Shown here: positions 1 to 64,000 of the stretch, piece by piece
Numbering within the stretch: position 1 is the stretch's first letter
Layout of the letters: the number at the start of each line of letters is the position of its first letter
Assembly: GCF_965641715.1 (NCBI RefSeq)
Contig: NZ_OZ282453.1
Length of the DNA stretch: 64,000 nucleotides
Source of the DNA: Escherichia coli
GTDB lineage: Bacteria; Pseudomonadota; Gammaproteobacteria; Enterobacterales; Enterobacteriaceae
Direction: 5' to 3' (one strand)
Position numbers and translations under genes: made by a program
The notes under the pieces: generated by a model
Database searches by the model: none
Seen by the model: only the letters and a program-made list of their open reading frames with translations
What the model was told of the DNA's origin: nothing

Positions 1-163
1 AGCCGAGATCATCCGCAGCATAGCCCAGTCGGGCACGCTCACGCGCTTCCCCCTTAAGGCGGGACAGAGCCAGTTCGCGCTTGCTGTTATTCAGTGCGGT
101 CTGCTGTTTATCATCCAGGGTTGCCTGTGGTAGCCGTAACGGTACATTCACCAGCCCCTGTCG

Positions 164-1990
164 CTATTGAAGTAATTCATTACCAAGCCCAAGAAGGCGA
201 TTAAACTCGGTATGCTGCCCATTCATGATCAACAGGGACTGATACGCTTTGTTTTGTTCCGCCGCCTGTTGACGGATCAACGCCACCCGTCGCTCCTCCA
301 GCCCGGCAAGCACATCCTGAATGGATTGCGCTTTACCCTGCATTTGAGTGAGGCGAGACTGTTCAACTGCCAGTTGATTTGTTGCTTCTGCAAGCCCTTC
401 TGTGACAGTTTTTACCGACGTCATGTGGTTAATCATAAAACCGTTATCGGTTGTCCAGCCCGGATTTGCCAGCACATACTGATAGCCAGCAATTTTTTCC
501 TGTAAGGATTTAATCTTACTTTTCTGCTCGTCAATTAACCTGTTCTGCTCCTTCAGTGCCTGTCGCGTCTTTTCCTCATTATCTGACGCTTCAGGAAGCG
601 ACATTGCCGACGTTTTCTGGCGAATTTCGTCGATTGTTGCGGCATACTGGCGTGCAGATTCTCTGGCCTGCTCCTGATTCTGATACATCGTGTACCAGGC
701 CGCAGCCCCCAGCATGACGAGTCCCGGCACACCACCAACCAGCCCCAGCGCGCCACTTAATAAACGACTCCCCACTGACGTAACATTATTCAGCGTTGTC
801 TGTGCCGCTGTTCTGGCCGCAATATTACGGGTAAGTGACGCCTGGGCAGCTGTCAGCTTCGCTTCTGCTGCGGCCTGCCTTTCGGTACCGCGAGCAGCAA
901 CAACCGCCTGTTGCGCACGATAAACCGCCGCACGCGCCCTGGCGGTTGCTATCTGTGTCCCCCGAAGTTGCACTTCAGCAAGAGCCACTTCGTTTCTGGC
1001 TGCAGTAATTAATCCGGCAGTTGCAGATCCAGCAGACGACGCCATATTGCCAAAATATCGGGCTACCCCGACGGCAACCAGAGCACCGGCAGCGGTTGCC
1101 ACGGTGTCAATATTGCCTGCAATACCATTCAGCACACCGGAGAGCGTCTTCGTCACTCCGCTTGCCTCGTTCGCACCACCGACCCAGGCCATAAAGGCGT
1201 TTTCAACTTTGGTTGCAGAGGATGAAACCGTATCAGGCATTGCCGCATATTCATCACGTAATGCCCCAAGCTGACTAATCAGTGCAGGAACAACCTTATC
1301 GGCGGTCAACTTTCCGTTATCCGCCATGGCCTTCAGATCCTTACGGGCAACCCCCATTCCCGCAGCCAGCGCACGAATAACACGATCGCCGTTCTCATTC
1401 ACCGAGTTAAACTCTTCACCGCGCAGCACTCCCTGCGCCAGTGCCTGACTGAACTGCGTGATCACCGAACTGGCTTCTGCTGTACTGGCACCGGATAATT
1501 TCAGGCCCGTGGAGATCGCCTCGGTGACTTTCAGTACCTCCTCAGAACTGTAACCATACTCCCGCATGGAAGCTGCAGAACGGGCAAAAAGGCTGGCGTT
1601 ATCAGAAAACGCCGTCCCCGTTCTCTGGCTGATCGCCATTAATTCACGCTGTGATGCCTGAAAATCATCACTGGACTGTGAGGCCTGCTTCAGACGGGCA
1701 TTTACTGAATTCCACTCATCGGCGAGAGAAATAAGATGACCGGTAGCAAAAGCCCCGGCAAATGCCCCCGCCATATTCAGTGCCGAAGATTTAGCTGTAT
1801 TTATCTGATCCGTCACTTCTGCCAGTGCACGCCGCATTTCACGGGATGCAGCAGCGGACTGCCGGCCCCCGTTCTGCATGGTACGGTAGTAATCCTGCCC
1901 CATACGCGAAGCCCGGGAGATCTCTGACTGGAATGACCGGGAATTTGCCGAGATTTTAATAATCAGTTCACGTAGTGTCGCCACACTCAT
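164..1990 (-). CDS. Tail tape measure protein
   Basis: Long Ala/Gln-rich protein directly downstream of G/T chaperone pair; internal ATG (MSVATLREL) preceded by GGAG; ORF track extends to 2110. Confidence 0.7.
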   Translation of the reverse strand: MSVATLRELIIKISANSRSFQSEISRASRMGQDYYRTMQNGGRQSAAASREMRRALAEVTDQINTAKSSALNMAGAFAGAFATGHLISLADEWNSVNARLKQASQSSDDFQASQRELMAISQRTGTAFSDNASLFARSAASMREYGYSSEEVLKVTEAISTGLKLSGASTAEASSVITQFSQALAQGVLRGEEFNSVNENGDRVIRALAAGMGVARKDLKAMADNGKLTADKVVPALISQLGALRDEYAAMPDTVSSSATKVENAFMAWVGGANEASGVTKTLSGVLNGIAGNIDTVATAAGALVAVGVARYFGNMASSAGSATAGLITAARNEVALAEVQLRGTQIATARARAAVYRAQQAVVAARGTERQAAAEAKLTAAQASLTRNIAARTAAQTTLNNVTSVGSRLLSGALGLVGGVPGLVMLGAAAWYTMYQNQEQARESARQYAATIDEIRQKTSAMSLPEASDNEEKTRQALKEQNRLIDEQKSKIKSLQEKIAGYQYVLANPGWTTDNGFMINHMTSVKTVTEGLAEATNQLAVEQSRLTQMQGKAQSIQDVLAGLEERRVALIRQQAAEQNKAYQSLLIMNGQHTEFNRLLGLGNELLQ

Positions 1991-2031
1991 TCTCCGGACG
2001 AAAAAAAAACCGCCGAAGCGGTTATATTGAC

Positions 2032-2322
2032 TCACTGAGACACTATTAAAAGCGCGTTTTCCAGTCCGGCAAATGGATCTGATACGCCTTCTGTCTGCTC
2101 TTGTCCCCACTGAAGAAGCGCATCATTCAGTGGTACTTTGACACCCTGTGCACCGTAAACCGCAGAAACTATCTGGGCAGCCCGGATATCAGCCCGCTCG
2201 TCACCCAGCGGGCTGAACCTGTCAAATTCTGCCCACATCATGATTTCTGATGCGGACATTTCCCTGCGTAACTCTGACAATGTGCGCCCCATCCTGAGCG
2301 CCAGCATCATCAGAAAACGCAT
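2032..2322 (-). CDS. Tail assembly chaperone, T-frame segment (made as G-T fusion by -1 frameshift)
   Basis: ORF in -1 frame relative to upstream G-like ORF, immediately after slippery site. Confidence 0.6.
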   Translation of the reverse strand: MRFLMMLALRMGRTLSELRREMSASEIMMWAEFDRFSPLGDERADIRAAQIVSAVYGAQGVKVPLNDALLQWGQEQTEGVSDPFAGLENALLIVSQ

Positions 2323-2333
2323 CCCCGGAAGCG

Positions 2334-2720
2334 CTACTTTTTTTTAACCTCGCCGGCATCACTGATCAGTTCCAGAGACTGCCGAAGAAGCCGCGCATGC
2401 ACCGGGCCATACACGGCAATCACCTGTTCACGATCATCCTCTGAAAATACAGGTTGCAGTCCGGTATCACACAGAACATCAATGAACAGTTCAACATCTG
2501 CCTCCAGATTTCGGCGGGCGCGCTCCGCTACGGATAACGGTGTCTCATCATCTTTTGCTTTAACGATCTCCTGCCAGCGCAACCAGGCTTCTGCAGAAGG
2601 TTCCCGTAACACAACCGTTGCTCCCTCCCATTCAGGCACATCAACGGTTTTATGGCGAAACCCCGACATCGTTGCCAGTGCCAGATTACGGATATTTTTA
2701 GTCATCACATCTATCCTCAT
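2334..2720 (-). CDS. Tail assembly chaperone, G-like
   Basis: Position between major tail and tape measure genes; ends ..GEVKKK-stop on A AAA AAG. Confidence 0.6.
   Translation of the reverse strand: MRIDVMTKNIRNLALATMSGFRHKTVDVPEWEGATVVLREPSAEAWLRWQEIVKAKDDETPLSVAERARRNLEADVELFIDVLCDTGLQPVFSEDDREQVIAVYGPVHARLLRQSLELISDAGEVKKK
2337..2345 (-). promoter_or_regulatory. Programmed -1 ribosomal frameshift site (A AAA AAG)
   Basis: mRNA reads gtt aaa aaa aag tag; -1 frame continues VALPGMRFLMM.. into the T ORF. Confidence 0.6.
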
Positions 2721-3424
2721 TAACTGACGGTAACAGTGCAGGAAGTGGAGGTCACCTTGTTAACAGGGCTTGCTGAATCAGAAATCTCGCAGGTATATGC
2801 ACCCGCATCACCGGATACTGCGGATGCCTTACTGAACGTTGCCGCCGTCTGTCCGGAAACAGGAGAACCACCTTTTTTCCAGGCATAAGAATAAGGCGGC
2901 ACACCACCCGCAGCCTCAACCGCCATTTCAAGTTTCGCTCCGGCAGAAATCTGCAGCGTGCTGTTTAAATCGACCTTCACTTTTAGCGGCTCTGTCGTCA
3001 GCACAGGTTTACCTTTCAGACGCAGGGAAAACGTTGCAGCCACAACACCATTGGTTCCTGCAGACCAAGTATGCTGACGCACCTCTGCCATAAAGGTAAA
3101 TCCGTTGCCTGACGGAAAAATAACTTTAAAGCCATACGTGGTGTCATTGTCATAGGCACTACGCAACGCGTTCTGGGCAGCATTGAGGTAAAAGTTGCCT
3201 GACATGGAAATCTCTGACGCGGCACCAAGACCGTTAATATTTTCCTGCTCAACAGAACACAGCGTGGTGACATCAATATCCTGCTTTTGTCCTGCGGTAA
3301 ACTGCACTTCTTTGATTGTACAGCTCAGCCCAAGAAAGCTGGCAGAATCCAGGGTTTCTGCTGTTACCGGTGCAGACGAAATCATAATTTTCGTCAGTTG
3401 CGAACGCTCAAAATTAGAGGACAT
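2720..3424 (-). CDS. Major tail protein with C-terminal Ig-like domain
   Basis: Lambda gpV-like position upstream of G/T; C-terminal Big_2-like segment (..VPPYSYAWKKGG..YTCEISD..). Confidence 0.7.
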   Translation of the reverse strand: MSSNFERSQLTKIMISSAPVTAETLDSASFLGLSCTIKEVQFTAGQKQDIDVTTLCSVEQENINGLGAASEISMSGNFYLNAAQNALRSAYDNDTTYGFKVIFPSGNGFTFMAEVRQHTWSAGTNGVVAATFSLRLKGKPVLTTEPLKVKVDLNSTLQISAGAKLEMAVEAAGGVPPYSYAWKKGGSPVSGQTAATFSKASAVSGDAGAYTCEISDSASPVNKVTSTSCTVTVS

Positions 3425-3485
3425 ACTCGTCTCCTGAAAATAAAAAAGCCCGCCAGCGGCGGGGGGGGTAAAATCATTAACGACC

Positions 3486-3830
3486 TCAGGCTATTACCTG
3501 AAATTCAAGCGTGGCTCTGCTCAGACGGGAATCAGGATCATAACCCTGCGTTTTAGAAATAACGGAGGGTGCCAGTTGCCTTACCGCATCAAGTGCCTGC
3601 TCACGGATATCATCTGCGTCATCAGGTACTGTTGCCCAGACATCGATCTGCACGGTAATTCTGGATTCAGCCTGACCATCAAGCACATCAGACGCAGTGT
3701 CAGAGACCACAGAAAATACCAGCCATGGCGGAGATACCGCAGGCTTTCCCTCCGTCAGCGGGACCACATAAGGATAAACCTGTCCTCCGGCCAGTTTAGA
3801 CAGCAGGGAATACAGTGTGGTCTCTCTCAT
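3486..3830 (-). CDS. Tail terminator/completion-like protein
   Basis: 114 aa ORF between head-tail joining genes and major tail gene. Confidence 0.4.
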   Translation of the reverse strand: MRETTLYSLLSKLAGGQVYPYVVPLTEGKPAVSPPWLVFSVVSDTASDVLDGQAESRITVQIDVWATVPDDADDIREQALDAVRQLAPSVISKTQGYDPDSRLSRATLEFQVIA

Positions 3831-4276
3831 TTGCTTAAGACCTCATCAATAGCCTGATTCATTCGCTGTATGGCAACCTGCGCCGCCAGTTCTTCTGTCG
3901 TATCAAACGCCGGACGAATGAACGGGTGAGCAGGCATGTTTACCGTTCCCAGTTCGACAAAGCGCCAGTAAAACGCATTTCGGGGATCGCTGGCTTTCAT
4001 GCTGTTATCACTGTTTCCGGTTCGCAGATTTCGTCCACGAATGTGGACACCCGAGATAATTTCCCCCCGACGTTTTGATCGCTGAGTGAGAACAACCACA
4101 TTTTTCTTCAGTTTTCCGGTTCGCTCCGGCGCTCGCTCAACAACCGCATCCCGCATAGCTTCAGCACCGGCACGGGTGGCATCGCGCAGTACCTTATTGT
4201 TTTCTGCCCTGCTGAGCGTCTCCAGATCCCGTGCAATATCCGCCAGACCTGAAAAATCAAGACTGAAATCCATCAC
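3827..4276 (-). CDS. HK97 gp10-like tail component
   Basis: Position and family-like sequence (..GKLKKNVVV..AHPFIRPAFD..). Confidence 0.5.
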   Translation of the reverse strand: MMDFSLDFSGLADIARDLETLSRAENNKVLRDATRAGAEAMRDAVVERAPERTGKLKKNVVVLTQRSKRRGEIISGVHIRGRNLRTGNSDNSMKASDPRNAFYWRFVELGTVNMPAHPFIRPAFDTTEELAAQVAIQRMNQAIDEVLSK

Positions 4277-4611
4277 ACATTCCCCTTCTGAGAACAGAGT
4301 ATCTCAAGCCGGGTAGCACGAGCATCCGGTATCGGCGGACCGTCTATACTCAGAATCGCGCCTTTGAATGCACCAGTCAGCACTTTCAGACATGAAGTTG
4401 CTGTCACATCTCGCCGGAATCTCATCCAGACCCTCACTGTAGCCTGAGCAGTTTCTGCACCTCCGGATATTCTCTCCCTGCCACTGATCCCCTTAACTTC
4501 TGCCCATATGGTTGCCCCCTCCGTCATTGTTTCCACAGGGTGCCCTGACGGAGACCGAACGGTGGTGGCATTCAGAATAACCACACGATCACGTAATCTT
4601 CCTGCCTGCAT
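4273..4611 (-). CDS. Head-tail adaptor / head closure protein
   Basis: 112 aa, overlapping stop/start with neighbours, downstream of connector. Confidence 0.5.
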   Translation of the reverse strand: MQAGRLRDRVVILNATTVRSPSGHPVETMTEGATIWAEVKGISGRERISGGAETAQATVRVWMRFRRDVTATSCLKVLTGAFKGAILSIDGPPIPDARATRLEILCSQKGNV

Positions 4612-4619
4612 GAATCCCC

Positions 4620-4925
4620 CTATGTTCCGGGATGAAACCGATACATCCGCAGTCCGGTGTAGAAAAAATCAGGCACTGCATCCTGCATTTCCCTGTTCTC
4701 GTACCAGTAGCCAACCAGTTGCATAAGACGCAGCTTTATCAGCGGTGTTATTACAAGCCCGGTCGTATCCTGCTCAGAAACAGTTTCATCGTAAAGCGTC
4801 CGGTTTAAAAACTTTTCAGCCTCTTCCCTGGCAGCAGCCAGATACATCATAAGAAGAGCATTCTCCTGTTCATTGTCATCATCAATCCGGCACTGAACAC
4901 GAAGCTCTTCCAGAGTGGGCATCAT
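4620..4925 (-). CDS. gp6-like head-tail connector protein
   Basis: N-terminal TLEELRVQCRIDDD motif typical of gp6-like connectors. Confidence 0.6.
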   Translation of the reverse strand: MMPTLEELRVQCRIDDDNEQENALLMMYLAAAREEAEKFLNRTLYDETVSEQDTTGLVITPLIKLRLMQLVGYWYENREMQDAVPDFFYTGLRMYRFHPGT

Positions 4926-4936
4926 TTGGGCAACCT

Positions 4937-5125
4937 CTATGAATGCTGTTTTTTAGACTTATCAGCCCCCCGCGCAACAGGTGTTCTCTTATCAGAGACA
5001 ATCCCAGCTGCAGTGGCAATTTCGCGTACCCGTTCGGGTAATTCTTTATCTTCATACTCACCGGCCCGAATAACCTCAACACGCATACCGTCCGGTGACC
5101 ATTTCAGATCTTGTTTCAGGATCAT
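4937..5125 (-). CDS. Small hypothetical protein between capsid and connector genes
   Basis: 62 aa ORF in operon phase; no recognised domain. Confidence 0.3.
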   Translation of the reverse strand: MILKQDLKWSPDGMRVEVIRAGEYEDKELPERVREIATAAGIVSDKRTPVARGADKSKKQHS

Positions 5126-5175
5126 GATTCTTTCACCTGTCAGAACAGGGGCGCACTTCTGCGCCCCCTGAATGA

Positions 5176-6381
5176 TTACGCCGCTGCAATCTTCAGCAGT
5201 TTAATGGCCTGCGAATCGACCAGCATGCCGCCGGTGCGCTTGGTGGTATAAAAACCGACAAACGGTTTATTGGTGTACGGGTCACGCAGAATGCGGGTGC
5301 CGATACGGTCAACGATGGTGTAACCCCGTTTGAAGTTACCAAATGCAATGGCTTTCGCATCAGCGGCGATATCCGGCATCTGTTCGTTTTCAGCGATACC
5401 GTAACCCGCCAGAGAGGACGGCTGCCCCAGCTCCAGCCCCGGACGCCACAGATAGTTACCCTCGCTGTCTTTCAGCAGACGGATGGCAAACAGGCTGTTG
5501 TTGTTCATCATGAACTTCGCGCCAGTGCGGTGTGCCTTACGCAGCGTGTAAATCAGTTTGATAATGGCGTCTGCGGTCACCGTCGTCGCTTCGCCGGATA
5601 CAATATGCTGAAGTTTGCCGAACGCCCGGACCTTATCGGTTTCATCGGTGGATTCATACGCCAGGAACCCTTTTGGCTTCTTGGTACCATCGCCGGAGGT
5701 AAAGGCAATTTCTTCCTGTTCGGCAAATTCGGTTGCCAGCTCGCTGTTGATCCAGGCCTCCACGTTGAAGAAAGCATCATCCAGCATTTTCTGGGTGGCC
5801 TGCGGGTTACCGTAGATTTCCCCCATGAAAGGTTCAATCAGTCCCAGTTTTGAGGTGGCAGTCTGGGAGCGCGCGTCAGTCTCGCCCACCCACCCGGAAG
5901 CCGTGCCGCCCAGATTCACCAGTTTTTTGTAGTCGGAACCGCCAACGGTGATCACCGTGGCTTCCTGGCGCATCACCACTTCATCTTTCAGCAGGGTGAG
6001 AATGTTGCGATCCAGTGCTTCCGGCACGGCATAGCCGCCGTCTTCATCGGTGCCCACCTGTAATGCCTTGCGCTCCAGATCGCGCAGACCATCTTCACGG
6101 CCTTTACGCAGGAAGCCCACAAACGCTTCTTTATGCTCGGTGGCCAGTTTATTTTGCGCACCACCTGCCGGACGTTTCAGCTCAAGCAGCTCTTTTTCAA
6201 GATCGCTTTTGAGATTTTCCAGCTCGCTGAGTTTCCCGTTCAGGGTTTCCACCTGCCCGGCAAGTTTGCCTTTTTCCTGCTCAATCGCATCCACGCGCTT
6301 GTCGTTCTTTGCTTTGAAGTCGTCAAACTTCTGCTGCAGCTCCTGCGCGACCTGTTCGACATCTTTAATATCTACCGCCAT
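5176..6381 (-). CDS. Major capsid protein (HK97 fold), helper prophage
   Basis: 401 aa with N-terminal coiled delta-like region, follows protease and portal. Confidence 0.85.
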   Translation of the reverse strand: MAVDIKDVEQVAQELQQKFDDFKAKNDKRVDAIEQEKGKLAGQVETLNGKLSELENLKSDLEKELLELKRPAGGAQNKLATEHKEAFVGFLRKGREDGLRDLERKALQVGTDEDGGYAVPEALDRNILTLLKDEVVMRQEATVITVGGSDYKKLVNLGGTASGWVGETDARSQTATSKLGLIEPFMGEIYGNPQATQKMLDDAFFNVEAWINSELATEFAEQEEIAFTSGDGTKKPKGFLAYESTDETDKVRAFGKLQHIVSGEATTVTADAIIKLIYTLRKAHRTGAKFMMNNNSLFAIRLLKDSEGNYLWRPGLELGQPSSLAGYGIAENEQMPDIAADAKAIAFGNFKRGYTIVDRIGTRILRDPYTNKPFVGFYTTKRTGGMLVDSQAIKLLKIAAA

Positions 6382-6395
6382 CGTATTTCTCCTGA

Positions 6396-7046
6396 TTAGA
6401 AGTTCAGATTTTTCAGTGCATTCAGTGCAGAGCCCACATCCTCAGCGTCGCGCAGGGACAGTGCGCCATAGCCCCCGGCCATGAATGCTTTGGCCTGGGT
6501 ACGGGAGAGTCCGACATCACGCAGGACTCTTTCGATTTTTTTCTGTTCGGGGATTTCCCCGCGGGCCAGCGCGTTCTTGACGTCGCTGATCCGCGCCTCG
6601 TCGTTAGACGGAAACGTCACCAGACTGACTTCCCAGAGGTCGATTTCTTTCAGCAGAAAGGCTTCTTTCGTCCGGTCGTATTCCCAGTCCTTCAGGACGT
6701 ACCCAATAGAAAGGCCGGTTAACGAACCGGCCTTCATGTGTGCATGTGCGCGTTTTGCCAGGGGATCATCATCAATGAGCAACCGCCCCCTGACGTAAAG
6801 CCCGACATCGTCTTCCTTCATTTCGGTGTAAACACCGATGGGCTCATCCATGCGGTGCTGCCAGAGCAGCGCAGGCAACGCTTTTCTGTCACTCCACGCC
6901 CGCAGGGAAGCAGCAAATGCCCCGGACATCACCACATCATCGTGACTGTCCTTTACACCAAAGACGGAGCCATATCCTTCAAACTCACCGGAGTCACTGA
7001 CAGATTTCAGACTCAGCGGTACATCAAGACGTTGTTTCGTCTGCAT
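6396..7046 (-). CDS. Prohead protease (HK97 family)
   Basis: ..GYGSVFG.. motif region; ORF track start 7082, internal ATG 7046 reduces overlap with portal. Confidence 0.8.
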   Translation of the reverse strand: MQTKQRLDVPLSLKSVSDSGEFEGYGSVFGVKDSHDDVVMSGAFAASLRAWSDRKALPALLWQHRMDEPIGVYTEMKEDDVGLYVRGRLLIDDDPLAKRAHAHMKAGSLTGLSIGYVLKDWEYDRTKEAFLLKEIDLWEVSLVTFPSNDEARISDVKNALARGEIPEQKKIERVLRDVGLSRTQAKAFMAGGYGALSLRDAEDVGSALNALKNLNF

Positions 7047-8265
7047 TGGCGTTATCCTTCTGCTTACCGGCTTTACTGCCATCGGAGGGTTTCGTGGTCA
7101 TGTTCATCGGTGTGAGATAGACATCACCACCGGGACGCGGATTCATATCTTCCAGGTCACGGCAGTCATTGGGAGAGTAAATTCCCCAGTTAATCCCGGT
7201 GGCGTAGGCTTCAAAACGGGACTTCATATCCCCGCGCAGTAACGCCCCGGCGTTAAATTTGGCGTAATAAACGCCCTGCTTACTTTTTCGTACCAGTCCG
7301 GTGTTGATCCGCTGTTCGATGCGGGTCAGATACGGCACCAGTGAATAGTTGATAAATCCGAGCCCCAGTTCTTCGATATTGTTGAAGGTGGCGCGATCGG
7401 TGTTCTGTACCATGTGCAACGGCACCCGGAACAAACGACAGATTTCTTCAAGCTGAAACTTGCGGGTTTCCAGGAACTGGCTGTCCTCGGCGTTCAGCGC
7501 CATCGACTTCCAGTCCAGCCCCATCTCAAGGATCATCGGGCGGTGAGCATTGCCAAGCCCGGTGTGGCGCTCCTCAAAATCTTTCTTCAGGCGCTCATAA
7601 GCCTGATCCGACAGCGTCTGCTCTGTACGCAATACACCCGACGTCACCGCGCCATTGCTGAACAGTCTGGCCCCGTGCTCTTCGGTCGCTGCCGCCAGCG
7701 ATATTGCCTCGCGGGCATAGGCGATGGGATTCAGTCCCACCAGGCCGTCCAGCGTCAGCGTGCGCACATGCCAGATATCCTCCTGGGTCAGCACATCCGT
7801 GGAGCCGTCCGGGAATGTGACCTGATAGACCGGCTCCCAGCTACTGTTAAGCTTCGGTACCACACAGCCAGGATCGACGGGCAGCAGTTCAGCCACTTCG
7901 CCAAATGCTTTCACTTTGTAGGCGTAAAAGTTCCCCCTCAGGCACAGACAGGTGACCACCAGCTCCCAGAACTCCTGCGGCGTCATATATCCATTGGGAT
8001 GCGTGGAGATCAGCTTATGCAGACGTTCGCCGGTGGCTCTCTGTTTCAGGCTGCCGTTCAGGTGATACAGATTGCAGGGCAACATCCCGACCGACTCTGC
8101 CAGCACCCTGACGCAGGAAAAAACCGCCGTCAGTCGCATGGCCCGCTGGCTGCTGATCTGCTTTCCGGTATAGGTGTCGTATGACAGCCCGATAGCATCT
8201 GCCAGCTCTGCTGGCGTGGTCACCGGCGCGTCACTTTTTCGTTGAAATAATCCCGAAAAGAACAC
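7024..8265 (-). CDS. Portal protein (HK97 family)
   Basis: 413 aa portal-like sequence directly upstream of protease and capsid. Confidence 0.85.
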   Translation of the reverse strand: MFFSGLFQRKSDAPVTTPAELADAIGLSYDTYTGKQISSQRAMRLTAVFSCVRVLAESVGMLPCNLYHLNGSLKQRATGERLHKLISTHPNGYMTPQEFWELVVTCLCLRGNFYAYKVKAFGEVAELLPVDPGCVVPKLNSSWEPVYQVTFPDGSTDVLTQEDIWHVRTLTLDGLVGLNPIAYAREAISLAAATEEHGARLFSNGAVTSGVLRTEQTLSDQAYERLKKDFEERHTGLGNAHRPMILEMGLDWKSMALNAEDSQFLETRKFQLEEICRLFRVPLHMVQNTDRATFNNIEELGLGFINYSLVPYLTRIEQRINTGLVRKSKQGVYYAKFNAGALLRGDMKSRFEAYATGINWGIYSPNDCRDLEDMNPRPGGDVYLTPMNMTTKPSDGSKAGKQKDNANADETTS

Positions 8266-8447
8266 TATTTACCTCCGCCGACAGACGGCTGTGTACGGTC
8301 GAGATATCGCGCCACCAGCCACGACCAGAACAGGCACAGCCCCCCGGCAACAACAAAACCCGCCGGGGGATAAATCAGCCAGGCACCATACGCCAGCAAA
8401 AGCGCACCCAGCACGCCCACCAGTGGTGCGAGAATTATCAGAAACAT
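8265..8447 (-). CDS. Small membrane protein
   Basis: 60 aa, two hydrophobic helices, sits between terL and portal. Confidence 0.35.
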
Positions 8448-8458
8448 AATGACCTCGG

Positions 8459-9184
8459 TTAAAGCGAGCGGATGCCCACGCTGACCAGATGTTCAGACAG
8501 ATCCGGCTCCGGTTCACCACCATTGACCAGCATCCGGCTCATTGCTGTAAACATCGCAACAGGGCCGTCGATTTTGGCTTCCAGCGTGGATTTATTCGGG
8601 AAGATATTGTCGTTTTTGTCCGGTTTTACCGTAACGTTAGACATCATCCAGTTCATGACCGGATGATTGCTGTGATGGAAACGCCCGGCATAGACCAGTG
8701 ATTCCGTTTCCTTCATGGCCTCTGACAGATTGCGAACCGTCTGCGGAACCTCCACCAGCGGTATCCCTTCTTCAGCCAGTGCCAGGCTGAACTGCATCGC
8801 GCTCCACGGGTCAAATCCCAGCTCCCTGAGGTTTTCACCACCAATCCATTCCAGTAAGTCACTTTTTATCTGAGCATGATCGATAACATCACCATCCGTC
8901 AGAATCAGCTTATCCATCTCCGCCCACTTCCGGTAAAGTTCTGCCTGCTGCCGCGAGCATCGTTCCAGCCGTCCTTCCGGAAGCCAGAATTTAAAATCGG
9001 CATGAACATGCCCGTTATCCGTTCGCCAGAGTTTTGCCGCCGCACAGATATCAATCTTATGAGCAAGGTCAACGCCGACCCACATGGGATACGTTTTCAG
9101 CTCATGTCGTGGGGCAATGTATTCGCACTTCTCCCACTTAATCATGTCCATCCAGGCAGACTCTGCTGTTACCCACACATTCAT
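8459..9184 (-). pseudogene. Terminase large subunit, C-terminal nuclease fragment (gene split by satellite)
   Basis: Aligns to C-terminal half of intact TerL 9715..11376; upstream in-frame sequence runs into the satellite junction. Confidence 0.8.
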
Positions 9185-9188
9185 GTGT

Positions 9189-9202
9189 TTTGTGAGAATA
9201 TT
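9189..9202. repeat. Satellite junction core, left copy (tttgtgagaatatt)
   Basis: First 7 bp identical to 24246..24252, 11/14 over 14 bp; same codon phase in terL. Confidence 0.55.
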
Positions 9203-9270
9203 TCAAGTTTTTTAAAATCACCTGTATATCAATCATTTAAAATGAAAAAACAGTCTTTATAAATCATCGA

Positions 9271-9291
9271 GCAATACACAGCGCAATACAC
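9271..9291. repeat. Tandem GCAATACAC motifs, candidate integrase arm-type sites (left arm)
   Basis: gcaatacacagcgcaatacac; near-identical copy at 24095..24115 beside int. Confidence 0.4.
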
Positions 9292-9480
9292 GTATCTGTA
9301 TTGTTTTAATGCTGATACACACCGTTTTTTGATACAGTGATTCGACCTACCATCGCGAAGCATTTTTTATTTCTTGTGTGTAACAATCTGACGAGGTGAG
9401 CACTCAAAGAGATAAGAGGCAGTAGAAATTTCGATCCCCCCCCTGAATGCAATTTTTCGTATATATATATACAAAACAGT

Positions 9481-9632
9481 GCGGGTTATGCGGGTTAGCG
9501 GGTTATCTTCGCGTGCTAAGTATTTTTTACTCTTTAATATCAATACGTTAAAAAACAACGTATCTAAATATCAGCCAGAATGTAACCCGCAAGACATTCA
9601 AAATAACCCGCAAACACCACTCAAATAACCCG
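9481..9632. repeat. Iteron cluster (3 direct GCGGGTTAT + 3 inverted copies around AT-rich spacer)
   Basis: Same 9-mer family as the cluster next to the primase gene. Confidence 0.55.
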
Positions 9633-9714
9633 CAAAAACATCCCTGAAAGTGGGTGCCGATAATACTGAAAATTTATTCCATTAAATGAGCATTGTCCTC
9701 TCTCATCCATTCCG

Positions 9715-11376
9715 TTACACACCATCAAACGTCGCAAGCCGCTCTTTGTGGCTGTCGCTCATATCGAATGCAAATTCCTCATGCTCTGCCTGGAATGTGC
9801 CAAACGCCATCAGCGCCGCAACGCTCGGGTCTATCTTGTTGGATGATTTTTTCTTGTTCGGCTTGATATTGGCGTTCGCGTCACTCTGCATCACAACATT
9901 ACTCATTGACCAGGCCAGCACCGGATCACCACGATGCACAATCACCTTCCGGTTAACAAAAACTTCGAACGATTTCGCCGCCGGACTGAAACGAAGGTAC
10001 GTTTGCGGGAACGGCTCCACCTCAAATCCCGCCCCCTGTAGCTGTGTTCTCAGGTGAGTGGCGTTCCATGTATCGAAGCCCACCAGCCTGATACTGAAAT
10101 TCTCTGCATCCACCATGATGTCATCACGGATACGGTCATAATCAATGCAGTCACCCGGTGTTGTGCGTATCCAGCCCGCCTTTACCCACTGGCGATAAAT
10201 GGCGCGGTTTTTATTGGCGGGGTTCTGTAACTGAAATTCCGGCAGATAGTGACGGGAAACCAGCATAATCTTTTTACCGACCGGAAAGGCATAGCACACG
10301 CTGGAAATATCGCTGGTTGATGATAAGTCCAGCCCCACGTAGCACTCCTGCCCGTATAAATCCGCCTCCGCGAACGTTCCGGCGCACTCCGCCCATGCAC
10401 CGTTACCCATCCACGGCGTAGCCCCCTGACACCAGATATTGAATCGCTTGGTGAGCATTTCCACCCACTGCGACGGAATACCCCGCGCTTTCTGGATGGT
10501 TGAGGCCAGTTTTTCACGATCGACGGAAACATCGATATTGGGATTCGCCTTTATCCACATCGCCGGATCGTCAACCTCGCTTTCATCATCCAGCTCGTAA
10601 ATCAGTACGAACATGGATTCGTTCACCTCTTCACCATCCAGTATCTGGCAGCAATAGTCGTAGTGTTGTTTACAGGCTGAAACAACGTTGCTCCCCGATG
10701 TGGTGATGGCAAATAATAACCCCTCCGGACGCGCCCCCATTCCCAGTTCAAGCGCGGAATAAACCCCGTTGTCAGGGTGCAGGTGATATTCATCTACAAT
10801 GGCAAGACTCGGGTTTGTACCTTCAATGGTTGCCGCTTTTGCTGCCAGTGGCTTTAACAGGCTGTTGGTTTTCGGGTGTATCACCTTGTGTGCCTGAATA
10901 TTTACCCGCTTTCGTAACGGTCGGGATAAAAGGCACATCTGACGCGCATCATCAAACACGATCCGCGCCTGATCACGACTCACGGCGGCGGTGTAAATAT
11001 CCTGCTGCCCGTTTTCCATAACCAGAAACCAGTTAGCCAGGATAGCGGCGACCGTGGATTTGGCATTTTTTCGCGGTACTTCAATGAATGCGCTGGTGTA
11101 TTTGCGCCGTCCGGTGGCCTTAACCTTAAAGCCCAGGATGCACGCAAAGGCGAACTGCTGCCACGGCTCCAGCTCAATGGGGCTACCGCGCATTGCGCCT
11201 TTTACGTGCGGACACACCCTGGAAAAGGCAATAAACTGCTCCACGACCTCCGGATCGAACGTGTAAAGGGGGTTTTCAAGGTCAGAAAAATACCGTTTAA
11301 CGGCCTGTTTCAGTCGTTTACAGGCCGTAATTTTGCCGTTTTTTACGCCTTCTGCGTACTCATGCCAGGCGGTCAA
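9715..11376 (-). CDS. Terminase large subunit (satellite, intact)
   Basis: 553 aa with ATPase motifs (VPRKNAKST, AIVDEYH) and C-terminal nuclease region. Confidence 0.85.
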   Translation of the reverse strand: MTAWHEYAEGVKNGKITACKRLKQAVKRYFSDLENPLYTFDPEVVEQFIAFSRVCPHVKGAMRGSPIELEPWQQFAFACILGFKVKATGRRKYTSAFIEVPRKNAKSTVAAILANWFLVMENGQQDIYTAAVSRDQARIVFDDARQMCLLSRPLRKRVNIQAHKVIHPKTNSLLKPLAAKAATIEGTNPSLAIVDEYHLHPDNGVYSALELGMGARPEGLLFAITTSGSNVVSACKQHYDYCCQILDGEEVNESMFVLIYELDDESEVDDPAMWIKANPNIDVSVDREKLASTIQKARGIPSQWVEMLTKRFNIWCQGATPWMGNGAWAECAGTFAEADLYGQECYVGLDLSSTSDISSVCYAFPVGKKIMLVSRHYLPEFQLQNPANKNRAIYRQWVKAGWIRTTPGDCIDYDRIRDDIMVDAENFSIRLVGFDTWNATHLRTQLQGAGFEVEPFPQTYLRFSPAAKSFEVFVNRKVIVHRGDPVLAWSMSNVVMQSDANANIKPNKKKSSNKIDPSVAALMAFGTFQAEHEEFAFDMSDSHKERLATFDGV

Positions 11377-11716
11377 GCTCGTCCTCTTCCTCTGTTTCCG
11401 GTGGATTTCTGCGGCGACTTACCGGGTCAAAACCCAGCAAAGAAGCCATTTTGATCATTATTCTTTCAGCGTCAGCCTTTGCGCTCAGGGCGGGGTTTCT
11501 GCTCTCGCTGCCCTGACTGTTAACAATGCTGAACCCGCGCGTGGCAAGGTCTTCGACGGCTTTGCGGTATATGGAGTAGTTAACGCAATACAGCTCCAGA
11601 TTGCTCCAGTCGGCGGGGGTAAGGTCTTCCCGTCCGGAAAGCTGGCGCGATTTTTCCTTCCACTGCCTGACCGCGATTTCATCCAGGTAAGCGGGGGCTT
11701 TTGGTGGTCTTGCCAT
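11360..11716 (-). CDS. Terminase small subunit (satellite)
   Basis: Starts MARPPKAPAYLDE..; overlaps terL start; ORF track extends to 11857. Confidence 0.7.
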   Translation of the reverse strand: MARPPKAPAYLDEIAVRQWKEKSRQLSGREDLTPADWSNLELYCVNYSIYRKAVEDLATRGFSIVNSQGSESRNPALSAKADAERIMIKMASLLGFDPVSRRRNPPETEEEDELDRLA

Positions 11717-12004
11717 GTTCTTTTTTCGCCCAATTATTTTCAAAAAAATTCCCGTGCACAAAAATTTGAGGAGGCGGTCGGTGTCCGGCAGGGACGGTTT
11801 TGTCCTGAAAACCTCCCCCCCCCCCTCTGACGGCCTCACCAGCGATTGCGAAAACATTCCATGACCTCGCGGTCACGGTCGGTTAATCGCTTCGCTGTGG
11901 TGCGTTCTGTGCGCCCTGTCCTGTTGGCTTTGTGCCCTGTCTCCTGTGTCTTCCATAAGTCACGCTGCCTTATCAGTCCACGTATCAGCCTGTTTTGCTC
12001 CTGT

Positions 12005-12445
12005 TCAGTCATCATCGCCATACATCCAGTCGTTACGGTGTGCCGCCCGTTCTTCCTGCTCGCGATACATACCCGCCTTACGGTTCGCTTTCGTGGCTGG
12101 ATCTTCCCGTGTTGTCTTACGGTTATGGCACGTCTGGCACAATGCCTGGTGGTTCCACTCAGGCCAGAAGAGAACATCACCGCCGCCATTGATGGGAATG
12201 ATGTGATCCACCACAAGAGCTGGCGTATAAATCCCCTTAGCCAGACAACGCACGCATAACGGATTTTTGCTCAGGTACAGGGCGCGGTATTTGTCCCACT
12301 GTCGGGAATACCCGCGCGCGCGGCGGTGTCCCCGTCTGGCATCCTCTGCACGCCATGCAGCCCGCCTGTGATCTTCGCACTTGCCGGACTTCACGCGCTT
12401 ATTACAGCCCGGCTCAGTGCATCGCCTTAATGGTTGCCACGGCAT
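12005..12445 (-). CDS. HNH endonuclease (packaging-associated)
   Basis: Cys-rich N-terminus and HNH motif (..DHIIPINGGG..H..C..CH). Confidence 0.8.
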   Translation of the reverse strand: MPWQPLRRCTEPGCNKRVKSGKCEDHRRAAWRAEDARRGHRRARGYSRQWDKYRALYLSKNPLCVRCLAKGIYTPALVVDHIIPINGGGDVLFWPEWNHQALCQTCHNRKTTREDPATKANRKAGMYREQEERAAHRNDWMYGDDD

Positions 12446-12744
12446 CAGTACACCCCTACATCACGATAAACCGACCAGAGCGCAGAAATAGCCATAGGCA
12501 GTTCAGACTGCTCCACAGGTGAAACCGCTTCCCTGTTCTCGTACAGGAAAGCGATGTACATCAGGCAACCAACACGTATTGCCGGGGTAAATTCCAGCCC
12601 GTCTTCAAAACGTTTCCCGATATGCTTCTGGCAGGCTTCCAGCGCCGCATCGGTATACATTTTCAGAAGTTCGCCCTCACCTGAGAAGTCATCAAGGCGA
12701 AGATGTGCCCTGACTTCATCAGGTGTAATTTTTTCTTCACTCAT
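12445..12744 (-). CDS. gp6-like head-tail connector (satellite)
   Basis: MSEEKITPDEVRAHLRLDD.. N-terminus; internal ATG, ORF track start 12825. Confidence 0.55.
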   Translation of the reverse strand: MSEEKITPDEVRAHLRLDDFSGEGELLKMYTDAALEACQKHIGKRFEDGLEFTPAIRVGCLMYIAFLYENREAVSPVEQSELPMAISALWSVYRDVGVY

Positions 12745-13951
12745 CTTTTTCACCTTTAATTTCCACCGTCTGCTTCCATGCCTGGCTGAACTCGTCACCA
12801 CCTTCACGCGGCGGCATCCCCTCACGTTCGCGGGCTTCGTTCGGATTCATGATCCCGTTCTTAATCCCTTTCTCATACGTGGCGTAACGCTCGGTTGGAG
12901 TAGCGCGCAGTAAATCGGCTGAATCAAACTCAACCAGATAACGGGTACCAGGTATGGGAGAAGCCACCAGCAAAGCGGCCTTAATTTGCTGTTCGAAGTT
13001 CGCCAGCCATGGGCGCATTGTCATGGTCAGAAACGCGCGGCTTGCCTCACTGAAATTGCTGTAGGTGCTGTTGCTGTATTCCTGAAGAAAAATCGGCGAC
13101 ACGTTGAACATCCGGGCGATGTCTTCAATGGAGAAGCGACGGGAGGCCAGCCATTCTGCATCCTGGTTACTCATCCCCAGTTGCTTGTAATCCATACCCC
13201 CTTCAAGGATTGGCGTTTTTCCGGCATTTTTCGCCCCCTTGTAGCGTTCCAGGGCGTCTAATGCCTGTTTACCTTTCACGCCGTCCAGCCATTCGCCTGA
13301 CGTGATAATCCCTGCCGCCATCATGCCATCTTTCATAATGCTGGCTCCGTGACGCTGTTGAGCAAGGCCAAGCCCCAGCGCCTCACGGCAAATCGTGACA
13401 GGGGAGCGCCCCAGAAAGCCATCATCCGAGGCATAGCGGAGATGCAGAACTTCTTCCTGCAAATACGTGCGCACCGTTCCTGTATAGGGTTCGGTGATGG
13501 TATAGCGGTATTTGTGTGCGCCAGTGCGTTCCGGTACAACACACCCCGGCGCATAAGGATGAAGTGATTTTGGCTGACCGTCCCGCCCCCACTCAATAAC
13601 CGCATAGGCGTTACCGTTCAGCAGGCAGTGACGCATCATTGTGCGTTTAAACTGGTAAGGTGTCTGGCACGAATTAGGCTGCTCATTCAGCAGAATATCG
13701 ACCGGGTGACTGTCCAGCCATTCCCGCGCCTCCCTGCCCTTGTCATTGCGTACCAGATACAGATAACACGGCATCGTGGCCACCGCCTCAGCGATGACAG
13801 AAACCGCGTTCATCACAGCAGGCAATGATTCAGCCGTCCCGGCAGAAACATATTCTCCGGATCCGGTATTCGGTACGCCGGACAGCGCCAGAAAATCATC
13901 AATGGACAGGTTACGCAGATCGCTTTTTTTACGACTAAAAGGCCACCACAT
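12737..13951 (-). CDS. Portal protein (satellite, HK97 family)
   Basis: Portal-like sequence; ATG at 13951 abuts protease stop; ORF track start 14041. Confidence 0.8.
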   Translation of the reverse strand: MWWPFSRKKSDLRNLSIDDFLALSGVPNTGSGEYVSAGTAESLPAVMNAVSVIAEAVATMPCYLYLVRNDKGREAREWLDSHPVDILLNEQPNSCQTPYQFKRTMMRHCLLNGNAYAVIEWGRDGQPKSLHPYAPGCVVPERTGAHKYRYTITEPYTGTVRTYLQEEVLHLRYASDDGFLGRSPVTICREALGLGLAQQRHGASIMKDGMMAAGIITSGEWLDGVKGKQALDALERYKGAKNAGKTPILEGGMDYKQLGMSNQDAEWLASRRFSIEDIARMFNVSPIFLQEYSNSTYSNFSEASRAFLTMTMRPWLANFEQQIKAALLVASPIPGTRYLVEFDSADLLRATPTERYATYEKGIKNGIMNPNEAREREGMPPREGGDEFSQAWKQTVEIKGEKDE

Positions 13952-13952
13952 A

Positions 13953-14513
13953 TCACAACCCCGCCAGTTCAGCCCAGCGATGACGATTATTTCCTGTCGG
14001 GCGTAATTCAGGGTGCTGTGCAAACAACGAACGGTGGGCAATCTCCACGCCGGATTCGGGATAAGCAGGCATCGACGTTATCGTGATTTCACGGAGTTCT
14101 GCGGCGGTAACAGTGCGCAGATACGGTTTTTGCGCGATATTCCACTCTTCGCATAATGCGCGAAAGCCAAAGCTCATTCCTGTAATGTCGCCACGCTCCA
14201 CCAGCGTAAGCACATCTTTTCCAAGCTGGGTATCAGGCGGTGTCAGTTCAAAACGTAGCCCGGTGTTGTCCTCAGTCAGTACCAGTGTTCCGGATTTGGT
14301 GCGCCCCAGCAGTCGGGTATAGTCATGCTCATACAGGCAGCGCACATCATTACCCGCCGCCAGATAGTCAGCAAAAGCCCCCGGCGTGAACTGTTCGCGG
14401 AATTCGTCCCAGATAATTTCTGAAAGGCTGTTCCAGCGAACGGCATACCCCACCAGCTTTTTATTGCTGGCGGTCAGTTCAGATGTGCGGATTTCAAAAT
14501 CGGTGTTTTTCAT
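13953..14513 (-). CDS. Prohead protease (satellite)
   Basis: 186 aa, ..GYAVRWNS.. region matching HK97 protease pattern. Confidence 0.8.
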   Translation of the reverse strand: MKNTDFEIRTSELTASNKKLVGYAVRWNSLSEIIWDEFREQFTPGAFADYLAAGNDVRCLYEHDYTRLLGRTKSGTLVLTEDNTGLRFELTPPDTQLGKDVLTLVERGDITGMSFGFRALCEEWNIAQKPYLRTVTAAELREITITSMPAYPESGVEIAHRSLFAQHPELRPTGNNRHRWAELAGL

Positions 14514-14567
14514 CGGTGTACTCCATAAAGCTGAAAAAGGAGGCCGCAGCCTCCTCCTTACTCATGA

Positions 14568-15737
14568 CTAGCCAGCTTTCATTTCCAGAATTTTGATGGC
14601 GTTTGAATCCACCACACCACCGCCCAGATATTTATCCGTGTGGACCTTGTAGAATCCGGGCTCAGTAATGTTGTCCGGTCGGGTGCGAATCCCTGTTACA
14701 TGATCAACGATGAAATAACCACGACTGAAATCGCCAACCGCTAGCGGTGCTTTTCCTGCGCCGATGTCCGGCATGGACTCCAGGCAGAAAACAGGACGAC
14801 CAAGCAACATATCCGGCGCACCTTCTTTAAGGCTGTCGCGCCAGATATAATCGCCATTCTCATTTTTCAGCTTCTGTAGTGTCCCTGCCGTGCCCGAGTT
14901 CATCACCCAGACGGCATTTTTGCGGTATTTCGCTTTCAGCTTGTAGAGAATGTCGATCAGTTCGTCCGCTGTAATGGCGGTTCCACTTGCCGCTACCACT
15001 TTTTCAATGGTGCCAAAAGCGCGGGTTTTGTCACTGGTCGCCGCACGGGTGTAAGCCATGAAGCCTTTCGGCTTGCCGTTACCGTCGCCATTAACAAAAT
15101 CATCCTCTTCGGTGCTGGCGAACGTGTCGGCAATTTCGGAGGATAACCAGCCCAGAATATCCACCTCTGAAAAATCCAGGATTTCCTGCGTGGTTTTCGG
15201 GTAGGCGTAGATCGGATTCAGCTTGATGGTTACACGTTCAATTTTCGGGGTGTTGGTTTCACTACGTGCGCAGCCTTCTGTGCCTCGTCCTACAGTTGCG
15301 CCGCCAGTGGAAACCAGTTTCTGAAACTCATTTGATTTTGCGGTCTTCACGGTCGCGATCACGCGCATAACACTGTCATCCTGTAGCTGGCGCATGACTT
15401 CGCGATCAAGCTCAGGAATTACGGTATATCCGCCATCCCTGCCGCTGTCAGTGCTGGTGGACAGTGATCGCACATCTCCGGTTACGATGTAGTTACGCAA
15501 TTCATCAGATGATAATTTCTGGATGCCCGTTCCTGGCTTGCTGCGTTCTTCATCAGCCACAGACTCGAGGCGGTAAATTTCTGTGTCGAGGGAATCGGCT
15601 TTTGCACGCAGTTCATCAAACTGTTTGCCCTCGTCATCGTTCAGGCTGCGGTTTTCACTGTCGGCTTTTTCCAGCAGGGATCGCATCTGGTTTTTCAGGG
15701 CGGTTTTTTGCTGGCGGAGTTCGATTAATTTCTTCAT
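14568..15737 (-). CDS. Major capsid protein (satellite, HK97 fold)
   Basis: 389 aa, coiled N-terminal segment, homologous architecture to 5176..6381. Confidence 0.85.
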   Translation of the reverse strand: MKKLIELRQQKTALKNQMRSLLEKADSENRSLNDDEGKQFDELRAKADSLDTEIYRLESVADEERSKPGTGIQKLSSDELRNYIVTGDVRSLSTSTDSGRDGGYTVIPELDREVMRQLQDDSVMRVIATVKTAKSNEFQKLVSTGGATVGRGTEGCARSETNTPKIERVTIKLNPIYAYPKTTQEILDFSEVDILGWLSSEIADTFASTEEDDFVNGDGNGKPKGFMAYTRAATSDKTRAFGTIEKVVAASGTAITADELIDILYKLKAKYRKNAVWVMNSGTAGTLQKLKNENGDYIWRDSLKEGAPDMLLGRPVFCLESMPDIGAGKAPLAVGDFSRGYFIVDHVTGIRTRPDNITEPGFYKVHTDKYLGGGVVDSNAIKILEMKAG

Positions 15738-15974
15738 GAAGGTTTTCTCGTATTGGTTAAGATTCAGGACGTGAAACCAACACGGAGGGAGCGCCGCCCG
15801 ACACTCTCGGCATCTCGCAGATCAACCCGGCATCGCGCAGGGGGTCAGGCGGCATTGTGGCGGCTCACGTCTGAGTGCCACACGCCAACATATACATAAA
15901 AATCAGTATGTAAACATCAGCCAGAATCACCGAACAACCTGGAACAACCACGAACAAATAATTTACAAAACCTG

Positions 15975-16000
15975 AAAAAAAGACCTGGAGAAAATCCAGG
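15975..16000 (-). terminator. Intrinsic terminator upstream of satellite capsid operon
   Basis: Hairpin cctgga/tccagg followed by T-run on minus strand, directly after ORF 16012..16260. Confidence 0.5.
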
Positions 16001-16011
16001 CCTTTATCGCT

Positions 16012-16260
16012 TTATTGTTTCACTGGATCCCGCATTCTGCGTCTTATTTTCCACAGATATTCGATCATCGCTTCCACCTGCTCACGATTGGTTGCGAAAA
16101 TTTCCCCGGTCAGTGAGCTGCGCAGAAAATCATGATGATCCACAACAAACAACGCATCGGAAGAAAGCAGACGGCGATATTTTTTTGCTGTCGTGGTTTC
16201 CAGATCATCAAAACCATGAAACTTTTTATGTTGCTGGACTTCTTCAAATGTCACTGGCAT
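16012..16260 (-). CDS. Hypothetical protein
   Basis: 82 aa ORF, 4-nt overlap with upstream ProQ-like gene. Confidence 0.4.
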   Translation of the reverse strand: MPVTFEEVQQHKKFHGFDDLETTTAKKYRRLLSSDALFVVDHHDFLRSSLTGEIFATNREQVEAMIEYLWKIRRRMRDPVKQ

Positions 16261-16793
16261 GTATCCCCCTTTGCCGCCCGGCGCTGGCGCTTGTGCTTCT
16301 CATTCAGCGCCATCAGCCGCGTTTCTGCCTCCTGCTGTTCCTGTGGTGTCACTTCCCCACATGGCTGGCCTTTCAGGTCGTATCGTACCCCACCAGCAAC
16401 CAGGGCGCGGTAATAGCGCGGAGACTGCGCATAAGATGCCAGCGTCGCACGTAATGCCCCCGGCCCGAATGCCAGCCCCCTGACGGCGAGATCCTGCATC
16501 AGGTCGTCGAATATCCCCACCTTAAGCGGCTTCGGTGCTTCCCTGTTGAATAAGTCAGGCCACATCTCAGTGAGGCGGTTAACGCGCCTGCGGTTTTTGC
16601 GCTGGCGTTTGGTCATATGCCGCCACGGTGTCACCCCTGTGGGCTGCCCTTTGCGGCTCTGCTGTGCGTTCTGATTGCCGGGTATCACTTTATGCGCCGA
16701 TGTGGTTTTATCCCGCTCTTGCGCCGCCTGCGTCGTTTTCTGCGGCGTGCCGTAAATGCCTTTCGGTTTTCGGTTAATGGTCAGCTTTGTCAT
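16251..16793 (-). CDS. ProQ/FinO-domain RNA-binding protein with basic N-terminal extension
   Basis: ..PLKVGIFDDL..RATLASYAQSPRYYRAL..RYDLKGQPCGEV.. parallels ProQ N-terminal domain. Confidence 0.6.
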   Translation of the reverse strand: MTKLTINRKPKGIYGTPQKTTQAAQERDKTTSAHKVIPGNQNAQQSRKGQPTGVTPWRHMTKRQRKNRRRVNRLTEMWPDLFNREAPKPLKVGIFDDLMQDLAVRGLAFGPGALRATLASYAQSPRYYRALVAGGVRYDLKGQPCGEVTPQEQQEAETRLMALNEKHKRQRRAAKGDTCQ

Positions 16794-16957
16794 GCCTTCC
16801 CCTGTAATTACTCTGTTCGCTGTTGTGAATTAAAACGGTATGTTATCCCCGTACAGGTCATCGTGCTGGCCTGTCTGTTGTTTTGCCCTGTTCAGTGCGT
16901 CAGTGGCCTGCCCCTGTTGGCCTTTTTTGCCGCCCGGTCGCGCCGTTCTCGCACTGA

Positions 16958-17254
16958 TTACGCTGTCTGCGATGACCTGCCAGCCCTGCCGCGTTTCGCC
17001 GTTCTGCCCTGTCCACTGCTTACCTGCATGTTACCCGCCACGCTCACCAGTTCGCCTTTGCGGTGTTTTGCCAGTGCGTCGGCCTGTCTGCCAAACGCCA
17101 GGACGGATAACCACATCGTCGCCGTTCCGTCATCTGCCTGGCTGCATGGCAGGGGAACCGCCATACTCGCCATCGCCATTTGTGTTCCCTTGCTGGTGGT
17201 CTTTAACTGCGGGTCAGCCACCAGCCGCCCGTAAGCCGCTATCTGTGCTGTCAT
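16958..17254 (-). CDS. SSB-like OB-fold protein (tentative)
   Basis: 98 aa, ..GRLVADPQLKTT..TATMWLSVLAFGRQA..KGELVSVAG.. resembles short phage SSBs. Confidence 0.35.
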   Translation of the reverse strand: MTAQIAAYGRLVADPQLKTTSKGTQMAMASMAVPLPCSQADDGTATMWLSVLAFGRQADALAKHRKGELVSVAGNMQVSSGQGRTAKRGRAGRSSQTA

Positions 17255-17318
17255 GCTGTCTGCTCTCCGGTTTTAACGTTGATGGTTACGCTTGTTTACA
17301 CCCTTACGGTGAAATTCT

Positions 17319-17441
17319 GCGGGTTATAATCGCACTTTTGCGGGTTATAACTGCCGTTTTGCGGGTTACGTGCGGGTTATTGATTTCCTTTTTATTCATA
17401 CAGTTAATGCACTTATATACATGATAACCCGCATAACCCGC
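17319..17441. repeat. Iteron cluster, candidate satellite origin (4 direct GCGGGTTAT + 2 inverted, AT-rich centre)
   Basis: Immediately downstream of primase/helicase gene. Confidence 0.6.
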
Positions 17442-17464
17442 AACTTTTCACCTCACACAGGGGG

Positions 17465-19588
17465 TTAATCTTCTGCCTCAGGCTGGAACATCAGCACGTA
17501 AAAAACATGCTGCTTCCCCCCAATTTTGCCGAGCGCCTTTTTCTTGTAACGGCGATCGTTACCCGCTTCCAGCATTCCGGCAGCACTCAACGCGCGGGCA
17601 AAGTGAGACGGATTAAATCCCTGTGCTATCTCACCCTCAAATACATGCGGGAACGTGTAAAAACGGAACTCGTCATCTTCGTTTCTGATACTCCCCTTTC
17701 TGTATCCGGCAAGTTCTTTAATCGATAAATCACGCTCGTCGGTATTGGGCCACGGAAGGTATCTGCTGAATCCGAACGACGCTAAAAAAGCTTCTGCCTG
17801 TTCAACCATCTGTTTAAATTCCCTGTTACCCGTGCCGAACTCCTTCACCCAGGCATTAAAATTATGCTGTATGGCATCGCGGCATTCCTGCTCATCCCAG
17901 CCAGTAACATGACCTGAAAGCACAAGCGCGGCCTCCAGTATGGCAAATCGCTCCCCCACACGGTGAACCTGTTCGCCGTAGCTCTCCGGTATCAGGTTGC
18001 GCCACCGCTCACGGCATGTCCTTACCGTGTCCTTTGCCTCCTGCTGGTGTTCTGCCAGCCATTTAACCCACTCACGACCCGCCGCCCCGTGATTTTCTGT
18101 CCAGGCATCCTTTAACGCGTCTGCGTGCGCCTTTCCGGTGCTGTATTCGTGAAATTGCGTGGCTTTTTCCATCGGAACGTTAAGCAGGCGGACAAGCTGC
18201 CCCGCTTTGACTTTTATCCCCTCCGTTTTGAGGAATGTCTCAACGTCCATTTCTCCGGTGCTGATTGCCACCGTGCGCCAGTGTTTGATCTCCCTGTTGC
18301 CGCCGTCCTTCGCCCCCTGTAATTTCCCCGAACCGTTAAACAGCGTATAGGCTGACGTGGACACCTCCCGCGCGTTTCCGGCCTGGCCTATTTCATCCAG
18401 GGGTAAAAGCCCGTCATTGTGTGCCTCTGCTTCGTTGGCGATACCTAACGCTGTGCCGTACCAGGTCAGCCGCTGCGCGTCCGGCTCTCCCCATAAACTT
18501 GATGCGATGTTCTGTGTGGTGGTTTTCCCTGCCGATGACTGTTCGAAAAGATGTACCCCGAAGCCGTCAGCGCCCACCAGCCCGATTAATGGTGCGGATA
18601 ACGATACCGCCACACCCAGCATCATGGACGGATTACCACCAGCCAGCCGCGCAACGGTATCGCGCCAGCCCTCCGCCGTTCCTGCCACGGAATAGCCATT
18701 AACAGCAGCCGTTTTTCCGGTAAACAGGACTGGCTTTTCGCAATCACCAATGACCGAACCGTCCGGCATGATGTACGCGCCAAAATGCCAGCCCGTTGTT
18801 GTGCTTAACTGCCATTCCTCATGGCTTCCGCTTAACTGCATCCAGTCAGCCAGGATAGCCCTGTATTTACCGTTGGTTGTTACGTTCAGTCCGTGGTCTT
18901 TCAGCAACCGCCAGCCGTCACGGTCGCCAATGCCACCGCACGGAACCGCCATTGTGATGACTTCATGGTTTGCTAATTTTTTCCAGCGCATCACGCGGTA
19001 ATGCTCTTTACCGATTGTCCCCGTTCCCAGTAGTTCAAGCGGGGAACATAACCACGTCTCAGGCCGGATAATTTCGCCTGACTGCTTATCCACTTTTGGC
19101 GTTACCCAGAAAACACCATCGGCGCGACTTTCAACGCGGGGCTTTAATTCATCATCGCCCTGGATTTCTGTGATTTTTTTCTTTAAGGGCAACACCAGAC
19201 TTTCCCCGCGCTCGTATTCGTCTTTGAGGCGAGGCAACTGGTCGGATAAATCCGCCGGGCTGATGTCAGTTATCCCCGCGTATTCGTATACGGTCTTCAC
19301 GCCAGCCACAGCCAGCAACGTGACGATCTGTGTAAGGCTACGTTCAGTGATGTGCCCTGCGCGGTAAACACGCACACACTGACGGCTATCATCAATAATT
19401 TGATAACCGGTAATATCTTTCAGGTGTTCATCTGACAGAACGACAGGCGGCACATTGTCGGCGGCAATATGCTTACCTGCCCATTCCTGCCACTCTTTCG
19501 CATGGCTCCACGCATCACTACCCGCAAAGATGATAACCTCCGTCATTTTGTCGGCTGGCTGGTGCTTTAAGTTTGGTGCGCGCTTCAT
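17465..19588 (-). CDS. Primase/helicase-type replication protein
   Basis: 707 aa with Walker A (SSAGKTT), P4-alpha/PICI pri-rep-like position next to iterons. Confidence 0.65.
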   Translation of the reverse strand: MKRAPNLKHQPADKMTEVIIFAGSDAWSHAKEWQEWAGKHIAADNVPPVVLSDEHLKDITGYQIIDDSRQCVRVYRAGHITERSLTQIVTLLAVAGVKTVYEYAGITDISPADLSDQLPRLKDEYERGESLVLPLKKKITEIQGDDELKPRVESRADGVFWVTPKVDKQSGEIIRPETWLCSPLELLGTGTIGKEHYRVMRWKKLANHEVITMAVPCGGIGDRDGWRLLKDHGLNVTTNGKYRAILADWMQLSGSHEEWQLSTTTGWHFGAYIMPDGSVIGDCEKPVLFTGKTAAVNGYSVAGTAEGWRDTVARLAGGNPSMMLGVAVSLSAPLIGLVGADGFGVHLFEQSSAGKTTTQNIASSLWGEPDAQRLTWYGTALGIANEAEAHNDGLLPLDEIGQAGNAREVSTSAYTLFNGSGKLQGAKDGGNREIKHWRTVAISTGEMDVETFLKTEGIKVKAGQLVRLLNVPMEKATQFHEYSTGKAHADALKDAWTENHGAAGREWVKWLAEHQQEAKDTVRTCRERWRNLIPESYGEQVHRVGERFAILEAALVLSGHVTGWDEQECRDAIQHNFNAWVKEFGTGNREFKQMVEQAEAFLASFGFSRYLPWPNTDERDLSIKELAGYRKGSIRNEDDEFRFYTFPHVFEGEIAQGFNPSHFARALSAAGMLEAGNDRRYKKKALGKIGGKQHVFYVLMFQPEAED

Positions 19589-19899
19589 TTTGCCTTTCCC
19601 CGTTCACGAATAATTTCACGTACTGCCTTAATGCGTTCCATTCCTGTAACGCGCATGATTCTGTCGATGTCGCTTAATTCTGCTGGTGGTGCTTTACTTA
19701 CCAAGGTGAACTCCCTGTCAAAGCGCATATGTGACGACACGCAGGGATGCGCATAACCTTCGCGGATATAGGTCACACGAAAATCATCGACGGTTTTGAT
19801 CGTTATCGTGCTGCCGTATTTATCCTGGAAAATATCGCCGGGGCGGATTTCAGGCCGAGCGGGGCCGCTGGCAGTAAAGCCAGAATTTTTCTTTTTCAT
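19585..19899 (-). CDS. Hypothetical protein
   Basis: 104 aa, 4-nt overlap with primase gene. Confidence 0.4.
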   Translation of the reverse strand: MKKKNSGFTASGPARPEIRPGDIFQDKYGSTITIKTVDDFRVTYIREGYAHPCVSSHMRFDREFTLVSKAPPAELSDIDRIMRVTGMERIKAVREIIRERGKAK

Positions 19900-19904
19900 G
19901 TTTT

Positions 19905-20153
19905 TTACTCCAGAGGCAGCTTTTTAGCGGCGAGCTCAATATCAGATGTCAGAGAAACCTGTGTATTTGCCAGGTCTAACAACAAAGAAATAAGAATTTC
20001 TTCTCTGCTATCGGATTTATCGGTGCTAAGGCTGTTCATCCACATATTGACGACTTCCCTGATTTTTTTCGCAGAGTGCAGGGCTTCAAATGCCAGGTCT
20101 TCAATATCATGTTTATTTCGCATAATCGCCCCCGCCATTTTCACAATCAGCAA
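19905..20153 (-). CDS. Hypothetical protein
   Basis: 82 aa ORF in early leftward operon. Confidence 0.3.
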   Translation of the reverse strand: MLIVKMAGAIMRNKHDIEDLAFEALHSAKKIREVVNMWMNSLSTDKSDSREEILISLLLDLANTQVSLTSDIELAAKKLPLE

Positions 20154-20358
20154 TCAGGATGGCTTTTGCCTCATTCAGCGCCATATCAGCACTAAATTGC
20201 ATAACAGCCAGTGAGTGAGGAACGAAAGCCCCGGCATATTCTGTTTCGCTGGTGGCGTGCTTATGCGCCTTGTCTGCGATAACAGAAATATCAATCAGCG
20301 CGTGCATCAGCGTTTTGATGGCTTCGGCGGCTGCGTCCGGACGGGTGTTATTGCACAT
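20113..20358 (-). CDS. Hypothetical protein
   Basis: 81 aa ORF, first gene of leftward operon. Confidence 0.3.
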   Translation of the reverse strand: MCNNTRPDAAAEAIKTLMHALIDISVIADKAHKHATSETEYAGAFVPHSLAVMQFSADMALNEAKAILIADCENGGGDYAK

Positions 20359-20651
20359 GGCGCACCTCCTGACGAATACGGGCAGCGAATACCATCACGC
20401 AGCCAGCCGGGGATTGCTGGCGTGCTTCCTGTTCGCTAGTGGCCTCAATGGTAATCACACGCGGTTGTGCCGTGCTCAGGGCGATAAAACGCCAGATGTA
20501 TTTATTCAGGTTGTGCGAGTCCCGCCCTTGCGGGTGTGTGGTATGATTTAACATAGCTACCTCGATAATCTTGCTATCGTTGGTGGTTAGAAGCCCGGTT
20601 AGTGTTAGCGCACTGCCGGGTTTCGTCGTTTGTATTTCAATAAAACCATTG

Positions 20652-20729
20652 GTGTGTTTCATGTTATTTTGGAGTGAAACACACGTCAAGCCTTTTTTGT
20701 ATTTCTTTTTTGTGTATACTGAAACACAC
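20652..20729. promoter_or_regulatory. Divergent promoter/operator region with three TGAAACACAC half-sites
   Basis: Perfect 10-bp inverted repeat GTGTGTTTCA..TGAAACACAC plus third copy overlapping a TATACT -10. Confidence 0.45.
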
Positions 20730-20750
20730 CAAATTTGAGGAGTTTCAGTT

Positions 20751-21056
20751 ATGGCGACTACCAACAAAAACGCTAAATCACAATTGACCACCGTCAGAGT
20801 CCCCCACGATGTTATGGAGGGCATGGAATCCGTAAAACTGGACGGCGAAAGCAACGCCGGATTCATAGTAACCGCCATGCGCGGTGAGATCGCCCGCCGC
20901 CAGGCAGAAGGAAGCGGAGAAAATCCCCTGGTTTCTTCGCTCGATGCACTGGCGCAGGTGGAAAAAATTGGAGTCAAGGCTGCCGAGGAGATCGGGCAAC
21001 TCGTCACCGTCGCGCGTGAAGAACTCCAGCGACGCAAGGTCAAAGAGCAGGAATAG
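20751..21056 (+). CDS. Ribbon-helix-helix-like regulator (tentative)
   Basis: GAGGAG RBS; N-terminal TTVRVPHDVMEGMESV..AGFIVTAMRGEI pattern. Confidence 0.45.
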   Translation: MATTNKNAKSQLTTVRVPHDVMEGMESVKLDGESNAGFIVTAMRGEIARRQAEGSGENPLVSSLDALAQVEKIGVKAAEEIGQLVTVAREELQRRKVKEQE

Positions 21057-21113
21057 CCACTATCAGCGCCATAGTTTGAGGAACGCAGGCGCATTGCTTT
21101 ACAGGACAGCACC

Positions 21114-21293
21114 ATGAGCGACACAGAATCAACCAAAACACCATCACCAACTCGTAAGAGACGACGCAAAAATATAGCGCATGAACATGAATCAGAAAGA
21201 TTCGCACCTTGTTCGTTTGCTCTTGAGAAATTCCTTAAAGAGCACAGGAAAAAGCTCTCGTTGCAAACCTTGGAACGAACCAAATCTGACTGA
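21114..21293 (+). CDS. Small basic protein (59 aa)
   Basis: ORF below track cutoff, followed by two intrinsic terminators. Confidence 0.25.
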   Translation: MSDTESTKTPSPTRKRRRKNIAHEHESERFAPCSFALEKFLKEHRKKLSLQTLERTKSD

Positions 21294-21359
21294 TCACATT
21301 GCCCACCAGCCGCAAATGTGGCATTGTTGGTGATGCTTTTGTTTTCCCTTGTTCCCACT

Positions 21360-21388
21360 GGCGACCCTTTTGCGGTCGCCTTTGTTTT
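21360..21388 (+). terminator. Intrinsic terminator
   Basis: ggcgaccc tttt gcggtcgcc followed by T-rich run. Confidence 0.45.
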
Positions 21389-21483
21389 GCCTGTTATCCG
21401 GCAATAGTGGCGCTTCGTCACCTGTCTGATATAATTCCACAGCTTATATTCATTTTTTGCGCAGTAGGTTAATTGTTCGCAAG

Positions 21484-21515
21484 GGCGCTCCGGCAACGGG
21501 GCGCTTTTTGTTTTT
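21484..21515 (+). terminator. Intrinsic terminator with GCAA tetraloop
   Basis: gcgctccg GCAA cggggcgc then tttttgttttt. Confidence 0.4.
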
Positions 21516-21673
21516 ACCCACCAGCACAATAAAAATCTTCATTTTCCATTTTTGTAAAATTTCATGCTTTCCGGACGACTGGTCATATGTCATTTTTTAG
21601 CAGAAGATTTTGCCTTGCTGGTGGGTAGCTTCCCGGTCAACACGATGTACCGTATAATCAACACCGCGTGTGG

Positions 21674-22252
21674 TTACTGAATACGCTCACCAAAGTAAAA
21701 CTCAGGCTGGTATTCACGTATCAGCCTTTTTTCTTCTTCCTCCAGCTCACGCTTTTTGCGCTTACATGCCTGTAGCTCCCTCCCCTTCTCACTGGCACTT
21801 ATCTGGTATTGCTCTTTGCGGCGGGAAAAATCCTGTAATGCGCCCCACGGGATACCATAAGCCCCCGTTTTTCTGATACCCGGTATCACATTTCTGAATA
21901 CCCAGTTACTGAAACGATGAGCAAATGTGCCAGGCGTCGTTGCTTTGCGGCTGCGGGCTATTAGTTTGTAGAAACCTGACTCGGAGATAATGCTCATATT
22001 CTGATTTCCTCCGGGGGTGTAAGTTAAATTTACTCCCTTTTCGTCATCATCAAGCATCTGCAACGCCGTACGCGAATTGGTCAATTCCAGCGCAGCACAA
22101 ACATCCTTTGCAACAAACCACGGATCGCCGTTTAGATACACCACACGAACATCCACGCCATCAAAGCGCAGAACGACCAGATCACGAATATCACAGAATT
22201 TTTTCACATGACGTGCGTCACCCTTGCCCGTCACGGCAATATTTTTATTCAT
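21674..22252 (-). CDS. Bro-N domain protein (antirepressor-like)
   Basis: ..FDGVDVRVVYLNGDPWFVAKDVCAALE.. matches Bro-N consensus. Confidence 0.7.
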   Translation of the reverse strand: MNKNIAVTGKGDARHVKKFCDIRDLVVLRFDGVDVRVVYLNGDPWFVAKDVCAALELTNSRTALQMLDDDEKGVNLTYTPGGNQNMSIISESGFYKLIARSRKATTPGTFAHRFSNWVFRNVIPGIRKTGAYGIPWGALQDFSRRKEQYQISASEKGRELQACKRKKRELEEEEKRLIREYQPEFYFGERIQ

Positions 22253-22309
22253 TGCTTTTTACCTCACATACAAAAAACCCCGCATTGCGTGGTGCGGGGT
22301 TGTCGGTAA

Positions 22310-22588
22310 TTACTTATTGGCGTTTTTGTATGGGCTGTTTACTTCCTTTACTCCTGGCGGATGCATAACCCACCAGAGCACATCAGAGAGCAACCAGGAA
22401 ACAGACACTTTCCCTAAATGAGCACGAGCAGGAAATGCTCCCTCCTGTTCAAGTACCCAACGTCTGCTTCTTGAAAGCCCGGTACGATTGGCACACTCAT
22501 GTTCGCGTATACGGCGATCATACGGTTCGCCATGATCTTTCAGAATCTGAATGCGTTCTTCGGGTGTAGGATAAATAAATTTTTGCAT
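22310..22588 (-). CDS. AlpA-family regulator / excisionase-like
   Basis: HECANRTGLSRSRRWVLEQEGAFP..VSWLLSDVLWWV; internal ATG, ORF track start 22618 is TTG. Confidence 0.6.
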   Translation of the reverse strand: MQKFIYPTPEERIQILKDHGEPYDRRIREHECANRTGLSRSRRWVLEQEGAFPARAHLGKVSVSWLLSDVLWWVMHPPGVKEVNSPYKNANK

Positions 22589-22651
22589 AAAAATATCACC
22601 TATAAAAAAACCCGCCAAAAGACGGGTTGATTATATCTCATTTAATTTAGC

Positions 22652-22873
22652 TCAGGGTTTCCATTCACCTTTTACCCATTCCAGCACCTCAGATAAGCGC
22701 CAGACTTTTGTTTGTGGGCCAATACATATTTTTCGTGGAAATTTTCCTTCCTTTTCAAGTAACGATCTGTGTCTCCTGCCAAGAGCGGTTAACCATGCAC
22801 ATTCATCCTCCTTAATCATCCTGTCGATTGTTTCATCATTTTCAAGTTCTTCACGCGTAACTATTTGAATCAT
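22652..22873 (-). CDS. AlpA-family regulator / excisionase-like
   Basis: DECAWLTALGRRHRSLLEKEGKFP..VWRLSEVLEWV; start uncertain (22885, 22873 or 22819). Confidence 0.6.
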   Translation of the reverse strand: MIQIVTREELENDETIDRMIKEDECAWLTALGRRHRSLLEKEGKFPRKICIGPQTKVWRLSEVLEWVKGEWKP

Positions 22874-24074
22874 TACTGTCACCACTAATTTGCTTATTCA
22901 GATAGTCGTACCACCAGTTCATAGCTTCTTTTTTTCTGTCCATATACTGGCTTCTGTTATAAACCCCGGCAACACCGCCTAATGTGTGCCCAAGCAACTG
23001 TTCAACCACATTATGTTCAAAACCATGATCACTTAGTTTTGTGGCAAACACTCTTCGCATATCATGCGCCGTCCATTTCTCCGAGTGTTTCATCCTTTTC
23101 CATGTCTTACCGATAGTTACGCTTGCCGTACACTGACGCATATCAAACCCAATCACATTTTCTTTGTTACCTGTTATTTTTTTTAACGTAACTAACCAGT
23201 TAAACATGCCATCAGGAATCGGTCTGATTATTTCCCTGCCATTTTTGCTATGATCAGCGGGAACGCGCCATAATTTCTTATCAAAATCCCACTCTACCCA
23301 GGACGACAGTAATACTTCTGACAGTCGACAACCAAAAACTACCAGGAAACGTAAAATAATTCGGTTTTCATATGATAATTCGTGATTGTCATAATCAGTA
23401 TTAATACTTCGCCATAAATCTCTGATTTCATCATCTGTTAAAACCCTGCTTCTTCGCGCAGACTTTTTTCCCACATCACAGACCTCAAGATCATCAATTT
23501 CATGACTAATCGCGTATTTTCTTACCCTACAAAATTTAAGCGCCTGTTTTGATATACGCAACAAAGCTCCGGCCTGTACAGGTGCTACTTTTTTTATTTT
23601 GTCAAAACACTTAATCCACATAGATATAGAGCAATCACTAAGTGGTACATGACCAATCACCGGATAAATATGTTTACCAAAGCACTGCCTGATATGTTCT
23701 GCTCCCCTACGCTTATCCATTGCATAATTATCAAGCCAGTATTCAAGTGCCTCACGAACGGTAACAGGTTGCAAGGTGGCTTCCCGTTCAATTTTTATCT
23801 GAATCCGTGGATCTCTGCCCTCCGCAAGCCAGGTTCGACACTGATCGCGCATCTCTCTCGCTGATTTGAGACTCAGATCAGGATATTTTCCAAGTGTCAG
23901 CCAGATGGGCGCGGTTCCCCTTCCCGCCAGTCTGTAAAAGAAAACAAAACTAACACATCCGTATTTACTGACCCGTACCGAAAGCCCGTTACCATCAGCG
24001 ATGGTTTCCTGCCTCTCACTCCTGCGCCCAAGCAGGGAACGAAGTTTTTTATCGCTCAGTTTGTTTAGCGCCAT
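22851..24074 (-). CDS. Tyrosine integrase, P4 type (satellite)
   Basis: MALNKLSDKKLRSL.. N-terminus, C-terminal HxxR..Y catalytic region; ORF track start 24110. Confidence 0.85.
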   Translation of the reverse strand: MALNKLSDKKLRSLLGRRSERQETIADGNGLSVRVSKYGCVSFVFFYRLAGRGTAPIWLTLGKYPDLSLKSAREMRDQCRTWLAEGRDPRIQIKIEREATLQPVTVREALEYWLDNYAMDKRRGAEHIRQCFGKHIYPVIGHVPLSDCSISMWIKCFDKIKKVAPVQAGALLRISKQALKFCRVRKYAISHEIDDLEVCDVGKKSARRSRVLTDDEIRDLWRSINTDYDNHELSYENRIILRFLVVFGCRLSEVLLSSWVEWDFDKKLWRVPADHSKNGREIIRPIPDGMFNWLVTLKKITGNKENVIGFDMRQCTASVTIGKTWKRMKHSEKWTAHDMRRVFATKLSDHGFEHNVVEQLLGHTLGGVAGVYNRSQYMDRKKEAMNWWYDYLNKQISGDSNDSNSYA

Positions 24075-24094
24075 GTGATTTATAACCCGTTTTT

Positions 24095-24115
24095 GCAATA
24101 CACAGTGCAATACAC
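24095..24115. repeat. Tandem GCAATACAC motifs, candidate integrase arm-type sites (right arm)
   Basis: gcaatacacagtgcaatacac just upstream of int; copy at 9271..9291. Confidence 0.4.
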
Positions 24116-24245
24116 AAATGATGAAAACAGCCAGAACCTTCCAGAAAAAACAAAAACGACGAACAAGAAAAAATCTTTTTCTTTCATTTGGTTACTAAAA
24201 AAATCAGGACAGGTCGCACTGTTGTTACGGCGTGATGTTACTTTC

Positions 24246-24259
24246 TTTGTGAAAAAATT
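24246..24259. repeat. Satellite junction core, right copy (tttgtgaaaaaatt)
   Basis: First 7 bp identical to 9189..9195; encodes ..FTK of the terL N-terminal fragment. Confidence 0.55.
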
Positions 24260-25273
24260 CACCCGCGCCGAGACCTGCTCCTTCGCCTTTTTCGCCAGAC
24301 GACGCAGATCATCCCAGCGTTTACAGATGCCCAGGCCGGGATTCGCTTTCTGCCAGACCGTTTCATCAAACGGATCATCTCCCTCATCGAGCGTGTAAAT
24401 GATCGCAAAGTAAGAGTCGTCTTTTACCGCGCCCTCCACGTCACTGTTATAGCCACGCAATACCTTAATGGCGTAATCACGCTGCTCGTAACAAATCCCT
24501 TCCTTGTTAAACCCTGCCGTGGTGATACCAAATAAAAGGGACTGCAGACGGGCACCGGTTGCCGTTTCCAGAACGTCCCACACGTCACGGGTTTTATGTG
24601 CATGCAGCTCATCAATAATGGCGCAGTGGATGTTCAGACCGTCCAGGTTGTTTGCATCCGAGGAAAGCGGTTCAAATTTTGATGCGCTCTGCTCCTGGTA
24701 GATCGCCAGCTTGTTGAAATCAAATAACCGCCCGAGTGTCGACCGGGCTTTTCTGACCATATTTTTGGCGTCTTCAAACACGATTCTGGCCTGGTCACGC
24801 GTGGTTGCGGCTGAATACACCTCAGCTCCACCTTCACCATCTGCCCCCGTCATATACAGGCCGATACCCGATGACAGAGTTGATTTTGCGTTTTTACGGG
24901 CGACTTCGTTGTACGCCGTCCGGAACCGGCGCACCATCACCGGACGTCCGCTGCCATCGCTGCGCATGACAACTTCCCCGGTCTCTTCATTCACCAGCGG
25001 AATGACAAAACCAAAAATATTAATGAGGATAAATACATGCCAGTCCATCAACTCAATGGGCTGGCCTGCCAGCGCCCCTTTTACATGAGGCACAAATTTG
25101 TAGAAATTCAGGATGTGCTGCGCACGGGGTTCACTGAAATAAATCCCCCGCTCTTCGCCGTACTTCAGATCATCAAGAAAACGCTGGCAGGCCAGACGGA
25201 CAAATTCCCCAGCAACAATTTCTCCTGCAACAACACGTTCGGCGTAGCGGATCCCGTCAGCCACTTTTGCCAT
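24253..25273 (-). pseudogene. Terminase large subunit, N-terminal ATPase fragment (gene split by satellite)
   Basis: ORF 24080..25273: first ~340 aa align to TerL N-terminus (VARKNAKST, AIIDELH), then 54 unrelated residues read into the satellite. Confidence 0.8.
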
Positions 25274-25755
25274 CAGTCTCTCGCTTTTAAAAGCTCTGCC
25301 AGCGGATCAACATCATCCGGTCCGGCGATATTTACTTTCGCCCGGCTTGCCGGTGACATACCAAACTCTGCAAGCATTGCCCGGATCCGCTTCCAGGCAT
25401 CCGCTTTCATTGCCGCCGCGGGGTGCGCCTTAATCAGTACATCACCGCTCTGCGTTTCCGTGCGGTAGGTATACCCCTCAACATCGAGTGTTTCGCAGTG
25501 ATGCCGATATTCGGTGTAGGCTTCCACCAGCAACTCGAGCGCACGCGCATCAAGCTGAGAAATGATCCCTTCCGCATTCAGCTCTTCCGCCATTCGCCTG
25601 AACCAGTACTTCCCCTGAGCCCCTAAATGCTGCGGAATTTTAGGAAGACCTTTTTCATCCTTTTTAGCGGTTTTTTTGGGGTCTTTAACGGGGCGCTTTG
25701 AGGGATTGCCTCGTATCAAATGCAGGCGTGGCGGGGTTTTCGGAGGTCCTGACAT
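25273..25755 (-). CDS. Terminase small subunit (helper prophage)
   Basis: 160 aa, MSGPPKTPPRL.. start, stop overlaps terL start. Confidence 0.7.
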   Translation of the reverse strand: MSGPPKTPPRLHLIRGNPSKRPVKDPKKTAKKDEKGLPKIPQHLGAQGKYWFRRMAEELNAEGIISQLDARALELLVEAYTEYRHHCETLDVEGYTYRTETQSGDVLIKAHPAAAMKADAWKRIRAMLAEFGMSPASRAKVNIAGPDDVDPLAELLKARD

Positions 25756-25903
25756 AATCGGTTTTACCTATCAATCATTTAATCACATTCCCAAAAAAAA
25801 GTTTTCGAACCTGCGGCGATGCGAGGAAAGGTCAGGCGGCGGTACTGAGCAGCCAGGGCTGCAGAGATTTGACCCGCCCCTCCCCTACAGATGGGAACTG
25901 TTA

Positions 25904-26254
25904 TCAATTGATGCGTTCGCGTGCTGTTTTTGCTTTATGACAGGGGCAGCACAGACTCTGCAGGTTACTGTCTGCATCCGTGCCACCATGAGCTTTCGGA
26001 ATGATGTGGTCCACAGTTCTGGCTTCAACGGCTCTCCCATTGCGCATGCAGTTCTGACACAGATGATTATCACGCTTCAGTATGCGCGCACGTATGGCAT
26101 CCCATTTCGAGCCATAGCCACGCTGGTGGCGGCTCAGTCCGCGCTGATGCTGTACCCATCCTTCGCCACGATGTTTATCGCAGTAACCAGAACTGTCTGT
26201 GGTTGTACCTGCACATCCACGCTTACGGCAGGCGCGGGGGATTTGTGATGGCAT
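25904..26254 (-). CDS. HNH endonuclease (helper prophage)
   Basis: Cys-rich N-terminus and ..DHIIPKAHGGTD..CCPCH motif; ORF track start 26290. Confidence 0.75.
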   Translation of the reverse strand: MPSQIPRACRKRGCAGTTTDSSGYCDKHRGEGWVQHQRGLSRHQRGYGSKWDAIRARILKRDNHLCQNCMRNGRAVEARTVDHIIPKAHGGTDADSNLQSLCCPCHKAKTARERIN

Positions 26255-26296
26255 AGAATTTCGCTCCGCTAAAAAATATTCTGCTCTCACCGTCGG

Positions 26297-26479
26297 TCAG
26301 TTCTGCAGACACTGCCGGACACTATCAACAATTTCGCAGACCTGAGAAGCTGTATCGAAAAGCTGACGCGCCTTATCCAGGCTGACGCATCCCGCCAAGA
26401 AAAAAGGCACCAGTATCGCTACCAGTGCCCATTTCGCCGCCACTCGTGGCATTCTGTGTGTCCAGTGTTTTCTGCTCAT
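26297..26479 (-). CDS. Lipoprotein, possible outer-membrane spanin
   Basis: Signal peptide with lipobox ..FFLAGC; last gene of lysis cassette; ORF track start 26551. Confidence 0.4.
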   Translation of the reverse strand: MSRKHWTHRMPRVAAKWALVAILVPFFLAGCVSLDKARQLFDTASQVCEIVDSVRQCLQN

Positions 26480-26493
26480 AACACACCTGGTTA

Positions 26494-26877
26494 TCAGCGT
26501 TTCAACTGAAAGTGAGGCCCGTCTTTCAGTGTTTTCCAGTCCCCGCCCCATTCGATGGCAGTTCCCAGCTCTGCGGCAGCCTGCTTAAATGCCTGCGCGA
26601 TTTTCTCGTACAGAGCCCAGTCCCATGACACCTGGCTGCCAACGTAAGCCACAACATCCACCGCATCACCGGTCAGGTGACGACTGTTCATGGTCTGGCT
26701 CTTGCCTTCTGCAACCAGCTGTTTCTGGCGTTCTTTCGTGCGCAGGCCTTCCGTAATACCGAAATCAACCTCCGTCAGCTCCAGCGCACGGCGAACCACG
26801 GCAACCAGCTGTGGTTTGACGCCCTCCAGATTCTTTTCGCTGCGACGACTAAATCTGAATTTACCCGACATATTCAC
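26494..26877 (-). CDS. Endolysin, M15-type peptidase
   Basis: SRHLTGDAVDV matches SxHxxGxAxD zinc-peptidase motif; follows membrane proteins. Confidence 0.65.
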   Translation of the reverse strand: MNMSGKFRFSRRSEKNLEGVKPQLVAVVRRALELTEVDFGITEGLRTKERQKQLVAEGKSQTMNSRHLTGDAVDVVAYVGSQVSWDWALYEKIAQAFKQAAAELGTAIEWGGDWKTLKDGPHFQLKR

Positions 26878-27149
26878 CTCAACAATGGAAAGATTTTTGT
26901 GACGTTCCCGCGTGCGCGTATTACCAGTACGCAGAACAACAGATTAAAAAACACGACCAGCCAGTTACCGGGAAGAATGGTGCCACAGAGAAAGGCAAGT
27001 GGCGGAAGCGCATATACCGTCATCAACAACCAGGCCAGCCATGACATCAGCGGTTTGTGTCTGGAGTCACGACGGCGATAAAAAAAGAGCGTCGGCACGA
27101 TAAACGAGCACAACGCCACATTCAGCAATCCGGGAAGGTTATTTAACAT
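26874..27149 (-). CDS. Membrane protein of lysis cassette (holin/antiholin-like)
   Basis: ~91 aa, three hydrophobic segments; ORF track start 27203. Confidence 0.4.
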   Translation of the reverse strand: MLNNLPGLLNVALCSFIVPTLFFYRRRDSRHKPLMSWLAWLLMTVYALPPLAFLCGTILPGNWLVVFFNLLFCVLVIRARGNVTKIFPLLR

Positions 27150-27531
27150 TGCCGCCTCCTCCGCCCCGCAGGCGGGAGAACAGGCCGGACACCAGTGATG
27201 CAATATCCTGCTGGTGGATGAACGACAGAATCTTTACCGACACCACTGACACCAGTACTGCACACAATGCGTCAACAGGTGCACCGTCAAACCCTGTATG
27301 CTTTACCAGCCAGGACGCCAGAACCTCTGCGCCCAGCACGCCGATAATGAACGACACAAGAAAATGCGCCACCACACGCCAGGCTGAAAGCGCCTGCGGC
27401 ATCGTTGCCACAAATAACGCCCCGGCGAACGCACCAAACACAATCCCGAAATCCGTTCCGGTAAACAGCCCGAAGACCGTCGCTCCACCGAGCGCCGCAG
27501 CCGTGCCGGAACCGGATAAGGGTTCAGACAT
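27139..27531 (-). CDS. Holin-like membrane protein
   Basis: Gly/Ala-rich TM helices, AGGAG RBS before ATG at 27531; ORF track start 27654. Confidence 0.45.
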   Translation of the reverse strand: MSEPLSGSGTAAALGGATVFGLFTGTDFGIVFGAFAGALFVATMPQALSAWRVVAHFLVSFIIGVLGAEVLASWLVKHTGFDGAPVDALCAVLVSVVSVKILSFIHQQDIASLVSGLFSRLRGGGGGNVK

Positions 27532-27898
27532 ACTTTTTCTCCTGTAAATAAAAAAGGGCCACCAGCGGCCCGTAAAAAACACCCCGTCAAAAGCACCGGC
27601 ATCCGCAGATGCCCTTTGTGTGGCGTTATTTGATGCGCACCAGATGTGGCGCAAAGAAATGAAATAAGACTTACCGAAAATTAAGGTTAATTTGAGGATT
27701 TAAACCACTTCTGAAGCTTAGTAGTATGAACATGTCCCCGGAAGGGGGCCAATACTTATTATTCTTCATGGACTTTGTCCCGCGGTCTTAATCCGACGAC
27801 CGCGCTACTTTTTACCCTCTCGCAAATTGCTATCTAAAGGACGTTGTCCCACGAGTATTCCTGGATGCTCGTGTCTTTTTTTGTCCTGAGAAAGGAAT

Positions 27899-27922
27899 AA
27901 AAAAAACCGCCAGATATGGCGG
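27899..27922 (-). terminator. Intrinsic terminator upstream of lysis genes
   Basis: ccgccatatctggcgg hairpin followed by T8 on minus strand. Confidence 0.45.
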
Positions 27923-28858
27923 TTGGTCAATGCAAGGGATGAATTTTTTAATTGTTATTAAACCGAGGCGCCGGGTGCCTCCCGAAGTATTCCGTGCTGT
28001 ATGGATACTGTGGTTTCCCGCTAAACCGACTCTATAAACCACCCTCGCGCTGAGGAACGCCCCAATTCATGTTTTTCAACACAGAGAAGCGCATCACTGG
28101 TTACTCAACGCTAAATCCGGCTTCCTGTCGTGGGCAATGCGCCATTTCTGTGTCATAAAAAAATACAGCACTGAATCCGTAACCGATCTCCATTACAGAA
28201 TGAGGCCCAACAAAGGAATTAACGAGATCTGTTCCTCACAAAAAACGCCAGTGCTGTAAAAACTCATCAAAGAACAATGAAGGTACGGAGAACAGGAATC
28301 GAACCAGTATCACTAACCTAAAAGGCTGAAGTAATAGCCACTGTACGATACCTGTATATAGAGCGGGCCTCCGTAACCACAGTAATGATACTATAACAAT
28401 ATGATTAAACGGATGCCAGCAATGACCCGCGAGGCAGCTGGTCATGCGCCAGTGAACACAGACTCGCTGCCTTTTGGGTCGGGAGTAATATTACCGATAA
28501 ATCATATGACATCAAAAAATAATTGGTTTTAAGATTTTAATATGTGTATAAATATGTATCAGATAAATACAAATTATTTTATTTCATCCAGAATTCTGAT
28601 TTTACGCAAGAGATTGCTAAAAAATAACACAAACATGATCAGTTTGGGAACAAACCAATTCCGTTGTCGCAATAAATAACAGGAAATACTCCGGGAACAA
28701 CGGAGCGCAAGAATTACATCAGCAGTGGTTTTTGTAACGTTTAACGTTAATTGTATCGTTGATAGAAAAGCTTTGACGCAATATAGTGAACTAACAGGGC
28801 CTGACGAATAGCCCTATTACGCCGAGCTAATAGCGCTGCCAGCTAAACTTGCATGGAA

Positions 28859-28935
28859 TGGTCCGCCACCGAGGACTCGAACCTCGCACCATCAACTTAG
28901 AAGGTTGATGCTCTATCCCGATGAGCTAGTGGCGG
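28859..28935 (-). tRNA. tRNA-Arg (anticodon UCU)
   Basis: Cloverleaf with acceptor CCGCCAC/GTGGCGG, anticodon loop CTTCTAA, TTCGAGT T-loop, encoded CCA. Confidence 0.8.
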
Positions 28936-28936
28936 T

Positions 28937-29012
28937 TGGTGGCCCTTGCTGGATTTGAACCAGCGACCTGGCGATTATGAGTCGCTCGCTCTCACCACTG
29001 AGCTAAAGGGCC
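28937..29012 (-). tRNA. tRNA-Ile2 (anticodon CAU, ileX/ileZ-like)
   Basis: GGCCCTTTAGCTCAGTGG..CTCATAA..GGTTCAAATCC..CCA, near-identical to E. coli ileX as recalled. Confidence 0.8.
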
Positions 29013-29131
29013 GGGCGCAGGATAATAACGTTACAAAATCAATGTTGCAAGCATTCAAAAATCACCTGGTTAAAAATCCCCCTTACTTCCTCCACCAGCG
29101 CATTCACCATGTCTATCCGAGATAAGTGGCA

Positions 29132-29154
29132 CAAAAAACCCGCATTTCGGCGGG
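29132..29154 (-). terminator. Candidate tR-prime terminator downstream of late promoter
   Basis: cccgccgaaatgcggg hairpin then T6 on minus strand (also reads as terminator on plus strand). Confidence 0.5.
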
Positions 29155-29204
29155 TTTTGTTTGCTTTTGCCATCACGTACAAAATCGGCAAAATATCAGA
29201 TTTG

Positions 29205-29240
29205 CGTGAAATATATGCCTTTCAATCTACTTTTGCAACA
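29205..29240 (-). promoter_or_regulatory. Candidate late promoter (pR-prime-like) overlapping 3' end of Q-like gene
   Basis: TTGCAA, 17-bp spacer, TATATT on minus strand, ~50 nt upstream of the terminator. Confidence 0.35.
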
Positions 29241-29917
29241 CTTTGCTTTGAAAATGCCGCCTTTTGTTTTGAACGCGTTCTCATTACAAACAATAAAGCC
29301 CCACTATCCAGTCGGTAAAAAATGTGTTTCATTGCAACCCAGTGACGAGTAAATGTTTTGGACCAGTTTTTAGTTGTCACTCCCGCCAGTAATGCCAGCT
29401 CCTGGTATTCATAACCTTCCCCACCAAAAAGTTCTGCTTTTACTGCCTGCGCCGCCAGCCAGATTAATTTTTTCAGGCGTTCCTGCGTTTTCCCTGCAAT
29501 TTTTCTGGTACCGGATTGAGTATTAAATTCATTCCACGCCCACTGTGTTATCGCGATCTGATATTCCCAACAAATACTCCCGCTGTAACACCACAACAAC
29601 CAGGCTTTATGATGTTCTTCAAGAGACAGAACAGCCCGCCGCCACGATGATGTCGAAAACTCAACCGGACTGACCAGAGGAATTGACGTCCCCTTCGCCA
29701 GCGATTGCTTTCCCGGAATTGGTGGATTATCCCGCGTTATCATTTTTCCAGTCACTTCATCGCGGTACCGGATTTTTTTTCGCCTGTAACGCCCTGTATC
29801 GAACATGGCATTCTCTTGCCAGGCTTCAAGCTGACCTTTTGTTGCCCCACTCAAATCAGCGGTGGCGATAATGAGCTGCTCACGCACAAACTGTAAATAC
29901 TGGTTATTCATGCGCAC
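29222..29917 (-). CDS. Putative late antiterminator Q-like protein
   Basis: Call by position only: between rusA and late promoter/tRNAs/lysis; 231 aa. Confidence 0.4.
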   Translation of the reverse strand: MRMNNQYLQFVREQLIIATADLSGATKGQLEAWQENAMFDTGRYRRKKIRYRDEVTGKMITRDNPPIPGKQSLAKGTSIPLVSPVEFSTSSWRRAVLSLEEHHKAWLLWCYSGSICWEYQIAITQWAWNEFNTQSGTRKIAGKTQERLKKLIWLAAQAVKAELFGGEGYEYQELALLAGVTTKNWSKTFTRHWVAMKHIFYRLDSGALLFVMRTRSKQKAAFSKQSVAKVD

Positions 29918-30273
29918 TCCAGTTCTGTGATTTTTATCCCCAGCCGCCCACCAGGAACGAGCTGACCGCGCACAATATTGATTTCATCAAACTGCTCGTC
30001 GTCTATAAGTAGTCCGGCATGCGTCAGCGCATCCAGTGGTGCCTTCAGGATATTGTCCAGGTCGCGGCGGCGCTTATCCGGTGGCTCTGCAATAATCTTT
30101 ATCGCCAGCCTTCCGGACAGGCTTAATTTCAGCCGCTGCTGGCGAACAATTAGCGCCACATCACGGCGATAACGCTTTCCGGCTTCCGAGATGAAATACG
30201 TATTGCCATGACGTCGCCAGTAGGTATTCACCGTCGGCGGGTAAGGCAAAACAAATTCTATGCGTTCAGTCAT
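29908..30273 (-). CDS. rusA: Holliday junction resolvase RusA
   Basis: 121 aa, ..YPPTVNTYWR..RRDLDNILKAPLDAL.. RusA signature. Confidence 0.85.
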   Translation of the reverse strand: MTERIEFVLPYPPTVNTYWRRHGNTYFISEAGKRYRRDVALIVRQQRLKLSLSGRLAIKIIAEPPDKRRRDLDNILKAPLDALTHAGLLIDDEQFDEINIVRGQLVPGGRLGIKITELECA

Positions 30274-31329
30274 TCATGCTTTCCACTTCAGGACACCCGA
30301 ATTTCTCGCGTGCATTAAAAAACGAATCAGCAACAACAGCTGGCTGCCGTGTTTTTCTTCAAAATCTTTTACCCCGGCGTGCAGTTCGTTATGACATTTA
30401 CGGCACAGCGGAATAACAAACAAATCATCAGCCTTTGTTCCCATCCCTCCCAGTCCATGACCAATGATGTGATGCGGATCATCTGCCTGATTACCGCACG
30501 TCATGCATTTCTGCGTTTTTACCCAACGCGTGTATACAGGCATCTCTTCCCGTTGTGGTTTCTGGCGCTGGAGATACTGAGCCGGTGACTCCGGATCAAC
30601 GGCAATGCTGACCACCGTCTTTTCCTGTGGCGGGTTTTGCTGGTGGGCGTGAGGCAGCGGCGCAAGATTTTTTGTGCACTGCTTCAGTATGCTGGTGGCG
30701 GTCTGCTCTCCCGGTACGATGTCGCTTTCACGGTACATTGGGCGGATTTTTTCCGCACGCAACCCCAGCGAACGACGTAATACCGCTTCCGGTAGCGCGT
30801 CCGCCACCTGATTGCGGACCGCCCACCAGGATAATTCAGCCAGCGATAATTCCCGCTCCTGTGTGCCATTCATTGCGTGACGGATGACGTCAATCATCCA
30901 TGCTGACAGGTTTTGTTGAGCAAGTTGCCCGAGTGACTCTGATGTCTGGTCGCGCAGCTGGTTGTCACAGTGCCAGCACAATACCATCGCGCCAGTACCG
31001 TAACGATGTATGACGGTTTCACTGTGATGGTAGTCACCATGAGGCCACTGGCAGGATTTAATATGACGCAGGAGCCAGTCAGACAATGCGCCTGCGCCGC
31101 CAGCAGCACGAATCACCCGTTCGTCGCTGAAAAATGGCAGTAATGATTTATCTTCCATCAGTGGCTGGCGAACGGCAGGAACAATCCCGGATGGCAGACC
31201 GCGCATGCTTTTCGGTTCCGGCTCCACCAGCACTCGAGGGTTATGAAATACCTGCATGGATTCACGGCCCGGCTTTAGCACCACCAGCCCAAGTTCCGGT
31301 ACCGGAACAGGTCGAAGTAATACCCGCAC
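30274..31329 (-). CDS. DUF968-type nin-region protein with C-terminal Cys/His cluster
   Basis: 351 aa; C-terminal CMTCGNQADDPHHIIGH..CRKCHNELH. Confidence 0.55.
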   Translation of the reverse strand: MRVLLRPVPVPELGLVVLKPGRESMQVFHNPRVLVEPEPKSMRGLPSGIVPAVRQPLMEDKSLLPFFSDERVIRAAGGAGALSDWLLRHIKSCQWPHGDYHHSETVIHRYGTGAMVLCWHCDNQLRDQTSESLGQLAQQNLSAWMIDVIRHAMNGTQERELSLAELSWWAVRNQVADALPEAVLRRSLGLRAEKIRPMYRESDIVPGEQTATSILKQCTKNLAPLPHAHQQNPPQEKTVVSIAVDPESPAQYLQRQKPQREEMPVYTRWVKTQKCMTCGNQADDPHHIIGHGLGGMGTKADDLFVIPLCRKCHNELHAGVKDFEEKHGSQLLLLIRFLMHARNSGVLKWKA

Positions 31330-31330
31330 G

Positions 31331-31609
31331 TTACCTCCAGATCCGTTGCTGGAATGTGCGGGACGGACGCGGTGGGCGTTCGGAGTAAGGAAGCCTGACG
31401 GAGATTATCCAGTGACGATAATCGAGGCTGAGGGCTTTCTTAATCTCGTATCCGTGTCTGCGGTAGCACTGAATTAGCCATTCAGCTTGTTCTTCAGTAC
31501 ATGGGGGATGCTGGTACCAATCAGATTTAAATGCGTGAGAGCGCCGCCCGTGCCTGCTGGCAAAGACGGCTGAATTATCAGAATTGTGTAATTTGGTATC
31601 GTGCGCCAT
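31331..31609 (-). CDS. Hypothetical protein
   Basis: Internal ATG (MAHDTKLH..); ORF track start 31738. Confidence 0.3.
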   Translation of the reverse strand: MAHDTKLHNSDNSAVFASRHGRRSHAFKSDWYQHPPCTEEQAEWLIQCYRRHGYEIKKALSLDYRHWIISVRLPYSERPPRPSRTFQQRIWR

Positions 31610-31776
31610 CGGTTGTCTCTGCTGGCGCAGCAGGTGCCAGTTGTTCAGGCTGGCGTGCGAATTGTAAACCAGAATGCCAGGAAAAAACAAAACCCGCCGA
31701 AGCGGGTTAAGTGCGGGTGCGTTGAGGATGCCTGACACATCAGAGGTGGCGAGGGATTTCTCCCCCGCCAGGTCTC

Positions 31777-31932
31777 TTACTCCTCAGGTTCGTAAGCTGT
31801 GAAGACAGCGACCCCCGTCTGGCCGGTTCGGATTCGTACCTCGCAGAGGTCTTTCCTCGTTACCAGTGCCGTCACAATGACGGTTAAACAGATGACGATC
31901 AGGGCGATTAACATCGCCTTTTGCTGCTTCAT
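31777..31932 (-). CDS. hokD: Hok-family type I toxin (HokD/RelF-like), 51 aa
   Basis: MKQQKAMLIALIVICLTVIVTALVTRKDLCEVRIRTGQT.. near-identical to HokD as recalled. Confidence 0.8.
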   Translation of the reverse strand: MKQQKAMLIALIVICLTVIVTALVTRKDLCEVRIRTGQTGVAVFTAYEPEE

Positions 31933-32185
31933 AGCCTGCTTCTCCTTGCCTTTCGGCACGTAAGAGGCTAACCTAGATTTGCCGTTCATAGATTGAGCCT
32001 CAGATTAATGTTAAGCGTCTTGCAGGACGCGTAATGTTAACTGGGGCTTTTCTCTATCTGCCTTTGGTGTTCATGCCTGAGGCAGATAGCCTCAAGCACC
32101 CGCAGCAATTCTACTTAAGTTAGATAAGCTTTTCTATGGTATTCTCTCAGCGTCCCGTAAATACAGTCTCGGCTCATCATTTTTA

Positions 32186-32449
32186 TCACAGGTGCGAGGA
32201 AAATATATAGCGCCCTCCATCAAGCATAACGAAATACATTTTCCATTCATCGCCATTCCTCAATTTAATACGAAGACTTTCCCCGCAAGTGTATTTATTA
32301 AACAACTGTTCCGATGTGCTAGTAAGAGGTATTTTTACCGTTATTACAACTACTGCCCCACCATTTAACTCTCGAAGTTCAGCATCCGCATCCACAAAAG
32401 ATGAATAAATGTTATGATCTGGGTAATCAACAATTAACTGCATATTCAC
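32186..32449 (-). CDS. Hypothetical protein
   Basis: 87 aa ORF in nin-like region. Confidence 0.35.
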   Translation of the reverse strand: MNMQLIVDYPDHNIYSSFVDADAELRELNGGAVVVITVKIPLTSTSEQLFNKYTCGESLRIKLRNGDEWKMYFVMLDGGRYIFSSHL

Positions 32450-32582
32450 TCCTTAAATATAGCAACTAAAACAAACAACGATTTAACAGTAGGAATTGTT
32501 TTTATAACATATGAACGGTGCAAGATCTATCCAGATGAAGCCTCCCCTCACCCCCCCCGTCTCATTACATGCATTTACTATC

Positions 32583-33098
32583 TCACCGTAAAACATCCTC
32601 CACGCTTATCAGTCCGTTTCGCTTCAGGTAGTCCATCGCCTTCTCCGGTAATTTGCAGTCCGGCTTGGCTTTTTTCAGTTGGCTGACCAGTCGTTTAACC
32701 CACATTGTTAATTCGCTAACCTGATTGCCGGAAGCTGGTGGGTTGTCGGCTTTACCCAGAATGACAGCACTGCAGGCCTCTTTGAGTACCCAATCAACAG
32801 CATCTTTCCATGCTCCTGTTTCGACTGGTGGATTCTCACGCTTTACCTGTTCATAAAAGCGCACGGCTTTAACCAGTCCTTCTGATGTCAGTGGCACAGG
32901 CGGGGCAGTGAATAACGCCTGAATTTCATAGCTCGGCCTGTCGTTGCAATCCTCTTTTGTCGGTACATATTTCCAGTCACCAACCCACGGCTCCCCCTGT
33001 GAGTCCGTAATGCCTTTTTTCACGTAGCGATATCGCCATGCAACTGGTTTTGCCTGCCCTGCCGTTTCATGTCCTTCCTGATAATTAATCTCGCTCAT
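32583..33098 (-). CDS. Hypothetical protein
   Basis: 171 aa ORF, operon phase with downstream small ORFs. Confidence 0.4.
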   Translation of the reverse strand: MSEINYQEGHETAGQAKPVAWRYRYVKKGITDSQGEPWVGDWKYVPTKEDCNDRPSYEIQALFTAPPVPLTSEGLVKAVRFYEQVKRENPPVETGAWKDAVDWVLKEACSAVILGKADNPPASGNQVSELTMWVKRLVSQLKKAKPDCKLPEKAMDYLKRNGLISVEDVLR

Positions 33099-33289
33099 TC
33101 ATCGCCCCACTCATCACAATATGCTTCGACCGGAGTTTTTCCTGCTTCGTAGTCATAACGCCATGCTTCAGCATCAGCGGCACTTCCACCGCGTAACTCT
33201 GCATAGTCCATTAACAGTTCATGCCATTCTTCAAAACTGACGTTGTATTTAGTTGAACCAAAATCAGCCATTTTGTTCTTCCTCCTCAT
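33095..33289 (-). CDS. Hypothetical small acidic protein
   Basis: 64 aa, start overlaps neighbour. Confidence 0.3.
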   Translation of the reverse strand: MRRKNKMADFGSTKYNVSFEEWHELLMDYAELRGGSAADAEAWRYDYEAGKTPVEAYCDEWGDE

Positions 33290-33446
33290 CTTTTATTTCG
33301 TGATATGAGTAATTGCAGTAGTTAAAGAAAATTTCTTTTGCTTCGTCCTGTATTTCATCTGGTGTCGCACCATCATCCACTTCGAATACATCCTCAAAAT
33401 CTCCACCAGCTATTCCCGTTTCAATAATTATTCTGAACTTTCGCAT
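33264..33446 (-). CDS. Hypothetical small acidic protein
   Basis: 60 aa ORF. Confidence 0.3.
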   Translation of the reverse strand: MRKFRIIIETGIAGGDFEDVFEVDDGATPDEIQDEAKEIFFNYCNYSYHEIKDEEEEQNG

Positions 33447-33541
33447 TTCATTACCGCCCTTTCGGGCGGCCTCCTGATGTTCTGAGGGTGCAGAAATCCC
33501 TCCGGTTAAGGATTAAATTTTATTTACAACACTAAATTTAA

Positions 33542-33742
33542 TTATTCAGGCGCGCGAATCTGTTCCGCACAATGCAACAATGCTTCTGTCACTTCCTTAA
33601 GCGTTACGGTATCGGCATCATCCAGTCCTGCAACTTTTGCGTGCCTGGCAAACGCCGCGCAAAGGTCGTTAAACGCCACCGCCCGTACATCAGCCAGGAA
33701 AGCGTTAGCAGCAGCCAATTCCTGGTAGTCAATCCTGCTCAC
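33542..33742 (-). CDS. Hypothetical protein
   Basis: 66 aa ORF with overlapping stop/start. Confidence 0.3.
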   Translation of the reverse strand: MSRIDYQELAAANAFLADVRAVAFNDLCAAFARHAKVAGLDDADTVTLKEVTEALLHCAEQIRAPE

Positions 33743-34164
33743 TGCGCCGCCTCCTGAAAATTCCCCTGATAGAAAGCCAGTACACGCTGCATAACTTCAC
33801 TATTCCGGCACTCGCGACAGATTATGTTCAGACGCCTGTCATAGCGGCGTATTTCTCCGTCTGGTAACGACCAGATAAGGTCCGGATCAACCACAGATGT
33901 TTTTTTCTTCAGCTTTGCCCTTGAGAGTTTTTTGCGGGCATTTTGCCAGTCCTTACGAGCCTGTTCAGACGGGAATAACCCGTAACCAGAGTTGTATACA
34001 TCGCCACTGGCAACCAGCTCTCTGGCAAGAACGCTCATCAGATATCTTGTTGCCCCAGTTTTAGCTTCCAGTTGTCGTAACGTCTCGCGCCCACTCTGGC
34101 GTACGAGTTCAACAACCTGCCCTTTAATTTTTTCCCGCTCTTCTTGTGTAAAAACTTTTGCCAC
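33739..34164 (-). CDS. Hypothetical protein downstream of replication initiator
   Basis: 141 aa, basic, CRECRN motif; too short for lambda P or DnaC. Confidence 0.35.
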   Translation of the reverse strand: MAKVFTQEEREKIKGQVVELVRQSGRETLRQLEAKTGATRYLMSVLARELVASGDVYNSGYGLFPSEQARKDWQNARKKLSRAKLKKKTSVVDPDLIWSLPDGEIRRYDRRLNIICRECRNSEVMQRVLAFYQGNFQEAAQ

Positions 34165-34204
34165 AAGCCCTCCTGAAAATTACCTCATGACCAGAAATTA
34201 ACAC

Positions 34205-35281
34205 TTACCCCCTGAAGCCCGGCGGAATTTCGTTATCCGGTTCAGAAATATGATTCACACAACGCTGGTTGTTCGTGCCGCTTACCGGGAGCAACCAGGG
34301 GTTCTCAAAATTCCGGTCCGGTCCAAAAAACGTCGTCGCTCGCTGAACAAATTCCGTTCCCGTTTTCCCGGTAGCCGCCAAGTATCTTGCGTAACGCCTC
34401 ACGCCATCCAGCATGGCCTCTGGTGGCACCCCCTCGCGTAATCTGGCCTTCCAGGCACTGAAAGCGGATTTCTTCGGGTTTGCTCCGGCACGCAACGGGT
34501 ACTCCCGCCAGACCTGTTCGAACGCATCCGGATAATCCACTCGTCCCACAGACAGCCCGGTGTTTTCCGGGACTACCCGATCGGCTTTCCGCTGAATGGC
34601 GGAATCGGCTTCAGGCTGCTGCAGTTGGTGTGATTGCTCCGGCCTTGGGGTCATCACCTGCTGCACAGCGCCCGAATCGGCTTTCAGCGCATACGCTGAA
34701 TCGGCTTCCGGTGTCGTGCCTGCTGGCTGACCAGGATTGACGGTCTGAACATCCCCTGCCTGGTTCGTGGCGTTTTTTACGCCATGGACCATAGTGTTTT
34801 GATCTTCTTGATCTGTATCTTTATCTGTATCTTTATCTGTCGTGACTCGTCGTGACATGTGCGTGACATTTCGTGACGCGCCGTGACAATCGCCATTTTG
34901 TTCCCGCTTTCTTTCCCTCTCTCGCTGCGCCCTCTTGCGCTCTGCAGGAGATTTTGCGGTTTGCGAAATATTGCCGTTGTCCTCTTTAAGCACCTGGCGT
35001 TTTTCCCATCCAGTGATTAAATCACCATCAAGTACCCGCCCCTGCATCGTCTGCAAAATTGAATCAATTACCTCTTCTGTCACGTCGAGCGCACTTGCCA
35101 AATCTTCTGTCGTGACATCAATGTGACCTCGCGTGACATTTCGTGACGCGCTCACCAGGAGGTGGATATACACTGCCATCACTGTTGCAATTGGCTGCCC
35201 TGACACCCTGGCAATTGTTCGCCACTTAGGGTCATTTGGCATGTCATGCCATAATCTGAGCCAGGCGTTAGCCATACTCAC
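34205..35281 (-). CDS. Replication initiator (O-like / replisome organiser) with internal iterons
   Basis: N-terminal replisome-organiser-like region; CGTGAC and ATCTGTATCTTT repeats inside the ORF. Confidence 0.55.
   Translation of the reverse strand: MSMANAWLRLWHDMPNDPKWRTIARVSGQPIATVMAVYIHLLVSASRNVTRGHIDVTTEDLASALDVTEEVIDSILQTMQGRVLDGDLITGWEKRQVLKEDNGNISQTAKSPAERKRAQRERERKREQNGDCHGASRNVTHMSRRVTTDKDTDKDTDQEDQNTMVHGVKNATNQAGDVQTVNPGQPAGTTPEADSAYALKADSGAVQQVMTPRPEQSHQLQQPEADSAIQRKADRVVPENTGLSVGRVDYPDAFEQVWREYPLRAGANPKKSAFSAWKARLREGVPPEAMLDGVRRYARYLAATGKTGTEFVQRATTFFGPDRNFENPWLLPVSGTNNQRCVNHISEPDNEIPPGFRG
34811..34892. repeat. Candidate prophage origin: 12-bp tandem repeats plus five CGTGAC iterons inside O-like gene
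   Basis: atctgtatcttt x2.5 then cgtgac x5; second CGTGAC cluster at ~35110..35150. Confidence 0.5.
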
Positions 35282-35346
35282 CTCTTCTGATACCGAATCT
35301 TTTTACTCACGAGTTGCCGGAAGCGATTCGATATGGCTATTATCAC

Positions 35347-35772
35347 TCAATGCACTGCCACAGCATTTCCTGCCGGGCCACCACGGTTCATCTGATTGAA
35401 ACCGGCGATTGCCACTGCGACAAAATCATCGGCGTCTCTCACCAGTCGCTCCCGCGTCTCCACCAGCTCCCGAAAATAAGCTGAACTGTGGCTACGCATT
35501 CTGGCCACCAGCAAAGGTGGCATTGCCTTTTCGATCGCTGGTAACAACGCCTGAATTTTTTCAACTGCATCAGGGGTGTCTTTCTCTACCCAGCGGAAAA
35601 TTTTCTGGGTATTGCGAGCCAGGGCTTCCGGATGGCTGTCGTCGTACAGTTCAGGAAACGTCATACCCAACTCAAAATAAGCCTGGGTTATTCCAGCTGC
35701 CGGAACTTTTTCGCCATCAGGACGCGCCCAGGCATTCATCGCCATGCGGATGTGTTCATGCTTGATTTTCAT
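35347..35772 (-). CDS. CII-like regulatory protein (tentative)
   Basis: Position immediately downstream of cro-like gene; ORF track start 35844. Confidence 0.35.
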   Translation of the reverse strand: MKIKHEHIRMAMNAWARPDGEKVPAAGITQAYFELGMTFPELYDDSHPEALARNTQKIFRWVEKDTPDAVEKIQALLPAIEKAMPPLLVARMRSHSSAYFRELVETRERLVRDADDFVAVAIAGFNQMNRGGPAGNAVAVH

Positions 35773-35998
35773 GAATCCCCCCTTGGTTAGAAGGCGGATT
35801 ATGATCAGAACCGGGAATGACAACCGTCGGTATGTGTAACTCATATTTGAGCGCCCCGGCAGTGACTGCCTGAATTAGCAACGCCCATTTCCACGGAACC
35901 TCTTCCCCCCACATGCTGACTGTGGTTTTTGACGTTCCTAGAGCTGCGGCTGTTTTAACAACTCCGCCAAAATAGCCTAATACTTCTGATTTTTTCAT
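35756..35998 (-). CDS. Cro-like HTH regulator
   Basis: Small HTH protein (..TAAALGTSKTTVSMW..) divergent from cI. Confidence 0.5.
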   Translation of the reverse strand: MKKSEVLGYFGGVVKTAAALGTSKTTVSMWGEEVPWKWALLIQAVTAGALKYELHIPTVVIPGSDHNPPSNQGGIHENQA

Positions 35999-36089
35999 GA
36001 GTCGCTCCATAAAACTGAACGCCAAAAGTTTAATAATCAAAACCAAAGAAAGTCAAGAAACAAAACCATCTGTGTTTTAAAATCAAAAC

Positions 36090-36728
36090 ATGAGCAAGCA
36101 AACAATATCTGAACGCATAACCCAACGTATGCATGCGCTAAACCTGAAAGGCAAAGACCTTGTCAATGCCACTGGCGCATCAAAAGGCTCCGTAAGTCAA
36201 TGGATGAACGGTGGAGGAGCGCCGTCCTCGCGTTACATAAGTTCACTGGCAAAAATATTGAAAGTAAACGAAAATTGGCTTCTTAATGGAGGAGAGTTAA
36301 ATACAGGTGATTCGCTTGATCTATCTTTACCGCCGATAAAAACGGTTCCGCTACTATCACTTCAGCAGGCAGCAAGCTGGAGTGATTATATGAAAAATTC
36401 CTCAATAACCTCTTGTGTGCAGCTTGTCGGAGAAATCCCGGCCAATACCTTTGCAGTTGTTCTAGAGAGTGACAGTATGTCAACATCTGGTGGGGGAGTT
36501 TCCATCCCAAATGGTTCAACAGTTTTTGTTGATCCCGATCGAACCGTACAACCAGGAAATATTGTCCTTGCCTTACCCAAAGGGACCACAACACCTGTCA
36601 TTCGTAAACTGGAGATAGAAGGGCCGGATATTCTTTTAGTCCCCACGAATCCTCGCTACCCTTCAATTATGCTGGATGATCTATCTTGCATATTGGGCGT
36701 ATGCTTTAAAATTCAACAAGATATTTAA
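36090..36728 (+). CDS. CI-type repressor (HTH + S24 LexA-like peptidase)
   Basis: N-terminal HTH (..KGKDLVNATGASKGSVSQW..), C-terminal S24 domain. Confidence 0.8.
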   Translation: MSKQTISERITQRMHALNLKGKDLVNATGASKGSVSQWMNGGGAPSSRYISSLAKILKVNENWLLNGGELNTGDSLDLSLPPIKTVPLLSLQQAASWSDYMKNSSITSCVQLVGEIPANTFAVVLESDSMSTSGGGVSIPNGSTVFVDPDRTVQPGNIVLALPKGTTTPVIRKLEIEGPDILLVPTNPRYPSIMLDDLSCILGVCFKIQQDI

Positions 36729-37159
36729 CCGACCTCATCTATTTGATTAACTGTATGCCATCGTGGTGATGGCTTAACAGCTGCCTGCTTAAAATGTTTT
36801 GATAAAAAAACATTGACCTGAAAAGTTCATTTTTCTAAACTTCATTCATTCCCTCTCCCCACCCCACAGAATGCAGGGCAATACTTCGAGTTACCAGGCA
36901 GTGGTCAGGGGTTAAGTAGCCAGCCTGAGGCGTAAGAACATGACGGCAGGGTCCAACTTTAATAACTATGCAGCAGGTTTTTGTTCCGCTACCCCGGCGT
37001 TAAGGGGAAACAGAGGATTTCTCAGTGGGCGAAGTCAAACATCAGAATGGAAGGCATCACGGGATCGGCAAAGAAGCAGCAATGGCGCTTTATATTGACA
37101 TCAGCGCCATTGCCGGACAGGTAAGAGTTATCAGAGCGGTAACTAAGCGGTATGCGTCT

Positions 37160-37366
37160 TTATTTCAGAAAGTCTCTGGTGAGTGCACCGAAGATATTGT
37201 CAACGATTTCGTCATCGAACTGCGAGGACTCATCTTCAGTTACAAGGTGACCACAATTTTTGCAGATGGCTCCCGCGAAACTGTCAGAGCCCTGCGGCTT
37301 AAAGGATGTGTCAAAGACTTCGCCACCACATTCTGGGCAAGAAAACTTGATTGTATTCATAACCAA
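37160..37366 (-). CDS. Zinc-ribbon small protein (tentative)
   Basis: CPECGG..CKNCGH; overlaps an alternative plus-strand ORF 37025..37381. Confidence 0.3.
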   Translation of the reverse strand: MVMNTIKFSCPECGGEVFDTSFKPQGSDSFAGAICKNCGHLVTEDESSQFDDEIVDNIFGALTRDFLK

Positions 37367-37452
37367 TTTCCTCTCGAGTAACAGACCCCTCAGAGGATAC
37401 CACCTCGCCTGACGTGGTTAAAAGCAGGCAATGCGAACCACAAGGAGCTGAC

Positions 37453-37671
37453 ATGCAGAAACGAGAACCTGTCATCATCGCGCCAGACTATACCGATGAT
37501 GAACTTTATGAGTGGATGCGCCAGAAAATTAATGCAGCGCAGGATCTGAAATGGGCTAATGAAGCCAGGGCTAAGCAGGCTGAAAATCTGTTCTCTCTGG
37601 AGCAGGATATCACCAATCTGGAAAAAGCAGCGGCATTAAGCATTGCCAGAATGATTACATACCCACGTTAA
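37453..37671 (+). CDS. YdfC-like protein (72 aa)
   Basis: AAGGAG RBS before ATG; size and position as in Qin dicB operon; ORF track start 37414. Confidence 0.4.
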   Translation: MQKREPVIIAPDYTDDELYEWMRQKINAAQDLKWANEARAKQAENLFSLEQDITNLEKAAALSIARMITYPR

Positions 37672-37693
37672 TAGCTAACCAACGAGGCTAATA

Positions 37694-38101
37694 ATGGAAT
37701 TTAAAGATTTACCAAAAGAAATCCAGACAATTGCTGCAACGACTCTCGGTGATAGTCTGGTGAAAATTGACCCGGCATACACCAAAAAAGAAACCATCGA
37801 TAATATGGTTCGTAATGTGCGCAATGCTTTTTCTGGGCTATATGGTTCTGATAATCAAAAGCAGGAAAGCGATGTTAATGAACGGGTAATTTCTGTTTGC
37901 GTGAATGGCCATGTTCTTTCATCAATCAAAACAGAAACAGCGACAGTCTTCGATTGCCTTTGCATTGTACAGAGCCTTGTTGATGCCCTGTTTCGTTCAG
38001 TGAATTTAGAAAATGATGCAAATCTGCGAGGGCGCACAATAGCACATCCATATGCACATACTTTAGGCTCTGTGGATATCAAAGATCCCACAAATCTTTA
38101 A
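37694..38101 (+). CDS. Hypothetical protein
   Basis: 135 aa ORF in pL-type operon. Confidence 0.4.
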   Translation: MEFKDLPKEIQTIAATTLGDSLVKIDPAYTKKETIDNMVRNVRNAFSGLYGSDNQKQESDVNERVISVCVNGHVLSSIKTETATVFDCLCIVQSLVDALFRSVNLENDANLRGRTIAHPYAHTLGSVDIKDPTNL

Positions 38102-38645
38102 TGAAATAGTTAACGCGAATTGTACTTGCTCTTTCAGTTGCTTTCAGAATACGCGTTGAAACTGCTGGCGGTAATTTGGTATTCCATTTATTAAAATCAT
38201 GCCCGGGGAAGTACTCTTCGAAAATACTTTTAACTGCAGACTCGCCTATTGAAATGCTGCTTACCATGCGATTTTGATAAAGGCATTTAGCAATAAGAGT
38301 TGATTTTAACATTCACCCTCCTGAGGGTTGGTAATTAAGGAGTTCTCCACGGGTGAGGTGGAGTGCGTGCGCCGGACACGGGTGAACATCCGGCACTGAC
38401 AGTTTACTGAAAGGATATTTCCCTGAAAAGTCAGACCATAACGCGAAAGCGCACGGCGAGGTAGCTGGTTCATAGATAGCCTGTCGTTAAATTTTCGTCG
38501 ACCGTGCGCTTCCGGTTGTGGCAACCCGCGAAATGGCGCGGCGGTAAGTATGGCGGGGTTATTCCTTCCCCGTTGAGGACACCGGGTTGTCAGGTTGACC
38601 ATACGCTTAAGTGACAACCCCGCTGCAACGCCCTCTGTTATCAAT

Positions 38646-38698
38646 TTTCTGGTGACGTTTGGCGGTATCAGTTTTACTCCGTGACTGCTCTGCCGCCC
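38646..38698 (+). ncRNA. dicF: DicF small RNA (cell-division inhibitor sRNA)
   Basis: tttctggtgacgtttggcggtatcagttttactccgtgactgctctgccgccc + T-run matches DicF as recalled. Confidence 0.65.
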
Positions 38699-38872
38699 TT
38701 TTTAAAGTGAATTTTGTGATGCGGTGAATGCGGCTAAGCGCACGCGGAACAGTTAAAACCAAAAACAGTGTTATGGGTGGATTCTCTGTATCCGGCGTTA
38801 ATTGTTAACTGGTTAACGTCACCTGGAGGCACCAGGCACTGCATCACAAAATTCATTGTTGAGGACGCGATA

Positions 38873-39061
38873 ATGAAAACGTTATTACCAAACGTTAATA
38901 CGTCTGAAGGTTGTTTTGAAATTGGTGTCACTATCAGTAACCCTGTATTTACTGAAGATGCCATTAACAAGAGAAAACAAGAACGGGAGCTATTAAATAA
39001 AATATGCATTGTTTCAATGCTGGCTCGTTTACGTCTGATGCCAAAAGGATGTGCACAATGA
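38873..39061 (+). CDS. dicB: Cell division inhibitor DicB (62 aa)
   Basis: MKTLLPNVNTSEGCFEIGVT.. directly downstream of DicF; ORF track start 38768. Confidence 0.7.
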   Translation: MKTLLPNVNTSEGCFEIGVTISNPVFTEDAINKRKQERELLNKICIVSMLARLRLMPKGCAQ

Positions 39062-39249
39062 ATTCAGCATTTGCGCTTGTTCTGACAGTTTTTCTTGTTT
39101 CCGGAGAGCCAGTTGATATTGCAGTCAGTGTTCACAGGACAATGCAGGAGTGTATGACTGCAGCAACCGAACAGAAAATTCCCGGTAACTGTTACCCGGT
39201 CGATAAAGTTATTCACCAGGATAATATCGAAATCCCGGCAGGTCTTTAA
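39058..39249 (+). CDS. ydfD: YdfD-like protein (63 aa)
   Basis: MNSAFALVLTVFLVSGEPV.. follows dicB with ATGA overlap. Confidence 0.55.
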   Translation: MNSAFALVLTVFLVSGEPVDIAVSVHRTMQECMTAATEQKIPGNCYPVDKVIHQDNIEIPAGL

Positions 39250-39342
39250 AACAGTTCCGTAATAAATATCCGGTTTCATTCTTATATGCCAGCAATGGCA
39301 GGGATTTGTTCATCCTTAAATCTGTCATGAGGTTAAAACAAA

Positions 39343-41814
39343 ATGAGTAAAGTCTTTATTTGCGCCGCTATTCCTGACGAACTGGCAACAAGGGAAGAAG
39401 GCGCTGTGGCTGTAGCCACAGCCATTGAAGCTGGCGACGAACGCCGTGCTCGAGCAAAATTTCACTGGCAGTTCCTGGAACATTATCCGGCTGCTCAGGA
39501 CTGCGCTTATAAATTTATTGTCTGCGAGGATAAACCTGGCATACCCCGCCATGCCCTCGATTCATGGGATGCTGAATATATGCAGGAAAACCGCTGGGAT
39601 GAGGAGTCTGCTTCTTTTGTCCCGGTTGAGACTGAATCCGATCCGATGAACGTCACTTTTGACAAGCTGGCCCCTGAAGTACAGAACGCTGTCATGGTTA
39701 AGTTCGACACATGTGAAAACATCACCGTTGATATGGTTATTAGCGCACAGGAATTGTTGCAGGAAGACATGGCAACATTCGACGGACATATCGTTGAAGC
39801 GTTGATGAAAATGCCAGAAGTTAACGCCATGTATCCGGAGCTTAAGTTGCACGCCATTGGGTGGGTTAAGCATAAATGTATTCCTGGTGCTAAATGGCCC
39901 GAAATTCAGGCAGAGATGCGCATCTGGAAAAAACGTCGCGAAGGTGAACGCAAGGAAACCGGAAAATACACGTCTGTTGTTGATCTCGCCCGCGCCAGAG
40001 CCAATCAACAGAACACTGAAAATTCAACAGGAAAAATCAGCCCGGTCATTGCTGCCACTCATCGCGAATACAAGCAGACATGGAAAACACTGGATGACGA
40101 ACTGGCCTACGCTCTCTGGCCTGGTGATGTGGATGCCGGAAACATTGACGGCAGCATCCATCGCTGGGCAAAAAAAGAAGTTATCGACAACGACCGCGAA
40201 GACTGGAAGCGTATCTCGGCATCAATGCGCAAACAGCCTGATGCCCTTCGCTACGACCGCCAGACTATTTTTGGCCTTGTCCGTGAACGTCCGATCGACA
40301 TTCACAAAGACCCTGTGGCACTGAACAAATACATTACTGAATACCTGACTACAAAGGGCGTGTTTGAAGATGAAGGAAGAAATCAGAGCGCAACTGATAC
40401 TCTCTCGTCGCCAGTACCAGAAACTGATGCAGTGGAAACGGCAATTCCGGACAACGAAAAAACCGAATGCAAAGTGGAAGTCGAACCATCTGTAGAGCGT
40501 GAAGGGCCGTTCTACTTCCTCTTCACCGACAAGGATAGCGAAAAATACGGTCGCGCAAACAAACTTTCTGGTCTGGATAAGGCACTGGCTGCAGGGGCTA
40601 CTGAAATCACGAAAGAAGAATATTTCGCCCGCAAAAACGGTACATACTCAGGTTCACAACAAAATACTGGTGCATCTGACACGACCGCACAACCAGGGCC
40701 GGTAAAAGTTACCGCTGACGAAGTAAACAAAATTATGCAGGCAGCCAATATCAGCCAGCCTGACGCCGATGAACTGCTTGCAGTATCACGTGGTGAATTT
40801 GTTGCAGGGATTAGCGATCCGAATGATCCGAAATGGGTGAAGGGGATTGAAACCCGCGATTCTGTGAACCAGAACCAGCAAGAAACGGAACAGAACGACC
40901 AGAAAGCGGAACAAAACAGCCCAAATACGCCACAAAACGAGCCAGAAACGAAACTACCTGAACCAGTAGTGCAACAGGAAGTGGAAAAAGTCTGCACCGC
41001 CTGCGGTCAGACCGGCGGCGGCAACTGCCCTGATTGTGGTGCGGTGATGGGCGACGCAACATACCAAGAAACATTCGATGAAGAGTATCAGGTTGAAGTT
41101 CAGGAAGATGATCCGGAGGAAATGGAAGGCGCTGAACATCCACACAAGGAGAACACTGGCGGCAATCAGCATCACAATAGCGATAATGAGACTGGCGAGA
41201 CGGCAGATCACTCAATTAAGGTGAACGGTCATCACGAAATCACATCCACCAGCAGGACGTGTGACCATCTAATGATCGACCTTGAAACCATGGGAAAAAA
41301 TCCTGATGCCCCGATCATCTCAATAGGTGCAATATTTTTCGATCCGCAAACCGGAGATATGGGACCGGAATTTAGTAAGACTATCGATCTGGAAACTGCT
41401 GGCGGAGTCATTGATCGGGACACCATTAAATGGTGGCTTAAGCAATCACGCGAAGCGCAATCTGCCATTATGACCGATGAAATCCCGTTAGATGATGCAC
41501 TGTTACAATTGCGGGAATTTATCGACGAAAACTCCGGTGAATTTTTTGTTCAGGTTTGGGGAAATGGAGCCAACTTCGACAACACGATTTTGCGCCGTTC
41601 ATACGAACGGCAGGGGATCCCCTGCCCGTGGCGTTACTACAACGATCGCGATGTACGCACAATCGTTGAGCTGGGGAAAGCCATAGACTTCGATGCCAGA
41701 ACGGCTATTCCATTCGAAGGTGAGCGCCATAATGCACTTGATGACGCTCGTTACCAGGCAAAATACGTTTCAGCTATCTGGCAAAAACTGATCCCGAGTC
41801 AGGCTGATTTTTAA
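39343..41814 (+). CDS. RecE-like exonuclease with C-terminal DnaQ-type 3'-5' exonuclease domain
   Basis: 823 aa; ..SRGEFVAGISDPNDPKWVKGIETRD.. RecE-like segment, CxxC..CxxC ribbon, C-terminal DLETMG..H..D. Confidence 0.5.
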   Translation: MSKVFICAAIPDELATREEGAVAVATAIEAGDERRARAKFHWQFLEHYPAAQDCAYKFIVCEDKPGIPRHALDSWDAEYMQENRWDEESASFVPVETESDPMNVTFDKLAPEVQNAVMVKFDTCENITVDMVISAQELLQEDMATFDGHIVEALMKMPEVNAMYPELKLHAIGWVKHKCIPGAKWPEIQAEMRIWKKRREGERKETGKYTSVVDLARARANQQNTENSTGKISPVIAATHREYKQTWKTLDDELAYALWPGDVDAGNIDGSIHRWAKKEVIDNDREDWKRISASMRKQPDALRYDRQTIFGLVRERPIDIHKDPVALNKYITEYLTTKGVFEDEGRNQSATDTLSSPVPETDAVETAIPDNEKTECKVEVEPSVEREGPFYFLFTDKDSEKYGRANKLSGLDKALAAGATEITKEEYFARKNGTYSGSQQNTGASDTTAQPGPVKVTADEVNKIMQAANISQPDADELLAVSRGEFVAGISDPNDPKWVKGIETRDSVNQNQQETEQNDQKAEQNSPNTPQNEPETKLPEPVVQQEVEKVCTACGQTGGGNCPDCGAVMGDATYQETFDEEYQVEVQEDDPEEMEGAEHPHKENTGGNQHHNSDNETGETADHSIKVNGHHEITSTSRTCDHLMIDLETMGKNPDAPIISIGAIFFDPQTGDMGPEFSKTIDLETAGGVIDRDTIKWWLKQSREAQSAIMTDEIPLDDALLQLREFIDENSGEFFVQVWGNGANFDNTILRRSYERQGIPCPWRYYNDRDVRTIVELGKAIDFDARTAIPFEGERHNALDDARYQAKYVSAIWQKLIPSQADF

Positions 41815-41875
41815 TGTTCAACTGTCGCCAGTTGTCGTTGGTATTCTGCAACTGGCGCGTTCCGGAGTGATAGCC

Positions 41876-42145
41876 ATGAGCGAACAGTACCTGATAACGC
41901 TCGATGAGTGGAAGCCAAAACGGTTCAGTCTCCCAATAACAAACACTACCCTGGTGAAATACGGAAAACTAGGATACATCGTTCCAAGACCACAAAAAAT
42001 TCGTGGGCGTTGGCTGATAGATCGCCGGGCAGTATTTGTTGGACCTGGTGAAACGGGAATTGCGCCGGAAATTCATACTGGCGATGATGATGCACTGAAG
42101 GAGATTTTAACTCATGTCACCGAGGCCACGAAAAAACAGCACTGA
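41876..42145 (+). CDS. Excisionase-like protein
   Basis: Call by position only: small ORF immediately upstream of and overlapping int. Confidence 0.4.
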   Translation: MSEQYLITLDEWKPKRFSLPITNTTLVKYGKLGYIVPRPQKIRGRWLIDRRAVFVGPGETGIAPEIHTGDDDALKEILTHVTEATKKQH

Positions 42146-43232
42146 CGTAACCGGTCTTTACGAAAAGTTTGATCGCAGAACTGGCAGGGTTTACTACCAG
42201 TATAAAAACCCTGTGACTGGAAAATTTCACGGTCTCGGAACAGACAAAGGCAAAGCAGAAAAAATCGCTTCCACAGCCAATCAGCGAATAGCTGCAGCAG
42301 AAGCTGAATATTTCATGCGCAAAATTGATGAAAGTCCGTCAGCAACAAAACGTCGGGGTATCAGATTAAAGGCATGGGTTGATCGATATCTGAAAATACA
42401 GGACGCGCGACTGAAAAATGGAGATATTGCAGCTACAACTCACAAAGAAAAAGCCCGAATGGCTGCATACCTGGTTTCCCGTCTGGGAAACCACCCATTG
42501 AAAGAACTGGAAGTAAGAGACTTTGCATTAATACTGGATGAGTGGCTGGATAAAGACATGGTCAGCACAGCGAGAGTAAATCGTGGATTATGGGTTGATA
42601 TTTATAAAGAAGCACAGCATGCAGGGGAAGTTCCTCCTGGATGGAATCCTCCGGAGGCTACCCGTAAACCGATCCCTAAAGTAACCAGAGCCAGACTCAC
42701 CCTAGAGGACTGGCAAAAAATTTACAATTCAACACCAGAAAAACACTTTATCCGTAACGCAATGCTTCTTGCGATTGTTACTGGTCAGCGCCGTGATGAC
42801 ATTTGCCACATGCGTTTTTCAGATGTGTGGAACGAACACTTGCATATCACCCAGGGAAAAACCGGAATGCGTCTGGCGTTACCGCTTACGCTACGCTGTG
42901 ATGCCATTGGAATATCGCTAAAAGAAGTGATTGATGGATGCAAGGACAGAATATTGAGTCCATACCTGATTCATAGTCGGCACCAGAAACAACCAAAACC
43001 AATGAGTAAAGATAACCTGAGCGACTACTTTGCTAAAGCGCGGGATCTGGCAGGAATAACTCCACCAGCAGGAAAAACACCACCAACATTTCATGAACAA
43101 CGCTCCCTGTCAGAACGACTGTACCGCGCACAGGGTATCGATACAAAAACATTACTGGGACATAAAGTCCAAGCAACCACCGATCGTTATAACGATACTC
43201 GTGGTCAGGAATGGGTTAAATTGGTTGTTTGA
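42114..43232 (+). CDS. Tyrosine integrase (helper prophage)
   Basis: 372 aa lambda-family integrase at prophage end. Confidence 0.85.
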   Translation: MSPRPRKNSTDVTGLYEKFDRRTGRVYYQYKNPVTGKFHGLGTDKGKAEKIASTANQRIAAAEAEYFMRKIDESPSATKRRGIRLKAWVDRYLKIQDARLKNGDIAATTHKEKARMAAYLVSRLGNHPLKELEVRDFALILDEWLDKDMVSTARVNRGLWVDIYKEAQHAGEVPPGWNPPEATRKPIPKVTRARLTLEDWQKIYNSTPEKHFIRNAMLLAIVTGQRRDDICHMRFSDVWNEHLHITQGKTGMRLALPLTLRCDAIGISLKEVIDGCKDRILSPYLIHSRHQKQPKPMSKDNLSDYFAKARDLAGITPPAGKTPPTFHEQRSLSERLYRAQGIDTKTLLGHKVQATTDRYNDTRGQEWVKLVV

Positions 43233-43335
43233 CGAAATAAATACAGCTGTAACGTTGCCAGTAATTAACAACCGATAAAAATGTTGATATTGCTTTACTG
43301 ATGTAAAAACCCCGGCTGATGCCGGGGTTTGGAGA

Positions 43336-43803
43336 CTAATCTTGATCAGGTTCCTGCTTAGAATAATGTTTTCCAACAATAAATGCCGTAACCAATGCAA
43401 CAAGATCTATTGAAACGAGAGCTCCAGCAAGAACAGTCTCCCCCATGACACCAAAGACAGCAGCAACGAAGATAATCAATATCGCCAGCCAAAAAGCCTT
43501 TGTTTGACCATCTCTGGCAATATCAATGGTATCAGCCACCGTTTTGTGGCGATGAGCCTGCTCCTTTTCAGTCAACTCAACAAGCCTATTTGCAAGCCCT
43601 GGCATCAGTTGATCATACTTTTTAAGCATTGATGGCGGAGGAACCGGCCCCTGAAAATGCTGGCAAACAATAGCTCGCACCTGCGGGCTCTCCAAAACCC
43701 TGTTTAAGACTTCTGGATTTTCGATTACTCGAGAAACCAGTTCATTGTCCTTTTGTTCTTCACAAGTGAGTTTGGTGTTCTCACTTTCTTTTTGATCTGG
43801 CAT
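43336..43803 (-). CDS. Membrane protein (soluble N-domain + two C-terminal TM helices), possibly YmfA-like
   Basis: 155 aa cargo gene between int and chromosomal potC. Confidence 0.4.
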   Translation of the reverse strand: MPDQKESENTKLTCEEQKDNELVSRVIENPEVLNRVLESPQVRAIVCQHFQGPVPPPSMLKKYDQLMPGLANRLVELTEKEQAHRHKTVADTIDIARDGQTKAFWLAILIIFVAAVFGVMGETVLAGALVSIDLVALVTAFIVGKHYSKQEPDQD

Positions 43804-43984
43804 TGTTCAGCTTTTCAACGTTAACGGATACCATTGCTCTTTGGAAATCGCCTCTGATAGCCGCAGCATCCTGACGCAAAGCGGCAACTGGATTCGCTGG
43901 CATACCATTTGCTGAAACGACCGCTGGGCTCAGGGCTATAACCGAGCCAATGGCTTGCAACAAAGCCACTCTTTTACGCTTCAT
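43781..43984 (-). CDS. Small secreted protein
   Basis: Signal peptide MKRKRVALLQAIGSVIALSPAVVSA; ORF track start 44023. Confidence 0.3.
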   Translation of the reverse strand: MKRKRVALLQAIGSVIALSPAVVSANGMPANPVAALRQDAAAIRGDFQRAMVSVNVEKLNNARSKRK

Positions 43985-44291
43985 AGTCACTCCTGAGTTC
44001 AATGAGATTTCAAACGGATTCAAAGTGAATCATGTTAGGTAATTCTAATACCACATTATGTGTTTTTTCAACACGAAGAAATCGCATCAAAAATCTCATT
44101 CGGAAAGTGATATGGGTAAACAAACTGGAATACTTTTCTGTCCTAGTGTGCTCGCCATGTATAAAAATGCTGTAAAATGCGTGGTCCTGTTTTGGGGAAA
44201 AGTTTTGGAGAGATTTTGGAGAAAGGAAAAAATTGAATAAATTCAAAATCCTGAAAGTGCTCCACCTTATGAATAAGAAGGTAGAACTCGA

Positions 44292-45086
44292 ATGATCGGT
44301 CGACTGCTTCGCGGCGGTTTTATGACCGCTATCTACGCGTACCTGTATATCCCAATCATTATTTTGATTGTGAACTCTTTCAACAGCTCGCGCTTTGGCA
44401 TCAACTGGCAGGGTTTTACCACTAAATGGTATAGCCTGCTGATGAACAACGACAGTCTGTTGCAGGCAGCTCAGCATTCATTGACGATGGCGGTGTTTTC
44501 AGCGACGTTTGCTACGCTTATCGGTTCACTGACTGCAGTTGCGCTGTACCGTTATCGCTTTCGCGGTAAGCCGTTCGTTAGCGGAATGCTGTTTGTGGTG
44601 ATGATGTCGCCAGATATTGTGATGGCGATTTCGCTGCTGGTGCTGTTTATGCTGCTGGGTATTCAGCTTGGCTTCTGGTCGCTGCTGTTCTCGCATATCA
44701 CCTTCTGCCTGCCATTTGTGGTGGTGACGGTGTATTCGCGCCTGAAAGGTTTTGACGTGCGAATGCTGGAAGCGGCGAAAGATCTCGGTGCCAGCGAATT
44801 TACCATTCTGCGAAAAATCATTCTGCCACTGGCAATGCCAGCGGTGGCGGCGGGCTGGGTGTTAAGCTTTACCCTGTCGATGGACGATGTGGTGGTTTCT
44901 TCGTTCGTCACTGGGCCGAGTTATGAAATTCTGCCGTTAAAAATTTATTCGATGGTCAAAGTCGGCGTATCGCCGGAAGTTAACGCGCTGGCAACCATAT
45001 TACTGGTGCTGTCGCTGGTGATGGTTATTGCCAGCCAGCTTATTGCTCGTGATAAAACGAAAGGTAACACAGGGGACGTTAAATGA
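44292..45086 (+). CDS. potC: Spermidine/putrescine ABC transporter permease PotC
   Basis: 264 aa, sequence and length match PotC; overlaps potD start. Confidence 0.95.
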   Translation: MIGRLLRGGFMTAIYAYLYIPIIILIVNSFNSSRFGINWQGFTTKWYSLLMNNDSLLQAAQHSLTMAVFSATFATLIGSLTAVALYRYRFRGKPFVSGMLFVVMMSPDIVMAISLLVLFMLLGIQLGFWSLLFSHITFCLPFVVVTVYSRLKGFDVRMLEAAKDLGASEFTILRKIILPLAMPAVAAGWVLSFTLSMDDVVVSSFVTGPSYEILPLKIYSMVKVGVSPEVNALATILLVLSLVMVIASQLIARDKTKGNTGDVK

Positions 45087-46129
45087 AAAAATGGTCACGC
45101 CACCTGCTCGCGGCGGGTGCTCTGGCACTGGGCATGAGCGCCGCTCACGCCGATGACAACAATACGCTGTATTTCTACAACTGGACCGAGTACGTGCCGC
45201 CAGGACTGCTTGAACAGTTCACCAAAGAAACCGGTATTAAGGTTATCTATTCGACTTACGAGTCGAACGAAACCATGTACGCCAAGCTGAAAACGTACAA
45301 AGACGGTGCCTACGACCTGGTGGTTCCTTCAACCTATTACGTCGATAAAATGCGTAAAGAAGGGATGATCCAGAAGATCGACAAATCGAAGTTAAGCAAT
45401 TTCAGCAACCTCGATCCAGACATGCTCAACAAGCCGTTTGACCCAAATAACGACTACTCCATTCCGTATATCTGGGGGGCGACGGCGATTGGCGTTAACG
45501 GTGATGCGGTAGATCCGAAATCCGTTACCAGCTGGGCCGATCTGTGGAAGCCTGAGTACAAAGGCAGCCTGCTGCTGACCGACGATGCCCGTGAAGTGTT
45601 CCAGATGGCGCTGCGTAAGCTGGGCTACTCCGGTAACACCACCGATCCGAAAGAGATTGAAGCTGCATATAACGAGCTGAAAAAACTGATGCCAAACGTG
45701 GCAGCCTTTAACTCCGATAACCCGGCTAACCCGTACATGGAAGGCGAAGTTAACCTCGGCATGATCTGGAACGGTTCTGCTTTCGTTGCACGCCAGGCGG
45801 GTACGCCTATTGACGTGGTGTGGCCGAAAGAAGGCGGTATATTCTGGATGGACAGCCTGGCGATCCCGGCAAATGCCAAAAACAAAGAAGGCGCGCTGAA
45901 ATTGATCAACTTCCTGCTGCGCCCGGATGTGGCAAAACAGGTTGCTGAAACTATCGGTTATCCAACGCCAAACCTTGCGGCGCGTAAGCTGTTAAGTCCA
46001 GAAGTGGCGAACGATAAGACGCTCTACCCGGATGCTGAAACCATTAAAAATGGCGAATGGCAGAATGACGTTGGCGCAGCCAGCAGCATTTATGAAGAGT
46101 ATTATCAGAAGCTGAAAGCAGGACGTTAA
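45083..46129 (+). CDS. potD: Spermidine/putrescine-binding periplasmic protein PotD
   Basis: 348 aa with signal peptide, matches PotD. Confidence 0.95.
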   Translation: MKKWSRHLLAAGALALGMSAAHADDNNTLYFYNWTEYVPPGLLEQFTKETGIKVIYSTYESNETMYAKLKTYKDGAYDLVVPSTYYVDKMRKEGMIQKIDKSKLSNFSNLDPDMLNKPFDPNNDYSIPYIWGATAIGVNGDAVDPKSVTSWADLWKPEYKGSLLLTDDAREVFQMALRKLGYSGNTTDPKEIEAAYNELKKLMPNVAAFNSDNPANPYMEGEVNLGMIWNGSAFVARQAGTPIDVVWPKEGGIFWMDSLAIPANAKNKEGALKLINFLLRPDVAKQVAETIGYPTPNLAARKLLSPEVANDKTLYPDAETIKNGEWQNDVGAASSIYEEYYQKLKAGR

Positions 46130-46135
46130 TTCAGC

Positions 46136-46168
46136 AAACGGGCGGTGGTATTACCGCCCGTTTTTTAT
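46136..46168 (+). terminator. Intrinsic terminator after potD
   Basis: aacgggcggtggtattaccgcccgtt hairpin followed by tttttt. Confidence 0.6.
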
Positions 46169-46240
46169 TTAGCAAGGATGTGGTTAATGAGTCAGGACAG
46201 TAGAGTTTTATCCCGCTCTTTCGTCGGTATTGTGGTCCGC

Positions 46241-46275
46241 TTGTAGACCTGATAAGCGTAGCGCATCAGGCAATG
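46241..46275. repeat. REP element
   Basis: ttgtagacctgataagcgtagcgcatcaggc palindromic REP consensus overlapping cobB 3' end. Confidence 0.6.
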
Positions 46276-46284
46276 CTTCCTGCT

Positions 46285-47106
46285 TTATAATCCCTTCAGC
46301 AACTTTTCAACAAATTCTGGCACCACCTGGCTTGCCGGGCCGTAATATTTCTCGGCAAATTCATTACCAACCTGACTCGGTTCAAGATTCAGTTCCACGG
46401 TGTGCGCGCCATGCAGTTTCGCTTCGTGAACAAACCCAGCCGCCGGATAAACATGCCCCGAAGTACCAATGGCAATGAAAATATCGGCCATCGACAACGC
46501 CATATAAATTTCATCCATGCCGAGTGGCATTTCGCCAAACCACACTACATGCGGGCGCAAGGGTGCCGGGAACTGGCAGCAATGGCATTTATCTTCTGGG
46601 GTAACGTCTCCGGTCCAGTCGAGAACCTGACCACTTTGTGAACAACGAACTTTCAGCAGTTCCCCATGCATATGAATCACATTGGTATTACCTGCGCGTT
46701 CATGCAGGTTGTCTATATTCTGCGTCACCAGCAAAAAGCGATCGCCGAGAGCATCTTGCAGTTTAGCCAGCGCAAGATGCGCGGCGTTAGGCTGAATTTC
46801 TGGCTGCTGCAGCTGTCGACGACGGGCGTTATAAAACGCTTGCACCAGTTCAGGATCGCGATCGAAACCTTCCGGCGTTGCCACATCTTCAACCCGATGT
46901 TCTTCCCACAGGCCATCTGCGGCGCGAAAGGTACGAATACCTGATTCCGCAGAAATTCCTGCCCCTGTCAGTACGAGTACTCTTGGTTTTTCCATTGCTT
47001 CCGGCACCACTTTATCTCTGAAAAAAATACGCTGACGCAAACGCTCGCGCAGGCGGCGTTTATTTTTACGAAAACGACTTAACCGATGACCCCGACGCGA
47101 CAGCAT
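46285..47106 (-). CDS. cobB: NAD-dependent protein deacylase CobB (long isoform)
   Basis: [19 protein letters not shown].. N-terminus, sirtuin core; 273 aa. Confidence 0.9.
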
Positions 47107-47121
47107 AGCAACCTCTGTTGT

Positions 47122-48033
47122 TTAATCGGTTAGATGTAGGAAGGCCGCACCACGCATTCCTCCCGCATCACCGTGGCGCGCGCGTTCAATGCGCGGAACA
47201 CGAGCTACAGGTAAGAGATGACGAGGCAGCCTGTCCGCCAGTTGCGTTGTGATTGCCGGGAAATTCGATAAGCCACCACCAATGACGACCAGGTCAGGGT
47301 CAACAATGGTCAGGATATTTCCCAGACAAACCGCTAATAAATCCAGATAACGCTCAACGTGCGCCCTTGCCTGCTCATCGCCTTGATCATAAAGCGCAAT
47401 AATTTCGGGAGCCTGCAACGGTTGATGATAATAGTGTTGATACAGCCACGCAAAACCGCGACCAGACAGATAATTTTCAATGCAGCCATGCTGACCACAG
47501 CCGCAGCGGCGTAACGGGAAATCCAACACCATCATGGTTAACGCATCAACCGGCAGACGCATATGGCCAAACTCGCCGGTAATGTAGCTTTTACCGGTAA
47601 TCGGTTTGCCGTTGAAAATCAGCCCGCCGCCAACGCCGGTGCCGAGAATCAACCCCATCACCAACGGATATTGCGTAAATTCGTCATCCCAGGCTTCTGA
47701 AAGGGCAAAACAGTTGGCATCGTTATCAAGGCGTACATCGCGATCAAGACGTGCGCTCAGGTCGGCACGCAGCGGTTTGCCGCTGGCAGCGGGGACATTA
47801 GCGGCATACAGCGTACCATCTTCTGTTTCCGGCATTCCCGGAATACCGATGCCGACAGAACCTTTACAGCCAAAACGTTGATCAGCTTCAGCTACCAGCT
47901 CACACACTGCATCTAAAAATGCGTCATAGCTGTCACGCGGTGTCGGCAGCCGCTTTTCCCACTGCAACTGCCGACCGCTATCAAACACGCCAAGCGCAAT
48001 TTTTGTTCCACCAATATCAAACCCGTAATACAT
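47122..48033 (-). CDS. nagK: N-acetyl-D-glucosamine kinase NagK
   Basis: [17 protein letters not shown].. start; 303 aa; ORF track start 48093. Confidence 0.9.
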
Positions 48034-48061
48034 TGCCGCTCCTTGTTTTAATGTACTGCCT

Positions 48062-51310
<3,249 letters not shown>

Positions 51311-51460
51311 TCAATCGGCTAAATTGCCATGTTTTATCATCAATCTTGCCGCCTGATCTTAATCTGAAAAATCATCCAATACAGACAGATACCCATTACA
51401 CCTCGGGTCATAACCCGCAGGATCAACCGCATGTAAATTAAAAAAGAGCGTGTTGTCCTG

Positions 51461-52534
51461 ATGAAACAAAAAGAGCTATGGATTAACCAGATCAAAGGGT
51501 TATGTATTTGTCTGGTGGTGATTTATCACTCGGTCATTACCTTTTATCCGCATATGACCACTTTTCAGCATCCGTTATCGGAAGTCCTGAGCAAATGCTG
51601 GATCTATTTCAATCTTTACCTTTCACCCTTTCGTATGCCGGTTTTTTTCTTTATATCCGGCTATTTGATTCGCCGCTATATCGACAGCGTACCGTGGGGA
51701 AATTGTCTCGATAAACGGATCTGGAACATCTTCTGGGTGCTGGCGCTTTGGGGCGTGGTGCAGTGGCTGGCGTTAAGTGCGCTGAACCAGTGGCTGGCAC
51801 CTGAGCGCGATTTAAGCAATGCCTCCAATGCCGCTTATGCCGATTCCACCGGTGAGTTCCTGCACGGGATGATCACCGCCAGCACCAGCTTGTGGTATCT
51901 GTATGCGTTAATTGTCTATTTCGTGGTATGTAAAATTTTTAGCCGTCTGGCGCTGCCACTATTCGCCTTGTTTGTACTGCTGAGTGTGGCGGTTAATTTC
52001 GTTCCCACGCCGTGGTGGGGAATGAACAGTGTGATCCGCAATTTGCCTTATTACAGCCTTGGCGCATGGTTTGGCGCAACAATAATGACCTGTGTTAAAG
52101 AGGTGCCGTTGCGCCGCCATCTGCTGATGGCTTCTTTGCTTACCGTTCTGGCGGTCGGTGCCTGGTTGTTTACTATCTCGCTGCTGTTGTCGCTGGTATC
52201 GATTGTGGTGATCATGAAGCTGTTTTATCAATACGAGCAACGATTCGGTATGCGCTCCACCAGCCTGCTGAATGTGATTGGCTCCAACACCATTGCTATC
52301 TACACCACCCATCGCATTCTGGTTGAAATATTCAGCTTAACTCTACTTGCGCAAATGAACGCAGCACGCTGGTCGCCGCAAGTCGAACTGACACTCCTGC
52401 TGGTTTATCCCTTTGTCAGTTTGTTCATCTGTACTGTTGCGGGCTTGCTGGTAAGAAAACTTTCACAGCGTGCATTCAGCGATCTGTTGTTCTCCCCGCC
52501 TTCACTGCCCGCTGCCGTCAGTTACTCCCGCTAA
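51461..52534 (+). CDS. ycfT: Inner membrane acyltransferase-family protein YcfT
   Basis: 357 aa polytopic membrane protein between lolC and mfd. Confidence 0.85.
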   Translation: MKQKELWINQIKGLCICLVVIYHSVITFYPHMTTFQHPLSEVLSKCWIYFNLYLSPFRMPVFFFISGYLIRRYIDSVPWGNCLDKRIWNIFWVLALWGVVQWLALSALNQWLAPERDLSNASNAAYADSTGEFLHGMITASTSLWYLYALIVYFVVCKIFSRLALPLFALFVLLSVAVNFVPTPWWGMNSVIRNLPYYSLGAWFGATIMTCVKEVPLRRHLLMASLLTVLAVGAWLFTISLLLSLVSIVVIMKLFYQYEQRFGMRSTSLLNVIGSNTIAIYTTHRILVEIFSLTLLAQMNAARWSPQVELTLLLVYPFVSLFICTVAGLLVRKLSQRAFSDLLFSPPSLPAAVSYSR

Positions 52535-52661
52535 GCCATCGCCCCAGCCGGGGCGATTCAATTTGCTAAACCATGTCGATTACGGATAATGAACAGCATT
52601 GCTTATCAGAGATATGCCCCCATATGTTGAGGCATATCCTAACGAGAATCTGACAACCGTT

Positions 52662-55600
52662 ATGCCTGAACAATATCGTTATACGCTGCCCGTCAAAGCG
52701 GGTGAGCAGCGTCTGCTGGGCGAGTTAACCGGCGCTGCCTGCGCGACGCTGGTGGCGGAAATTGCCGAACGTCACGCCGGTCCGGTGGTACTCATTGCAC
52801 CAGATATGCAAAATGCTCTGCGTTTGCATGATGAAATCAGCCAGTTCACCGATCAGATGGTGATGAATCTGGCGGACTGGGAAACCCTCCCTTACGACAG
52901 TTTTTCGCCTCATCAGGACATTATCTCCTCGCGCCTTTCCACCCTTTACCAGCTACCGACGATGCAGCGTGGCGTACTGATTGTTCCGGTGAATACGCTT
53001 ATGCAGCGCGTTTGCCCACACAGTTTTCTCCACGGTCATGCGCTGGTGATGAAAAAAGGTCAGCGCCTGTCACGAGATGCATTACGAACCCAACTGGACA
53101 GCGCCGGTTATCGCCATGTTGACCAGGTGATGGAGCACGGCGAATACGCCACGCGCGGCGCGTTGCTGGATCTCTTCCCGATGGGGAGTGAGCTGCCTTA
53201 TCGTCTTGATTTCTTTGATGATGAAATCGACAGCCTGCGGGTGTTTGACGTCGACAGCCAGCGCACTCTGGAGGAAGTAGAAGCGATCAATCTGCTGCCC
53301 GCGCACGAATTTCCGACCGATAAAGCGGCAATTGAACTGTTCCGCAGCCAGTGGCGCGATACCTTCGAAGTGAAGCGCGATCCGGAACATATTTACCAGC
53401 AAGTGAGTAAAGGTACATTGCCTGCCGGGATCGAGTACTGGCAGCCGCTATTCTTCAGCGAACCGCTGCCGCCACTGTTCAGTTATTTCCCTGCCAATAC
53501 CTTGCTGGTGAATACTGGCGATCTGGAAAACAGTGCCGAACGTTTCCAGGCTGATACACTGGCGCGTTTTGAGAATCGCGGCGTCGATCCGATGCGCCCA
53601 CTGTTGCCACCACAATCGCTCTGGCTGCGGGTGGACGAGCTCTTCTCAGAGCTGAAAAACTGGCCCCGAGTGCAGCTAAAAACTGAACATTTACCGACAA
53701 AAGCCGCGAATGCCAATTTAGGTTTCCAGAAACTGCCAGACCTGGCCGTTCAGGCACAACAAAAAGCGCCGCTGGATGCGCTGCGTAAGTTCCTCGAGAC
53801 TTTCGACGGTCCGGTGGTGTTCTCGGTAGAAAGTGAAGGTCGCCGTGAAGCGCTGGGTGAACTGCTCGCACGAATTAAAATTGCTCCGCAACGCATTATG
53901 CGTCTTGATGAAGCCAGCGACCGTGGGCGTTATCTGATGATTGGCGCTGCCGAACATGGTTTTGTCGATACGGTGCGTAACCTGGCGCTGATTTGCGAAA
54001 GCGATCTGCTCGGTGAACGTGTTGCCCGCCGTCGTCAGGATTCTCGCCGCACCATCAACCCCGATACACTGATCCGCAACCTCGCGGAGCTGCATATTGG
54101 CCAGCCGGTGGTCCATCTGGAGCACGGCGTCGGTCGCTATGCCGGAATGACCACGCTGGAAGCTGGCGGCATTACTGGCGAGTACCTGATGCTCACCTAT
54201 GCCAACGACGCCAAACTGTATGTTCCGGTGTCGTCACTGCATCTGATTAGCCGTTACGCAGGTGGCGCGGAAGAAAACGCCCCGCTGCATAAACTTGGCG
54301 GCGATGCGTGGTCACGCGCGCGGCAGAAAGCGGCGGAAAAAGTGCGTGATGTGGCGGCGGAATTGCTGGATATCTACGCGCAACGCGCCGCCAAAGAGGG
54401 CTTCGCGTTTAAACACGATCGTGAGCAGTATCAGTTGTTCTGCGACAGCTTCCCGTTTGAAACCACGCCGGATCAGGCGCAGGCCATTAATGCGGTACTT
54501 AGCGACATGTGTCAGCCGCTGGCAATGGATCGTCTGGTGTGCGGCGATGTTGGCTTTGGTAAAACAGAAGTGGCGATGCGCGCCGCTTTCCTGGCAGTAG
54601 ATAACCACAAGCAGGTGGCGGTGCTGGTGCCTACCACCCTTCTCGCGCAGCAGCATTACGACAACTTCCGCGACCGTTTCGCCAACTGGCCGGTACGTAT
54701 CGAAATGATCTCCCGTTTCCGCAGCGCTAAAGAGCAGACGCAAATCCTTGCGGAAGTGGCGGAAGGGAAAATCGATATTCTGATCGGTACGCACAAACTG
54801 CTGCAAAGTGACGTCAAGTTTAAAGATTTAGGCCTGCTGATTGTCGATGAAGAACACCGCTTCGGGGTGCGTCATAAAGAGCGCATTAAAGCGATGCGCG
54901 CGAACGTGGATATTCTGACGCTTACTGCAACGCCGATCCCACGTACGCTGAATATGGCAATGAGCGGAATGCGTGACCTGTCGATTATCGCCACGCCGCC
55001 CGCCCGTCGTCTGGCAGTTAAAACCTTTGTCCGTGAGTATGACAGCCTGGTGGTCCGGGAGGCGATCCTGCGTGAAATTTTGCGCGGAGGACAGGTTTAT
55101 TATCTCTACAATGATGTGGAAAACATTCAGAAAGCCGCCGAACGGCTGGCAGAACTGGTGCCAGAAGCGCGGATCGCCATCGGTCACGGGCAGATGCGCG
55201 AGCGCGAACTGGAACGGGTGATGAATGATTTCCATCATCAACGTTTCAACGTGCTGGTTTGTACAACCATTATCGAAACCGGGATCGACATCCCGACAGC
55301 CAACACCATTATCATTGAACGCGCGGATCACTTCGGTCTGGCGCAACTGCACCAGTTACGCGGTCGCGTCGGACGTTCGCATCATCAGGCATATGCATGG
55401 CTGCTGACGCCGCATCCAAAAGCGATGACTACCGATGCACAAAAACGTCTTGAAGCGATTGCCTCGCTGGAAGATCTCGGGGCAGGTTTTGCGCTGGCAA
55501 CGCACGATCTGGAGATTCGCGGCGCGGGTGAACTGCTTGGCGAAGAACAAAGCGGCTCAATGGAAACCATCGGTTTCTCGCTGTATATGGAGTTGCTGGA

Positions 55601-56108
55601 AAACGCCGTCGATGCACTGAAAGCCGGACGCGAGCCGTCGCTGGAAGATCTCACCAGCCAGCAAACAGAAGTCGAGCTACGGATGCCGTCGCTATTGCCA
55701 GATGATTTCATTCCTGACGTGAATACGCGTTTGTCGTTCTATAAACGTATTGCCAGCGCCAAAACGGAAAACGAACTGGAAGAGATCAAAGTCGAGCTTA
55801 TCGATCGCTTCGGCCTGCTGCCGGATCCGGCGCGTACCCTGCTGGATATTGCCCGTCTACGCCAGCAAGCGCAGAAACTGGGGATCAGGAAGCTGGAAGG
55901 TAATGAGAAAGGCGGCGTGATCGAATTTGCCGAGAAGAATCACGTTAATCCGGCCTGGTTGATTGGTTTGCTGCAAAAACAGCCGCAGCATTACCGCCTT
56001 GATGGTCCGACGCGCCTGAAATTTATTCAGGATTTGAGTGAGCGGAAAACGCGTATCGAATGGGTACGCCAGTTTATGCGTGAACTGGAAGAGAACGCGA
56101 TCGCTTAA
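52662..56108 (+). CDS. mfd: Transcription-repair coupling factor Mfd
   Basis: 1148 aa from MPEQYRYTLPVK.., helicase motifs GFGKTEVA, DEEHRFG. Confidence 0.95.
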   Translation: MPEQYRYTLPVKAGEQRLLGELTGAACATLVAEIAERHAGPVVLIAPDMQNALRLHDEISQFTDQMVMNLADWETLPYDSFSPHQDIISSRLSTLYQLPTMQRGVLIVPVNTLMQRVCPHSFLHGHALVMKKGQRLSRDALRTQLDSAGYRHVDQVMEHGEYATRGALLDLFPMGSELPYRLDFFDDEIDSLRVFDVDSQRTLEEVEAINLLPAHEFPTDKAAIELFRSQWRDTFEVKRDPEHIYQQVSKGTLPAGIEYWQPLFFSEPLPPLFSYFPANTLLVNTGDLENSAERFQADTLARFENRGVDPMRPLLPPQSLWLRVDELFSELKNWPRVQLKTEHLPTKAANANLGFQKLPDLAVQAQQKAPLDALRKFLETFDGPVVFSVESEGRREALGELLARIKIAPQRIMRLDEASDRGRYLMIGAAEHGFVDTVRNLALICESDLLGERVARRRQDSRRTINPDTLIRNLAELHIGQPVVHLEHGVGRYAGMTTLEAGGITGEYLMLTYANDAKLYVPVSSLHLISRYAGGAEENAPLHKLGGDAWSRARQKAAEKVRDVAAELLDIYAQRAAKEGFAFKHDREQYQLFCDSFPFETTPDQAQAINAVLSDMCQPLAMDRLVCGDVGFGKTEVAMRAAFLAVDNHKQVAVLVPTTLLAQQHYDNFRDRFANWPVRIEMISRFRSAKEQTQILAEVAEGKIDILIGTHKLLQSDVKFKDLGLLIVDEEHRFGVRHKERIKAMRANVDILTLTATPIPRTLNMAMSGMRDLSIIATPPARRLAVKTFVREYDSLVVREAILREILRGGQVYYLYNDVENIQKAAERLAELVPEARIAIGHGQMRERELERVMNDFHHQRFNVLVCTTIIETGIDIPTANTIIIERADHFGLAQLHQLRGRVGRSHHQAYAWLLTPHPKAMTTDAQKRLEAIASLEDLGAGFALATHDLEIRGAGELLGEEQSGSMETIGFSLYMELLENAVDALKAGREPSLEDLTSQQTEVELRMPSLLPDDFIPDVNTRLSFYKRIASAKTENELEEIKVELIDRFGLLPDPARTLLDIARLRQQAQKLGIRKLEGNEKGGVIEFAEKNHVNPAWLIGLLQKQPQHYRLDGPTRLKFIQDLSERKTRIEWVRQFMRELEENAIA

Positions 56109-56248
56109 TGGTAAATCGGGGGCGTTTCTGCGCCCCCATCTGCAACATTTACAAATTCTTTGCACTTCCCTGCACTATCCGACACTGTCACCATCCATAA
56201 TTCAGGCTTATCTGTTTATTACAATAACCTTATATTTATTATGGATTT

Positions 56249-57214
56249 TTGGTGATGATCAAAACGCGTTTTTCTCGCTGGCTAACGTTTTTTACGTTCG
56301 CCGCTGCCGTGGCGCTGGCGCTACCGGCAAAAGCCAACACCTGGCCGCTGCCGCCAGCGGGCAGTCGTCTGGTTGGCGAAAACAAATTTCATGTGGTGGA
56401 AAATGACGGTGGTTCTCTGGAAGCCATCGCCAAAAAATATAACGTCGGCTTTCTCGCTCTGTTACAGGCTAACCCCGGCGTTGATCCTTACGTACCGCGC
56501 GCGGGTAGCGTGTTAACGATCCCGTTGCAAACCCTACTTCCAGATGCGCCGCGCGAAGGCATTGTGATCAATATTGCGGAGCTGCGTCTCTATTACTACC
56601 CGCCGGGTAAAAATTCGGTAACCGTGTATCCCATCGGCATTGGTCAGTTGGGTGGTGACACGCTGACACCGACAATGGTGACCACCGTTTCTGACAAGCG
56701 TGCAAACCCAACCTGGACGCCAACGGCAAACATCCGCGCCCGTTATAAAGCACAGGGAATTGAGTTGCCTGCGGTAGTGCCGGCTGGACCGGATAACCCA
56801 ATGGGCCATCATGCGATTCGTCTGGCGGCCTATGGCGGCGTTTATTTGCTTCATGGTACGAACGCCGATTTCGGCATTGGCATGCGGGTAAGTTCTGGCT
56901 GTATTCGTCTGCGGGATGACGATATCAAAACACTCTTTAGCCAGGTCACCCCAGGCACCAAAGTGAATATCATCAACACTCCGATAAAAGTCTCTGCCGA
57001 ACCAAACGGTGCGCGTCTGGTTGAAGTACATCAGCCGCTGTCAGAGAAGATTGATGACGATCCGCAGCTGCTGCCAATTACGCTGAATAGCGCAATGCAA
57101 TCATTTAAAAATGCAGCACAAACTGACGCTGAAGTGATGCAACATGTGATGGATGTCCGTTCCGGGATGCCGGTGGATGTTCGCCGTCATCAAGTGAGCC
57201 CACAAACCCTGTAA
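56249..57214 (+). CDS. ldtC: L,D-transpeptidase LdtC (YcfS)
   Basis: Signal peptide, LysM-like region, catalytic ..HGTN..SSGCIRL; start may be 56255. Confidence 0.85.
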   Translation: MVMIKTRFSRWLTFFTFAAAVALALPAKANTWPLPPAGSRLVGENKFHVVENDGGSLEAIAKKYNVGFLALLQANPGVDPYVPRAGSVLTIPLQTLLPDAPREGIVINIAELRLYYYPPGKNSVTVYPIGIGQLGGDTLTPTMVTTVSDKRANPTWTPTANIRARYKAQGIELPAVVPAGPDNPMGHHAIRLAAYGGVYLLHGTNADFGIGMRVSSGCIRLRDDDIKTLFSQVTPGTKVNIINTPIKVSAEPNGARLVEVHQPLSEKIDDDPQLLPITLNSAMQSFKNAAQTDAEVMQHVMDVRSGMPVDVRRHQVSPQTL

Positions 57215-57296
57215 AGCACGGATAAAAAAAATCCCCGCGACACGGCATGTCGCGGGGAAAAAATCAGCAGTAGCAGGCATTAATGAGGGTTAATGC

Positions 57297-57554
57297 TTAT
57301 TTATAAATTACTGCTGTTCCATGGAGGGTATTCGGACCGGTTACAGAAGTAATACGGAAAGATTTTGCGCCCATCTCATCCGCTTTTTGCGCCAGCTGCT
57401 CTTCCAGCGATCCCAGATTTGTCCCCGCGTTAGCACTGATTGTACCGACTTTTTGTTGGCCTTCTGGCGTTGACTGAACTTCGACAGCCGCAAAGCTGGC
57501 AAATGACATGGAGCTTAAAATCGCCGCAGCGATGAGGGTTTTTACGTTTTTCAT
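57297..57554 (-). CDS. bhsA: Multiple stress resistance protein BhsA (YcfR)
   Basis: 85 aa with signal peptide, DUF1471-like. Confidence 0.85.
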   Translation of the reverse strand: MKNVKTLIAAAILSSMSFASFAAVEVQSTPEGQQKVGTISANAGTNLGSLEEQLAQKADEMGAKSFRITSVTGPNTLHGTAVIYK

Positions 57555-57794
57555 AATAGTGGCCTTATGCAGATGAATGACGTCGCAAGAAATTACTTAA
57601 CGATCGATAACTAAATGATAGATGTGATCTGGATCACATACAAGATATTTTTTATAACAATCATTAATTAATTTAAAAATCTTTAAATTTCAGTTAAATA
57701 GAAAGCAATTATTTTTATGGGATCTGGACTGGTGAACGGAGGTGATTATTTTTATAATAACCTTTCATTCACAGTCACCAGGTATAACGGCATC

Positions 57795-58427
57795 ATGGCA
57801 ACTGACTCAACACAATGTGTAAAAAAAAGCCGTGGCCGCCCAAAAGTGTTCGACAGGGATGCCGCGCTTGATAAGGCCATGAAATTGTTCTGGCAACACG
57901 GTTATGAAGCGACTTCTCTTGCGGACCTCGTCGAAGCGACCGGAGCCAAAGCGCCCACGCTATACGCGGAATTTACCAACAAAGAGGGGTTATTTCGTGC
58001 CGTTCTCGACCGCTATATCGATCGTTTTGCCGCTAAGCATGAAGCACAGCTGTTTTGTGAAGAGAAAAGCGTGGAGTCTGCGCTGGCTGACTATTTTGCT
58101 GCCATCGCCAACTGCTTTACCAGCAAAGACACCCCGGCAGGCTGCTTCATGATCAACAACTGCACCACCCTCTCCCCAGATTCTGGAGATATCGCCAATA
58201 CGTTGAAATCACGCCATGCGATGCAAGAGCGCACTTTGCAGCAGTTTTTATGTCAACGACAAGCGCGCGGGGAAATCCCGACCCACTGTGACGTGACACA
58301 TCTGGCAGAATTCCTTAATTGTATTATTCAGGGGATGTCGATCAGCGCACGCGAAGGTGCATCGCTGGAAAAACTGATGCAGATTGCCGGAACGACTTTG
58401 CGTTTATGGCCCGAACTGGTGAAATAA
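57795..58427 (+). CDS. comR: TetR-family repressor ComR (YcfQ)
   Basis: 210 aa from MATDSTQCVKKSRGRPKV.., TetR N-terminal HTH. Confidence 0.8.
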   Translation: MATDSTQCVKKSRGRPKVFDRDAALDKAMKLFWQHGYEATSLADLVEATGAKAPTLYAEFTNKEGLFRAVLDRYIDRFAAKHEAQLFCEEKSVESALADYFAAIANCFTSKDTPAGCFMINNCTTLSPDSGDIANTLKSRHAMQERTLQQFLCQRQARGEIPTHCDVTHLAEFLNCIIQGMSISAREGASLEKLMQIAGTTLRLWPELVK

Positions 58428-58488
58428 GTCGCAAAAAAAGCCCCTCAGCCTGAGCGAATGAGGGGCCAAATTGCAGAGTACAGCCTTG

Positions 58489-59028
58489 TTATACTTTGTT
58501 ATTCAAAATCAGTTGCCCGTTACTATCTAGCGGGATCTGCGTACCCGGATCGCGGTCCATGCGGATTTTGCCCTGCTGATCGCCAATCTTATAGGTCACA
58601 TCATAACCGAGCATTTTTTCTGACTTGTCATACACCGTTTTACAACGCTGTTGCGTAGTCGTGTAAGTATCGCTTTCCTGGAGAGAGCCCTGGATCTGGT
58701 TACCGGCATATCCACCACCCAGCGCCCCCACAACAGTGGCGACATCTTTACCACGACCACCACCAAACTGATGCCCTATCACGCCGCCAGCAACAGCGCC
58801 GAGCACCGACCCGGTAATGCGATTTTCATCCTGCACCGGTCGACGATGGGTCACTGTGACGTTGCGACACTCCTGACGCGGTGTTTTAACCGTTTCCTTG
58901 ATTGGGATTGCAGAAACAACCTGAGCGTATTGCGGGCCACGTTCAAACACGTTCAGACTGGCCACTGCCGCTACGCCCAGCGCAGCTGCGACACCAATCC
59001 CGATACCCGCCAACATTGATTTATTCAC
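58489..59028 (-). CDS. ycfJ: Outer-membrane-associated protein YcfJ
   Basis: 179 aa; apparent GTG start (MNKSMLAGIGIG..), Gly-zipper region. Confidence 0.8.
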   Translation of the reverse strand: MNKSMLAGIGIGVAAALGVAAVASLNVFERGPQYAQVVSAIPIKETVKTPRQECRNVTVTHRRPVQDENRITGSVLGAVAGGVIGHQFGGGRGKDVATVVGALGGGYAGNQIQGSLQESDTYTTTQQRCKTVYDKSEKMLGYDVTYKIGDQQGKIRMDRDPGTQIPLDSNGQLILNNKV

Positions 59029-59155
59029 GGGAACACCTCCTTCTTTGCAGTTATGCCAATCATGCAAGCGAAGGAGAAAAGCAGCTATCAGACAGAAGAT
59101 GAAAAGCGCGGGAATGGCTGGAAATACTTAATGATTCGGAGGAGTCTGAAGGAAT

Positions 59156-59242
59156 GCCTGATGCGACGCTTAACGCGTCTTATCAGGCCTACCGCTCATA
59201 CCATTTGTCCAGGGCGGACATGGCGTTTATGCCACATCCGCC
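59156..59242. repeat. REP element region
   Basis: gcctgatgcgacgcttaacgcgtcttatcaggcctac palindrome between ycfJ and ndh. Confidence 0.5.
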
Positions 59243-59254
59243 AGTGTACGTCGA

Positions 59255-60559
59255 TTAATGCAACTTCAAACGTGGACGGATAACGCGGTTAATACTCCCC
59301 ACCAGCATCATTAATCCGGTTTTAAAGTAACCATGCAGCGCAATCTGATGCATTCGGTATAGCGAGATATATACAAAGCGCGCAATTCGTCCTTCAATCA
59401 TCATTGAGCCGCGCGTCAGGTTACCCATCAGGCTACCAACGGTGGAGAAGTTCGACAGCGATACCAGCGAACCATGATCTTTATACTGATAATTTTTCAG
59501 CGGCTTACCGTTCATCTGCGCCAGAATGTTGTTCATTGCGCAAGTCGCCATCTGGTGTGCAGCCTGAGCACGCGGCGGAACAAAGCCCCCTTCCGGACGC
59601 GGGCATGACGCGCAGTCGCCAATAGCGTAAATGTCTGGATCGCGGGTGGTTTGCAGCGTCGGTTCCACCACCAGCTGGTTGATACGGTTAGTTTCAAGAC
59701 CACCGATATCTTTCAGGAAGTCTGGCGCTTTGATCCCAGCTGCCCATACCATCAGATCAGCCTCAATATATTCGCCATCTTTAGTGTGCAGGCCGCCTTC
59801 ATCAGCACTGGTGACCATGGTTTGCGTCAGCACGCGAACGCCAAGTTTCGTTAGCTCGTTGTGGGCCGCAGCAGAGATACGTGGCGGTAATGCAGGCAAA
59901 ATACGTTCTCCCGCTTCTACCAGCGTTACGTTCAGGGCTTCGTTGGTCAGGCCTTTGTAACCGTAGCTGTGCAGTTGCTTGACCGCGTTGTGCAATTCAG
60001 CGGAGAGTTCTACACCCGTCGCGCCGCCGCCGACAATCGCAATGTTCACTTTGCCATTCGCGCCCAGGTTGGCGGAGTATTTCAGGAACAGATTCAGCAT
60101 CTCCTGGTGGAAGCGACGCGCCTGGTGCGGGTTATCGAGGAAAATGCAGTTCTCTTTGACACCTGGCGTATTGAAATCGTTAGAGGTGCTACCCAGCGCC
60201 ATTACCAGGGTGTCATAGGCGATTTTACGTTCCGGAACCAGCAGTTCACCTTTCTCATCGCGCAGTTCTGCAATAGTGATTGTTTTCGCTTCACGATCAA
60301 TATCAATGACGGAACCCAGCTGGAACTGGAAACCATGATTGCGCGCATGGGCCAGATAGCTCAACGCATCGACGCCTTCATCAAGCGAGCCAGTCGCCAC
60401 TTCGTGCAGCAGCGGTTTCCACAGGTGGCTGTGGTTACGATCGACCAGCGTAATTTTGGCTTTTTTCTTGCGTCCCAGCTTATGCCCCAGCTGTGTTGCC
60501 ATTTCCAGCCCACCAGCACCGCCGCCGACAATCACAATTTTTTTCAATGGCGTAGTCAA
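59255..60559 (-). CDS. ndh: NADH dehydrogenase II (Ndh)
   Basis: 434 aa from [16 protein letters not shown]..; apparent TTG start with AAGGGGG RBS. Confidence 0.9.
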
Positions 60560-60820
60560 CGTGACCCCCTTAAATTTATTAACCAATTGTTAATTAATGG
60601 TTATTAACATAGCTATTAATTAACAACAGGTTACAGCAATGAAAATGTTCTTCGCTATTGAGAATAACATGAATGGTGCATTGGTCATACCAAAATTGAT
60701 GTTAATCAAGTTTTGTTGCTGAAAAGATAGGCGACTTTACCGGGTGAGATCAAAAAACAGAGTTTATTGTTTATTATTTGAGCGTATTTGTGAGAGTGAT
60801 ATAGAGTGAGGGGCGTTCGG

Positions 60821-60940
<120 letters not shown>

Positions 60941-60947
60941 AGGGCAT

Positions 60948-61490
60948 TTACCCGAGGGTTTTGAACGCTTTAATGCGCTGCAAATGCGGGGAGATATTCT
61001 TGAATTTGTGCGTCTGCTCTTCGTCCCAGACAATCTCGTAATAATGATGCAACTCTTCAGATGTCCGCTGGCTGTTAAGCGCTTCATCATTACGCGACAA
61101 AATCACCAGGCAACGATCGCGATTCTTCTCGCGGAAGTTGGTCACACACTTAGTGGCAATATCGGCATACTCTTCCGGGCGATCAATCTTGCCTTCCATG
61201 TTCTCATAAGGGAACAAATTAGGGTTGAAGATCACCTGGCGGATATCGCAAAGAAAACCAATCCGTTCAGCCCAGTATCCGCCCAGGCCAACGCCGCAAA
61301 TTAGCGGACGCTCGTCAACGTTCAGTTGCAACATTTTGTCCACTTCTTTAAGCAGATGCTGCATATCATGTTTCGGATGCCGCGTACTGTAGCTTATCAA
61401 GCGTACATCCGGGTCAATAAACTGCAATTGTAAGACTTTCTCGTGGTTACCCGGACTGTTAGAGTCAAAACCGTGTAAATAGATAATCAT
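60948..61490 (-). CDS. ycfP: UPF0227 esterase-like protein YcfP
   Basis: 180 aa from [18 protein letters not shown].. Confidence 0.8.
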
Positions 61491-61512
61491 CGCTTCCTCA
61501 CATAAGCCAGGG

Positions 61513-63353
<1,841 letters not shown>

Positions 63354-63373
<20 letters not shown>

Positions 63374-63995
63374 CTTTACCTGACCAGATAATTTCGCCCG
63401 TCTGCACCAGCATCAGCTGCATTTGTAGGGTCGGAGCGTTAACGTTGCCAGAGGCGCTGGAGTACAGCACGTAATGAGCGCCGACATTACGGGCAATGCC
63501 TATGGCTTTACTACGGGTACCTAAACTGTCCTGCGGCGACAAACCTAACTGTTGCTTAGCCATCGACAGCTGCTGGGCGGAAACCAGGGTAAATTTACCG
63601 TTATTAGCCAGCGCATTTCGCAGCGTTTCGGTCGCTTCTGCGGCATTCAGCGAACCGTTAGTACGGTTGTTAACGCTATCAACCAGCAGGACGCTACCCG
63701 CAGTCACACCGTCAGCCCCAAGCATCTTACTGACCATCGGCTGCATTGCGCCATTCCAGTCATAATGGCGAATATGCGGCGCAGGCGGTGCAGTTTGATC
63801 TTCGTGCTCAATTGGGCCTGGCTGCTGCGGGATCGTCGGCACCGAGGGCACTGTGGGGACAGGCTGTTGTGGCTCGGCTGGTTGTTCCGGCGCTGGTTTC
63901 ACTTCTTCTACCGGTGCAGGTTCACGTTGCCCCACACACCCGGCGAGAAACATCGCCAGCGCGGTAATCAAGGCGTAGCGACTCATTTTTGTCAT
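63354..63995 (-). CDS. lpoB: Penicillin-binding protein activator LpoB (YcfM)
   Basis: 213 aa lipoprotein from [20 protein letters not shown]; Pro-rich linker. Confidence 0.85.
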
Positions 63996-64000
63996 CAAGA

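Follow-up and report, generated by a model that had tools for sequence, protein, structure and literature searches.

The late capsid and packaging module of a very probable helper-embedded cf-PICI within a prophage large-terminase gene of Escherichia coli

Introduction

EcCIEDL933, the prototype capsid-forming PICI (cf-PICI; Alqurainy et al.), is a ~15-kb element whose chromosomal site lies between roxA and phoQ. It has an int-alpA-DUF927 primase-ssb backbone without tail or lysis genes, and its late genes are ordered MCP-protease-portal-connector-HNH-small ORF-terS-terL. According to the accessible text of one report (10.1101/2022.09.08.507074), proteobacterial cf-PICIs share the conserved order capsid-protease-portal-head connectors followed by hnh-terS-terL, and EcCIEDL933 was shown to borrow tails alone. 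cf-PICI variants that miss one core component have been classified as cfPICI types B and C (de Sousa et al.).

A second, overlapping description concerns helper-embedded PICIs (HE-PICIs), exemplified by Eco1645.15.A_Terminase_1_246 in the prophage Eco1645.57.potB (Tommasini, Mageeney & Williams 2023, PMC10111431). The elements of its site group, A:Terminase_1:246, are 15 kb long, lie within the large-terminase gene of ~57-kb prophages at potB, are co-oriented with the late operon and have a four-zone layout. According to the accessible text of that paper, each attP arm holds one doubled motif tgTGTATTGCantgTGTATTGCa, placed roughly 81 bp upstream of the centre in one arm and roughly 132 bp downstream of it in the other.

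Two further systems are relevant. HK97 and HK97-like lambdoid prophages, which are of the helper type (e.g. HK106), use the same families for MCP, protease, portal, gp6-like connector, HNH, P27-type TerS and TerL. The 16.5-kb record LR881103.1 ('Escherichia phage vB_KppS-Ant'), virion-derived from an induced prophage and deposited as a phage, has the linear order terS-terL ... int ... primase-MCP-protease-portal-Hc-connector-HNH-small ORF. Here, we describe a related locus in a 64,000-nt window of Escherichia coli DNA (GCF_965641715.1 NZ_OZ282453.1), in which a satellite module had been proposed from the bare sequence.

Results

The original prediction placed a satellite's own major capsid protein (MCP), prohead protease, portal, gp6-like connector, HNH endonuclease, TerS and TerL at 9715-15737 on the minus strand, and a PHROGs profile search confirmed all seven assignments at these coordinates (Table 1). 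Five of the seven proteins also exceeded the curated cut-offs of HK97/P27 equivalogs in NCBIfam (TIGR01554, TIGR01543, TIGR01537, TIGR01560 and TIGR01558); these include MCP, protease and portal, which identifies the head as HK97-type. The capsid, portal and terminase calls were thus upheld by HMM searches of each ORF. Along the direction of transcription the genes are ordered MCP-protease-portal-connector-HNH-small ORF-terS-terL, which matches the conserved proteobacterial cf-PICI order. The small ORF is annotated at the equivalent position in related loci (L001, L003, L006 and L005, which is EcCIEDL933). We infer that the cos site of the island lies between HNH and terS. The helper terS is likewise preceded by a G-rich tract at the corresponding position, and the sequences upstream of the two terS genes are different. 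The ends of LR881103.1 lie 22 bp ahead of terS on one side and past HNH and the small ORF on the other; they may reflect a convention of assembly and not the physical termini.

Table 1. Features of the island and of the interrupted helper terL, with coordinates in the 64,000-nt window.
Feature	Coordinates	Strand	Basis
3' part of interrupted helper terL, nuclease domain	8459..9202	-	phrog_9 profile positions 449-673
attR core AATATTCTCACAAA, perfect 7-bp core TCACAAA at 9195-9189	9189..9202	-	both junctions aligned to intact terL (L002)
Doubled motif TGTATTGCgcTGTGTATTGC, attP arm, HE-PICI signature	9271..9290	-	motif search of 64-kb window
Satellite TerL, 553 aa	9715..11376	-	phrog_9 5.7e-180
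Satellite TerS, P27 family, 118 aa from ATG at 11716	11360..11716	-	phrog_83 1.3e-38; TIGR01558 64.8 bits vs cut-off 45.6
Candidate cos site, intergenic region upstream of terS, G11 run at 11825-11815	11717..11835	-	inferred
Small conserved ORF between HNH and terS, 61 aa, without assigned function	11836..12021	-	phrog_3173 2.7e-29
Satellite HNH endonuclease, packaging accessory, 146 aa	12005..12445	-	phrog_144 1e-44
Satellite head-tail connector/adaptor Ad1, gp6-like, 99 aa	12445..12744	-	phrog_40 1.1e-28; TIGR01560 70 bits
Satellite portal, 404 aa from ATG at 13951	12737..13951	-	phrog_12 1.1e-118; TIGR01537 251 bits vs cut-off 112
Satellite HK97-family prohead protease, 186 aa	13953..14513	-	phrog_80 7.6e-60; TIGR01543 134 bits vs cut-off 59
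Satellite major capsid protein, HK97 family, 389 aa, N-terminal coiled-coil delta domain	14568..15737	-	phrog_10 3.6e-90; TIGR01554 339 bits vs cut-off 27.5
ssb, frameshifted, downstream of primase	about 16830-17254	-	phrog_44
DUF927 primase/helicase, 707 aa, replication zone	17465..19588	-	phrog_1139 4e-173
Bro-N / anti-repressor-like protein ('Bro zone')	21674..22252	-	phrog_2593 7e-86; BRO-N domain protein in L001
Two AlpA-like excisionase/regulator genes	22652-22885 and 22310-22618	-	phrog_2790 1.5e-34 and 2.4e-13
Satellite tyrosine integrase, 407 aa	22851..24074	-	phrog_1 2.2e-57; annotated integrase in L001, L003
Second doubled motif TGTATTGCacTGTGTATTGC, int-side attP arm	24095..24114	-	motif search of 64-kb window
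attL core AATTTTTTCACAAA	24246..24259	-	both junctions aligned to intact terL (L002)
5' part of interrupted helper terL, ATPase domain	24246..25273	-	phrog_9 profile positions 169-448

These genes form the late module of an island at ~9203-24245, which measures 15.06 kb between the att cores and falls within the range of about 10-18 kb that the accessible literature gives for att-bounded cf-PICIs. The island has the backbone of a PICI, with an integrase, AlpA-type regulators and a primase module reading unidirectionally on the minus strand, and to this it adds the capsid, protease, portal, HNH, TerS and TerL of its own that characterise cf-PICIs. Its zones follow the HE-PICI order of Integration (int/alpA), Bro (Bro-N), Replication (primase/ssb) and Late (capsid and packaging). 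The ssb is frameshifted relative to an intact homolog; this copy of the island may be partly decayed, or the frameshift may be a read error. An accessory gene of the island encodes a ProQ/FinO-domain protein. No island ORF matched tail, neck (beyond the connector), tape-measure or lysis families in the PHROGs search, in agreement with the expected lack of tail genes, and the interval 9203-24245 contains no tail, lysis, immunity (cI/cro) or antitermination gene and no outward-facing int, all of which are present in the surrounding prophage.

This prophage is lambdoid and HK97-headed, is located at potB/potC and has a tail module that runs past the left end of the window; it is the presumed helper of the island and may not be viable. 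Its own head and packaging genes had been reported as split between 5176-8265 and 24253-26254, and these coordinates are right; the split arises because the satellite sits within the helper terL, as in the published HE-PICI layout. The 5' part of terL is annotated as a partial terminase in two related loci (L001 and L003). When the two parts were joined in silico at the core TCACAAA, an open 585-aa helper TerL containing both TerL_ATPase and TerL_nuclease domains was obtained. The island therefore uses a prophage late gene as its site, is co-oriented with it and restores it upon in-silico excision, as HE-PICIs do. The insertion codon is at ~residue 343, which we estimate to be ~246 residues beyond where the old Terminase_1 profile is inferred to begin. 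The intact, empty-site terL is found in 521 E. coli genomes and the same attL junction in 35 complete E. coli genomes.

The flanks of attR and attL and the 7-bp identity block match the supplementary sequences of group A:Terminase_1:246 almost base for base, while the core is TCACAAA in the island and, in the examples listed for the group, TTACCAA or TCACGAA. The doubled TGTATTGC motif occurs exactly twice in the 64-kb window, both times on the minus strand and in the expected arms; the distance from the core centre to the near edge of the motif is 79 bp for one copy and 135 bp for the other, although the published distances may follow another measuring convention. By its att flanks, the doubled motif and the potB/potC prophage, the island is assigned to this site group of HE-PICIs. 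The att site and the motif would also place its integrase in the 11capE integrase clade.

The satellite and helper sets had been described as paralogous and clearly diverged, and the protein identities bear this out. Between the satellite and the flanking prophage, identity is 36% for MCP, 19% (weak) for protease, 33% for portal, 33% for connector, 41% for HNH, 27% for TerS and 32% for TerL, the last with the helper TerL reconstructed. The gene orders are, in contrast to what had been proposed, not circular permutations of one another. After rotation of the helper order HNH-terS-terL-portal-protease-MCP, the packaging blocks align, but portal, protease and MCP are in the opposite relative order, though co-directional. 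The permuted appearance arises because attP lies between terL and int and cos between HNH and terS, and also because capsid, protease and portal are arranged in a way particular to the cf-PICI lineage.

The island is closely related to EcCIEDL933 in its late genes, with identities of 93% for TerL, 81% for portal, 63% for MCP and 58% for connector, and its length, backbone, gene order and lack of tail and lysis genes are shared. The best structural match of its MCP is PDB 9GYI, the EcCIEDL933 T=4 capsid; by analogy, the island capsid is predicted to be small (T=4), in contrast to T=7 of the HK97 type. The two integrases, however, are only 42% identical, the island lies inside a prophage gene rather than in the chromosome, and the accessory genes differ, EcCIEDL933 having PerC. 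Compared with HK97-type prophages, the island differs in gene order and lacks tail, lysis and immunity genes. The same prophage-satellite composite is present in E. coli 042, OkiPb01701 and EC416, and the elements in L001 and L003 are 97-98% identical to the island at the nucleotide level, differing in a variable region at ~20.6-22.1 kb and in the ssb, which is frameshifted in the island. LR881103.1, read as a linear genome, shares the architecture of the island and, from MCP to portal, shows about 76% nucleotide identity to it; unlike the island, it has a head-closure gene, a large accessory ORF after terL annotated as tape-measure and a Klebsiella-type host.

The module had also been called complete. 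This holds for the seven genes and is slightly generous otherwise, since a head-closure (gp7/Hc1-like) gene is cleanly absent from the island. EcCIEDL933 and MS724 carry this gene, and in L005 and the sister element L006 it lies between portal and connector. In the accessible text, cf-PICIs are described as carrying two genes for head-tail joining, an adaptor and a connector, that determine tail specificity, whereas the gp6-like connector is the sole neck gene of the island.

Discussion

We consider it highly probable that the module is the late capsid and packaging operon of an EcCIEDL933-lineage cf-PICI, helper-embedded in terL of the potB/potC lambdoid prophage. The reading as a capsid-forming satellite is supported by the att-bounded int-alpA-BroN-primase island, the gene order, the identity to EcCIEDL933 and the lack of tails.

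The head genes truly belong to the HK97 phage family, the ssb is frameshifted and the prophage terL is disrupted, so that the module might instead be what is left of another, defective HK97-like prophage that had inserted into the first, debris after loss of tail, lysis and immunity genes rather than a working satellite. We regard this as very unlikely: a unidirectional int-alpA-BroN-DUF927 primase arrangement without cI/cro, Q, lysis or tail genes is the layout of a PICI, the 15-kb length and the precise att sites recur across many complete genomes that are unrelated, none of the seven head and packaging ORFs is disrupted, and the island TerL shares 93% identity with that of EcCIEDL933, whose function has been demonstrated. 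A temperate prophage, complete or defective, was rejected for 9203-24245 on the missing tail, lysis, cI/cro, antitermination and outward-facing int genes. That two gene sets of the same families occur within 20 kb on one strand could also point to an assembly or collapse artefact or to a recent tandem duplication. Protein identity between the two sets is only 19-41%, and the identical composite architecture recurs in independent closed genomes; because of this divergence and recurrence, such an origin is effectively refuted.

A full terL on the island exactly where the helper terL is broken raises a different explanation, in which the module serves as a backup or replacement: the island TerL, acting with TerS and HNH, would take over packaging of helper DNA or stand in for the split gene, and the duplicated head genes would serve the prophage. 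Late genes captured near the integration site may provide an undamaged version of the gene that was interrupted, as suggested in the accessible text of Tommasini et al. (PMC10111431). We give this explanation a very small probability, slightly below that of a prophage remnant. The low identity of the island and helper TerL and TerS proteins and the different regions upstream of the two terS genes argue against it, in the case of EcCIEDL933 the two packaging systems reportedly work independently and exclude one another (10.1101/2022.09.08.507074, accessible text), and precise excision restores the helper gene anyway.

For the helper-embedded cf-PICI, the functional steps can be extrapolated from EcCIEDL933 and the 11capE HE-PICI. 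The integrated island splits the helper terL. When the prophage is induced, int and alpA would be switched on by a signal from the helper, probably with a contribution of helper late transcription reading through, as work on GN-PICIs and HE-PICIs suggests. Int and AlpA would then excise the island at the TCACAAA core, which in silico leaves the intact helper TerL, and the DUF927 primase would drive island replication. Given 63-81% identity to EcCIEDL933, the island MCP, protease and portal would build small T=4 procapsids sized for ~15 kb, into which HNH-TerS-TerL would cut and package only island DNA from the cos between HNH and terS. The gp6-like connector would dock on the portal, and the filled head would be completed with a helper tail. 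Because the island has no head-closure gene, helper Hc1 is probably added to the filled head as well.

This absence suggests that dependence on tails only may not hold for the island, which, judged by its gene content, probably borrows the helper Hc1 besides tails. We tentatively propose, as a possibility that we hold with less than even confidence, a head-closure-less helper-embedded cf-PICI reliant on its resident helper for Hc1 and tails. The terL position would then act as a cis checkpoint, with helper packaging starting only after satellite excision and the satellite gaining a head start, and the coupling would be tighter and less promiscuous than the EcCIEDL933 model of tails only from any compatible tail.

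In summary, the element is of an already known kind that was correctly read from bare sequence. Publications already cover the family (2022-23), the embedded configuration together with this very insertion site (2023) and the structure of the capsid (9GYI). What is modestly new is only that this sub-lineage has no head-closure gene, which predicts dependence on the helper neck protein. The locus documents one more helper-embedded cf-PICI copy and illustrates that a bare-sequence reading is able to pick out a capsid-forming satellite. Such elements transfer DNA between enterobacteria via borrowed tails, and the embedded form keeps the helper terminase silent until the satellite departs.

The satellite island lies within the terminase gene of its helper prophage

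The inserted DNA (~9203–24245, 15.06 kb) interrupts the large terminase gene of the surrounding prophage, which is itself located at potB/potC on the E. coli chromosome. One part of the helper TerL is encoded by an ORF at 24080–25273, which covers positions 169–448 of the TerL profile and then runs into junk sequence, and the second by an ORF at 8459–9184 covering positions 449–673. The breakpoints, placed by aligning both junctions to the intact terL of E. coli RM10740, are an imperfect 14-bp direct repeat, AAT[T/A]TT[T/C]TCACAAA (24259–24246 and 9202–9189), with the perfect core TCACAAA. Joining the halves at this core gives an open 1758-nt frame for a 585-aa TerL with TerL_ATPase and TerL_nuclease domains. 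This splitting of the prophage TerL by the island accounts for the layout.

Tommasini, Mageeney and Williams (PMC10111431) describe 14 sites in prophage late genes that hold helper-embedded phage-inducible chromosomal islands (HE-PICIs). One of their site groups, A:Terminase_1:246, comprises 15-kb elements such as Eco1645.15 within 57-kb potB prophages, and its supplementary attL/attR sequences match our junctions nearly base for base. The doubled motif tgTGTATTGCantgTGTATTGCa, which the same article gives as diagnostic of HE-PICIs, is also found in our island; its only two occurrences in the whole 64-kb window (9290–9271 and 24114–24095) are co-oriented, one on each attP arm. The composite of prophage and island is present at 97–98% identity in closed genomes such as those of E. 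coli 042, OkiPb01701 and EC416. Of 5,426 complete E. coli genomes, 533 carry a head module of the satellite kind (110 at 95–99% identity), 35 have the exact attL junction and 521 the corresponding intact terL. Both the family of the element and the site at which it is inserted were described previously, and reference genomes contain almost identical copies of it.

The 500-bp non-coding stretch from the satellite terL to attR holds an iteron-like array (9480–9505 and 9583–9635) of three tandem TGCGGGTTA copies, an AT-rich spacer and three inverted TAACCCGCAA copies spaced 21–22 bp. The array might serve as an origin, for the binding of TerS or as arm sites for recombination proteins. The remainder of the composite (~26300–50000; also in locus L004) is a lambdoid prophage with holins, an M15 peptidase, tRNA genes, Q, RusA, hokD, YdaT, cro/cI-like genes, dicB, an exonuclease, xis and int. 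Its end adjoins potC/potD, and the E. coli core genes cobB, nagK and lolCDE lie further out.

The satellite encodes its own, diverged head and packaging module

The genes concerned here are all on the minus strand, and the module at 9715–15737 is transcribed from high to low coordinates. Each of its ORFs matched the expected PHROGs family (E-values 1e-28 to 6e-180), and the major capsid protein (MCP), protease, portal, connector and TerS exceeded the curated cut-offs of HK97/P27 equivalog models in NCBIfam; the predicted module is thus real, at the predicted coordinates, and far beyond chance. The connector alone had no match by sequence among solved structures. A promoter/terminator scan said little about the late operon: it gave fewer promoter-like sites than shuffled sequences did and, upstream of the MCP gene, no more than a weak site (15914–15887).

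Coordinates of the satellite and helper head and packaging genes
Feature	Coordinates	Strand	Product length
Satellite major capsid protein	14568–15737	minus	389 aa
Satellite prohead protease	13953–14513	minus	186 aa
Satellite portal	12737–13951	minus	404 aa
Satellite gp6-like connector/adaptor Ad1	12445–12744	minus	99 aa
Satellite HNH endonuclease	12005–12445	minus	146 aa
Satellite conserved ORF	11836–12021	minus	61 aa
Satellite small terminase, P27-type	11360–11716	minus	118 aa
Satellite large terminase	9715–11376	minus	553 aa
Helper portal	7024–8265		
Helper protease	6396–7082		
Helper MCP	5176–6381		
Helper Ad1	4620–4925		
Helper Hc1	4273–4611		
Helper HNH	25904–26290		
Helper TerS	25273–25755		
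Helper terL halves	24246–25273 and 8459–9202	minus	

Pairwise identity between satellite and helper was 36% for MCP, 19% for protease, 33% for portal, 33% for connector, 41% for HNH, 27% for TerS and 32% for TerL. This range of 19–41% bears out the expectation of paralogous yet diverged sets: the two head sets are old paralogues, and neither arose by a recent duplication event or through faulty assembly. A defective-prophage reading and a backup-terminase reading were also weighed and rejected.

The island has the architecture of published capsid-forming PICIs (cf-PICIs), and the satellite interpretation of the module is essentially right. Its gene order is that of the prototype cf-PICI EcCIEDL933 in the EDL933 chromosome, whose proteins are 93% (TerL), 81% (portal), 63% (MCP) and 58% (connector) identical to ours. 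The top PDB match of the satellite MCP is 9GYI, reported in a 2025 preprint as the T=4 capsid of EcCIEDL933. In contrast, the integrases are only 42% identical, which fits an integration specificity different from that of EcCIEDL933. The 'phages' collection contained no close copy of the island, only relatives of ~76% identity. A related element of cf-PICI architecture is filed as a phage under LR881103.1 ('Escherichia phage vB_KppS-Ant', 1–16548), a 16.5-kb virion-derived record from an induced prophage with the order terS-terL ... int ... primase-MCP-protease-portal-Hc-connector-HNH. The 765-aa ORF after its terL carries a tape-measure annotation and is probably a misannotated accessory gene.

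The satellite gene order is not a circular permutation

Direct comparison of the two gene orders overturned the earlier description of the satellite order as a circularly permuted helper order. When both are drawn as circles, the HNH-terS-terL blocks coincide, but the other block reads MCP-protease-portal in the satellite and portal-protease-MCP in the helper, reversed in order and yet co-directional in transcription. The capsid-protease-portal arrangement of the satellite is lineage-specific. Part of the apparent permutation arises because attP lies between terL and int, while the most likely position of cos is the interval from HNH to terS. LR881103.1, written from terS to HNH plus a small ORF, is consistent with this cos position, although its ends may be a record convention instead of physical termini. 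G-rich tracts of differing sequence, a G11 run at 11815–11825 in the satellite and GGGGAGGGGCGGG at 25873–25885 in the helper (both on the minus strand), occupy equivalent positions upstream of both terS genes and are candidate cos elements.

Island content outside the head module

The island begins with a tyrosine integrase, two AlpA-like genes, a Bro-N/anti-repressor-like gene and small ORFs (an Icd-like and a DUF4222 gene among them) and continues with a DUF927 primase, ssb and a ProQ/FinO-domain ORF before the head and packaging module. Compared with its homolog in OkiPb01701 (L001, 13643–14068), which is intact at 141 aa, the ssb gene (~16830–17254, minus) has a frameshift after residue ~80, through either decay of the satellite copy or a sequencing error. 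The accessory ORF upstream of the capsid operon (16251–16793, minus) matches the ProQ/FinO RNA-chaperone domain (E ~1e-17, below NCBIfam cut-offs), whereas EcCIEDL933 and the element of E. coli 042 carry a PerC-family regulator in its place. Downstream of each AlpA-like gene is a strong terminator-like hairpin with a T-run (22609–22628 and 22276–22301, minus), so that read-through into the Bro and replication zones may be controlled by attenuation or antitermination. C4/isrK immunity RNAs have been reported in some PICIs; an Rfam scan of 9000–26500 at gathering thresholds gave no matches, these RNAs included.

The satellite integrase (22851–24110) matches positions 690–811 of the phrog_9 large-terminase profile through its C-terminal third (2.8e-25). 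Phage records in which terL and an island gene were mis-joined into one terL::island call have probably entered this profile, and false TerL annotations could follow.

The satellite may borrow a head-closure protein in addition to tails

The sequence itself shows the gene content and the att sites, that the island has the same orientation as the helper late operon, and that excision restores terL in frame. By analogy with experiments on EcCIEDL933 and HE-PICIs, the helper would trigger AlpA/Int expression, possibly with its late transcription reading through into int, and the island would excise and be replicated by its own primase. Island MCP, protease and portal would then form small T=4 heads, the island HNH-TerS-TerL would cleave cos and package its own DNA exclusively, and the filled heads would be joined to helper tails.

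As for the original prediction of a complete head module, the seven gene assignments stand, but by the EcCIEDL933 standard the head-closure gene is absent. In EcCIEDL933 (L005, 9734–10072) and in the sister embedded element of MS724 (L006, 4234–4572), this gene sits between portal and connector. At the corresponding junction of our satellite (12737–12744), ~340 bp are cleanly missing, with an overlap between the stop of the portal gene and the start of the connector gene. According to a 2025 preprint, the adaptor/connector pair determines tail specificity in cf-PICIs. The genes for the head-closure protein Hc1, Neck1, the tail terminator, major tail protein, chaperones, tape measure, holin and endolysin are all carried by the surrounding prophage. 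Its Hc1 is 63% identical to the head-closure protein of the MS724 satellite, far above every other satellite-helper pair, which suggests that this satellite variant uses helper Hc1 in place of a head-closure protein of its own.

The island ORFs had no matches to tail, neck-completion, tape-measure or lysis families, in agreement with the expected lack of tail genes. The further claim that only tails are borrowed is probably a little too narrow, as the satellite would also take Hc1 from its helper. The one lead that emerges from this analysis is the sub-lineage lacking a head-closure gene, with its implications for dependence on the helper.

Follow-up and report, generated by a model that had tools for sequence, protein, structure and literature searches.

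A G11 tract upstream of terS in an Escherichia coli phage satellite is probably a one-base variant of the conserved G-rich box of an HK97-type cos region

The longest homopolymer in the 64,000 nucleotides of Escherichia coli DNA analysed here (referred to as the window in the following) is a run of eleven G upstream of the terS gene of a phage satellite. Comparison with related elements indicates that this run is probably a G-rich box lying upstream of the cut in an HK97-type cos site of the satellite itself, altered by a private T-to-G substitution. For the window itself this result is mostly deflationary, as the striking homopolymer would be a one-base variant of a fixed motif and not a switch. 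The feature belongs to the known HK97-type cos regions, and its interest, which is modest, lies in the conserved G-box rather than in the homopolymer. As a by-product, a concrete map of a cf-PICI (capsid-forming PICI) cos region was obtained; neither such a map nor any mention of a G-box is contained in the cf-PICI papers examined.

The initial annotation had read twelve C at 11814..11825 of the plus strand. The homopolymer is there, yet it counts eleven C (G11 on the coding minus strand), as position 11814 is a T. The next G or C runs of the window are 8 nt long, and the chance expectation for a C11 or G11 run, estimated from base composition, is about 0.03-0.04. Against a reading of the tract as a special box it counts that G-rich 13-mers are not exceedingly rare, since four sites of the window hold at least 11 G or C within 13 nt, compared with 1.4 in shuffles. 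The position of the tract, given earlier as roughly 100 nt upstream of the terS start, agrees with the measured 99-109 nt before the ATG at 11716. The interval between the HNH and terS genes (11717..12004), which had been regarded as intergenic, is truly so at 11717..11835 only, the remainder being occupied by an ORF of 61 aa (Table 1).

The satellite resembles the capsid-forming PICIs of the EcCIEDL933 family, with which it shares the order capsid, protease, portal, adaptor, HNH, terS and terL, an integrase, a comparable size (~15 kb) and the families of its TerS and HNH proteins; it differs from them in that the present copy lies inside the terL gene of a prophage. Published descriptions of cf-PICIs give a size of ~10-18 kb, an integrase, a replication module, a capsid-to-TerL module and an absence of tail and lysis genes. 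The ORF order across 9.7-24.1 kb and the integrase of the satellite correspond to this description, and a DUF927 protein is annotated in its relatives (RefSeq). Likewise, the tract region has the placement of an HK97-type cos site, i.e. between an HNH gene and a Terminase_4/P27 terS gene that is followed by terL. A longer terS ORF of 165 aa (ATG at 11857), inside whose coding sequence the tract would fall, was rejected, since in Klebsiella-type relatives this frame is closed by a TAA two codons ahead of the ATG of the 118-aa form, which both RefSeq and Pfam favour.

Two further observations concern the surroundings of the site. The small ORF between HNH and the cos boxes (phrog_3173) shares 17 nt with the HNH gene at the stop of the latter. 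Satellites of both the E. coli and the Klebsiella type have the conserved C terminus (S/T)(D/E)RDRE..ECFRNR, and the cf-PICI module descriptions examined make no mention of this ORF. The satellite as a whole (~9.2-24.1 kb) is inserted in the prophage terL, which it splits into 8459..9184 and 24080..25273 (minus strand); the N-terminal part of this gene, which the satellite integrase adjoins, comprises the ATPase domain and positions 2-68 of the nuclease profile, and the C-terminal part comprises positions 64-283. As long as the satellite is integrated, the terL of the prophage, a putative helper, is interrupted. This arrangement is shown by 32 complete E. coli genomes as well, and at least eight IMG/VR contigs carry both TerS genes ~14 kb apart.

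Table 1. Coordinates of the features discussed in the text (positions in the window; roles of the cos boxes are predictions from comparison).
Feature	Position	Strand	Remarks
Capsid	15737..14568	-	
Protease	14513..13953	-	
Portal	14041..12737	-	
Head-tail adaptor	12825..12445	-	Pfam and PHROGs
HNH endonuclease of packaging module	12005..12445	-	PF01844; Pfam and PHROGs
Small ORF, 61 aa, phrog_3173	11836..12021	-	No Pfam match; annotated in RefSeq E. coli genomes and LR881103
G11 run (C11 on plus strand)	11815..11825	-	Putative G-rich box of satellite cos region; relatives read GGGGGTGGGGG
Single position making the homopolymer	11820	-	G here (C on plus strand); T (A on plus strand) in relatives
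Box GGTTTTCAGGAC	11802..11813	-	Directly after G-box; nearly invariant across satellite lineage
22-nt spacer	11780..11801	-	Sequence differs by sub-lineage, length kept
C-rich box GACCGCCTCCTC (predicted cut)	11768..11779	-	Homologous to right end of HK97 (GACCGCCGCCAAA) and phi644-2 (GACCGCCCGCTTC)
Box GTGCACGGGAATTTTTTTGAAAATAA	11734..11759	-	T7 tract at 11742..11748; putative counterpart of HK97 TerS binding site +15..+29
terS, 118 aa, Terminase_4 / P27 family	11360..11716	-	PF05119; Pfam and PHROGs
terL of satellite	9715..11376	-	
Integrase of satellite	24110..22851	-	PF00589
Prophage G-rich box GGGGAGGGGCGGG	25873..25885	-	Homologous to satellite G-box
Prophage 13-nt box TACCGCCGCCTGA	25844..25832	-	28 nt after G-box; ends 41 nt after G-box
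Prophage T8 tract	25800..25793	-	After TACCGCCGCCTGA

Judged from its relatives, the homopolymer is a private T-to-G change (A-to-C on the plus strand) in a motif of essentially fixed length. An exact-flank scan of IMG/VR retrieved 14 loci, all of which carry C5AC5 (CCCCCACCCCC), as do all six contigs from a metagenome scan; the same flanks had no match among genome contigs, and blastn of the interval against the phage collection gave just two partial matches. A wider set of 80 IMG/VR loci, collected via the satellite TerS (84-100% identity) and including the 14 just mentioned, keeps the interrupting T in 80/80. On the coding strand the block reads G5TG5 in 48 of these loci, G4TG5 in 27, G4TG6 in four and G3TG5 in one. 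Among 5,426 complete E. coli genomes, 150 contain the 83-nt region around the tract, and none of these 150 matches the C11 version exactly. The best of these matches are exactly one base off, and 58 of the 60 matches listed have no indel across the 83-nt query. The T was present in three of four E. coli genomes inspected individually: the closest genome, TUM1881 (99.8% over 1.2 kb), and strain 042 carry C5AC5, while two whole-genome-shotgun chromosome assemblies, PEC240 and 1424KP, have C10 and A-C5-A-C6, respectively. The comparison of tract length across relatives, which had been proposed as a check for length variation, therefore finds it essentially fixed (11 nt in 14/14, 6/6 and 58/60 of the matches listed).

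The block is accompanied by a series of further boxes. On the coding strand, the phrog_3173 stop codon is followed by 10 nt, the G-box (11825..11815), GGTTTTCAGGAC, the spacer, the C-rich box, the A/T-tract box and finally terS. Across the satellite sequences compared, the G-block is conserved, and so are its position and spacing: from the G-box to CTCAAATTTTT there are 44 nt in 73 loci and 43 nt in six, with a variable spacer sequence in between. A conservation profile of the region brings out these boxes as well. The C-rich box has the consensus CACC-GACCGCC(T/C)CCTC in the satellite lineage and aligns with the mapped ends of HK97 (GACCGCCGCCAAA, with G as the first base beyond the cut) and of the Burkholderia phage phi644-2 (GACCGCCCGCTTC, likewise followed by G); next to it stands AAATTTTT, at the place where phi644-2 continues beyond its cut with GTCAAATTTT.

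For HK97, both position +1 and the TerS site at +15..+29 have been described (PMC11331095). The bases named for the TerS complex, i.e. T16, the C:G pair at 21 and the A:T pairs at 24-29 (PMC11331095), fit the numbering of the deposited genome, so that position 1 of this record corresponds to +1 of cos cleavage; the record ends with GGGCAGGGGGGGGG ATCAAATCTTCAAAACCTTTGCCCCAAATGACCGCCGCCAAA and starts with GTTTGAATTTAACGCTAACCCGATTTTTTTAG. If the cut of the satellite is set 23 nt before the T-tract, as in HK97, GCACGGGAATTTTTT falls at +15..+29. Either this placement of the T-tract or the alignment of the GACCGCC and TCAAATTTT boxes with HK97 and phi644-2 leads to a predicted top-strand cut at about 11773-11770, 42-44 nt after the G-box.

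The satellite has in common with HK97 the position of the site between HNH and terS, a Terminase_4 TerS, an HNH protein, a TerL and a portal of HK97 type, as well as the order of G-rich block, ~42-44 nt and C-rich, predicted cut box (GACCGCC...), followed downstream by a candidate TerS box with a G:C pair and a T-tract. Differences lie in the G-box itself (G5TG5, here G11, versus G3CAG9 in HK97) and in TerS, which is ~40 aa shorter at the N terminus in the satellite. Furthermore, cos of HK97 has a 10-nt 3' overhang, depends on the HNH protein gp74 and is bound by the TerS gp1 at +15..+29, whereas the cut of the satellite is a prediction. Finally, the G-box is followed by GGTTTTCAGGAC in the satellite and by TCAAATCT in phages, and the TerS box differs as well, which fits the mutually exclusive packaging reported for cf-PICIs.

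A G-rich block upstream of the cut is a feature that we propose here and not an established criterion for such sites, but it recurs at a similar distance (43-44 nt in the satellite lineage) in phages and satellites of enterobacteria as well as in actinobacteriophages. In phages whose deposited records begin and stop at the physical termini, the distance between block and right end is 42 nt in HK97 (a G9 run), in the Burkholderia phages phi644-2 (GGGGAGGGGGG) and phi1026b (a block of the phi644-2 type) and in Gordonia phage Eviarto (AGGGGGGCGGG), 43 nt in Mycobacterium phage 244 (GTCAGAGGGGGTGGGGGTGGTT) and 40 nt in Edwardsiella phage EPP-1 (AGAGGGTAGGGGGTGGG). The 22 bases GTCAGAGGGGGTGGGGGTGGTT of phage 244 are identical to the block of one E. 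coli satellite variant, and in both they lie 43-44 nt from the right end, which is real in the phage and predicted in the satellite. There are counter-examples: the spacing is 25 nt in Gordonia phage Tayonia, in which 17 nt (CCCCGGGGGCGGCGCCC) are missing relative to Eviarto, and ~36-38 nt in Arthrobacter phage Karkharias, and no G-block was found at the right end of Lactococcus phage BK5-T. The record of SfII was unusable for the comparison of ends, because its start is arbitrary and HNH runs to the end of the record.

As an alignment of TerS across six lineages proved too divergent, single lineages were scanned instead. In the ST64B lineage, represented by 72 distinct upstream sequences, at least 10 G in 13 nt occur at a fixed distance in 63 of 64 anchored loci. 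The 75 loci of the HK97 lineage have a true G homopolymer of 4-11 nt (6-11 nt in 74 of them), with lengths of 4 (one locus), 6 (5), 7 (23), 8 (30), 9 (11), 10 (2) and 11 nt (3); from its 3' edge to the cut there are 42 nt in 60 loci, 40 nt in 13 and 44 nt in two. Within this lineage the length of the poly-G varies even among near-identical relatives, through slippage or through homopolymer sequencing noise, while the 42 nt to the cut are nearly invariant. Where the run is unbroken, slippage or apparent slippage looks to shift only the non-conserved upstream flank, i.e. to be tolerated and not used. Since the spacing to the cut is unchanged by these differences in length, G11 is probably tolerated in the satellite, too; on the other side, the invariance of the T in its relatives suggests that the allele of the window may not be fully neutral. 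The flanking prophage had been said to have no homopolymer in the equivalent interval, which is correct, yet a homologous G-rich block (GGGGAGGGGCGGG) is present there. Its 80 IMG/VR relatives keep a block of the GGGGAGGGGCGGG type, in which the interruptions shift position. The T-tract of the predicted TerS-binding box, with T6 to T9, is a more variable homopolymer in this prophage lineage than the G-box.

A further hint at the location of the ends comes from vB_KppS-Ant (LR881103), an induced satellite; the 16.5-kb sequence was deposited as a 'phage' and is a cf-PICI. Its record stops 13 nt after the G-box and resumes 22 nt before terS, and it thereby lacks exactly 69 nt that near-identical IMG/VR relatives (three loci) possess. 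The predicted cut divides this gap into 31 and 38 nt. Such a pattern would be expected from loss of terminal sequence off a linear molecule, and it is circumstantial evidence for the ends. That the tract might be part of the cos recognition site had been offered at the outset as an alternative, and the comparison with HK97 and distant phages supports it, in the form of a conserved box. An invariant length together with DNA ends mapping elsewhere had been named as what would speak against the initial interpretation; the length is indeed essentially invariant, while the ends, predicted by homology, would lie ~44 nt outside the tract.

The reading first suggested for the tract was that slipped-strand mutation makes it phase-variable. 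A contingency locus of this kind, in which G11/C11 slips in length and toggles satellite packaging or terS expression, is in our view extremely improbable. The likeness to homopolymeric (poly-G/C) contingency loci consists in an uninterrupted run of 11 nt, which is long enough for slippage but exists in this window only: the odd assembly PEC240 aside, a T breaks the run in every other relative examined (G5TG5 or G4TG5), so the lineage offers no homopolymer to slip, and C11 was found in 0/150 E. coli genomes. One-base changes in two E. coli assemblies (PEC240 and 1424KP) and the varying G-run length of the HK97 lineage could be taken as signs of slippage, although the latter leaves the distance to the cut intact, which argues for tolerance rather than a switch. 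Nor does the placement correspond to that of contingency loci. The tract is situated within an operon, 99 nt before the terS start and outside any ORF and any promoter spacer, and a scan of 11500-12200 placed neither a promoter nor a terminator on it, so that a change in length could not shift a reading frame or a promoter spacer. The longer terS frame is not conserved, as in Klebsiella-type relatives it is interrupted by a stop codon located after the block and ahead of the terS ATG. A different doubt concerns the base at 11820 itself, where the true genome sequence might be G5TG5, as in the relatives, and the G an error of base calling or assembly. This is unlikely, but it has points in its favour: the allele occurs only once among more than 240 related sequences, the two further odd alleles stem from whole-genome-shotgun chromosome assemblies, and a T between G5 runs is a context prone to sequence-specific miscalls. 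However, the element differs from all complete E. coli genomes elsewhere, too (none is identical, the best reaching 97.8-98.5% identity over 16.9 kb), and it therefore represents a lineage of its own, for which a true SNP is plausible. An error at this single base would leave the identity of the element unchanged.

Alternatively, the block could act at the level of RNA, with the G-box pairing with the C-rich box 35-45 nt downstream, or forming a G-quadruplex, and thereby modulating terS translation or mRNA stability. The G-box (region 11768..11828, minus strand) is imperfectly complementary to the C-rich cut box ~35 nt downstream, and a comparable complementarity of G-block and C-box exists in ST64B (GGGGCGGG ... 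CCCGCCCC). RNAalifold, applied to 14 diverse satellite sequences, returned the helix between the two boxes as the sole consensus helix (-13 kcal/mol); with compensatory changes in 0/11 predicted pairs, this structure was rejected as evidence. Low-complexity G-rich and C-rich blocks pair trivially. The ribosome-binding region of terS lies ~50 nt past the helix, no terminator is located at the tract, and the block has only two or three G-runs as regards a quadruplex. Moreover, the block of mycobacteriophage 244 keeps its distance to the DNA end although terS is more than 1 kb away. An action through RNA is in our view very unlikely.

The reading as a cos element leads to a plausible course of events. 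In HK97, TerS binds downstream of the cut, TerL coming from upstream stalls at the site and cuts, and the HNH protein stimulates cleavage. By analogy, the TerS of the satellite would bind the T-tract box, and TerL together with HNH would cut in the C-rich box, ~43-44 bp (roughly four helical turns) past the G-box. This would make the G-box the last conserved sequence to traverse the motor ahead of the cut, and it may for this reason be either a cosQ-like element for positioning or termination, or a site contacted by HNH, TerL or the portal. The homopolymer state would have no switching role, and the difference between satellite and phage in the box beside the G-box may contribute to exclusive packaging.

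Among these functions, a cosQ-like role in positioning or termination is our best guess. In phage lambda, cosQ, too, is short and conserved, and it lies a few helical turns before the nick site, towards the end of the DNA that is packaged last. It is needed for bottom-strand nicking at termination, and portal mutations suppress cosQ defects; this role and its suppression by the portal were reportedly worked out by Cue and Feiss and by Wieczorek et al. Unlike the HK97-type phages, lambda has 5' overhangs and manages without an HNH protein. Similarity in sequence between cosQ and the G-box is not to be expected, and the analogy would be a functional one, in which only the position upstream of the cut is shared. 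We found no published function or description of a G-rich or cosQ-like element in HK97-type cos in the literature covered, and an earlier description may exist elsewhere.

Tentatively, and with considerable doubt, the idea may be extended beyond the satellite: the G-rich block ~42 bp upstream of the cut might be a general cis-element of HNH-dependent HK97-type cos sites, a cosQ-like signal which HNH, TerL or the portal would read in order to place the terminal cut or set it off, with the adjacent box (GGTTTTCAGGAC in satellites, TCAAATCT in phages) aiding mutually exclusive packaging. The map outlined above shows that HK97-type cos sites have a G-rich box in common, which lies upstream of the cut and keeps a fixed distance to it, with Tayonia, Karkharias and BK5-T as counter-examples. 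Both the role of the box and the specificity of satellite versus phage are directly accessible in the HK97 in vitro packaging and cos-cleavage system, which uses a -312..+472 fragment.

Two other G-rich sites of the window deserve mention. A second strong G-block, GGGGGGGGTGAGGGGAGG, is located at 32541..32558 (minus strand) in the early region of the prophage, between two ORFs without Pfam matches, and no cos-like boxes were found after it. A G8 run at 3461..3468 forms part of a GC-rich hairpin (3445..3470), which is followed by a T-run on the minus strand and looks like an intrinsic terminator between tail genes.

Follow-up and report, generated by a model that had tools for sequence, protein, structure and literature searches.

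A FinO/ProQ-domain protein encoded in the early operon of an Escherichia coli capsid-forming PICI, with a candidate, weakly SymR-like antisense RNA as its possible ligand

Analysis of the window, a 64,000-nt stretch of Escherichia coli DNA (RefSeq assembly GCF_965641715.1, contig NZ_OZ282453.1), found that the ORF 16251..16793 of a capsid-forming PICI encodes a FinO/ProQ-domain protein, as identified by profile matches, predicted fold and key residues, and that a candidate, weakly SymR-like antisense RNA lies opposite the leader of the first gene of the same operon. By analogy with plasmid systems, we infer with a probability of roughly 35% that the FinO-like protein acts on this antisense RNA, the satellite's own, in a FinO/FinP/traJ-like circuit. 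Gram-negative bacteria have few dedicated RNA-chaperone families, of which the FinO-domain proteins are one, and the FinO-domain members studied are either chromosomal global regulators (ProQ, RocC and NMB1681) or single-target plasmid regulators (FinO and FopA).

The satellite and its operons

The element and its operon landmarks, excluding the FinO-like gene and the antisense RNA, are as follows.

9271..24115, minus strand: whole satellite, about 14.8 kb, with a 21-nt direct repeat (D6), GCAATACACAG[C/T]GCAATACAC, at both ends
15887..15914, minus strand: promoter-like site TTTACA-16 nt-TATGTT preceding the capsid/packaging operon
15975..16002, minus strand: intrinsic terminator of the early (replication) operon, recognized from its sequence, GGCCTGGA-TTTTC-TCCAGGTC and then T7
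16012..16260, minus strand: orf82, an 82-aa ORF (PHROG 1957, unknown function, E 1.6e-36)
16830..17254, minus strand: ssb gene, frameshifted (PHROG 44, E 3e-24)
17290..17450, no strand assigned: iteron-like GCGGGTTAT repeats (family D8, recognized from sequence) around an A+T-rich stretch in the primase-ssb interval
17465..19588, minus strand: DUF927-type primase/helicase (pri-rep), 707 aa (PHROG 1139 'DNA primase', E 4e-173)
20348..20554, minus strand: Icd-like gene, 68 aa, first in the early operon, named after RefSeq in EC416 and others
20661..20689, minus strand: probable early-operon promoter TTGACG-17 nt-TAACAT, read by eye

Strains that carry the element include EC416, UMNF18 and 2014C-3075. 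The gene content was taken from the EC416 copy (98-99% identical) as annotated in RefSeq, and the genes are ordered as int, two HTH regulators, BRO-N, Icd-like, DUF4222, primase, ssb, FinO-like and orf82, followed by major capsid protein, protease, portal, connector, HNH, TerS and TerL; tail and lysis genes are absent from the satellite (9271..24115). Capsid-forming PICIs (cf-PICIs) were defined as elements of 10-15 kb with int beside regulators, pri-rep, and their own capsid, protease, portal, connector, HNH, TerS and TerL in the absence of tail and lysis genes (10.1101/2022.09.08.507074), and the satellite has both this size and this gene content. It differs in one respect, in that the cf-PICI attachment site should never be occupied by prophages, whereas this satellite sits inside a prophage terL, the flanking halves of which align to TerL residues 7-311 and 312-541. 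This is a departure in location and not in kind, and the element, known from its genes, is still a capsid-forming PICI, which bears out the phage satellite setting assumed by the original prediction.

The products of the primase and Icd-like genes are labelled in RefSeq as 'DUF927 domain-containing protein' and 'host cell division inhibitor Icd-like protein', respectively. A 393-aa ORF (20348..21529), considered as an IS1414 transposase, was rejected as a chance frame through the Icd-like gene and its leader; IS1414 is present in the EC416 copy and absent from the window. The putative early-operon promoter is embedded in an operator-looking inverted repeat, GTGTGTTTCA...TGAAACACAC, and the iteron-like region is the probable origin of replication of the satellite, judging from its repeats. 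The ssb frameshift is a 1-bp deletion near 17018 relative to the intact 141-aa EC416 gene, which ends in ...DDLYGDNIPF, so the SSB-like ORF noted earlier at 16958..17254 is indeed ssb, but only the front part of the frameshifted gene.

At the distal end of the early operon, the start of orf82 overlaps the stop of the FinO-like gene by 10 nt, which suggests translational coupling of the two ORFs. A Pfam search of orf82 returned nothing significant, and its position is occupied in classical PICIs by a PerC-family gene (such as the L033 ORF, PerC PF06069, E 1.5e-31). The early-operon terminator forms an 8-bp G+C-rich hairpin with an A-rich stretch 5′ of it, and the stem variants found in related loci are compensatory (GGCCCGG/CCGGGTC and GGCCCGG/CCGGGCC). 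A promoter/terminator scan of 15400-20600 gave counts not above those of shuffles and missed this true terminator (16002..15975). The earlier placement of the FinO-like gene, between the replication genes and the terminator ahead of the capsid operon, was correct, except that orf82 intervenes before this terminator.

The FinO/ProQ-domain protein

The gene and its parts are as follows.

16251..16793, minus strand: FinO/ProQ-domain protein gene, 180 aa (ORF; Pfam PF04352; RefSeq WP_000164226.1, 'ProQ/FINO family protein')
Directly upstream of the ATG, minus strand: Shine-Dalgarno sequence of the gene, GGGGAAGG
16614..16793, minus strand: codons 1-60, basic N-terminal extension predicted to be disordered (pLDDT and composition)
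16266..16610, minus strand: codons 62-176, FinO domain (pLDDT, Foldseek and residue mapping)

All three hallmark ProQ/FinO motifs that had been read in this ORF were located on the minus strand, namely PLKVGIFDDL at residues 89-98, RATLASYAQSPRYYRAL at residues 115-131 and RYDLKGQPCGEV at residues 137-148. The profile search proposed as a check also returned the expected family: the Pfam ProQ/FINO model PF04352 matched residues 68-172 over model positions 5-108/109 (E 1.6e-24), the NCBIfam FinO and ProQ profiles matched with E values of 8.9e-18 and 8.1e-16, and the PDB sequence matches were ProQ, FinO, NMB1681 and RocC. The protein scores below the curated cutoffs for both FinO proper (NF010317, 64.7 bits vs 136) and the ProQ equivalog (NF003434, 58.6 bits vs 127).

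Structure prediction agreed with the profiles. The AlphaFold model, built with a 78-sequence alignment (a single-sequence model reached a pLDDT of 50 only), has pLDDT values of about 96-98 over the FinO domain (about 97 over residues 60-176) and block values of 54-74 over residues 1-50. Its best Foldseek matches were 1DVO (FinO), 7RGT/7RGU (RocC) and 3MW6 (NMB1681), together with 6S10, with target-normalised TM-scores of 0.6-0.85 and an rmsd of 2.0-2.6 Å to the FinO and RocC chains; 7RGU is a RocC-terminator complex. The first helix of the predicted domain begins at residue 62, and the net charge of residues 1-67, which are enriched in K, R, Q and T, is +13. The N-terminus is therefore basic as originally described, but its disordered part comprises about 55-60 aa instead of about 75 aa.

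Residue mapping placed R58, Y70 and R80 of E. coli ProQ, which are essential for binding all RNAs tested (PMC10168233), at R115, Y127 and R137 of the FinO-like protein, and P89, Y127 and R137 are invariant across 78 diverse homologues. The likeness to ProQ extends to equivalents of G37, D41 and P33, and 5NB9 is the best PDB sequence match. In contrast to ProQ, the moderate contributors to RNA binding K54 and R62 are not kept and correspond to P111 and A119, the protein stops 8 residues past the last domain helix and so is devoid of the linker and C-terminal Tudor-like domain, and the gene is accessory and carried on a mobile element. The protein is built as FinO is, with a flexible basic N-terminus followed by the FinO fold, and RNA binding is expected from its family.

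Selection, distribution and genomic slot of the gene

The FinO-like gene has a dN/dS of 0.29 across 52 unique alleles, indicating purifying selection, with 0.24 for the domain and 0.34 for the N-terminus, and the ORF is intact in 70 loci. These values, together with the good ribosome-binding site and the invariant pocket residues Y127 and R137, make it very improbable that the ORF is a mis-called or decaying, functionless remnant, as might be supposed from the frameshifted ssb next to it in the window and from certain island copies of the family that are truncated or frameshifted.

Relatives of the gene were found in 1167 of 5426 complete E. coli genomes, about a fifth, so that ProQ is not the only FinO-domain protein of those cells. 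Among 78 related PICI loci, which were collected by means of the antisense RNA motif and had at least 6.5 kb of operon available, 13 (~17%) carry a FinO-domain gene. The gene always follows the primase directly, with or without ssb, even in homologues of 40-48% identity, and the slot is variable, being ssb-orf82, ssb-PerC-orf82 or ssb-PerC in the related PICIs that do not have the gene. It is thus accessory, and it lies close to the far end of the satellite early operon. Relatives further removed (73-79% identical at the DNA level, some of them truncated) reside in pathogenicity-island backbones; YagK/YfjJ and AlpA-like genes are their neighbours, and satellite packaging genes are lacking close by.

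The FinO-like protein may alternatively be accessory cargo whose targets are RNAs of the host or of a helper phage, reached in trans, perhaps by competing with or supplementing host ProQ on terminator-bearing sRNAs and mRNAs or by binding helper transcripts, in the service of satellite-helper conflict or host physiology instead of satellite self-regulation. In favour of such a role, the slot is shared with PerC-family genes, which are regarded as accessory/virulence genes of Gram-negative PICIs (PMC11773190), only a minority of the sampled related PICIs hold the gene, more distant relatives of it sit in islands with no packaging genes close by, and many prophage and island RNAs are known ProQ ligands (review PMC9977716). 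However, a fixed position and operon membership over deep divergence, along with the suggested translational coupling to orf82, are features of an integrated regulatory part and not of a moron; PADLOC defence profiles matched neither the FinO-like protein nor orf82, PerC, Icd-like or two neighbouring ORFs, and no candidate trans target emerged. Action in trans is accordingly rated a serious but rather unlikely explanation.

The original prediction had proposed that translation of late transcripts of the satellite or helper, or their stability, could be controlled by the protein, and the capsid/packaging-operon mRNA, or a late helper mRNA, could in principle be reached through binding of the early terminator or of a structured late leader downstream. 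The gene lies two ORFs upstream of the capsid operon, the strong terminator hairpin that follows at 16002..15975 is flanked by an A-rich stretch on the 5′ side and by a U7 tail, and the capsid-operon 5′ leader of ~150 nt is moderately structured (fold z −2.26), although this fold beats shuffles only marginally. Against late control, FinO-like alleles of 88-100% identity co-occur with differing capsid genes (69% identity), near-identical genes are also found in classical PICIs equipped with PerC and a TerS-like gene and devoid of any capsid module, and sister capsid-forming PICIs whose orf82 and major capsid protein are the same do without the gene (e.g. L087, L113, L140 and L165). Since near-identical genes are joined to unrelated packaging modules and no late-leader element tracks with the gene across related elements, the proposal of late control was not upheld, and we consider it improbable.

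The invariant primase neighbour raises another explanation, that the protein controls replication by way of an RNA located at, or close to, the origin or primase gene, in the way FopA does with Inc and repZ. The primase and the presumed origin are the one neighbour kept at every level of divergence, with or without ssb. Replication control by a FinO-family protein via antisense RNA is also documented, as FopA (YafB) of the IncI plasmid pCol1B9 binds the plasmid antisense RNA Inc and controls the replication initiator (review PMC9977716), and FinO with a FinP-like sRNA is reported to control the copy number of a cohabiting plasmid (PMC8136791). Likened by description, FopA and the satellite protein are both small FinO-domain proteins on mobile elements; they differ in genetic context, and no Inc-like RNA or repZ-type pseudoknot was found in the satellite. 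The name FopA ('on plasmid/phage') foreshadows phage-borne relatives. Neither Rfam nor the promoter/terminator scan detected a structured or antisense RNA in the primase-ssb-FinO region, and identical FinO-like alleles are paired with unrelated primases (L009 vs L005), which argues against a primase-specific partner. An origin- or primase-linked role is therefore given a low probability.

A candidate antisense RNA at the head of the early operon

Two further features were found at the other end of the operon.

20555..20632, plus strand: candidate cis-antisense RNA, ~78 nt, with two stem-loops and a U-rich tail (Rfam SymR, covariation and folding)
20539-20547, plus strand: extended −10 TGGTATGAT of the candidate antisense RNA

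The Icd-like leader and its Shine-Dalgarno sequence are complementary to the candidate RNA, the 5′ end of which directly adjoins the start codon. The candidate matched Rfam SymR (RF01809) with 33.6 bits and E 1.5e-4, below the gathering score of 61, and reciprocally, the model built from it (R1) found K-12 SymR with 20.7 bits and E 2e-4, the match beginning at the annotated SymR start and extending 5 nt beyond the annotated 3′ end. The spacing from the −10 to the start is identical to that of SymR. Because the −10 lies within Icd-like codons, coding constraint could account for its conservation.

Folding and covariation support an RNA read from the plus strand. The minimum free energy of the copy in the window is −35.4 (z −5.1), and the mean over 36 variants is −35.3 on the plus vs −21.9 on the minus strand. 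In the alignment, 9 of the 23 pairs show compensatory changes and 98.8% of cells are paired, a covariation matched by none of 500 shuffles; G-U cells number 97 on the antisense RNA strand and 0 on the opposite strand. The stems are conserved and the loops hypervariable, and the 3′ tail in the window, UUUCGUCGUUUG, is not a textbook terminator. These features describe a candidate two-stem-loop cis-antisense RNA over the ribosome-binding site belonging to the operon's first gene.

Compared with SymR of the K-12 symE locus, the likeness comprises the reciprocal covariance-model matches, a shared 5′ end, the two-hairpin architecture, a promoter within the 5′ end of the target ORF and coverage of the ribosome-binding site, while the satellite RNA differs in facing the Icd-like gene that heads a replication operon, not symE, and in having a U-rich tail. 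Rfam searches over 11-25 kb of the window gave this weak SymR match only, with no C4, isrK or int-alpA RNAs in the satellite; those RNAs occur in its relatives.

The locus was found at ~1570 places in 1284 E. coli genomes and is left unannotated by RefSeq. It is present in 63 of 63 FinO-positive IMG/VR loci that reach far enough upstream, as well as in the window and EC416, and is always oriented antisense to the FinO-like gene. Confinement of the gene to one PICI lineage with a conserved leader may be the sole cause of this co-occurrence. Stem-loop 2 variants are common to loci with and without the FinO-like gene, so no co-evolution signal is given, and a test for association of the gene with a particular stem-loop 2 allele found none. 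Model R1 did not find the RNA in the distant FinO-positive elements L193, L195 and L196 or in island-type loci, and L195 and L196 carry isrK/C4-type RNAs instead. The isrK/C4 module is itself not associated with the FinO-like gene, occurring in 4/74 and 2/16 FinO-positive vs 10/65 FinO-negative loci.

A proposed FinOP-like circuit

Based on known FinO-domain behaviour, the FinO-like protein would bind a stable hairpin with a short 3′ tail, protect the bound RNA and promote its pairing with complementary RNA. Our best guess for the ligand is the two-hairpin antisense RNA at 20555..20632 (plus strand), opposite the Icd-like Shine-Dalgarno sequence, and the early-operon terminator hairpin (16002..15975) would be a second possible binding site. 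Upon expression of the early operon, the protein would build up, stabilise the antisense RNA and speed up its duplex formation with the leader, and the faster duplex formation would damp early-operon translation, as negative feedback or as tighter satellite silencing. In elements without the FinO-like gene, the antisense RNA would act alone or with host ProQ. The antisense RNA does not need the FinO-like protein, and only 13 of the 78 RNA-positive loci have the gene, a caveat for this circuit.

In the plasmid system that serves as its model, the tra operon has finO as its distal gene, FinP loop alleles vary, and FinO is interchangeable. The satellite resembles it in the FinO fold, for which 1DVO is the top structural match, in the basic N-terminal extension before the domain, in the location of the gene at the far end of an operon whose first gene has its ribosome-binding site under the candidate antisense RNA, and in antisense loops that are hypervariable between alleles while the FinO-like protein is nearly constant. 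It differs in that the satellite protein is ~30-33% identical to FinO within the domain, the carrier is a satellite and not a conjugative plasmid, most elements with the antisense RNA are without the FinO-like protein, and the putative target is the Icd-like gene at the head of the replication operon in place of traJ, the ribosome-binding site of which is paired by FinP, the RNA that FinO acts on (review PMC9977716).

Published mentions of such genes are few. [quoted passage not shown] The founding cf-PICI, chimeric-particle, SatelliteFinder and EcCIMP1 papers do not mention the FinO-like gene, and literature searches found no functional report on ProQ/FinO with PICI, satellite or EcCICFT073 and no evidence of SymR as a ProQ ligand. 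The earlier remark that FinO-domain proteins are not known as a described component of E. coli phage satellites thus holds for functional work and not for annotation, as RefSeq names the product 'ProQ/FINO family protein' in many E. coli genomes; the gene is undescribed in function, yet already recognised by annotation.

The FinO-like protein is likely made upon satellite induction. If the satellite antisense RNA is its target, this would provide a compact, testable model of post-transcriptional control of satellite induction and replication, and if host or helper RNAs are its targets, a new layer would be added to the satellite-helper-host conflict. The early-operon antisense RNA of PICIs, unannotated in RefSeq in spite of its many copies, merits attention by itself. 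A broader and more doubtful proposal is that the replication operons of enterobacterial PICIs are gated by an allele-specific, weakly SymR-like antisense RNA, to which a subset, this capsid-forming PICI among them, has added a FinO-type chaperone with FinOP-like feedback. If true, this feedback would set the tightness of satellite silencing or the timing of the switch from replication to packaging, and this would be the first description of an RNA chaperone-antisense RNA module in a phage satellite.

A capsid-forming satellite inserted in the large-terminase gene of a prophage

A resident HK97/lambda-like prophage carries the whole 14.8-kb satellite within its large-terminase gene (terL). When aligned to the satellite's own TerL, the two prophage terL fragments cover residues 7-311 and 312-541 at ~29-33% identity, and the same insertion was observed in at least eight IMG/VR contigs, including satellite variants with other capsid and primase genes. 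Packaging by the prophage is presumably possible only once the satellite has excised; satellites within prophages are reported in general terms in the discussion of an earlier study (PMC10085698).

Features of the satellite and its insertion site
8459..9184 and 24080..25273, minus strand: halves of the prophage terL, both partial pseudogenes in RefSeq
9271-9291 and 24095-24115: 21-nt direct repeat bounding the 14.8-kb element
16830-17254, minus strand: ssb, with a 1-bp deletion near 17018 relative to EC416
16251..16793, minus strand: FinO-like gene, 180 aa
16012..16260, minus strand: orf82, 82 aa, overlapping the FinO-like stop by 10 nt
16002..15975, minus strand: early-operon terminator, 3′ of orf82

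Read along the minus strand, according to our own comparisons and the RefSeq annotation of the EC416 copy, which is 98-99.9% identical, the satellite starts with an integrase, two HTH regulators, BRO-N and a divergent promoter region. The early operon follows (Icd-like gene, two small ORFs, DUF4222, DUF927 primase/helicase, an iteron-rich intergenic region, ssb, the FinO-like gene, orf82 and the terminator), and then the late operon (promoter-like site, major capsid protein, protease, portal, connector, HNH, TerS and TerL). No tail or lysis genes were found in the 14.8 kb, and the element qualifies as a capsid-forming PICI under the published working criteria (10.1101/2022.09.08.507074).

The original prediction placed the FinO-like gene next to an SSB-like gene, between the replication genes and a terminator. 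Both neighbours are present, but orf82 intervenes before the terminator, whose stem shows compensatory changes in relatives, and the ssb ORF does not have the extent proposed: the deletion shifts its frame after residue 78 and removes the C-terminal ...DDLYGDNIPF tail. The resulting 98-aa reading is matched in full only by L005, an IMG/VR contig that appears to have the deletion in common with the window; the frameshift may reflect a true pseudogene or a single assembly error common to both.

Several repeats were also noted. One of 22 nt (minus strand ATTCTGGCTGAT[G/A]TTTA[C/G]ATAC; 15906-15927) overlaps the capsid-operon promoter-like site at its −35 and recurs just beyond the end of the satellite terL (9560-9581); it may be a late-activator binding site or a second late promoter. 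Iteron-like GCGGGTTAT repeats occupy 17315-17356, within the primase-ssb intergenic region presumed to be the origin, with a second set at 9601-9639 close to the end of the element where terL lies. In the window, the regulatory region from the early promoter to BRO-N (20632-21690) is 1059 bp long and contains a plus-strand ORF of 101 aa (20751..21056); its EC416 counterpart (L001 18934-20905) is 1972 bp long and contains IS1414 and a YlcI/YnfO gene.

The FinO-like protein retains the domain, predicted fold and key RNA-binding residues of the family

The FinO/ProQ family, its fold and the RefSeq annotation of the gene were already known. Profile searches leave no doubt that the protein carries a ProQ/FINO domain, as had been proposed: PF04352 matched residues 68-172, almost the full model, with an E of 1.6e-24, and the three motifs originally quoted all occur, at residues 89-98, 115-131 and 137-148. 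The NCBIfam FinO and ProQ models gave E values of 9e-18 and 8e-16, with scores far under the curated cutoffs (64.7 vs 136 and 58.6 vs 127, respectively), while the four matching PHROG families are each labelled 'unknown function'. Sequence matches in the PDB were ProQ, FinO, NMB1681 and RocC. AlphaFold gave a poor model without an alignment and, with 78 diverse homologues, a pLDDT of ~96-98 over residues 60-176, residues 1 to ~55 staying at low confidence even then; residues 1-67 are rich in K/R/Q/T with a net charge of +13. The top structural matches to the predicted fold were FinO (1DVO), RocC, both free (7RGT) and terminator-bound (7RGU), NMB1681 and Lpp1663, with rmsd values of 2.0-2.6 Å to the FinO and RocC chains.

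In the alignment to E. coli ProQ, R58, Y70 and R80, essential for binding of 7/7 RNAs tested (PMC10168233), correspond to R115, Y127 and R137, and the structural residues P33, G37 and D41 are conserved. At two positions with a moderate role in RNA binding, K54 and R62, the protein instead has P111 and A119. Only P89, Y127 and R137 are invariant among the 78 homologues.

The gene has a Shine-Dalgarno sequence (GGGGAAGG) upstream of its ATG. Among 70 intact copies from related loci, representing 52 unique alleles, pairwise dN/dS was 0.29 overall and 0.24 within the FinO domain; the disordered N-terminal extension, at 0.34, is therefore also under constraint. A dead gene, ruled out by this selection analysis, is thus extremely improbable.

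FinO-domain proteins are not known to have been described as a component of E. coli phage satellites. The main PICI and cf-PICI papers examined make no mention of the gene, and no paper naming both EcCICFT073 and ProQ was found among those searched, but such a FinO-family gene is mentioned for Vibrio episomal capsid-forming satellites (PMC13230959). A family review notes chromosomally integrated members that derive from plasmids and phages (PMC9977716), and the name FopA contains 'plasmid/phage'.

The FinO-like gene holds a fixed place in a mosaic of satellites

Among 5426 complete E. coli genomes, 1167 hold DNA relatives of the gene, at 1648 places that are all chromosomal, with none on plasmids; plasmid FinO is only ~30-33% identical to the protein, and a phage collection yielded just seven matches, all distant. 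The gene lies 3′ of DUF4222 and the primase, with or without ssb, in 74/74 IMG/VR loci, and the next gene there is always a small ORF with an overlapping start: capsid-forming elements have orf82 (PHROG 1957, without a Pfam match), and classical PICIs have a PerC-family gene (Pfam E 1.5e-31; L033 10528-10815). Homologues at 40-48% identity keep the place immediately 3′ of the primase, and an overlapping PerC follows in 2/3 (L193/L194 and L195), lying ~3 kb farther downstream in L196.

FinO-less capsid-forming PICIs read ssb-orf82 or ssb-PerC-orf82; since its occupants differ, the ssb-orf82 gap is a small variable region. Pathogenicity-island backbones harbor more distant relatives, some of them truncated or frameshifted, beside YagK/YfjJ and AlpA-like genes. 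The slot common to the gene and PerC, together with these island-borne relatives, would suit an accessory cargo protein acting in trans on host or helper RNAs, a possible but somewhat unlikely role. As side observations, the island-type relatives L002, L003 and L004 (E. coli O157:H7 ATCC 43888 and others) are short or frameshifted, their YagK/YfjJ neighbours belong to the inovirus Gp2 family, and the cargo beside them comprises dnd/dpt, resistance genes or Dr-adhesin.

Identical FinO-like alleles were found with different primases and capsid genes (loci L005 vs L009), and the gene therefore travels as part of a mosaic. Occurring irrespective of the packaging module, it is an improbable controller of late transcripts, as first envisaged. 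A role in controlling replication, by way of an origin-proximal RNA, would agree with the invariant position beside the primase, but the exchange of primases between identical alleles argues against it, and such an RNA was looked for near the origin and not found; we consider this role similarly doubtful.

A candidate antisense RNA lies opposite the start of the early operon

Because FinO, FopA and RocC each act with an RNA encoded close by, the element was scanned for structured RNAs. The sole Rfam signal was a weak match to SymR, the K-12 symE antisense RNA (RF01809), at 20555..20627 on the plus strand (33.6 bits against a gathering score of 61; E 1.5e-4 when 600 nt were searched). The match lies precisely across from the leader and Shine-Dalgarno of the Icd-like gene (ATG 20554..20552).

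Candidate RNA
20555-20632, plus strand: candidate antisense RNA, with an extended −10 at 20539-20547

The extended −10 (TGGTATGAT), which overlaps coding sequence, lies 7 nt before the first base of the RNA, and a U-rich tail follows the hairpins. All 36 sequence variants from related loci adopt one common two-stem-loop fold, with hypervariable loops and conserved stems and spacer, and a mean folding energy of −35.3 kcal/mol on the plus strand versus −21.9 on the minus; the window sequence has a fold z of −5.1. The consensus comprises 23 pairs, 9 with compensatory changes, and 98.8% of cells are paired; 0/500 shuffles did as well, and slid controls fell to 35-50%. The plus strand has 97 G-U cells; the minus strand, on which the corresponding cells would be C-A mismatches, has none. 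This asymmetry indicates that the functional strand is antisense to the operon. These comparisons are evidence that the SymR-like candidate is a real structured plus-strand RNA.

R1, a covariance model of the satellite variants, in turn matched K-12 SymR on the right strand and at the annotated start (20.7 bits; approximate E 2e-4), ending 5 nt beyond the annotated 3′ end; thus, the resemblance is reciprocal, yet under the Rfam threshold. R1 also matched 63/63 FinO-positive IMG/VR loci with enough upstream sequence, the window and EC416, always antisense to the FinO-like gene. The antisense RNA sequence recurs at 1573 places in 1284/5426 E. coli genomes, with the FinO-like gene present or absent, and only an overlapping Icd-like or Ash gene is annotated there. 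One locus (L039) has two SymR-like copies.

Some related PICIs carry isrK and C4-type (P1/P4 immunity-like) RNAs in or beside the Ash/Icd region and an int-alpA RNA adjoining the integrase; every one of these RNAs scores higher than its Rfam gathering threshold. RNA-based control seems common among related satellites.

RNA-module sites in related PICI loci
L044: 6185-6370
L195: 3143-3331
L196: 2293-2520
L033, L044 and L068: near 2800-2940

A possible FinO-type circuit

The layout resembles FinO/FinP/traJ, with the chaperone gene distal in the operon and a two-hairpin antisense RNA over the first ribosome-binding site. Among the functional roles that we infer for the FinO-like protein, we favor, at a probability of roughly 0.35, a FinO-type chaperone that would act on the antisense RNA encoded by the satellite itself, with the early-operon terminator as a possible further target, giving stronger repression of, or feedback on, the early operon.

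Tests of a specific protein-RNA partnership, all on sequence data, were negative or neutral. Among the matches listed from an IMG/VR search with a 17-nt antisense RNA motif, a FinO-domain gene was present in only 13 of the 78 loci that offered 6.5 kb or more of operon (a rough proportion, some contigs being redundant), and the others read ssb-orf82, ssb-PerC-orf82 or ssb-PerC. Stem-loop 2 alleles showed no association with the FinO-like gene, the same alleles occurring with and without it, and neither did the isrK/C4 module. The antisense RNA was not found in distant FinO-positive elements, and L195 and L196 have isrK and C4 RNAs in its place. The antisense RNA is thus general to this PICI lineage and the FinO-like gene an optional add-on. 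An optional gene would still fit a helper role; the F plasmid has no functional finO of its own, and one FinO can substitute for another across FinP alleles. The FinO-like gene would gain in interest if such a FinOP-like circuit is true.

Follow-up and report, generated by a model that had tools for sequence, protein, structure and literature searches.

A candidate RHH repressor, a five-site operator-like array and a predicted antisense RNA in the divergent control region of a helper-embedded Escherichia coli satellite

Between the leftward operon of a phage satellite in E. coli and a short rightward operon lies a cluster of repeats, and the question raised by this locus is which of the neighbouring proteins acts on them, and whether it is here that the satellite senses its helper. 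The initial annotation had proposed a helper-sensing switch at this place, and considered the roles of the proteins unreadable from sequence. Analysis of the window (the whole stretch of DNA analysed, 64 kb) supports this interpretation only in part, since the operator-binding protein can be assigned through co-variation of the repeats with a few of its residues.

The satellite is a capsid-forming PICI (cf-PICI) inside the terL gene of a helper prophage, i.e., a helper-embedded PICI:

9203..24244, minus strand: the whole satellite; flanked by the N-part of helper TerL, which runs up to 24245, and by its C-part from 9202 onwards

At 15,042 bp it falls within the 10–18 kb of the class, and it carries int, alpA and a primase gene together with its own capsid and packaging set; its terL, terS, HNH, portal, protease, capsid, primase, alpA and int genes are all on the minus strand. 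The cf-PICI packaging set comprises capsid, protease, portal, connector, HNH, terS and terL, with tail and lysis genes absent, and no tail or lysis gene is found between 9203 and 24244; the assignment is based on the ORFs of the window and on the annotation of the near-identical element in TUM1881. The helper terL is split around the satellite (N-part from 25273 to 24245, C-part from 9202 to 8462), with helper terS, HNH, endolysin and holin genes upstream of the N-part on the same strand, and the co-oriented late operon leads directly into int and alpA of the satellite. In TUM1881 terL is split identically, both halves being annotated as pseudogenes by RefSeq, and the predicted excision junction ...VNFFTK|HMNVW... 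would bring terL back into frame. PICIs inside prophage late genes, with transcription driven by the helper, have been described (PMC10111431), and insertion into a prophage terminase gene is common to the present satellite and known helper-embedded PICIs. The gene order int, alpA, variable Bro zone, replication, capsid and packaging is likewise shared by the cf-PICI EcCIEDL933, by EcCICFT073 and by helper-embedded PICIs (10.1101/2022.09.08.507074; PMC6092414; PMC10111431). In contrast to these elements, the window satellite has two tandem alpA genes with a terminator after each.

The divergent region contains the following features:

20348..20554, minus strand: Icd-like gene (NF033153), 68 aa, first of the leftward operon
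20630..20639, minus strand: S1, weak operator-like site TGAAATACAA (on the minus strand), overlapping the U-tail of the antisense RNA described below
20652..20661, minus strand: S2, strong candidate operator TGAAACACAC, covering the predicted start site of P_L and the final base of its -10
20661..20689, minus strand: P_L, promoter of the icd-replication-packaging operon, TTGACG (20689-20684), 17-nt spacer, TAACAT (20666-20661)
20675..20684, plus strand: S3, strong candidate operator, in the P_L spacer and abutting the -35
20697..20706, minus strand: S4, weak operator-like site AGAAATACAA (on the minus strand), in the P_R spacer
20715..20720, plus strand: -10 element TATACT of P_R, promoter of the RHH-orf59 operon, in the conserved TGTATAnT
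20720..20729, plus strand: S5, strong candidate operator, placed on the 3' border of the P_R -10 and over the predicted P_R start site
20751..21056, plus strand: RHH (Arc-like) protein of the YlcI/YnfO family (NCBIfam NF041551), 101 aa, candidate master repressor

The leftward operon starts at 20554 with the Icd-like gene (69.8 bits against a cutoff of 25), and not at 20358 as initially annotated; this gene overlaps the next ORF by 11 nt, and a RefSeq homologue carries the same annotation. The initially noted 10-bp inverted repeat and third half-site at TATACT are borne out by three exact copies of TGAAACACAC at 20652-20661 (minus), 20675-20684 (plus) and 20720-20729 (plus), the last having one base in common with TATACT, and the 64 kb hold no further exact copy. 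These three, however, are not the full set, since S1 and S4 had been missed: the degenerate motif GAAA[CT]ACA[CA] has five matches in the window, every one inside the 100 bp of 20630-20729. The outer two TGAAACACAC copies lengthen into a perfect 13-nt inverted repeat TTGGTGTGTTTCA/TGAAACACACCAA, and together S1–S5 form an array of 9–10 bp sites in alternating orientation whose centres are 22–23 bp apart. Such non-palindromic sites at this spacing are unusual for RHH operators. P_L scores 9/12 in a promoter scan and the same element occurs in the related locus L005, while the corresponding promoter of EcCICFT073 is called as TTGACG-18-TATAGT (10/12). At P_R a good -35 is absent and the scan made no call, and TGTATAnT is kept in 14 distinct type-A regions and also in other types.

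On the far side of the RHH gene the order of the genes and of the two plus-strand terminators is that given initially, except that the RHH gene is not the sole plus-strand gene, because the 59-aa ORF lies on that strand as well:

21114..21293, plus strand: orf59, small basic protein (phrog_21027), 59 aa, predicted to be co-transcribed with the RHH gene
21360-21380 and 21481-21508, plus strand: two predicted intrinsic terminators ending rightward transcription
21674..22252, minus strand: Bro-N domain protein, 192 aa (Pfam PF02498; phrog_2593, 'anti-repressor')
22276..22301, minus strand: predicted intrinsic terminator between alpA_a and bro
22310..22588, minus strand: AlpA paralogue a, 92 aa (PF05930, E 5.6e-10)
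22609..22628, minus strand: predicted intrinsic terminator separating alpA_b from alpA_a, with TATAAT (22635..22630) ahead of it
22652..22873, minus strand: AlpA paralogue b, 73 aa (PF05930, E 1.7e-9), its start overlapping the end of int
22851..24074, minus strand: tyrosine integrase int, 407 aa (Pfam Phage_integrase and Arm-DNA-bind_3), of the same length as a RefSeq homologue

The Bro-N match reaches 71.9 bits (gathering threshold 25.6, E 7e-20), and the AlpA paralogues, 46% identical over 57 aa, score 39.4 and 37.9 bits (threshold 21). Read on the minus strand, the hairpins at 21360-21380 and 21481-21508 have no T-run; the 21481 hairpin is present in EcCICFT073 too. The minus-strand terminators after each alpA gene, like the antisense RNA, were absent from the initial annotation. 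The one before bro lies directly 5' of the bro SD and ATG and has an analogue with a different stem between alpA and bro in L005; no minus-strand terminator was found beyond bro.

The protein encoded at 20751..21056 matches NF041551, an N-terminal domain of 42 residues, with 69.3 bits (cutoff 30, E 2.1e-19, residues 9-50), and shows the order expected of the RHH fold (Arc/MetJ/CopG), an N-terminal β-strand followed by two helices. The putative recognition strand is at about residues 11-17, and residues 59-100 form a single long helix. A phmmer search of the PDB with the protein returned no match, and the Foldseek match to Arc has an E of 8. Hypervariability in the YlcI/YnfO family is concentrated in the strand residues, which co-vary with the operator sequence. 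In roughly 90 related loci the operators keep their positions and change their sequences in concert, at approximately -120, -98, -76, -53 and -31 from the RHH ATG in the type representatives (some types show fewer than five), and within each locus all sites switch jointly. The S1 position at -120 is found again in types A and C, type F having a site with two mismatches at -129 instead, and the S4 position carries a matching sequence of its own in each specificity type. Operator TGAAACACAC is paired with the RHH strand KSQLTTVRVP, CTTACAC with KSQSLTARIP, GATATACA with KSQMTTIRVP and, in EcCICFT073, GTGGCCCAC with KSQALKARVP; TUM1881 has an operator of its own with the strand RSQMKNIRFP. Outside the strand the RHH proteins of different types are 90–99% identical. 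Operator type tracks only this strand, and not AlpA, Bro-N, orf59, Icd, DUF4222 or the primase; in TUM1881, both AlpA proteins, Bro-N and orf59 are 100% identical to those of the window, whereas the operator and the RHH N-terminus differ. Because the operator co-varies only with its N-terminal strand, the RHH protein is likely to bind these sites and to repress the divergent promoters P_L and P_R. The operators adjoin the first 25 RHH codons, and a co-inherited recombination block could imitate such co-variation. This objection still stands, however, it is weakened by the cross-genus footprint: the type-A pairing is kept in Xenorhabdus, Photorhabdus and Serratia, with diverged spacers but with an unchanged -35, -10 and set of site cores, including that of S1. 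The P_L -35 is kept across types as well.

Other readings of the repeats fit these observations less well. That the RHH protein and orf59 form a type II toxin-antitoxin pair, the RHH antitoxin regulating itself with an incidental effect on the divergent operon, is improbable: orf59, a conserved protein family with length differences in whole codons, finds no match among the toxin families of Pfam, NCBIfam and PADLOC, and its AF2 model (of low confidence) consists of a disordered basic tail and helices. The two genes are separated by 57 nt instead of overlapping, no orf59 is detectable beside the RHH gene in some loci (part of them truncated), and in every type examined two strong sites bracket the P_L -10 and spacer, which would be superfluous for autoregulation alone. 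Experiments have established AlpA as the regulator of E. coli PICIs (PMC6092414), and Bro-N domains bind DNA and bear the PHROGs label of anti-repressor, so that either might bind the repeats with the RHH protein as a bystander; yet the repeats of TUM1881 are entirely different beside an identical AlpA pair and Bro-N, type-A repeats occur alongside AlpA proteins of only 38–60% identity and in loci without a detected Bro-N gene, and the array is found in EcCICFT073, for which no Bro-N gene is annotated, which leaves this a very unlikely explanation. The number and ~22-bp phasing of the repeats, and their place at the head of a replication operon, also recall origin iterons bound by the primase or initiator. 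We regard this as scarcely credible, given that the primases accompanying type-A repeats span from at least 90% to below 40% identity, that the sites alternate in orientation and map precisely onto two promoters, and that the E. coli PICI origin was mapped downstream of pri-rep (PMC6092414).

A second element of the region is a small RNA predicted on the strand opposite to the start of the leftward operon:

20542..20547, plus strand: predicted promoter -10 of the antisense RNA, TATGAT preceded by TGg, inside codons 3-5 of the icd-like gene
20555..20636, plus strand: predicted cis-antisense RNA of ~80 nt with two hairpins and a U-rich tail, antisense to the SD and 5' UTR of the icd-like transcript

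All of 28 variants retain the T, A and final T of the -10 hexamer, a conservation that may reflect the protein because the hexamer sits in coding sequence. The Rfam SymR model (RF01809) matches 20555-20636 on the plus strand with 33.6 bits (E 6.6e-4) and the same place and strand in four other loci with 32–38.7 bits, all of these scores being below the gathering threshold of 61 bits, a resemblance that falls short of family membership. In the terminator, non-U bases interrupt the tail. Alternatively, the hairpins may act in the leader of the leftward mRNA, in processing, in stability or as a same-strand immunity RNA of the P4/P1 type, with no separate antisense RNA. The immunity RNAs CI of P4 and c4 of P1 are indeed cut from the strand of the operon that they control, perfect hairpins can fold on either strand, and C4/isrK-type RNAs are reported in some PICIs (PMC10111431); the C4 and isrK models of Rfam, however, gave no match across 20300-22900 even at E ≤ 5. 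Strand polarity also speaks against this alternative, which we consider unlikely. The plus strand folds at -35.4 kcal/mol (z -5.67) compared with -20.4 for the minus strand, and is the more stable in 31/31 variants (mean -34.8 vs -21.8 kcal/mol). Pairing holds in 95.7% of the alignment cells and 5 pairs are compensatory; 23 G.U cells on the plus strand, equivalent to A.C mismatches on the minus strand, stand against zero of the reverse kind. The U-rich tail is 3' of the hairpin on the plus strand only, the strand matched by SymR in all five loci.

Taken together, we favour, with a probability of roughly 60% judged from the sequence comparisons, a maintenance switch in which an RHH repressor acts on S1–S5, an antisense RNA adds a lock and the input comes through the helper and AlpA. 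The anatomy of the region, its conservation, the co-variation and the structural signal of the RNA are observed, and the mechanism built on them is inferred. Weak expression from P_R would supply the 101-aa RHH protein, which would bind the phased array. Occupancy of S3 and S2, which bracket the P_L spacer, -10 and start site, would turn off the leftward operon with its icd-like gene, small genes, DUF4222, primase, capsid and packaging genes, and S4 and S5, in mirrored placement on P_R, would provide autoregulation. As a second lock, the ~80-nt RNA, predicted to start at about 20555 inside the icd-like gene and to end at about 20636, would base-pair with the SD and 5' UTR of icd and block translation of the first cistron; with overlapping downstream ORFs, the block might also lower expression of the rest of the operon.

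In Gram-negative PICIs the global repressor was called unclear, and AlpA, whose gene is induced by the helper phage, is an activator (PMC6092414); for satellites in prophage late genes the input is read-through from the helper late operon (PMC10111431). The claim that the intergenic switch itself senses the helper is not supported as it was put, the published inputs being alpA or late read-through (PMC6092414; PMC10111431), and sensing via int/alpA is more likely than via the operators S1–S5. Following this literature, helper late transcription through terS and the N-part of terL would continue into int, alpA_b, alpA_a and bro, with AlpA activated in trans as an alternative or added input, and the terminators after each alpA gene would gate the amount of transcription arriving at bro. 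Transcription past bro would converge on orf59 and the RHH gene and enter the icd operon, overriding the repressor. Any repressor must be bypassable, because over-expression of AlpA alone induces EcCICFT073 and EcCIEDL933 (PMC6092414; 10.1101/2025.02.11.637232). The RHH and antisense-RNA layer looks like a maintenance or immunity layer downstream of the helper input.

Parallels to parts of this arrangement exist in several systems. The immI region of P22 contains the RHH repressors Arc and Mnt, the sar antisense RNA and ant, and resembles the proposed satellite switch in its small RHH repressors, which act on promoters that are divergent or overlapping and lie close together, in a short antisense RNA across the ribosome-binding region of the operon's first gene, and in an antirepressor-type gene nearby. 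The satellite differs in having a single RHH protein extended by a long C-terminal helix, five non-palindromic sites at 22–23 bp where P22 has one or two palindromic operators, and a replication and packaging operon under control. The Omega repressor of pSM19035 is an RHH protein that binds arrays of non-palindromic heptads in either orientation; here, too, an RHH dimer would meet a short non-palindromic unit in direct and inverted copies across promoters, although Omega heptads are contiguous and the satellite sites are two helical turns apart. The c4 RNA-icd-ant immI of P1/P7 and the CI RNA immunity of P4 resemble the satellite in the Icd-family first cistron, the small RNA gating a leader or RBS and the dependence of downstream genes. 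However, c4 and CI are cut out of the same strand and act at repeated target sites, whereas the satellite RNA is predicted to be truly cis-antisense. With SymR/SymE (RF01809) it shares two hairpins in ~77–80 nt, a promoter inside the target gene and a 5' end at the target start codon, but its target is Icd-like and, judged by eye, without similarity to SymE. The Stl-Str module of SaPIs and Gram-positive PICIs likewise places a repressor divergent from the replication and packaging operon with operators between them, but Stl proteins are larger HTH repressors lifted by a helper protein, in contrast to a 101-aa RHH candidate with AlpA activation in parallel (PMC6092414).

In the comparison with PICI modules proposed at the outset, the classical, experimentally studied EcCICFT073 carries the same divergent YlcI/YnfO and Icd-like pair with an operator set of its own. 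Neither the RHH gene and its operators nor the antisense RNA is described in the PICI literature consulted (10.1101/2022.09.08.507074; PMC6092414; PMC10111431), and the candidate repressor and predicted RNA could together form the repressor layer that has been 'missing' from satellites of the E. coli type. More tentatively, and at somewhat less than even odds, Gram-negative PICIs, whether classical, capsid-forming or helper-embedded, may own an Arc-like RHH master repressor with hetero-immune classes, five-site arrays and a SymR-like RNA locking an Icd-led operon. If so, AlpA activation would be an override of the RHH/RNA lock and only part of PICI control, and the chromosomal SymR RNA may descend from such a satellite switch.

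The repeats in the control region of the satellite, a capsid-forming phage-inducible island (PICI) embedded in its helper, are candidate operators of the divergently encoded 101-aa RHH protein. Exactly three copies of TGAAACACAC are present in the 64 kb, at 20652-61 (-), 20675-84 (+) and 20720-29 (+); the two outer copies lengthen to a perfect 13-nt inverted repeat, and one base of the third copy also belongs to the -10 element TATACT, in agreement with the inverted repeat and the -10 overlap described in the initial annotation. The relaxed motif GAAA[CT]ACA[CA] has five occurrences in the same 64 kb, which are exactly the sites S1-S5, spaced 22-23 bp between centers.

Features of the control region
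20348..20554, minus strand: icd-like gene, first cistron of the leftward operon
20542-47: TATGAT, -10-like element of the predicted antisense RNA
20630-39: S1, weaker site, GAAATACAA
20652-61: S2, covers the edge of the P_L -10 and the start site
20675-84: S3, fills the P_L spacer beside the -35
20689-84, 20666-61: P_L, leftward promoter from the promoter scan, TTGACG and TAACAT separated by 17 nt
20697-706: S4, weaker site, GAAATACAA; place on P_R matching that of S3 on P_L
20715-20720: TATACT, -10 of the rightward promoter P_R, whose -35 is poor
20720-29: S5, place on P_R matching that of S2 on P_L
20751..21056, plus strand: RHH gene
21114..21293, plus strand: orf59
21360-80 and 21481-508, plus strand: intrinsic terminators
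21674..22252: bro
22310..22588: alpA_a
22652..22873: alpA_b

Most of the gene assignments proposed earlier hold: the RHH-like ORF belongs to a real family (YlcI/YnfO), the 59-aa ORF matches phrog_21027, the bro product carries the Bro-N domain, the tandem AlpA paralogs are both Phage_AlpA with a mutual identity of 46%, and both intrinsic terminators are found. Two points are revised. The leftward operon is led by a 68-aa Icd-like gene (NF033153) and starts at 20554, not at 20358; RefSeq applies the same label to the homologue in the near-identical element of E. coli TUM1881. The RHH gene is not the sole plus-strand gene either, since orf59, downstream of it, is a second one.

The satellite forms a single element of 15,042 bp (9203-24244, minus strand), transcribed in the order int, alpA_b, alpA_a and bro, then the convergent orf59-RHH pair, followed by icd-like, small ORFs, DUF4222 and a DUF927 primase, and finally by SSB/PerC-type genes, capsid, protease, portal, connector, HNH, terS and terL. 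It is inserted in the terL of a lambdoid helper prophage, which is split into flanks at 8462-9202 and 24245-25273, with a short core of about TCACAAA common to both junctions. The helper holin, endolysin, HNH, terS and the N-part of terL lie upstream on the same strand, and the C-part of terL and the portal lie downstream; TerL, HNH and portal of the satellite share only 30-40% identity with their helper counterparts. This context is known biology, since it fits published capsid-forming PICIs (10.1101/2022.09.08.507074) and helper-embedded PICIs with insertion sites in prophage late genes, a terminase site among them (PMC10111431). Repeats of the form GTGTATTGC(A/G)CTGTGTATTGC near both satellite ends (~9270-9300 and ~24095-24125) are possibly integrase arm sites. 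The helper-prophage part also contains a sok antitoxin RNA (31927-32101, -), a DicF RNA (38647-38698, +) and two tRNA genes (28862-29012, -).

To compare the module across relatives of the RHH protein, 80 viral-contig and 11 genome loci were gathered, together with TUM1881 and the experimentally studied E. coli island EcCICFT073. The divergent layout is identical in every locus examined in detail. The repeats keep their positions in these loci, but their sequences sort into discrete types, and the copies within any one locus switch together.

Operators and N-terminal RHH strands by type
Type A and the window: operator TGAAACACAC; strand KSQLTTVRVP
Type B: operators GTGTAAGTAAC / GGCTTACAT / GTCTTACAC; strand KSQSLTARIP
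Type C: GATATACA-type operator; strand KSQMTTIRVP
TUM1881: own operator set; strand RSQMKNIRFP
EcCICFT073: operators GGTGTGGCCCAC (two copies) and GTCCCCCACC; strand KSQALKARVP

In a 39-sequence alignment, RHH positions 11-17 form a variable block within an otherwise conserved protein, and residues 30-101 are 90-99% identical between types. Which operator type a locus has does not depend on AlpA, Bro-N, orf59, Icd, DUF4222 or primase. The sharpest case is TUM1881, whose operator and RHH N-terminus differ from those of the window although its two AlpA proteins, its Bro-N and its orf59 show 100% identity. Among 14 distinct type-A regions, the cores and the -35 and -10 elements are kept while the spacers drift, and the type-A pairing of operator and strand recurs in Xenorhabdus, Photorhabdus and Serratia. 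Linkage alone could yield part of this co-variation, because the operators adjoin the first RHH codons; functional pairing is nevertheless the better reading of the sequences, given the cross-genus footprint and the confinement of variation to the recognition strand. Evidence for an Arc-like RHH fold is modest but consistent: a sequence search of the PDB gave no meaningful match, the AF2 model (pLDDT 81.5) has an extended N-terminus followed by helices 19-28 and 35-55 and a long helix 59-100, and its top Foldseek match is Arc, although not at a significant level. A search of the phage genome collection with the control region returned essentially no homologue.

When each type was searched with its own motif, the five sites were located at about -120, -98, -76, -53 and -31 from the RHH ATG, with only four present in some types. 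The P_L element was also found by the promoter scan in L005, a related locus, and its counterpart in EcCICFT073 is TTGACG-18-TATAGT. The site geometry is that which a P_L repressor with autoregulation of P_R would need, and it may be conjectured that the long C-terminal RHH helix bridges dimers sitting two turns apart. EcCICFT073 (locus L094; E. coli CFT073, NC_004431.1, 1377930-1388654) has the same divergent YlcI/YnfO-orf58 / Icd-like module with operators of its own; the RHH protein there is short (59 aa) and lacks residues ~50-92 and the long C-terminal helix. Among 5,426 complete E. coli genomes, at least 494 (~9%) carry the long-form gene. An imperfect hairpin in the RHH leader at 20718-20749 (ACTGAAACACACCAAA / TTTGAGGAGTTTCAGT) was dropped as a candidate element, being present in type-A loci and not evident in other types; this repeat could pair S5 with the region around the RHH-gene SD in the mRNA leader.

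A second layer of control is suggested by the segment between the operators and the icd-like gene. A permissive Rfam scan matched SymR on the plus strand at 20555-20627 (33.6 bits, E 6.6e-4; gathering score 61), and the model matches the same place and strand in four related loci (L082, L083, L042 and L085). At gathering thresholds Rfam returned nothing in the control region, nor did its C4/isrK models match there, and by score the predicted RNA is not a member of the SymR family. The predicted plus-strand fold consists of two hairpins (-35.4 kcal/mol, z -5.67), compared with -20.4 (z -2.72) for the minus strand, and the plus strand is the more stable one in 31/31 distinct variants (mean -34.8 vs -21.8 kcal/mol). 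In the 31-sequence alignment, 95.7% of cells are paired, compared with 36-46% when partners are slid, a count that excludes the inner stem of hairpin 1, whose MAFFT register differs among types and which was assessed by per-sequence folds instead. Compensatory changes occur at five pairs, with a covariation score that no shuffle reached. The terminator-like helix contains 23 G.U cells on the plus strand and no A.C cells and is thus selected on that strand; a U-rich tail follows the hairpin on the plus strand only. The TATGAT element is preceded by TGg and would place the start at ~20554-55; the T, the A and the last T of this hexamer do not vary, but they are situated within codons. Almost the entire icd 5' UTR, SD included, would be covered by complementarity to this RNA, with the anti-SD in the apical loop of hairpin 1 in several variants, from which we infer a cis-antisense translational lock on the icd-like first cistron. 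Similar logic is known from sar of P22 immI, c4-icd of P1 and SymR-SymE. One viral contig, L022, has two antisense-RNA and operator modules (2976-3089 and 3762-3875) ~790 bp apart with differing operator types, which could be a tandem or nested switch pair.

Other assignments of these elements fare less well. Were the RHH protein and orf59 a toxin-antitoxin pair, autoregulation would leave the strong P_L sites unexplained, and orf59 matches no toxin family in Pfam, NCBIfam or PADLOC, which makes such a pair improbable. The co-variation tables contradict both AlpA or Bro-N as the binder of the repeats and a role of the repeats as iterons. Reading the hairpins as a same-strand leader RNA is disfavored by the strand asymmetry of the fold and by the G.U cells.

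As for the input to the switch, a minus-strand intrinsic terminator lies after each alpA gene (22628..22609 and 22301..22276), with the SD and ATG of the next gene at most ~25 nt further on. This arrangement appears selected, since L005, with a very different AlpA, also has an alpA-bro terminator with a different stem. The two terminators between bro and the RHH operon work for rightward transcription only, as they have no T-run on the minus strand; they lie in a 380-bp non-coding stretch (21294-21673) that measures only ~97 bp in L005 and whose TUM1881 counterpart has an annotated hypothetical minus-strand gene. A perfect TATAAT (22630-22635, -) immediately precedes the terminator upstream of alpA_a; no -35 was found for it, and the homologues are nearly identical in this stretch. 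The layout is reminiscent of Q-type or Pseudomonas AlpA antitermination units. Published work shows that alpA is turned on by the helper phage, that AlpA activates its own expression and that its over-expression by itself induces the island (PMC6092414); helper late transcription contributes in cis in embedded PICIs (PMC10111431), and an AlpA from Pseudomonas acts as a processive antiterminator (PMC7969949, PMC9371919). On the basis of these findings we propose that terminator-resistant leftward transcription would reach bro, cross orf59 and the RHH gene convergently and enter the icd operon, so bypassing the RHH lock and titrating the antisense lock. Bro-N possibly acts against the RHH protein as an antirepressor. 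Because it is absent from the EcCICFT073 annotation, it cannot be essential to the core switch. Small proteins gave no defence-system match in PADLOC, and the structure model of orf59 was of insufficient quality for a fold search. Two related loci have an above-threshold match to the int-alpA RNA motif (RF02996) in the stretch from int to alpA (L083, 6826-6894; L042, 6655-6722), and isrN is found in a third (L089, 1907-2049); the window has no such match, because its alpA_b and the end of int overlap.

Neither the element class nor AlpA, the Bro zone or the embedded configuration is new. Within the incomplete coverage of our literature search, no description was found of a PICI control switch with an operator-binding RHH repressor of several specificity types, with the five-site array or with the antisense RNA, and nothing relevant was found on PICIs with ribbon-helix-helix or YlcI/YnfO proteins, Icd-like proteins in satellites or int-alpA RNA. 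The difference between Gram-negative and Gram-positive PICIs has been termed a mystery, and the repressor question was explicitly left open (PMC6092414). A conserved repressor-operator-antisense module, present in the tractable EcCICFT073, would supply the missing repressor layer. Should this hold, satellites able to share a cell would fall into defined immunity groups, and the engineering of PICI-based delivery vehicles would gain precise handles (five sites, seven strand residues and one -10).
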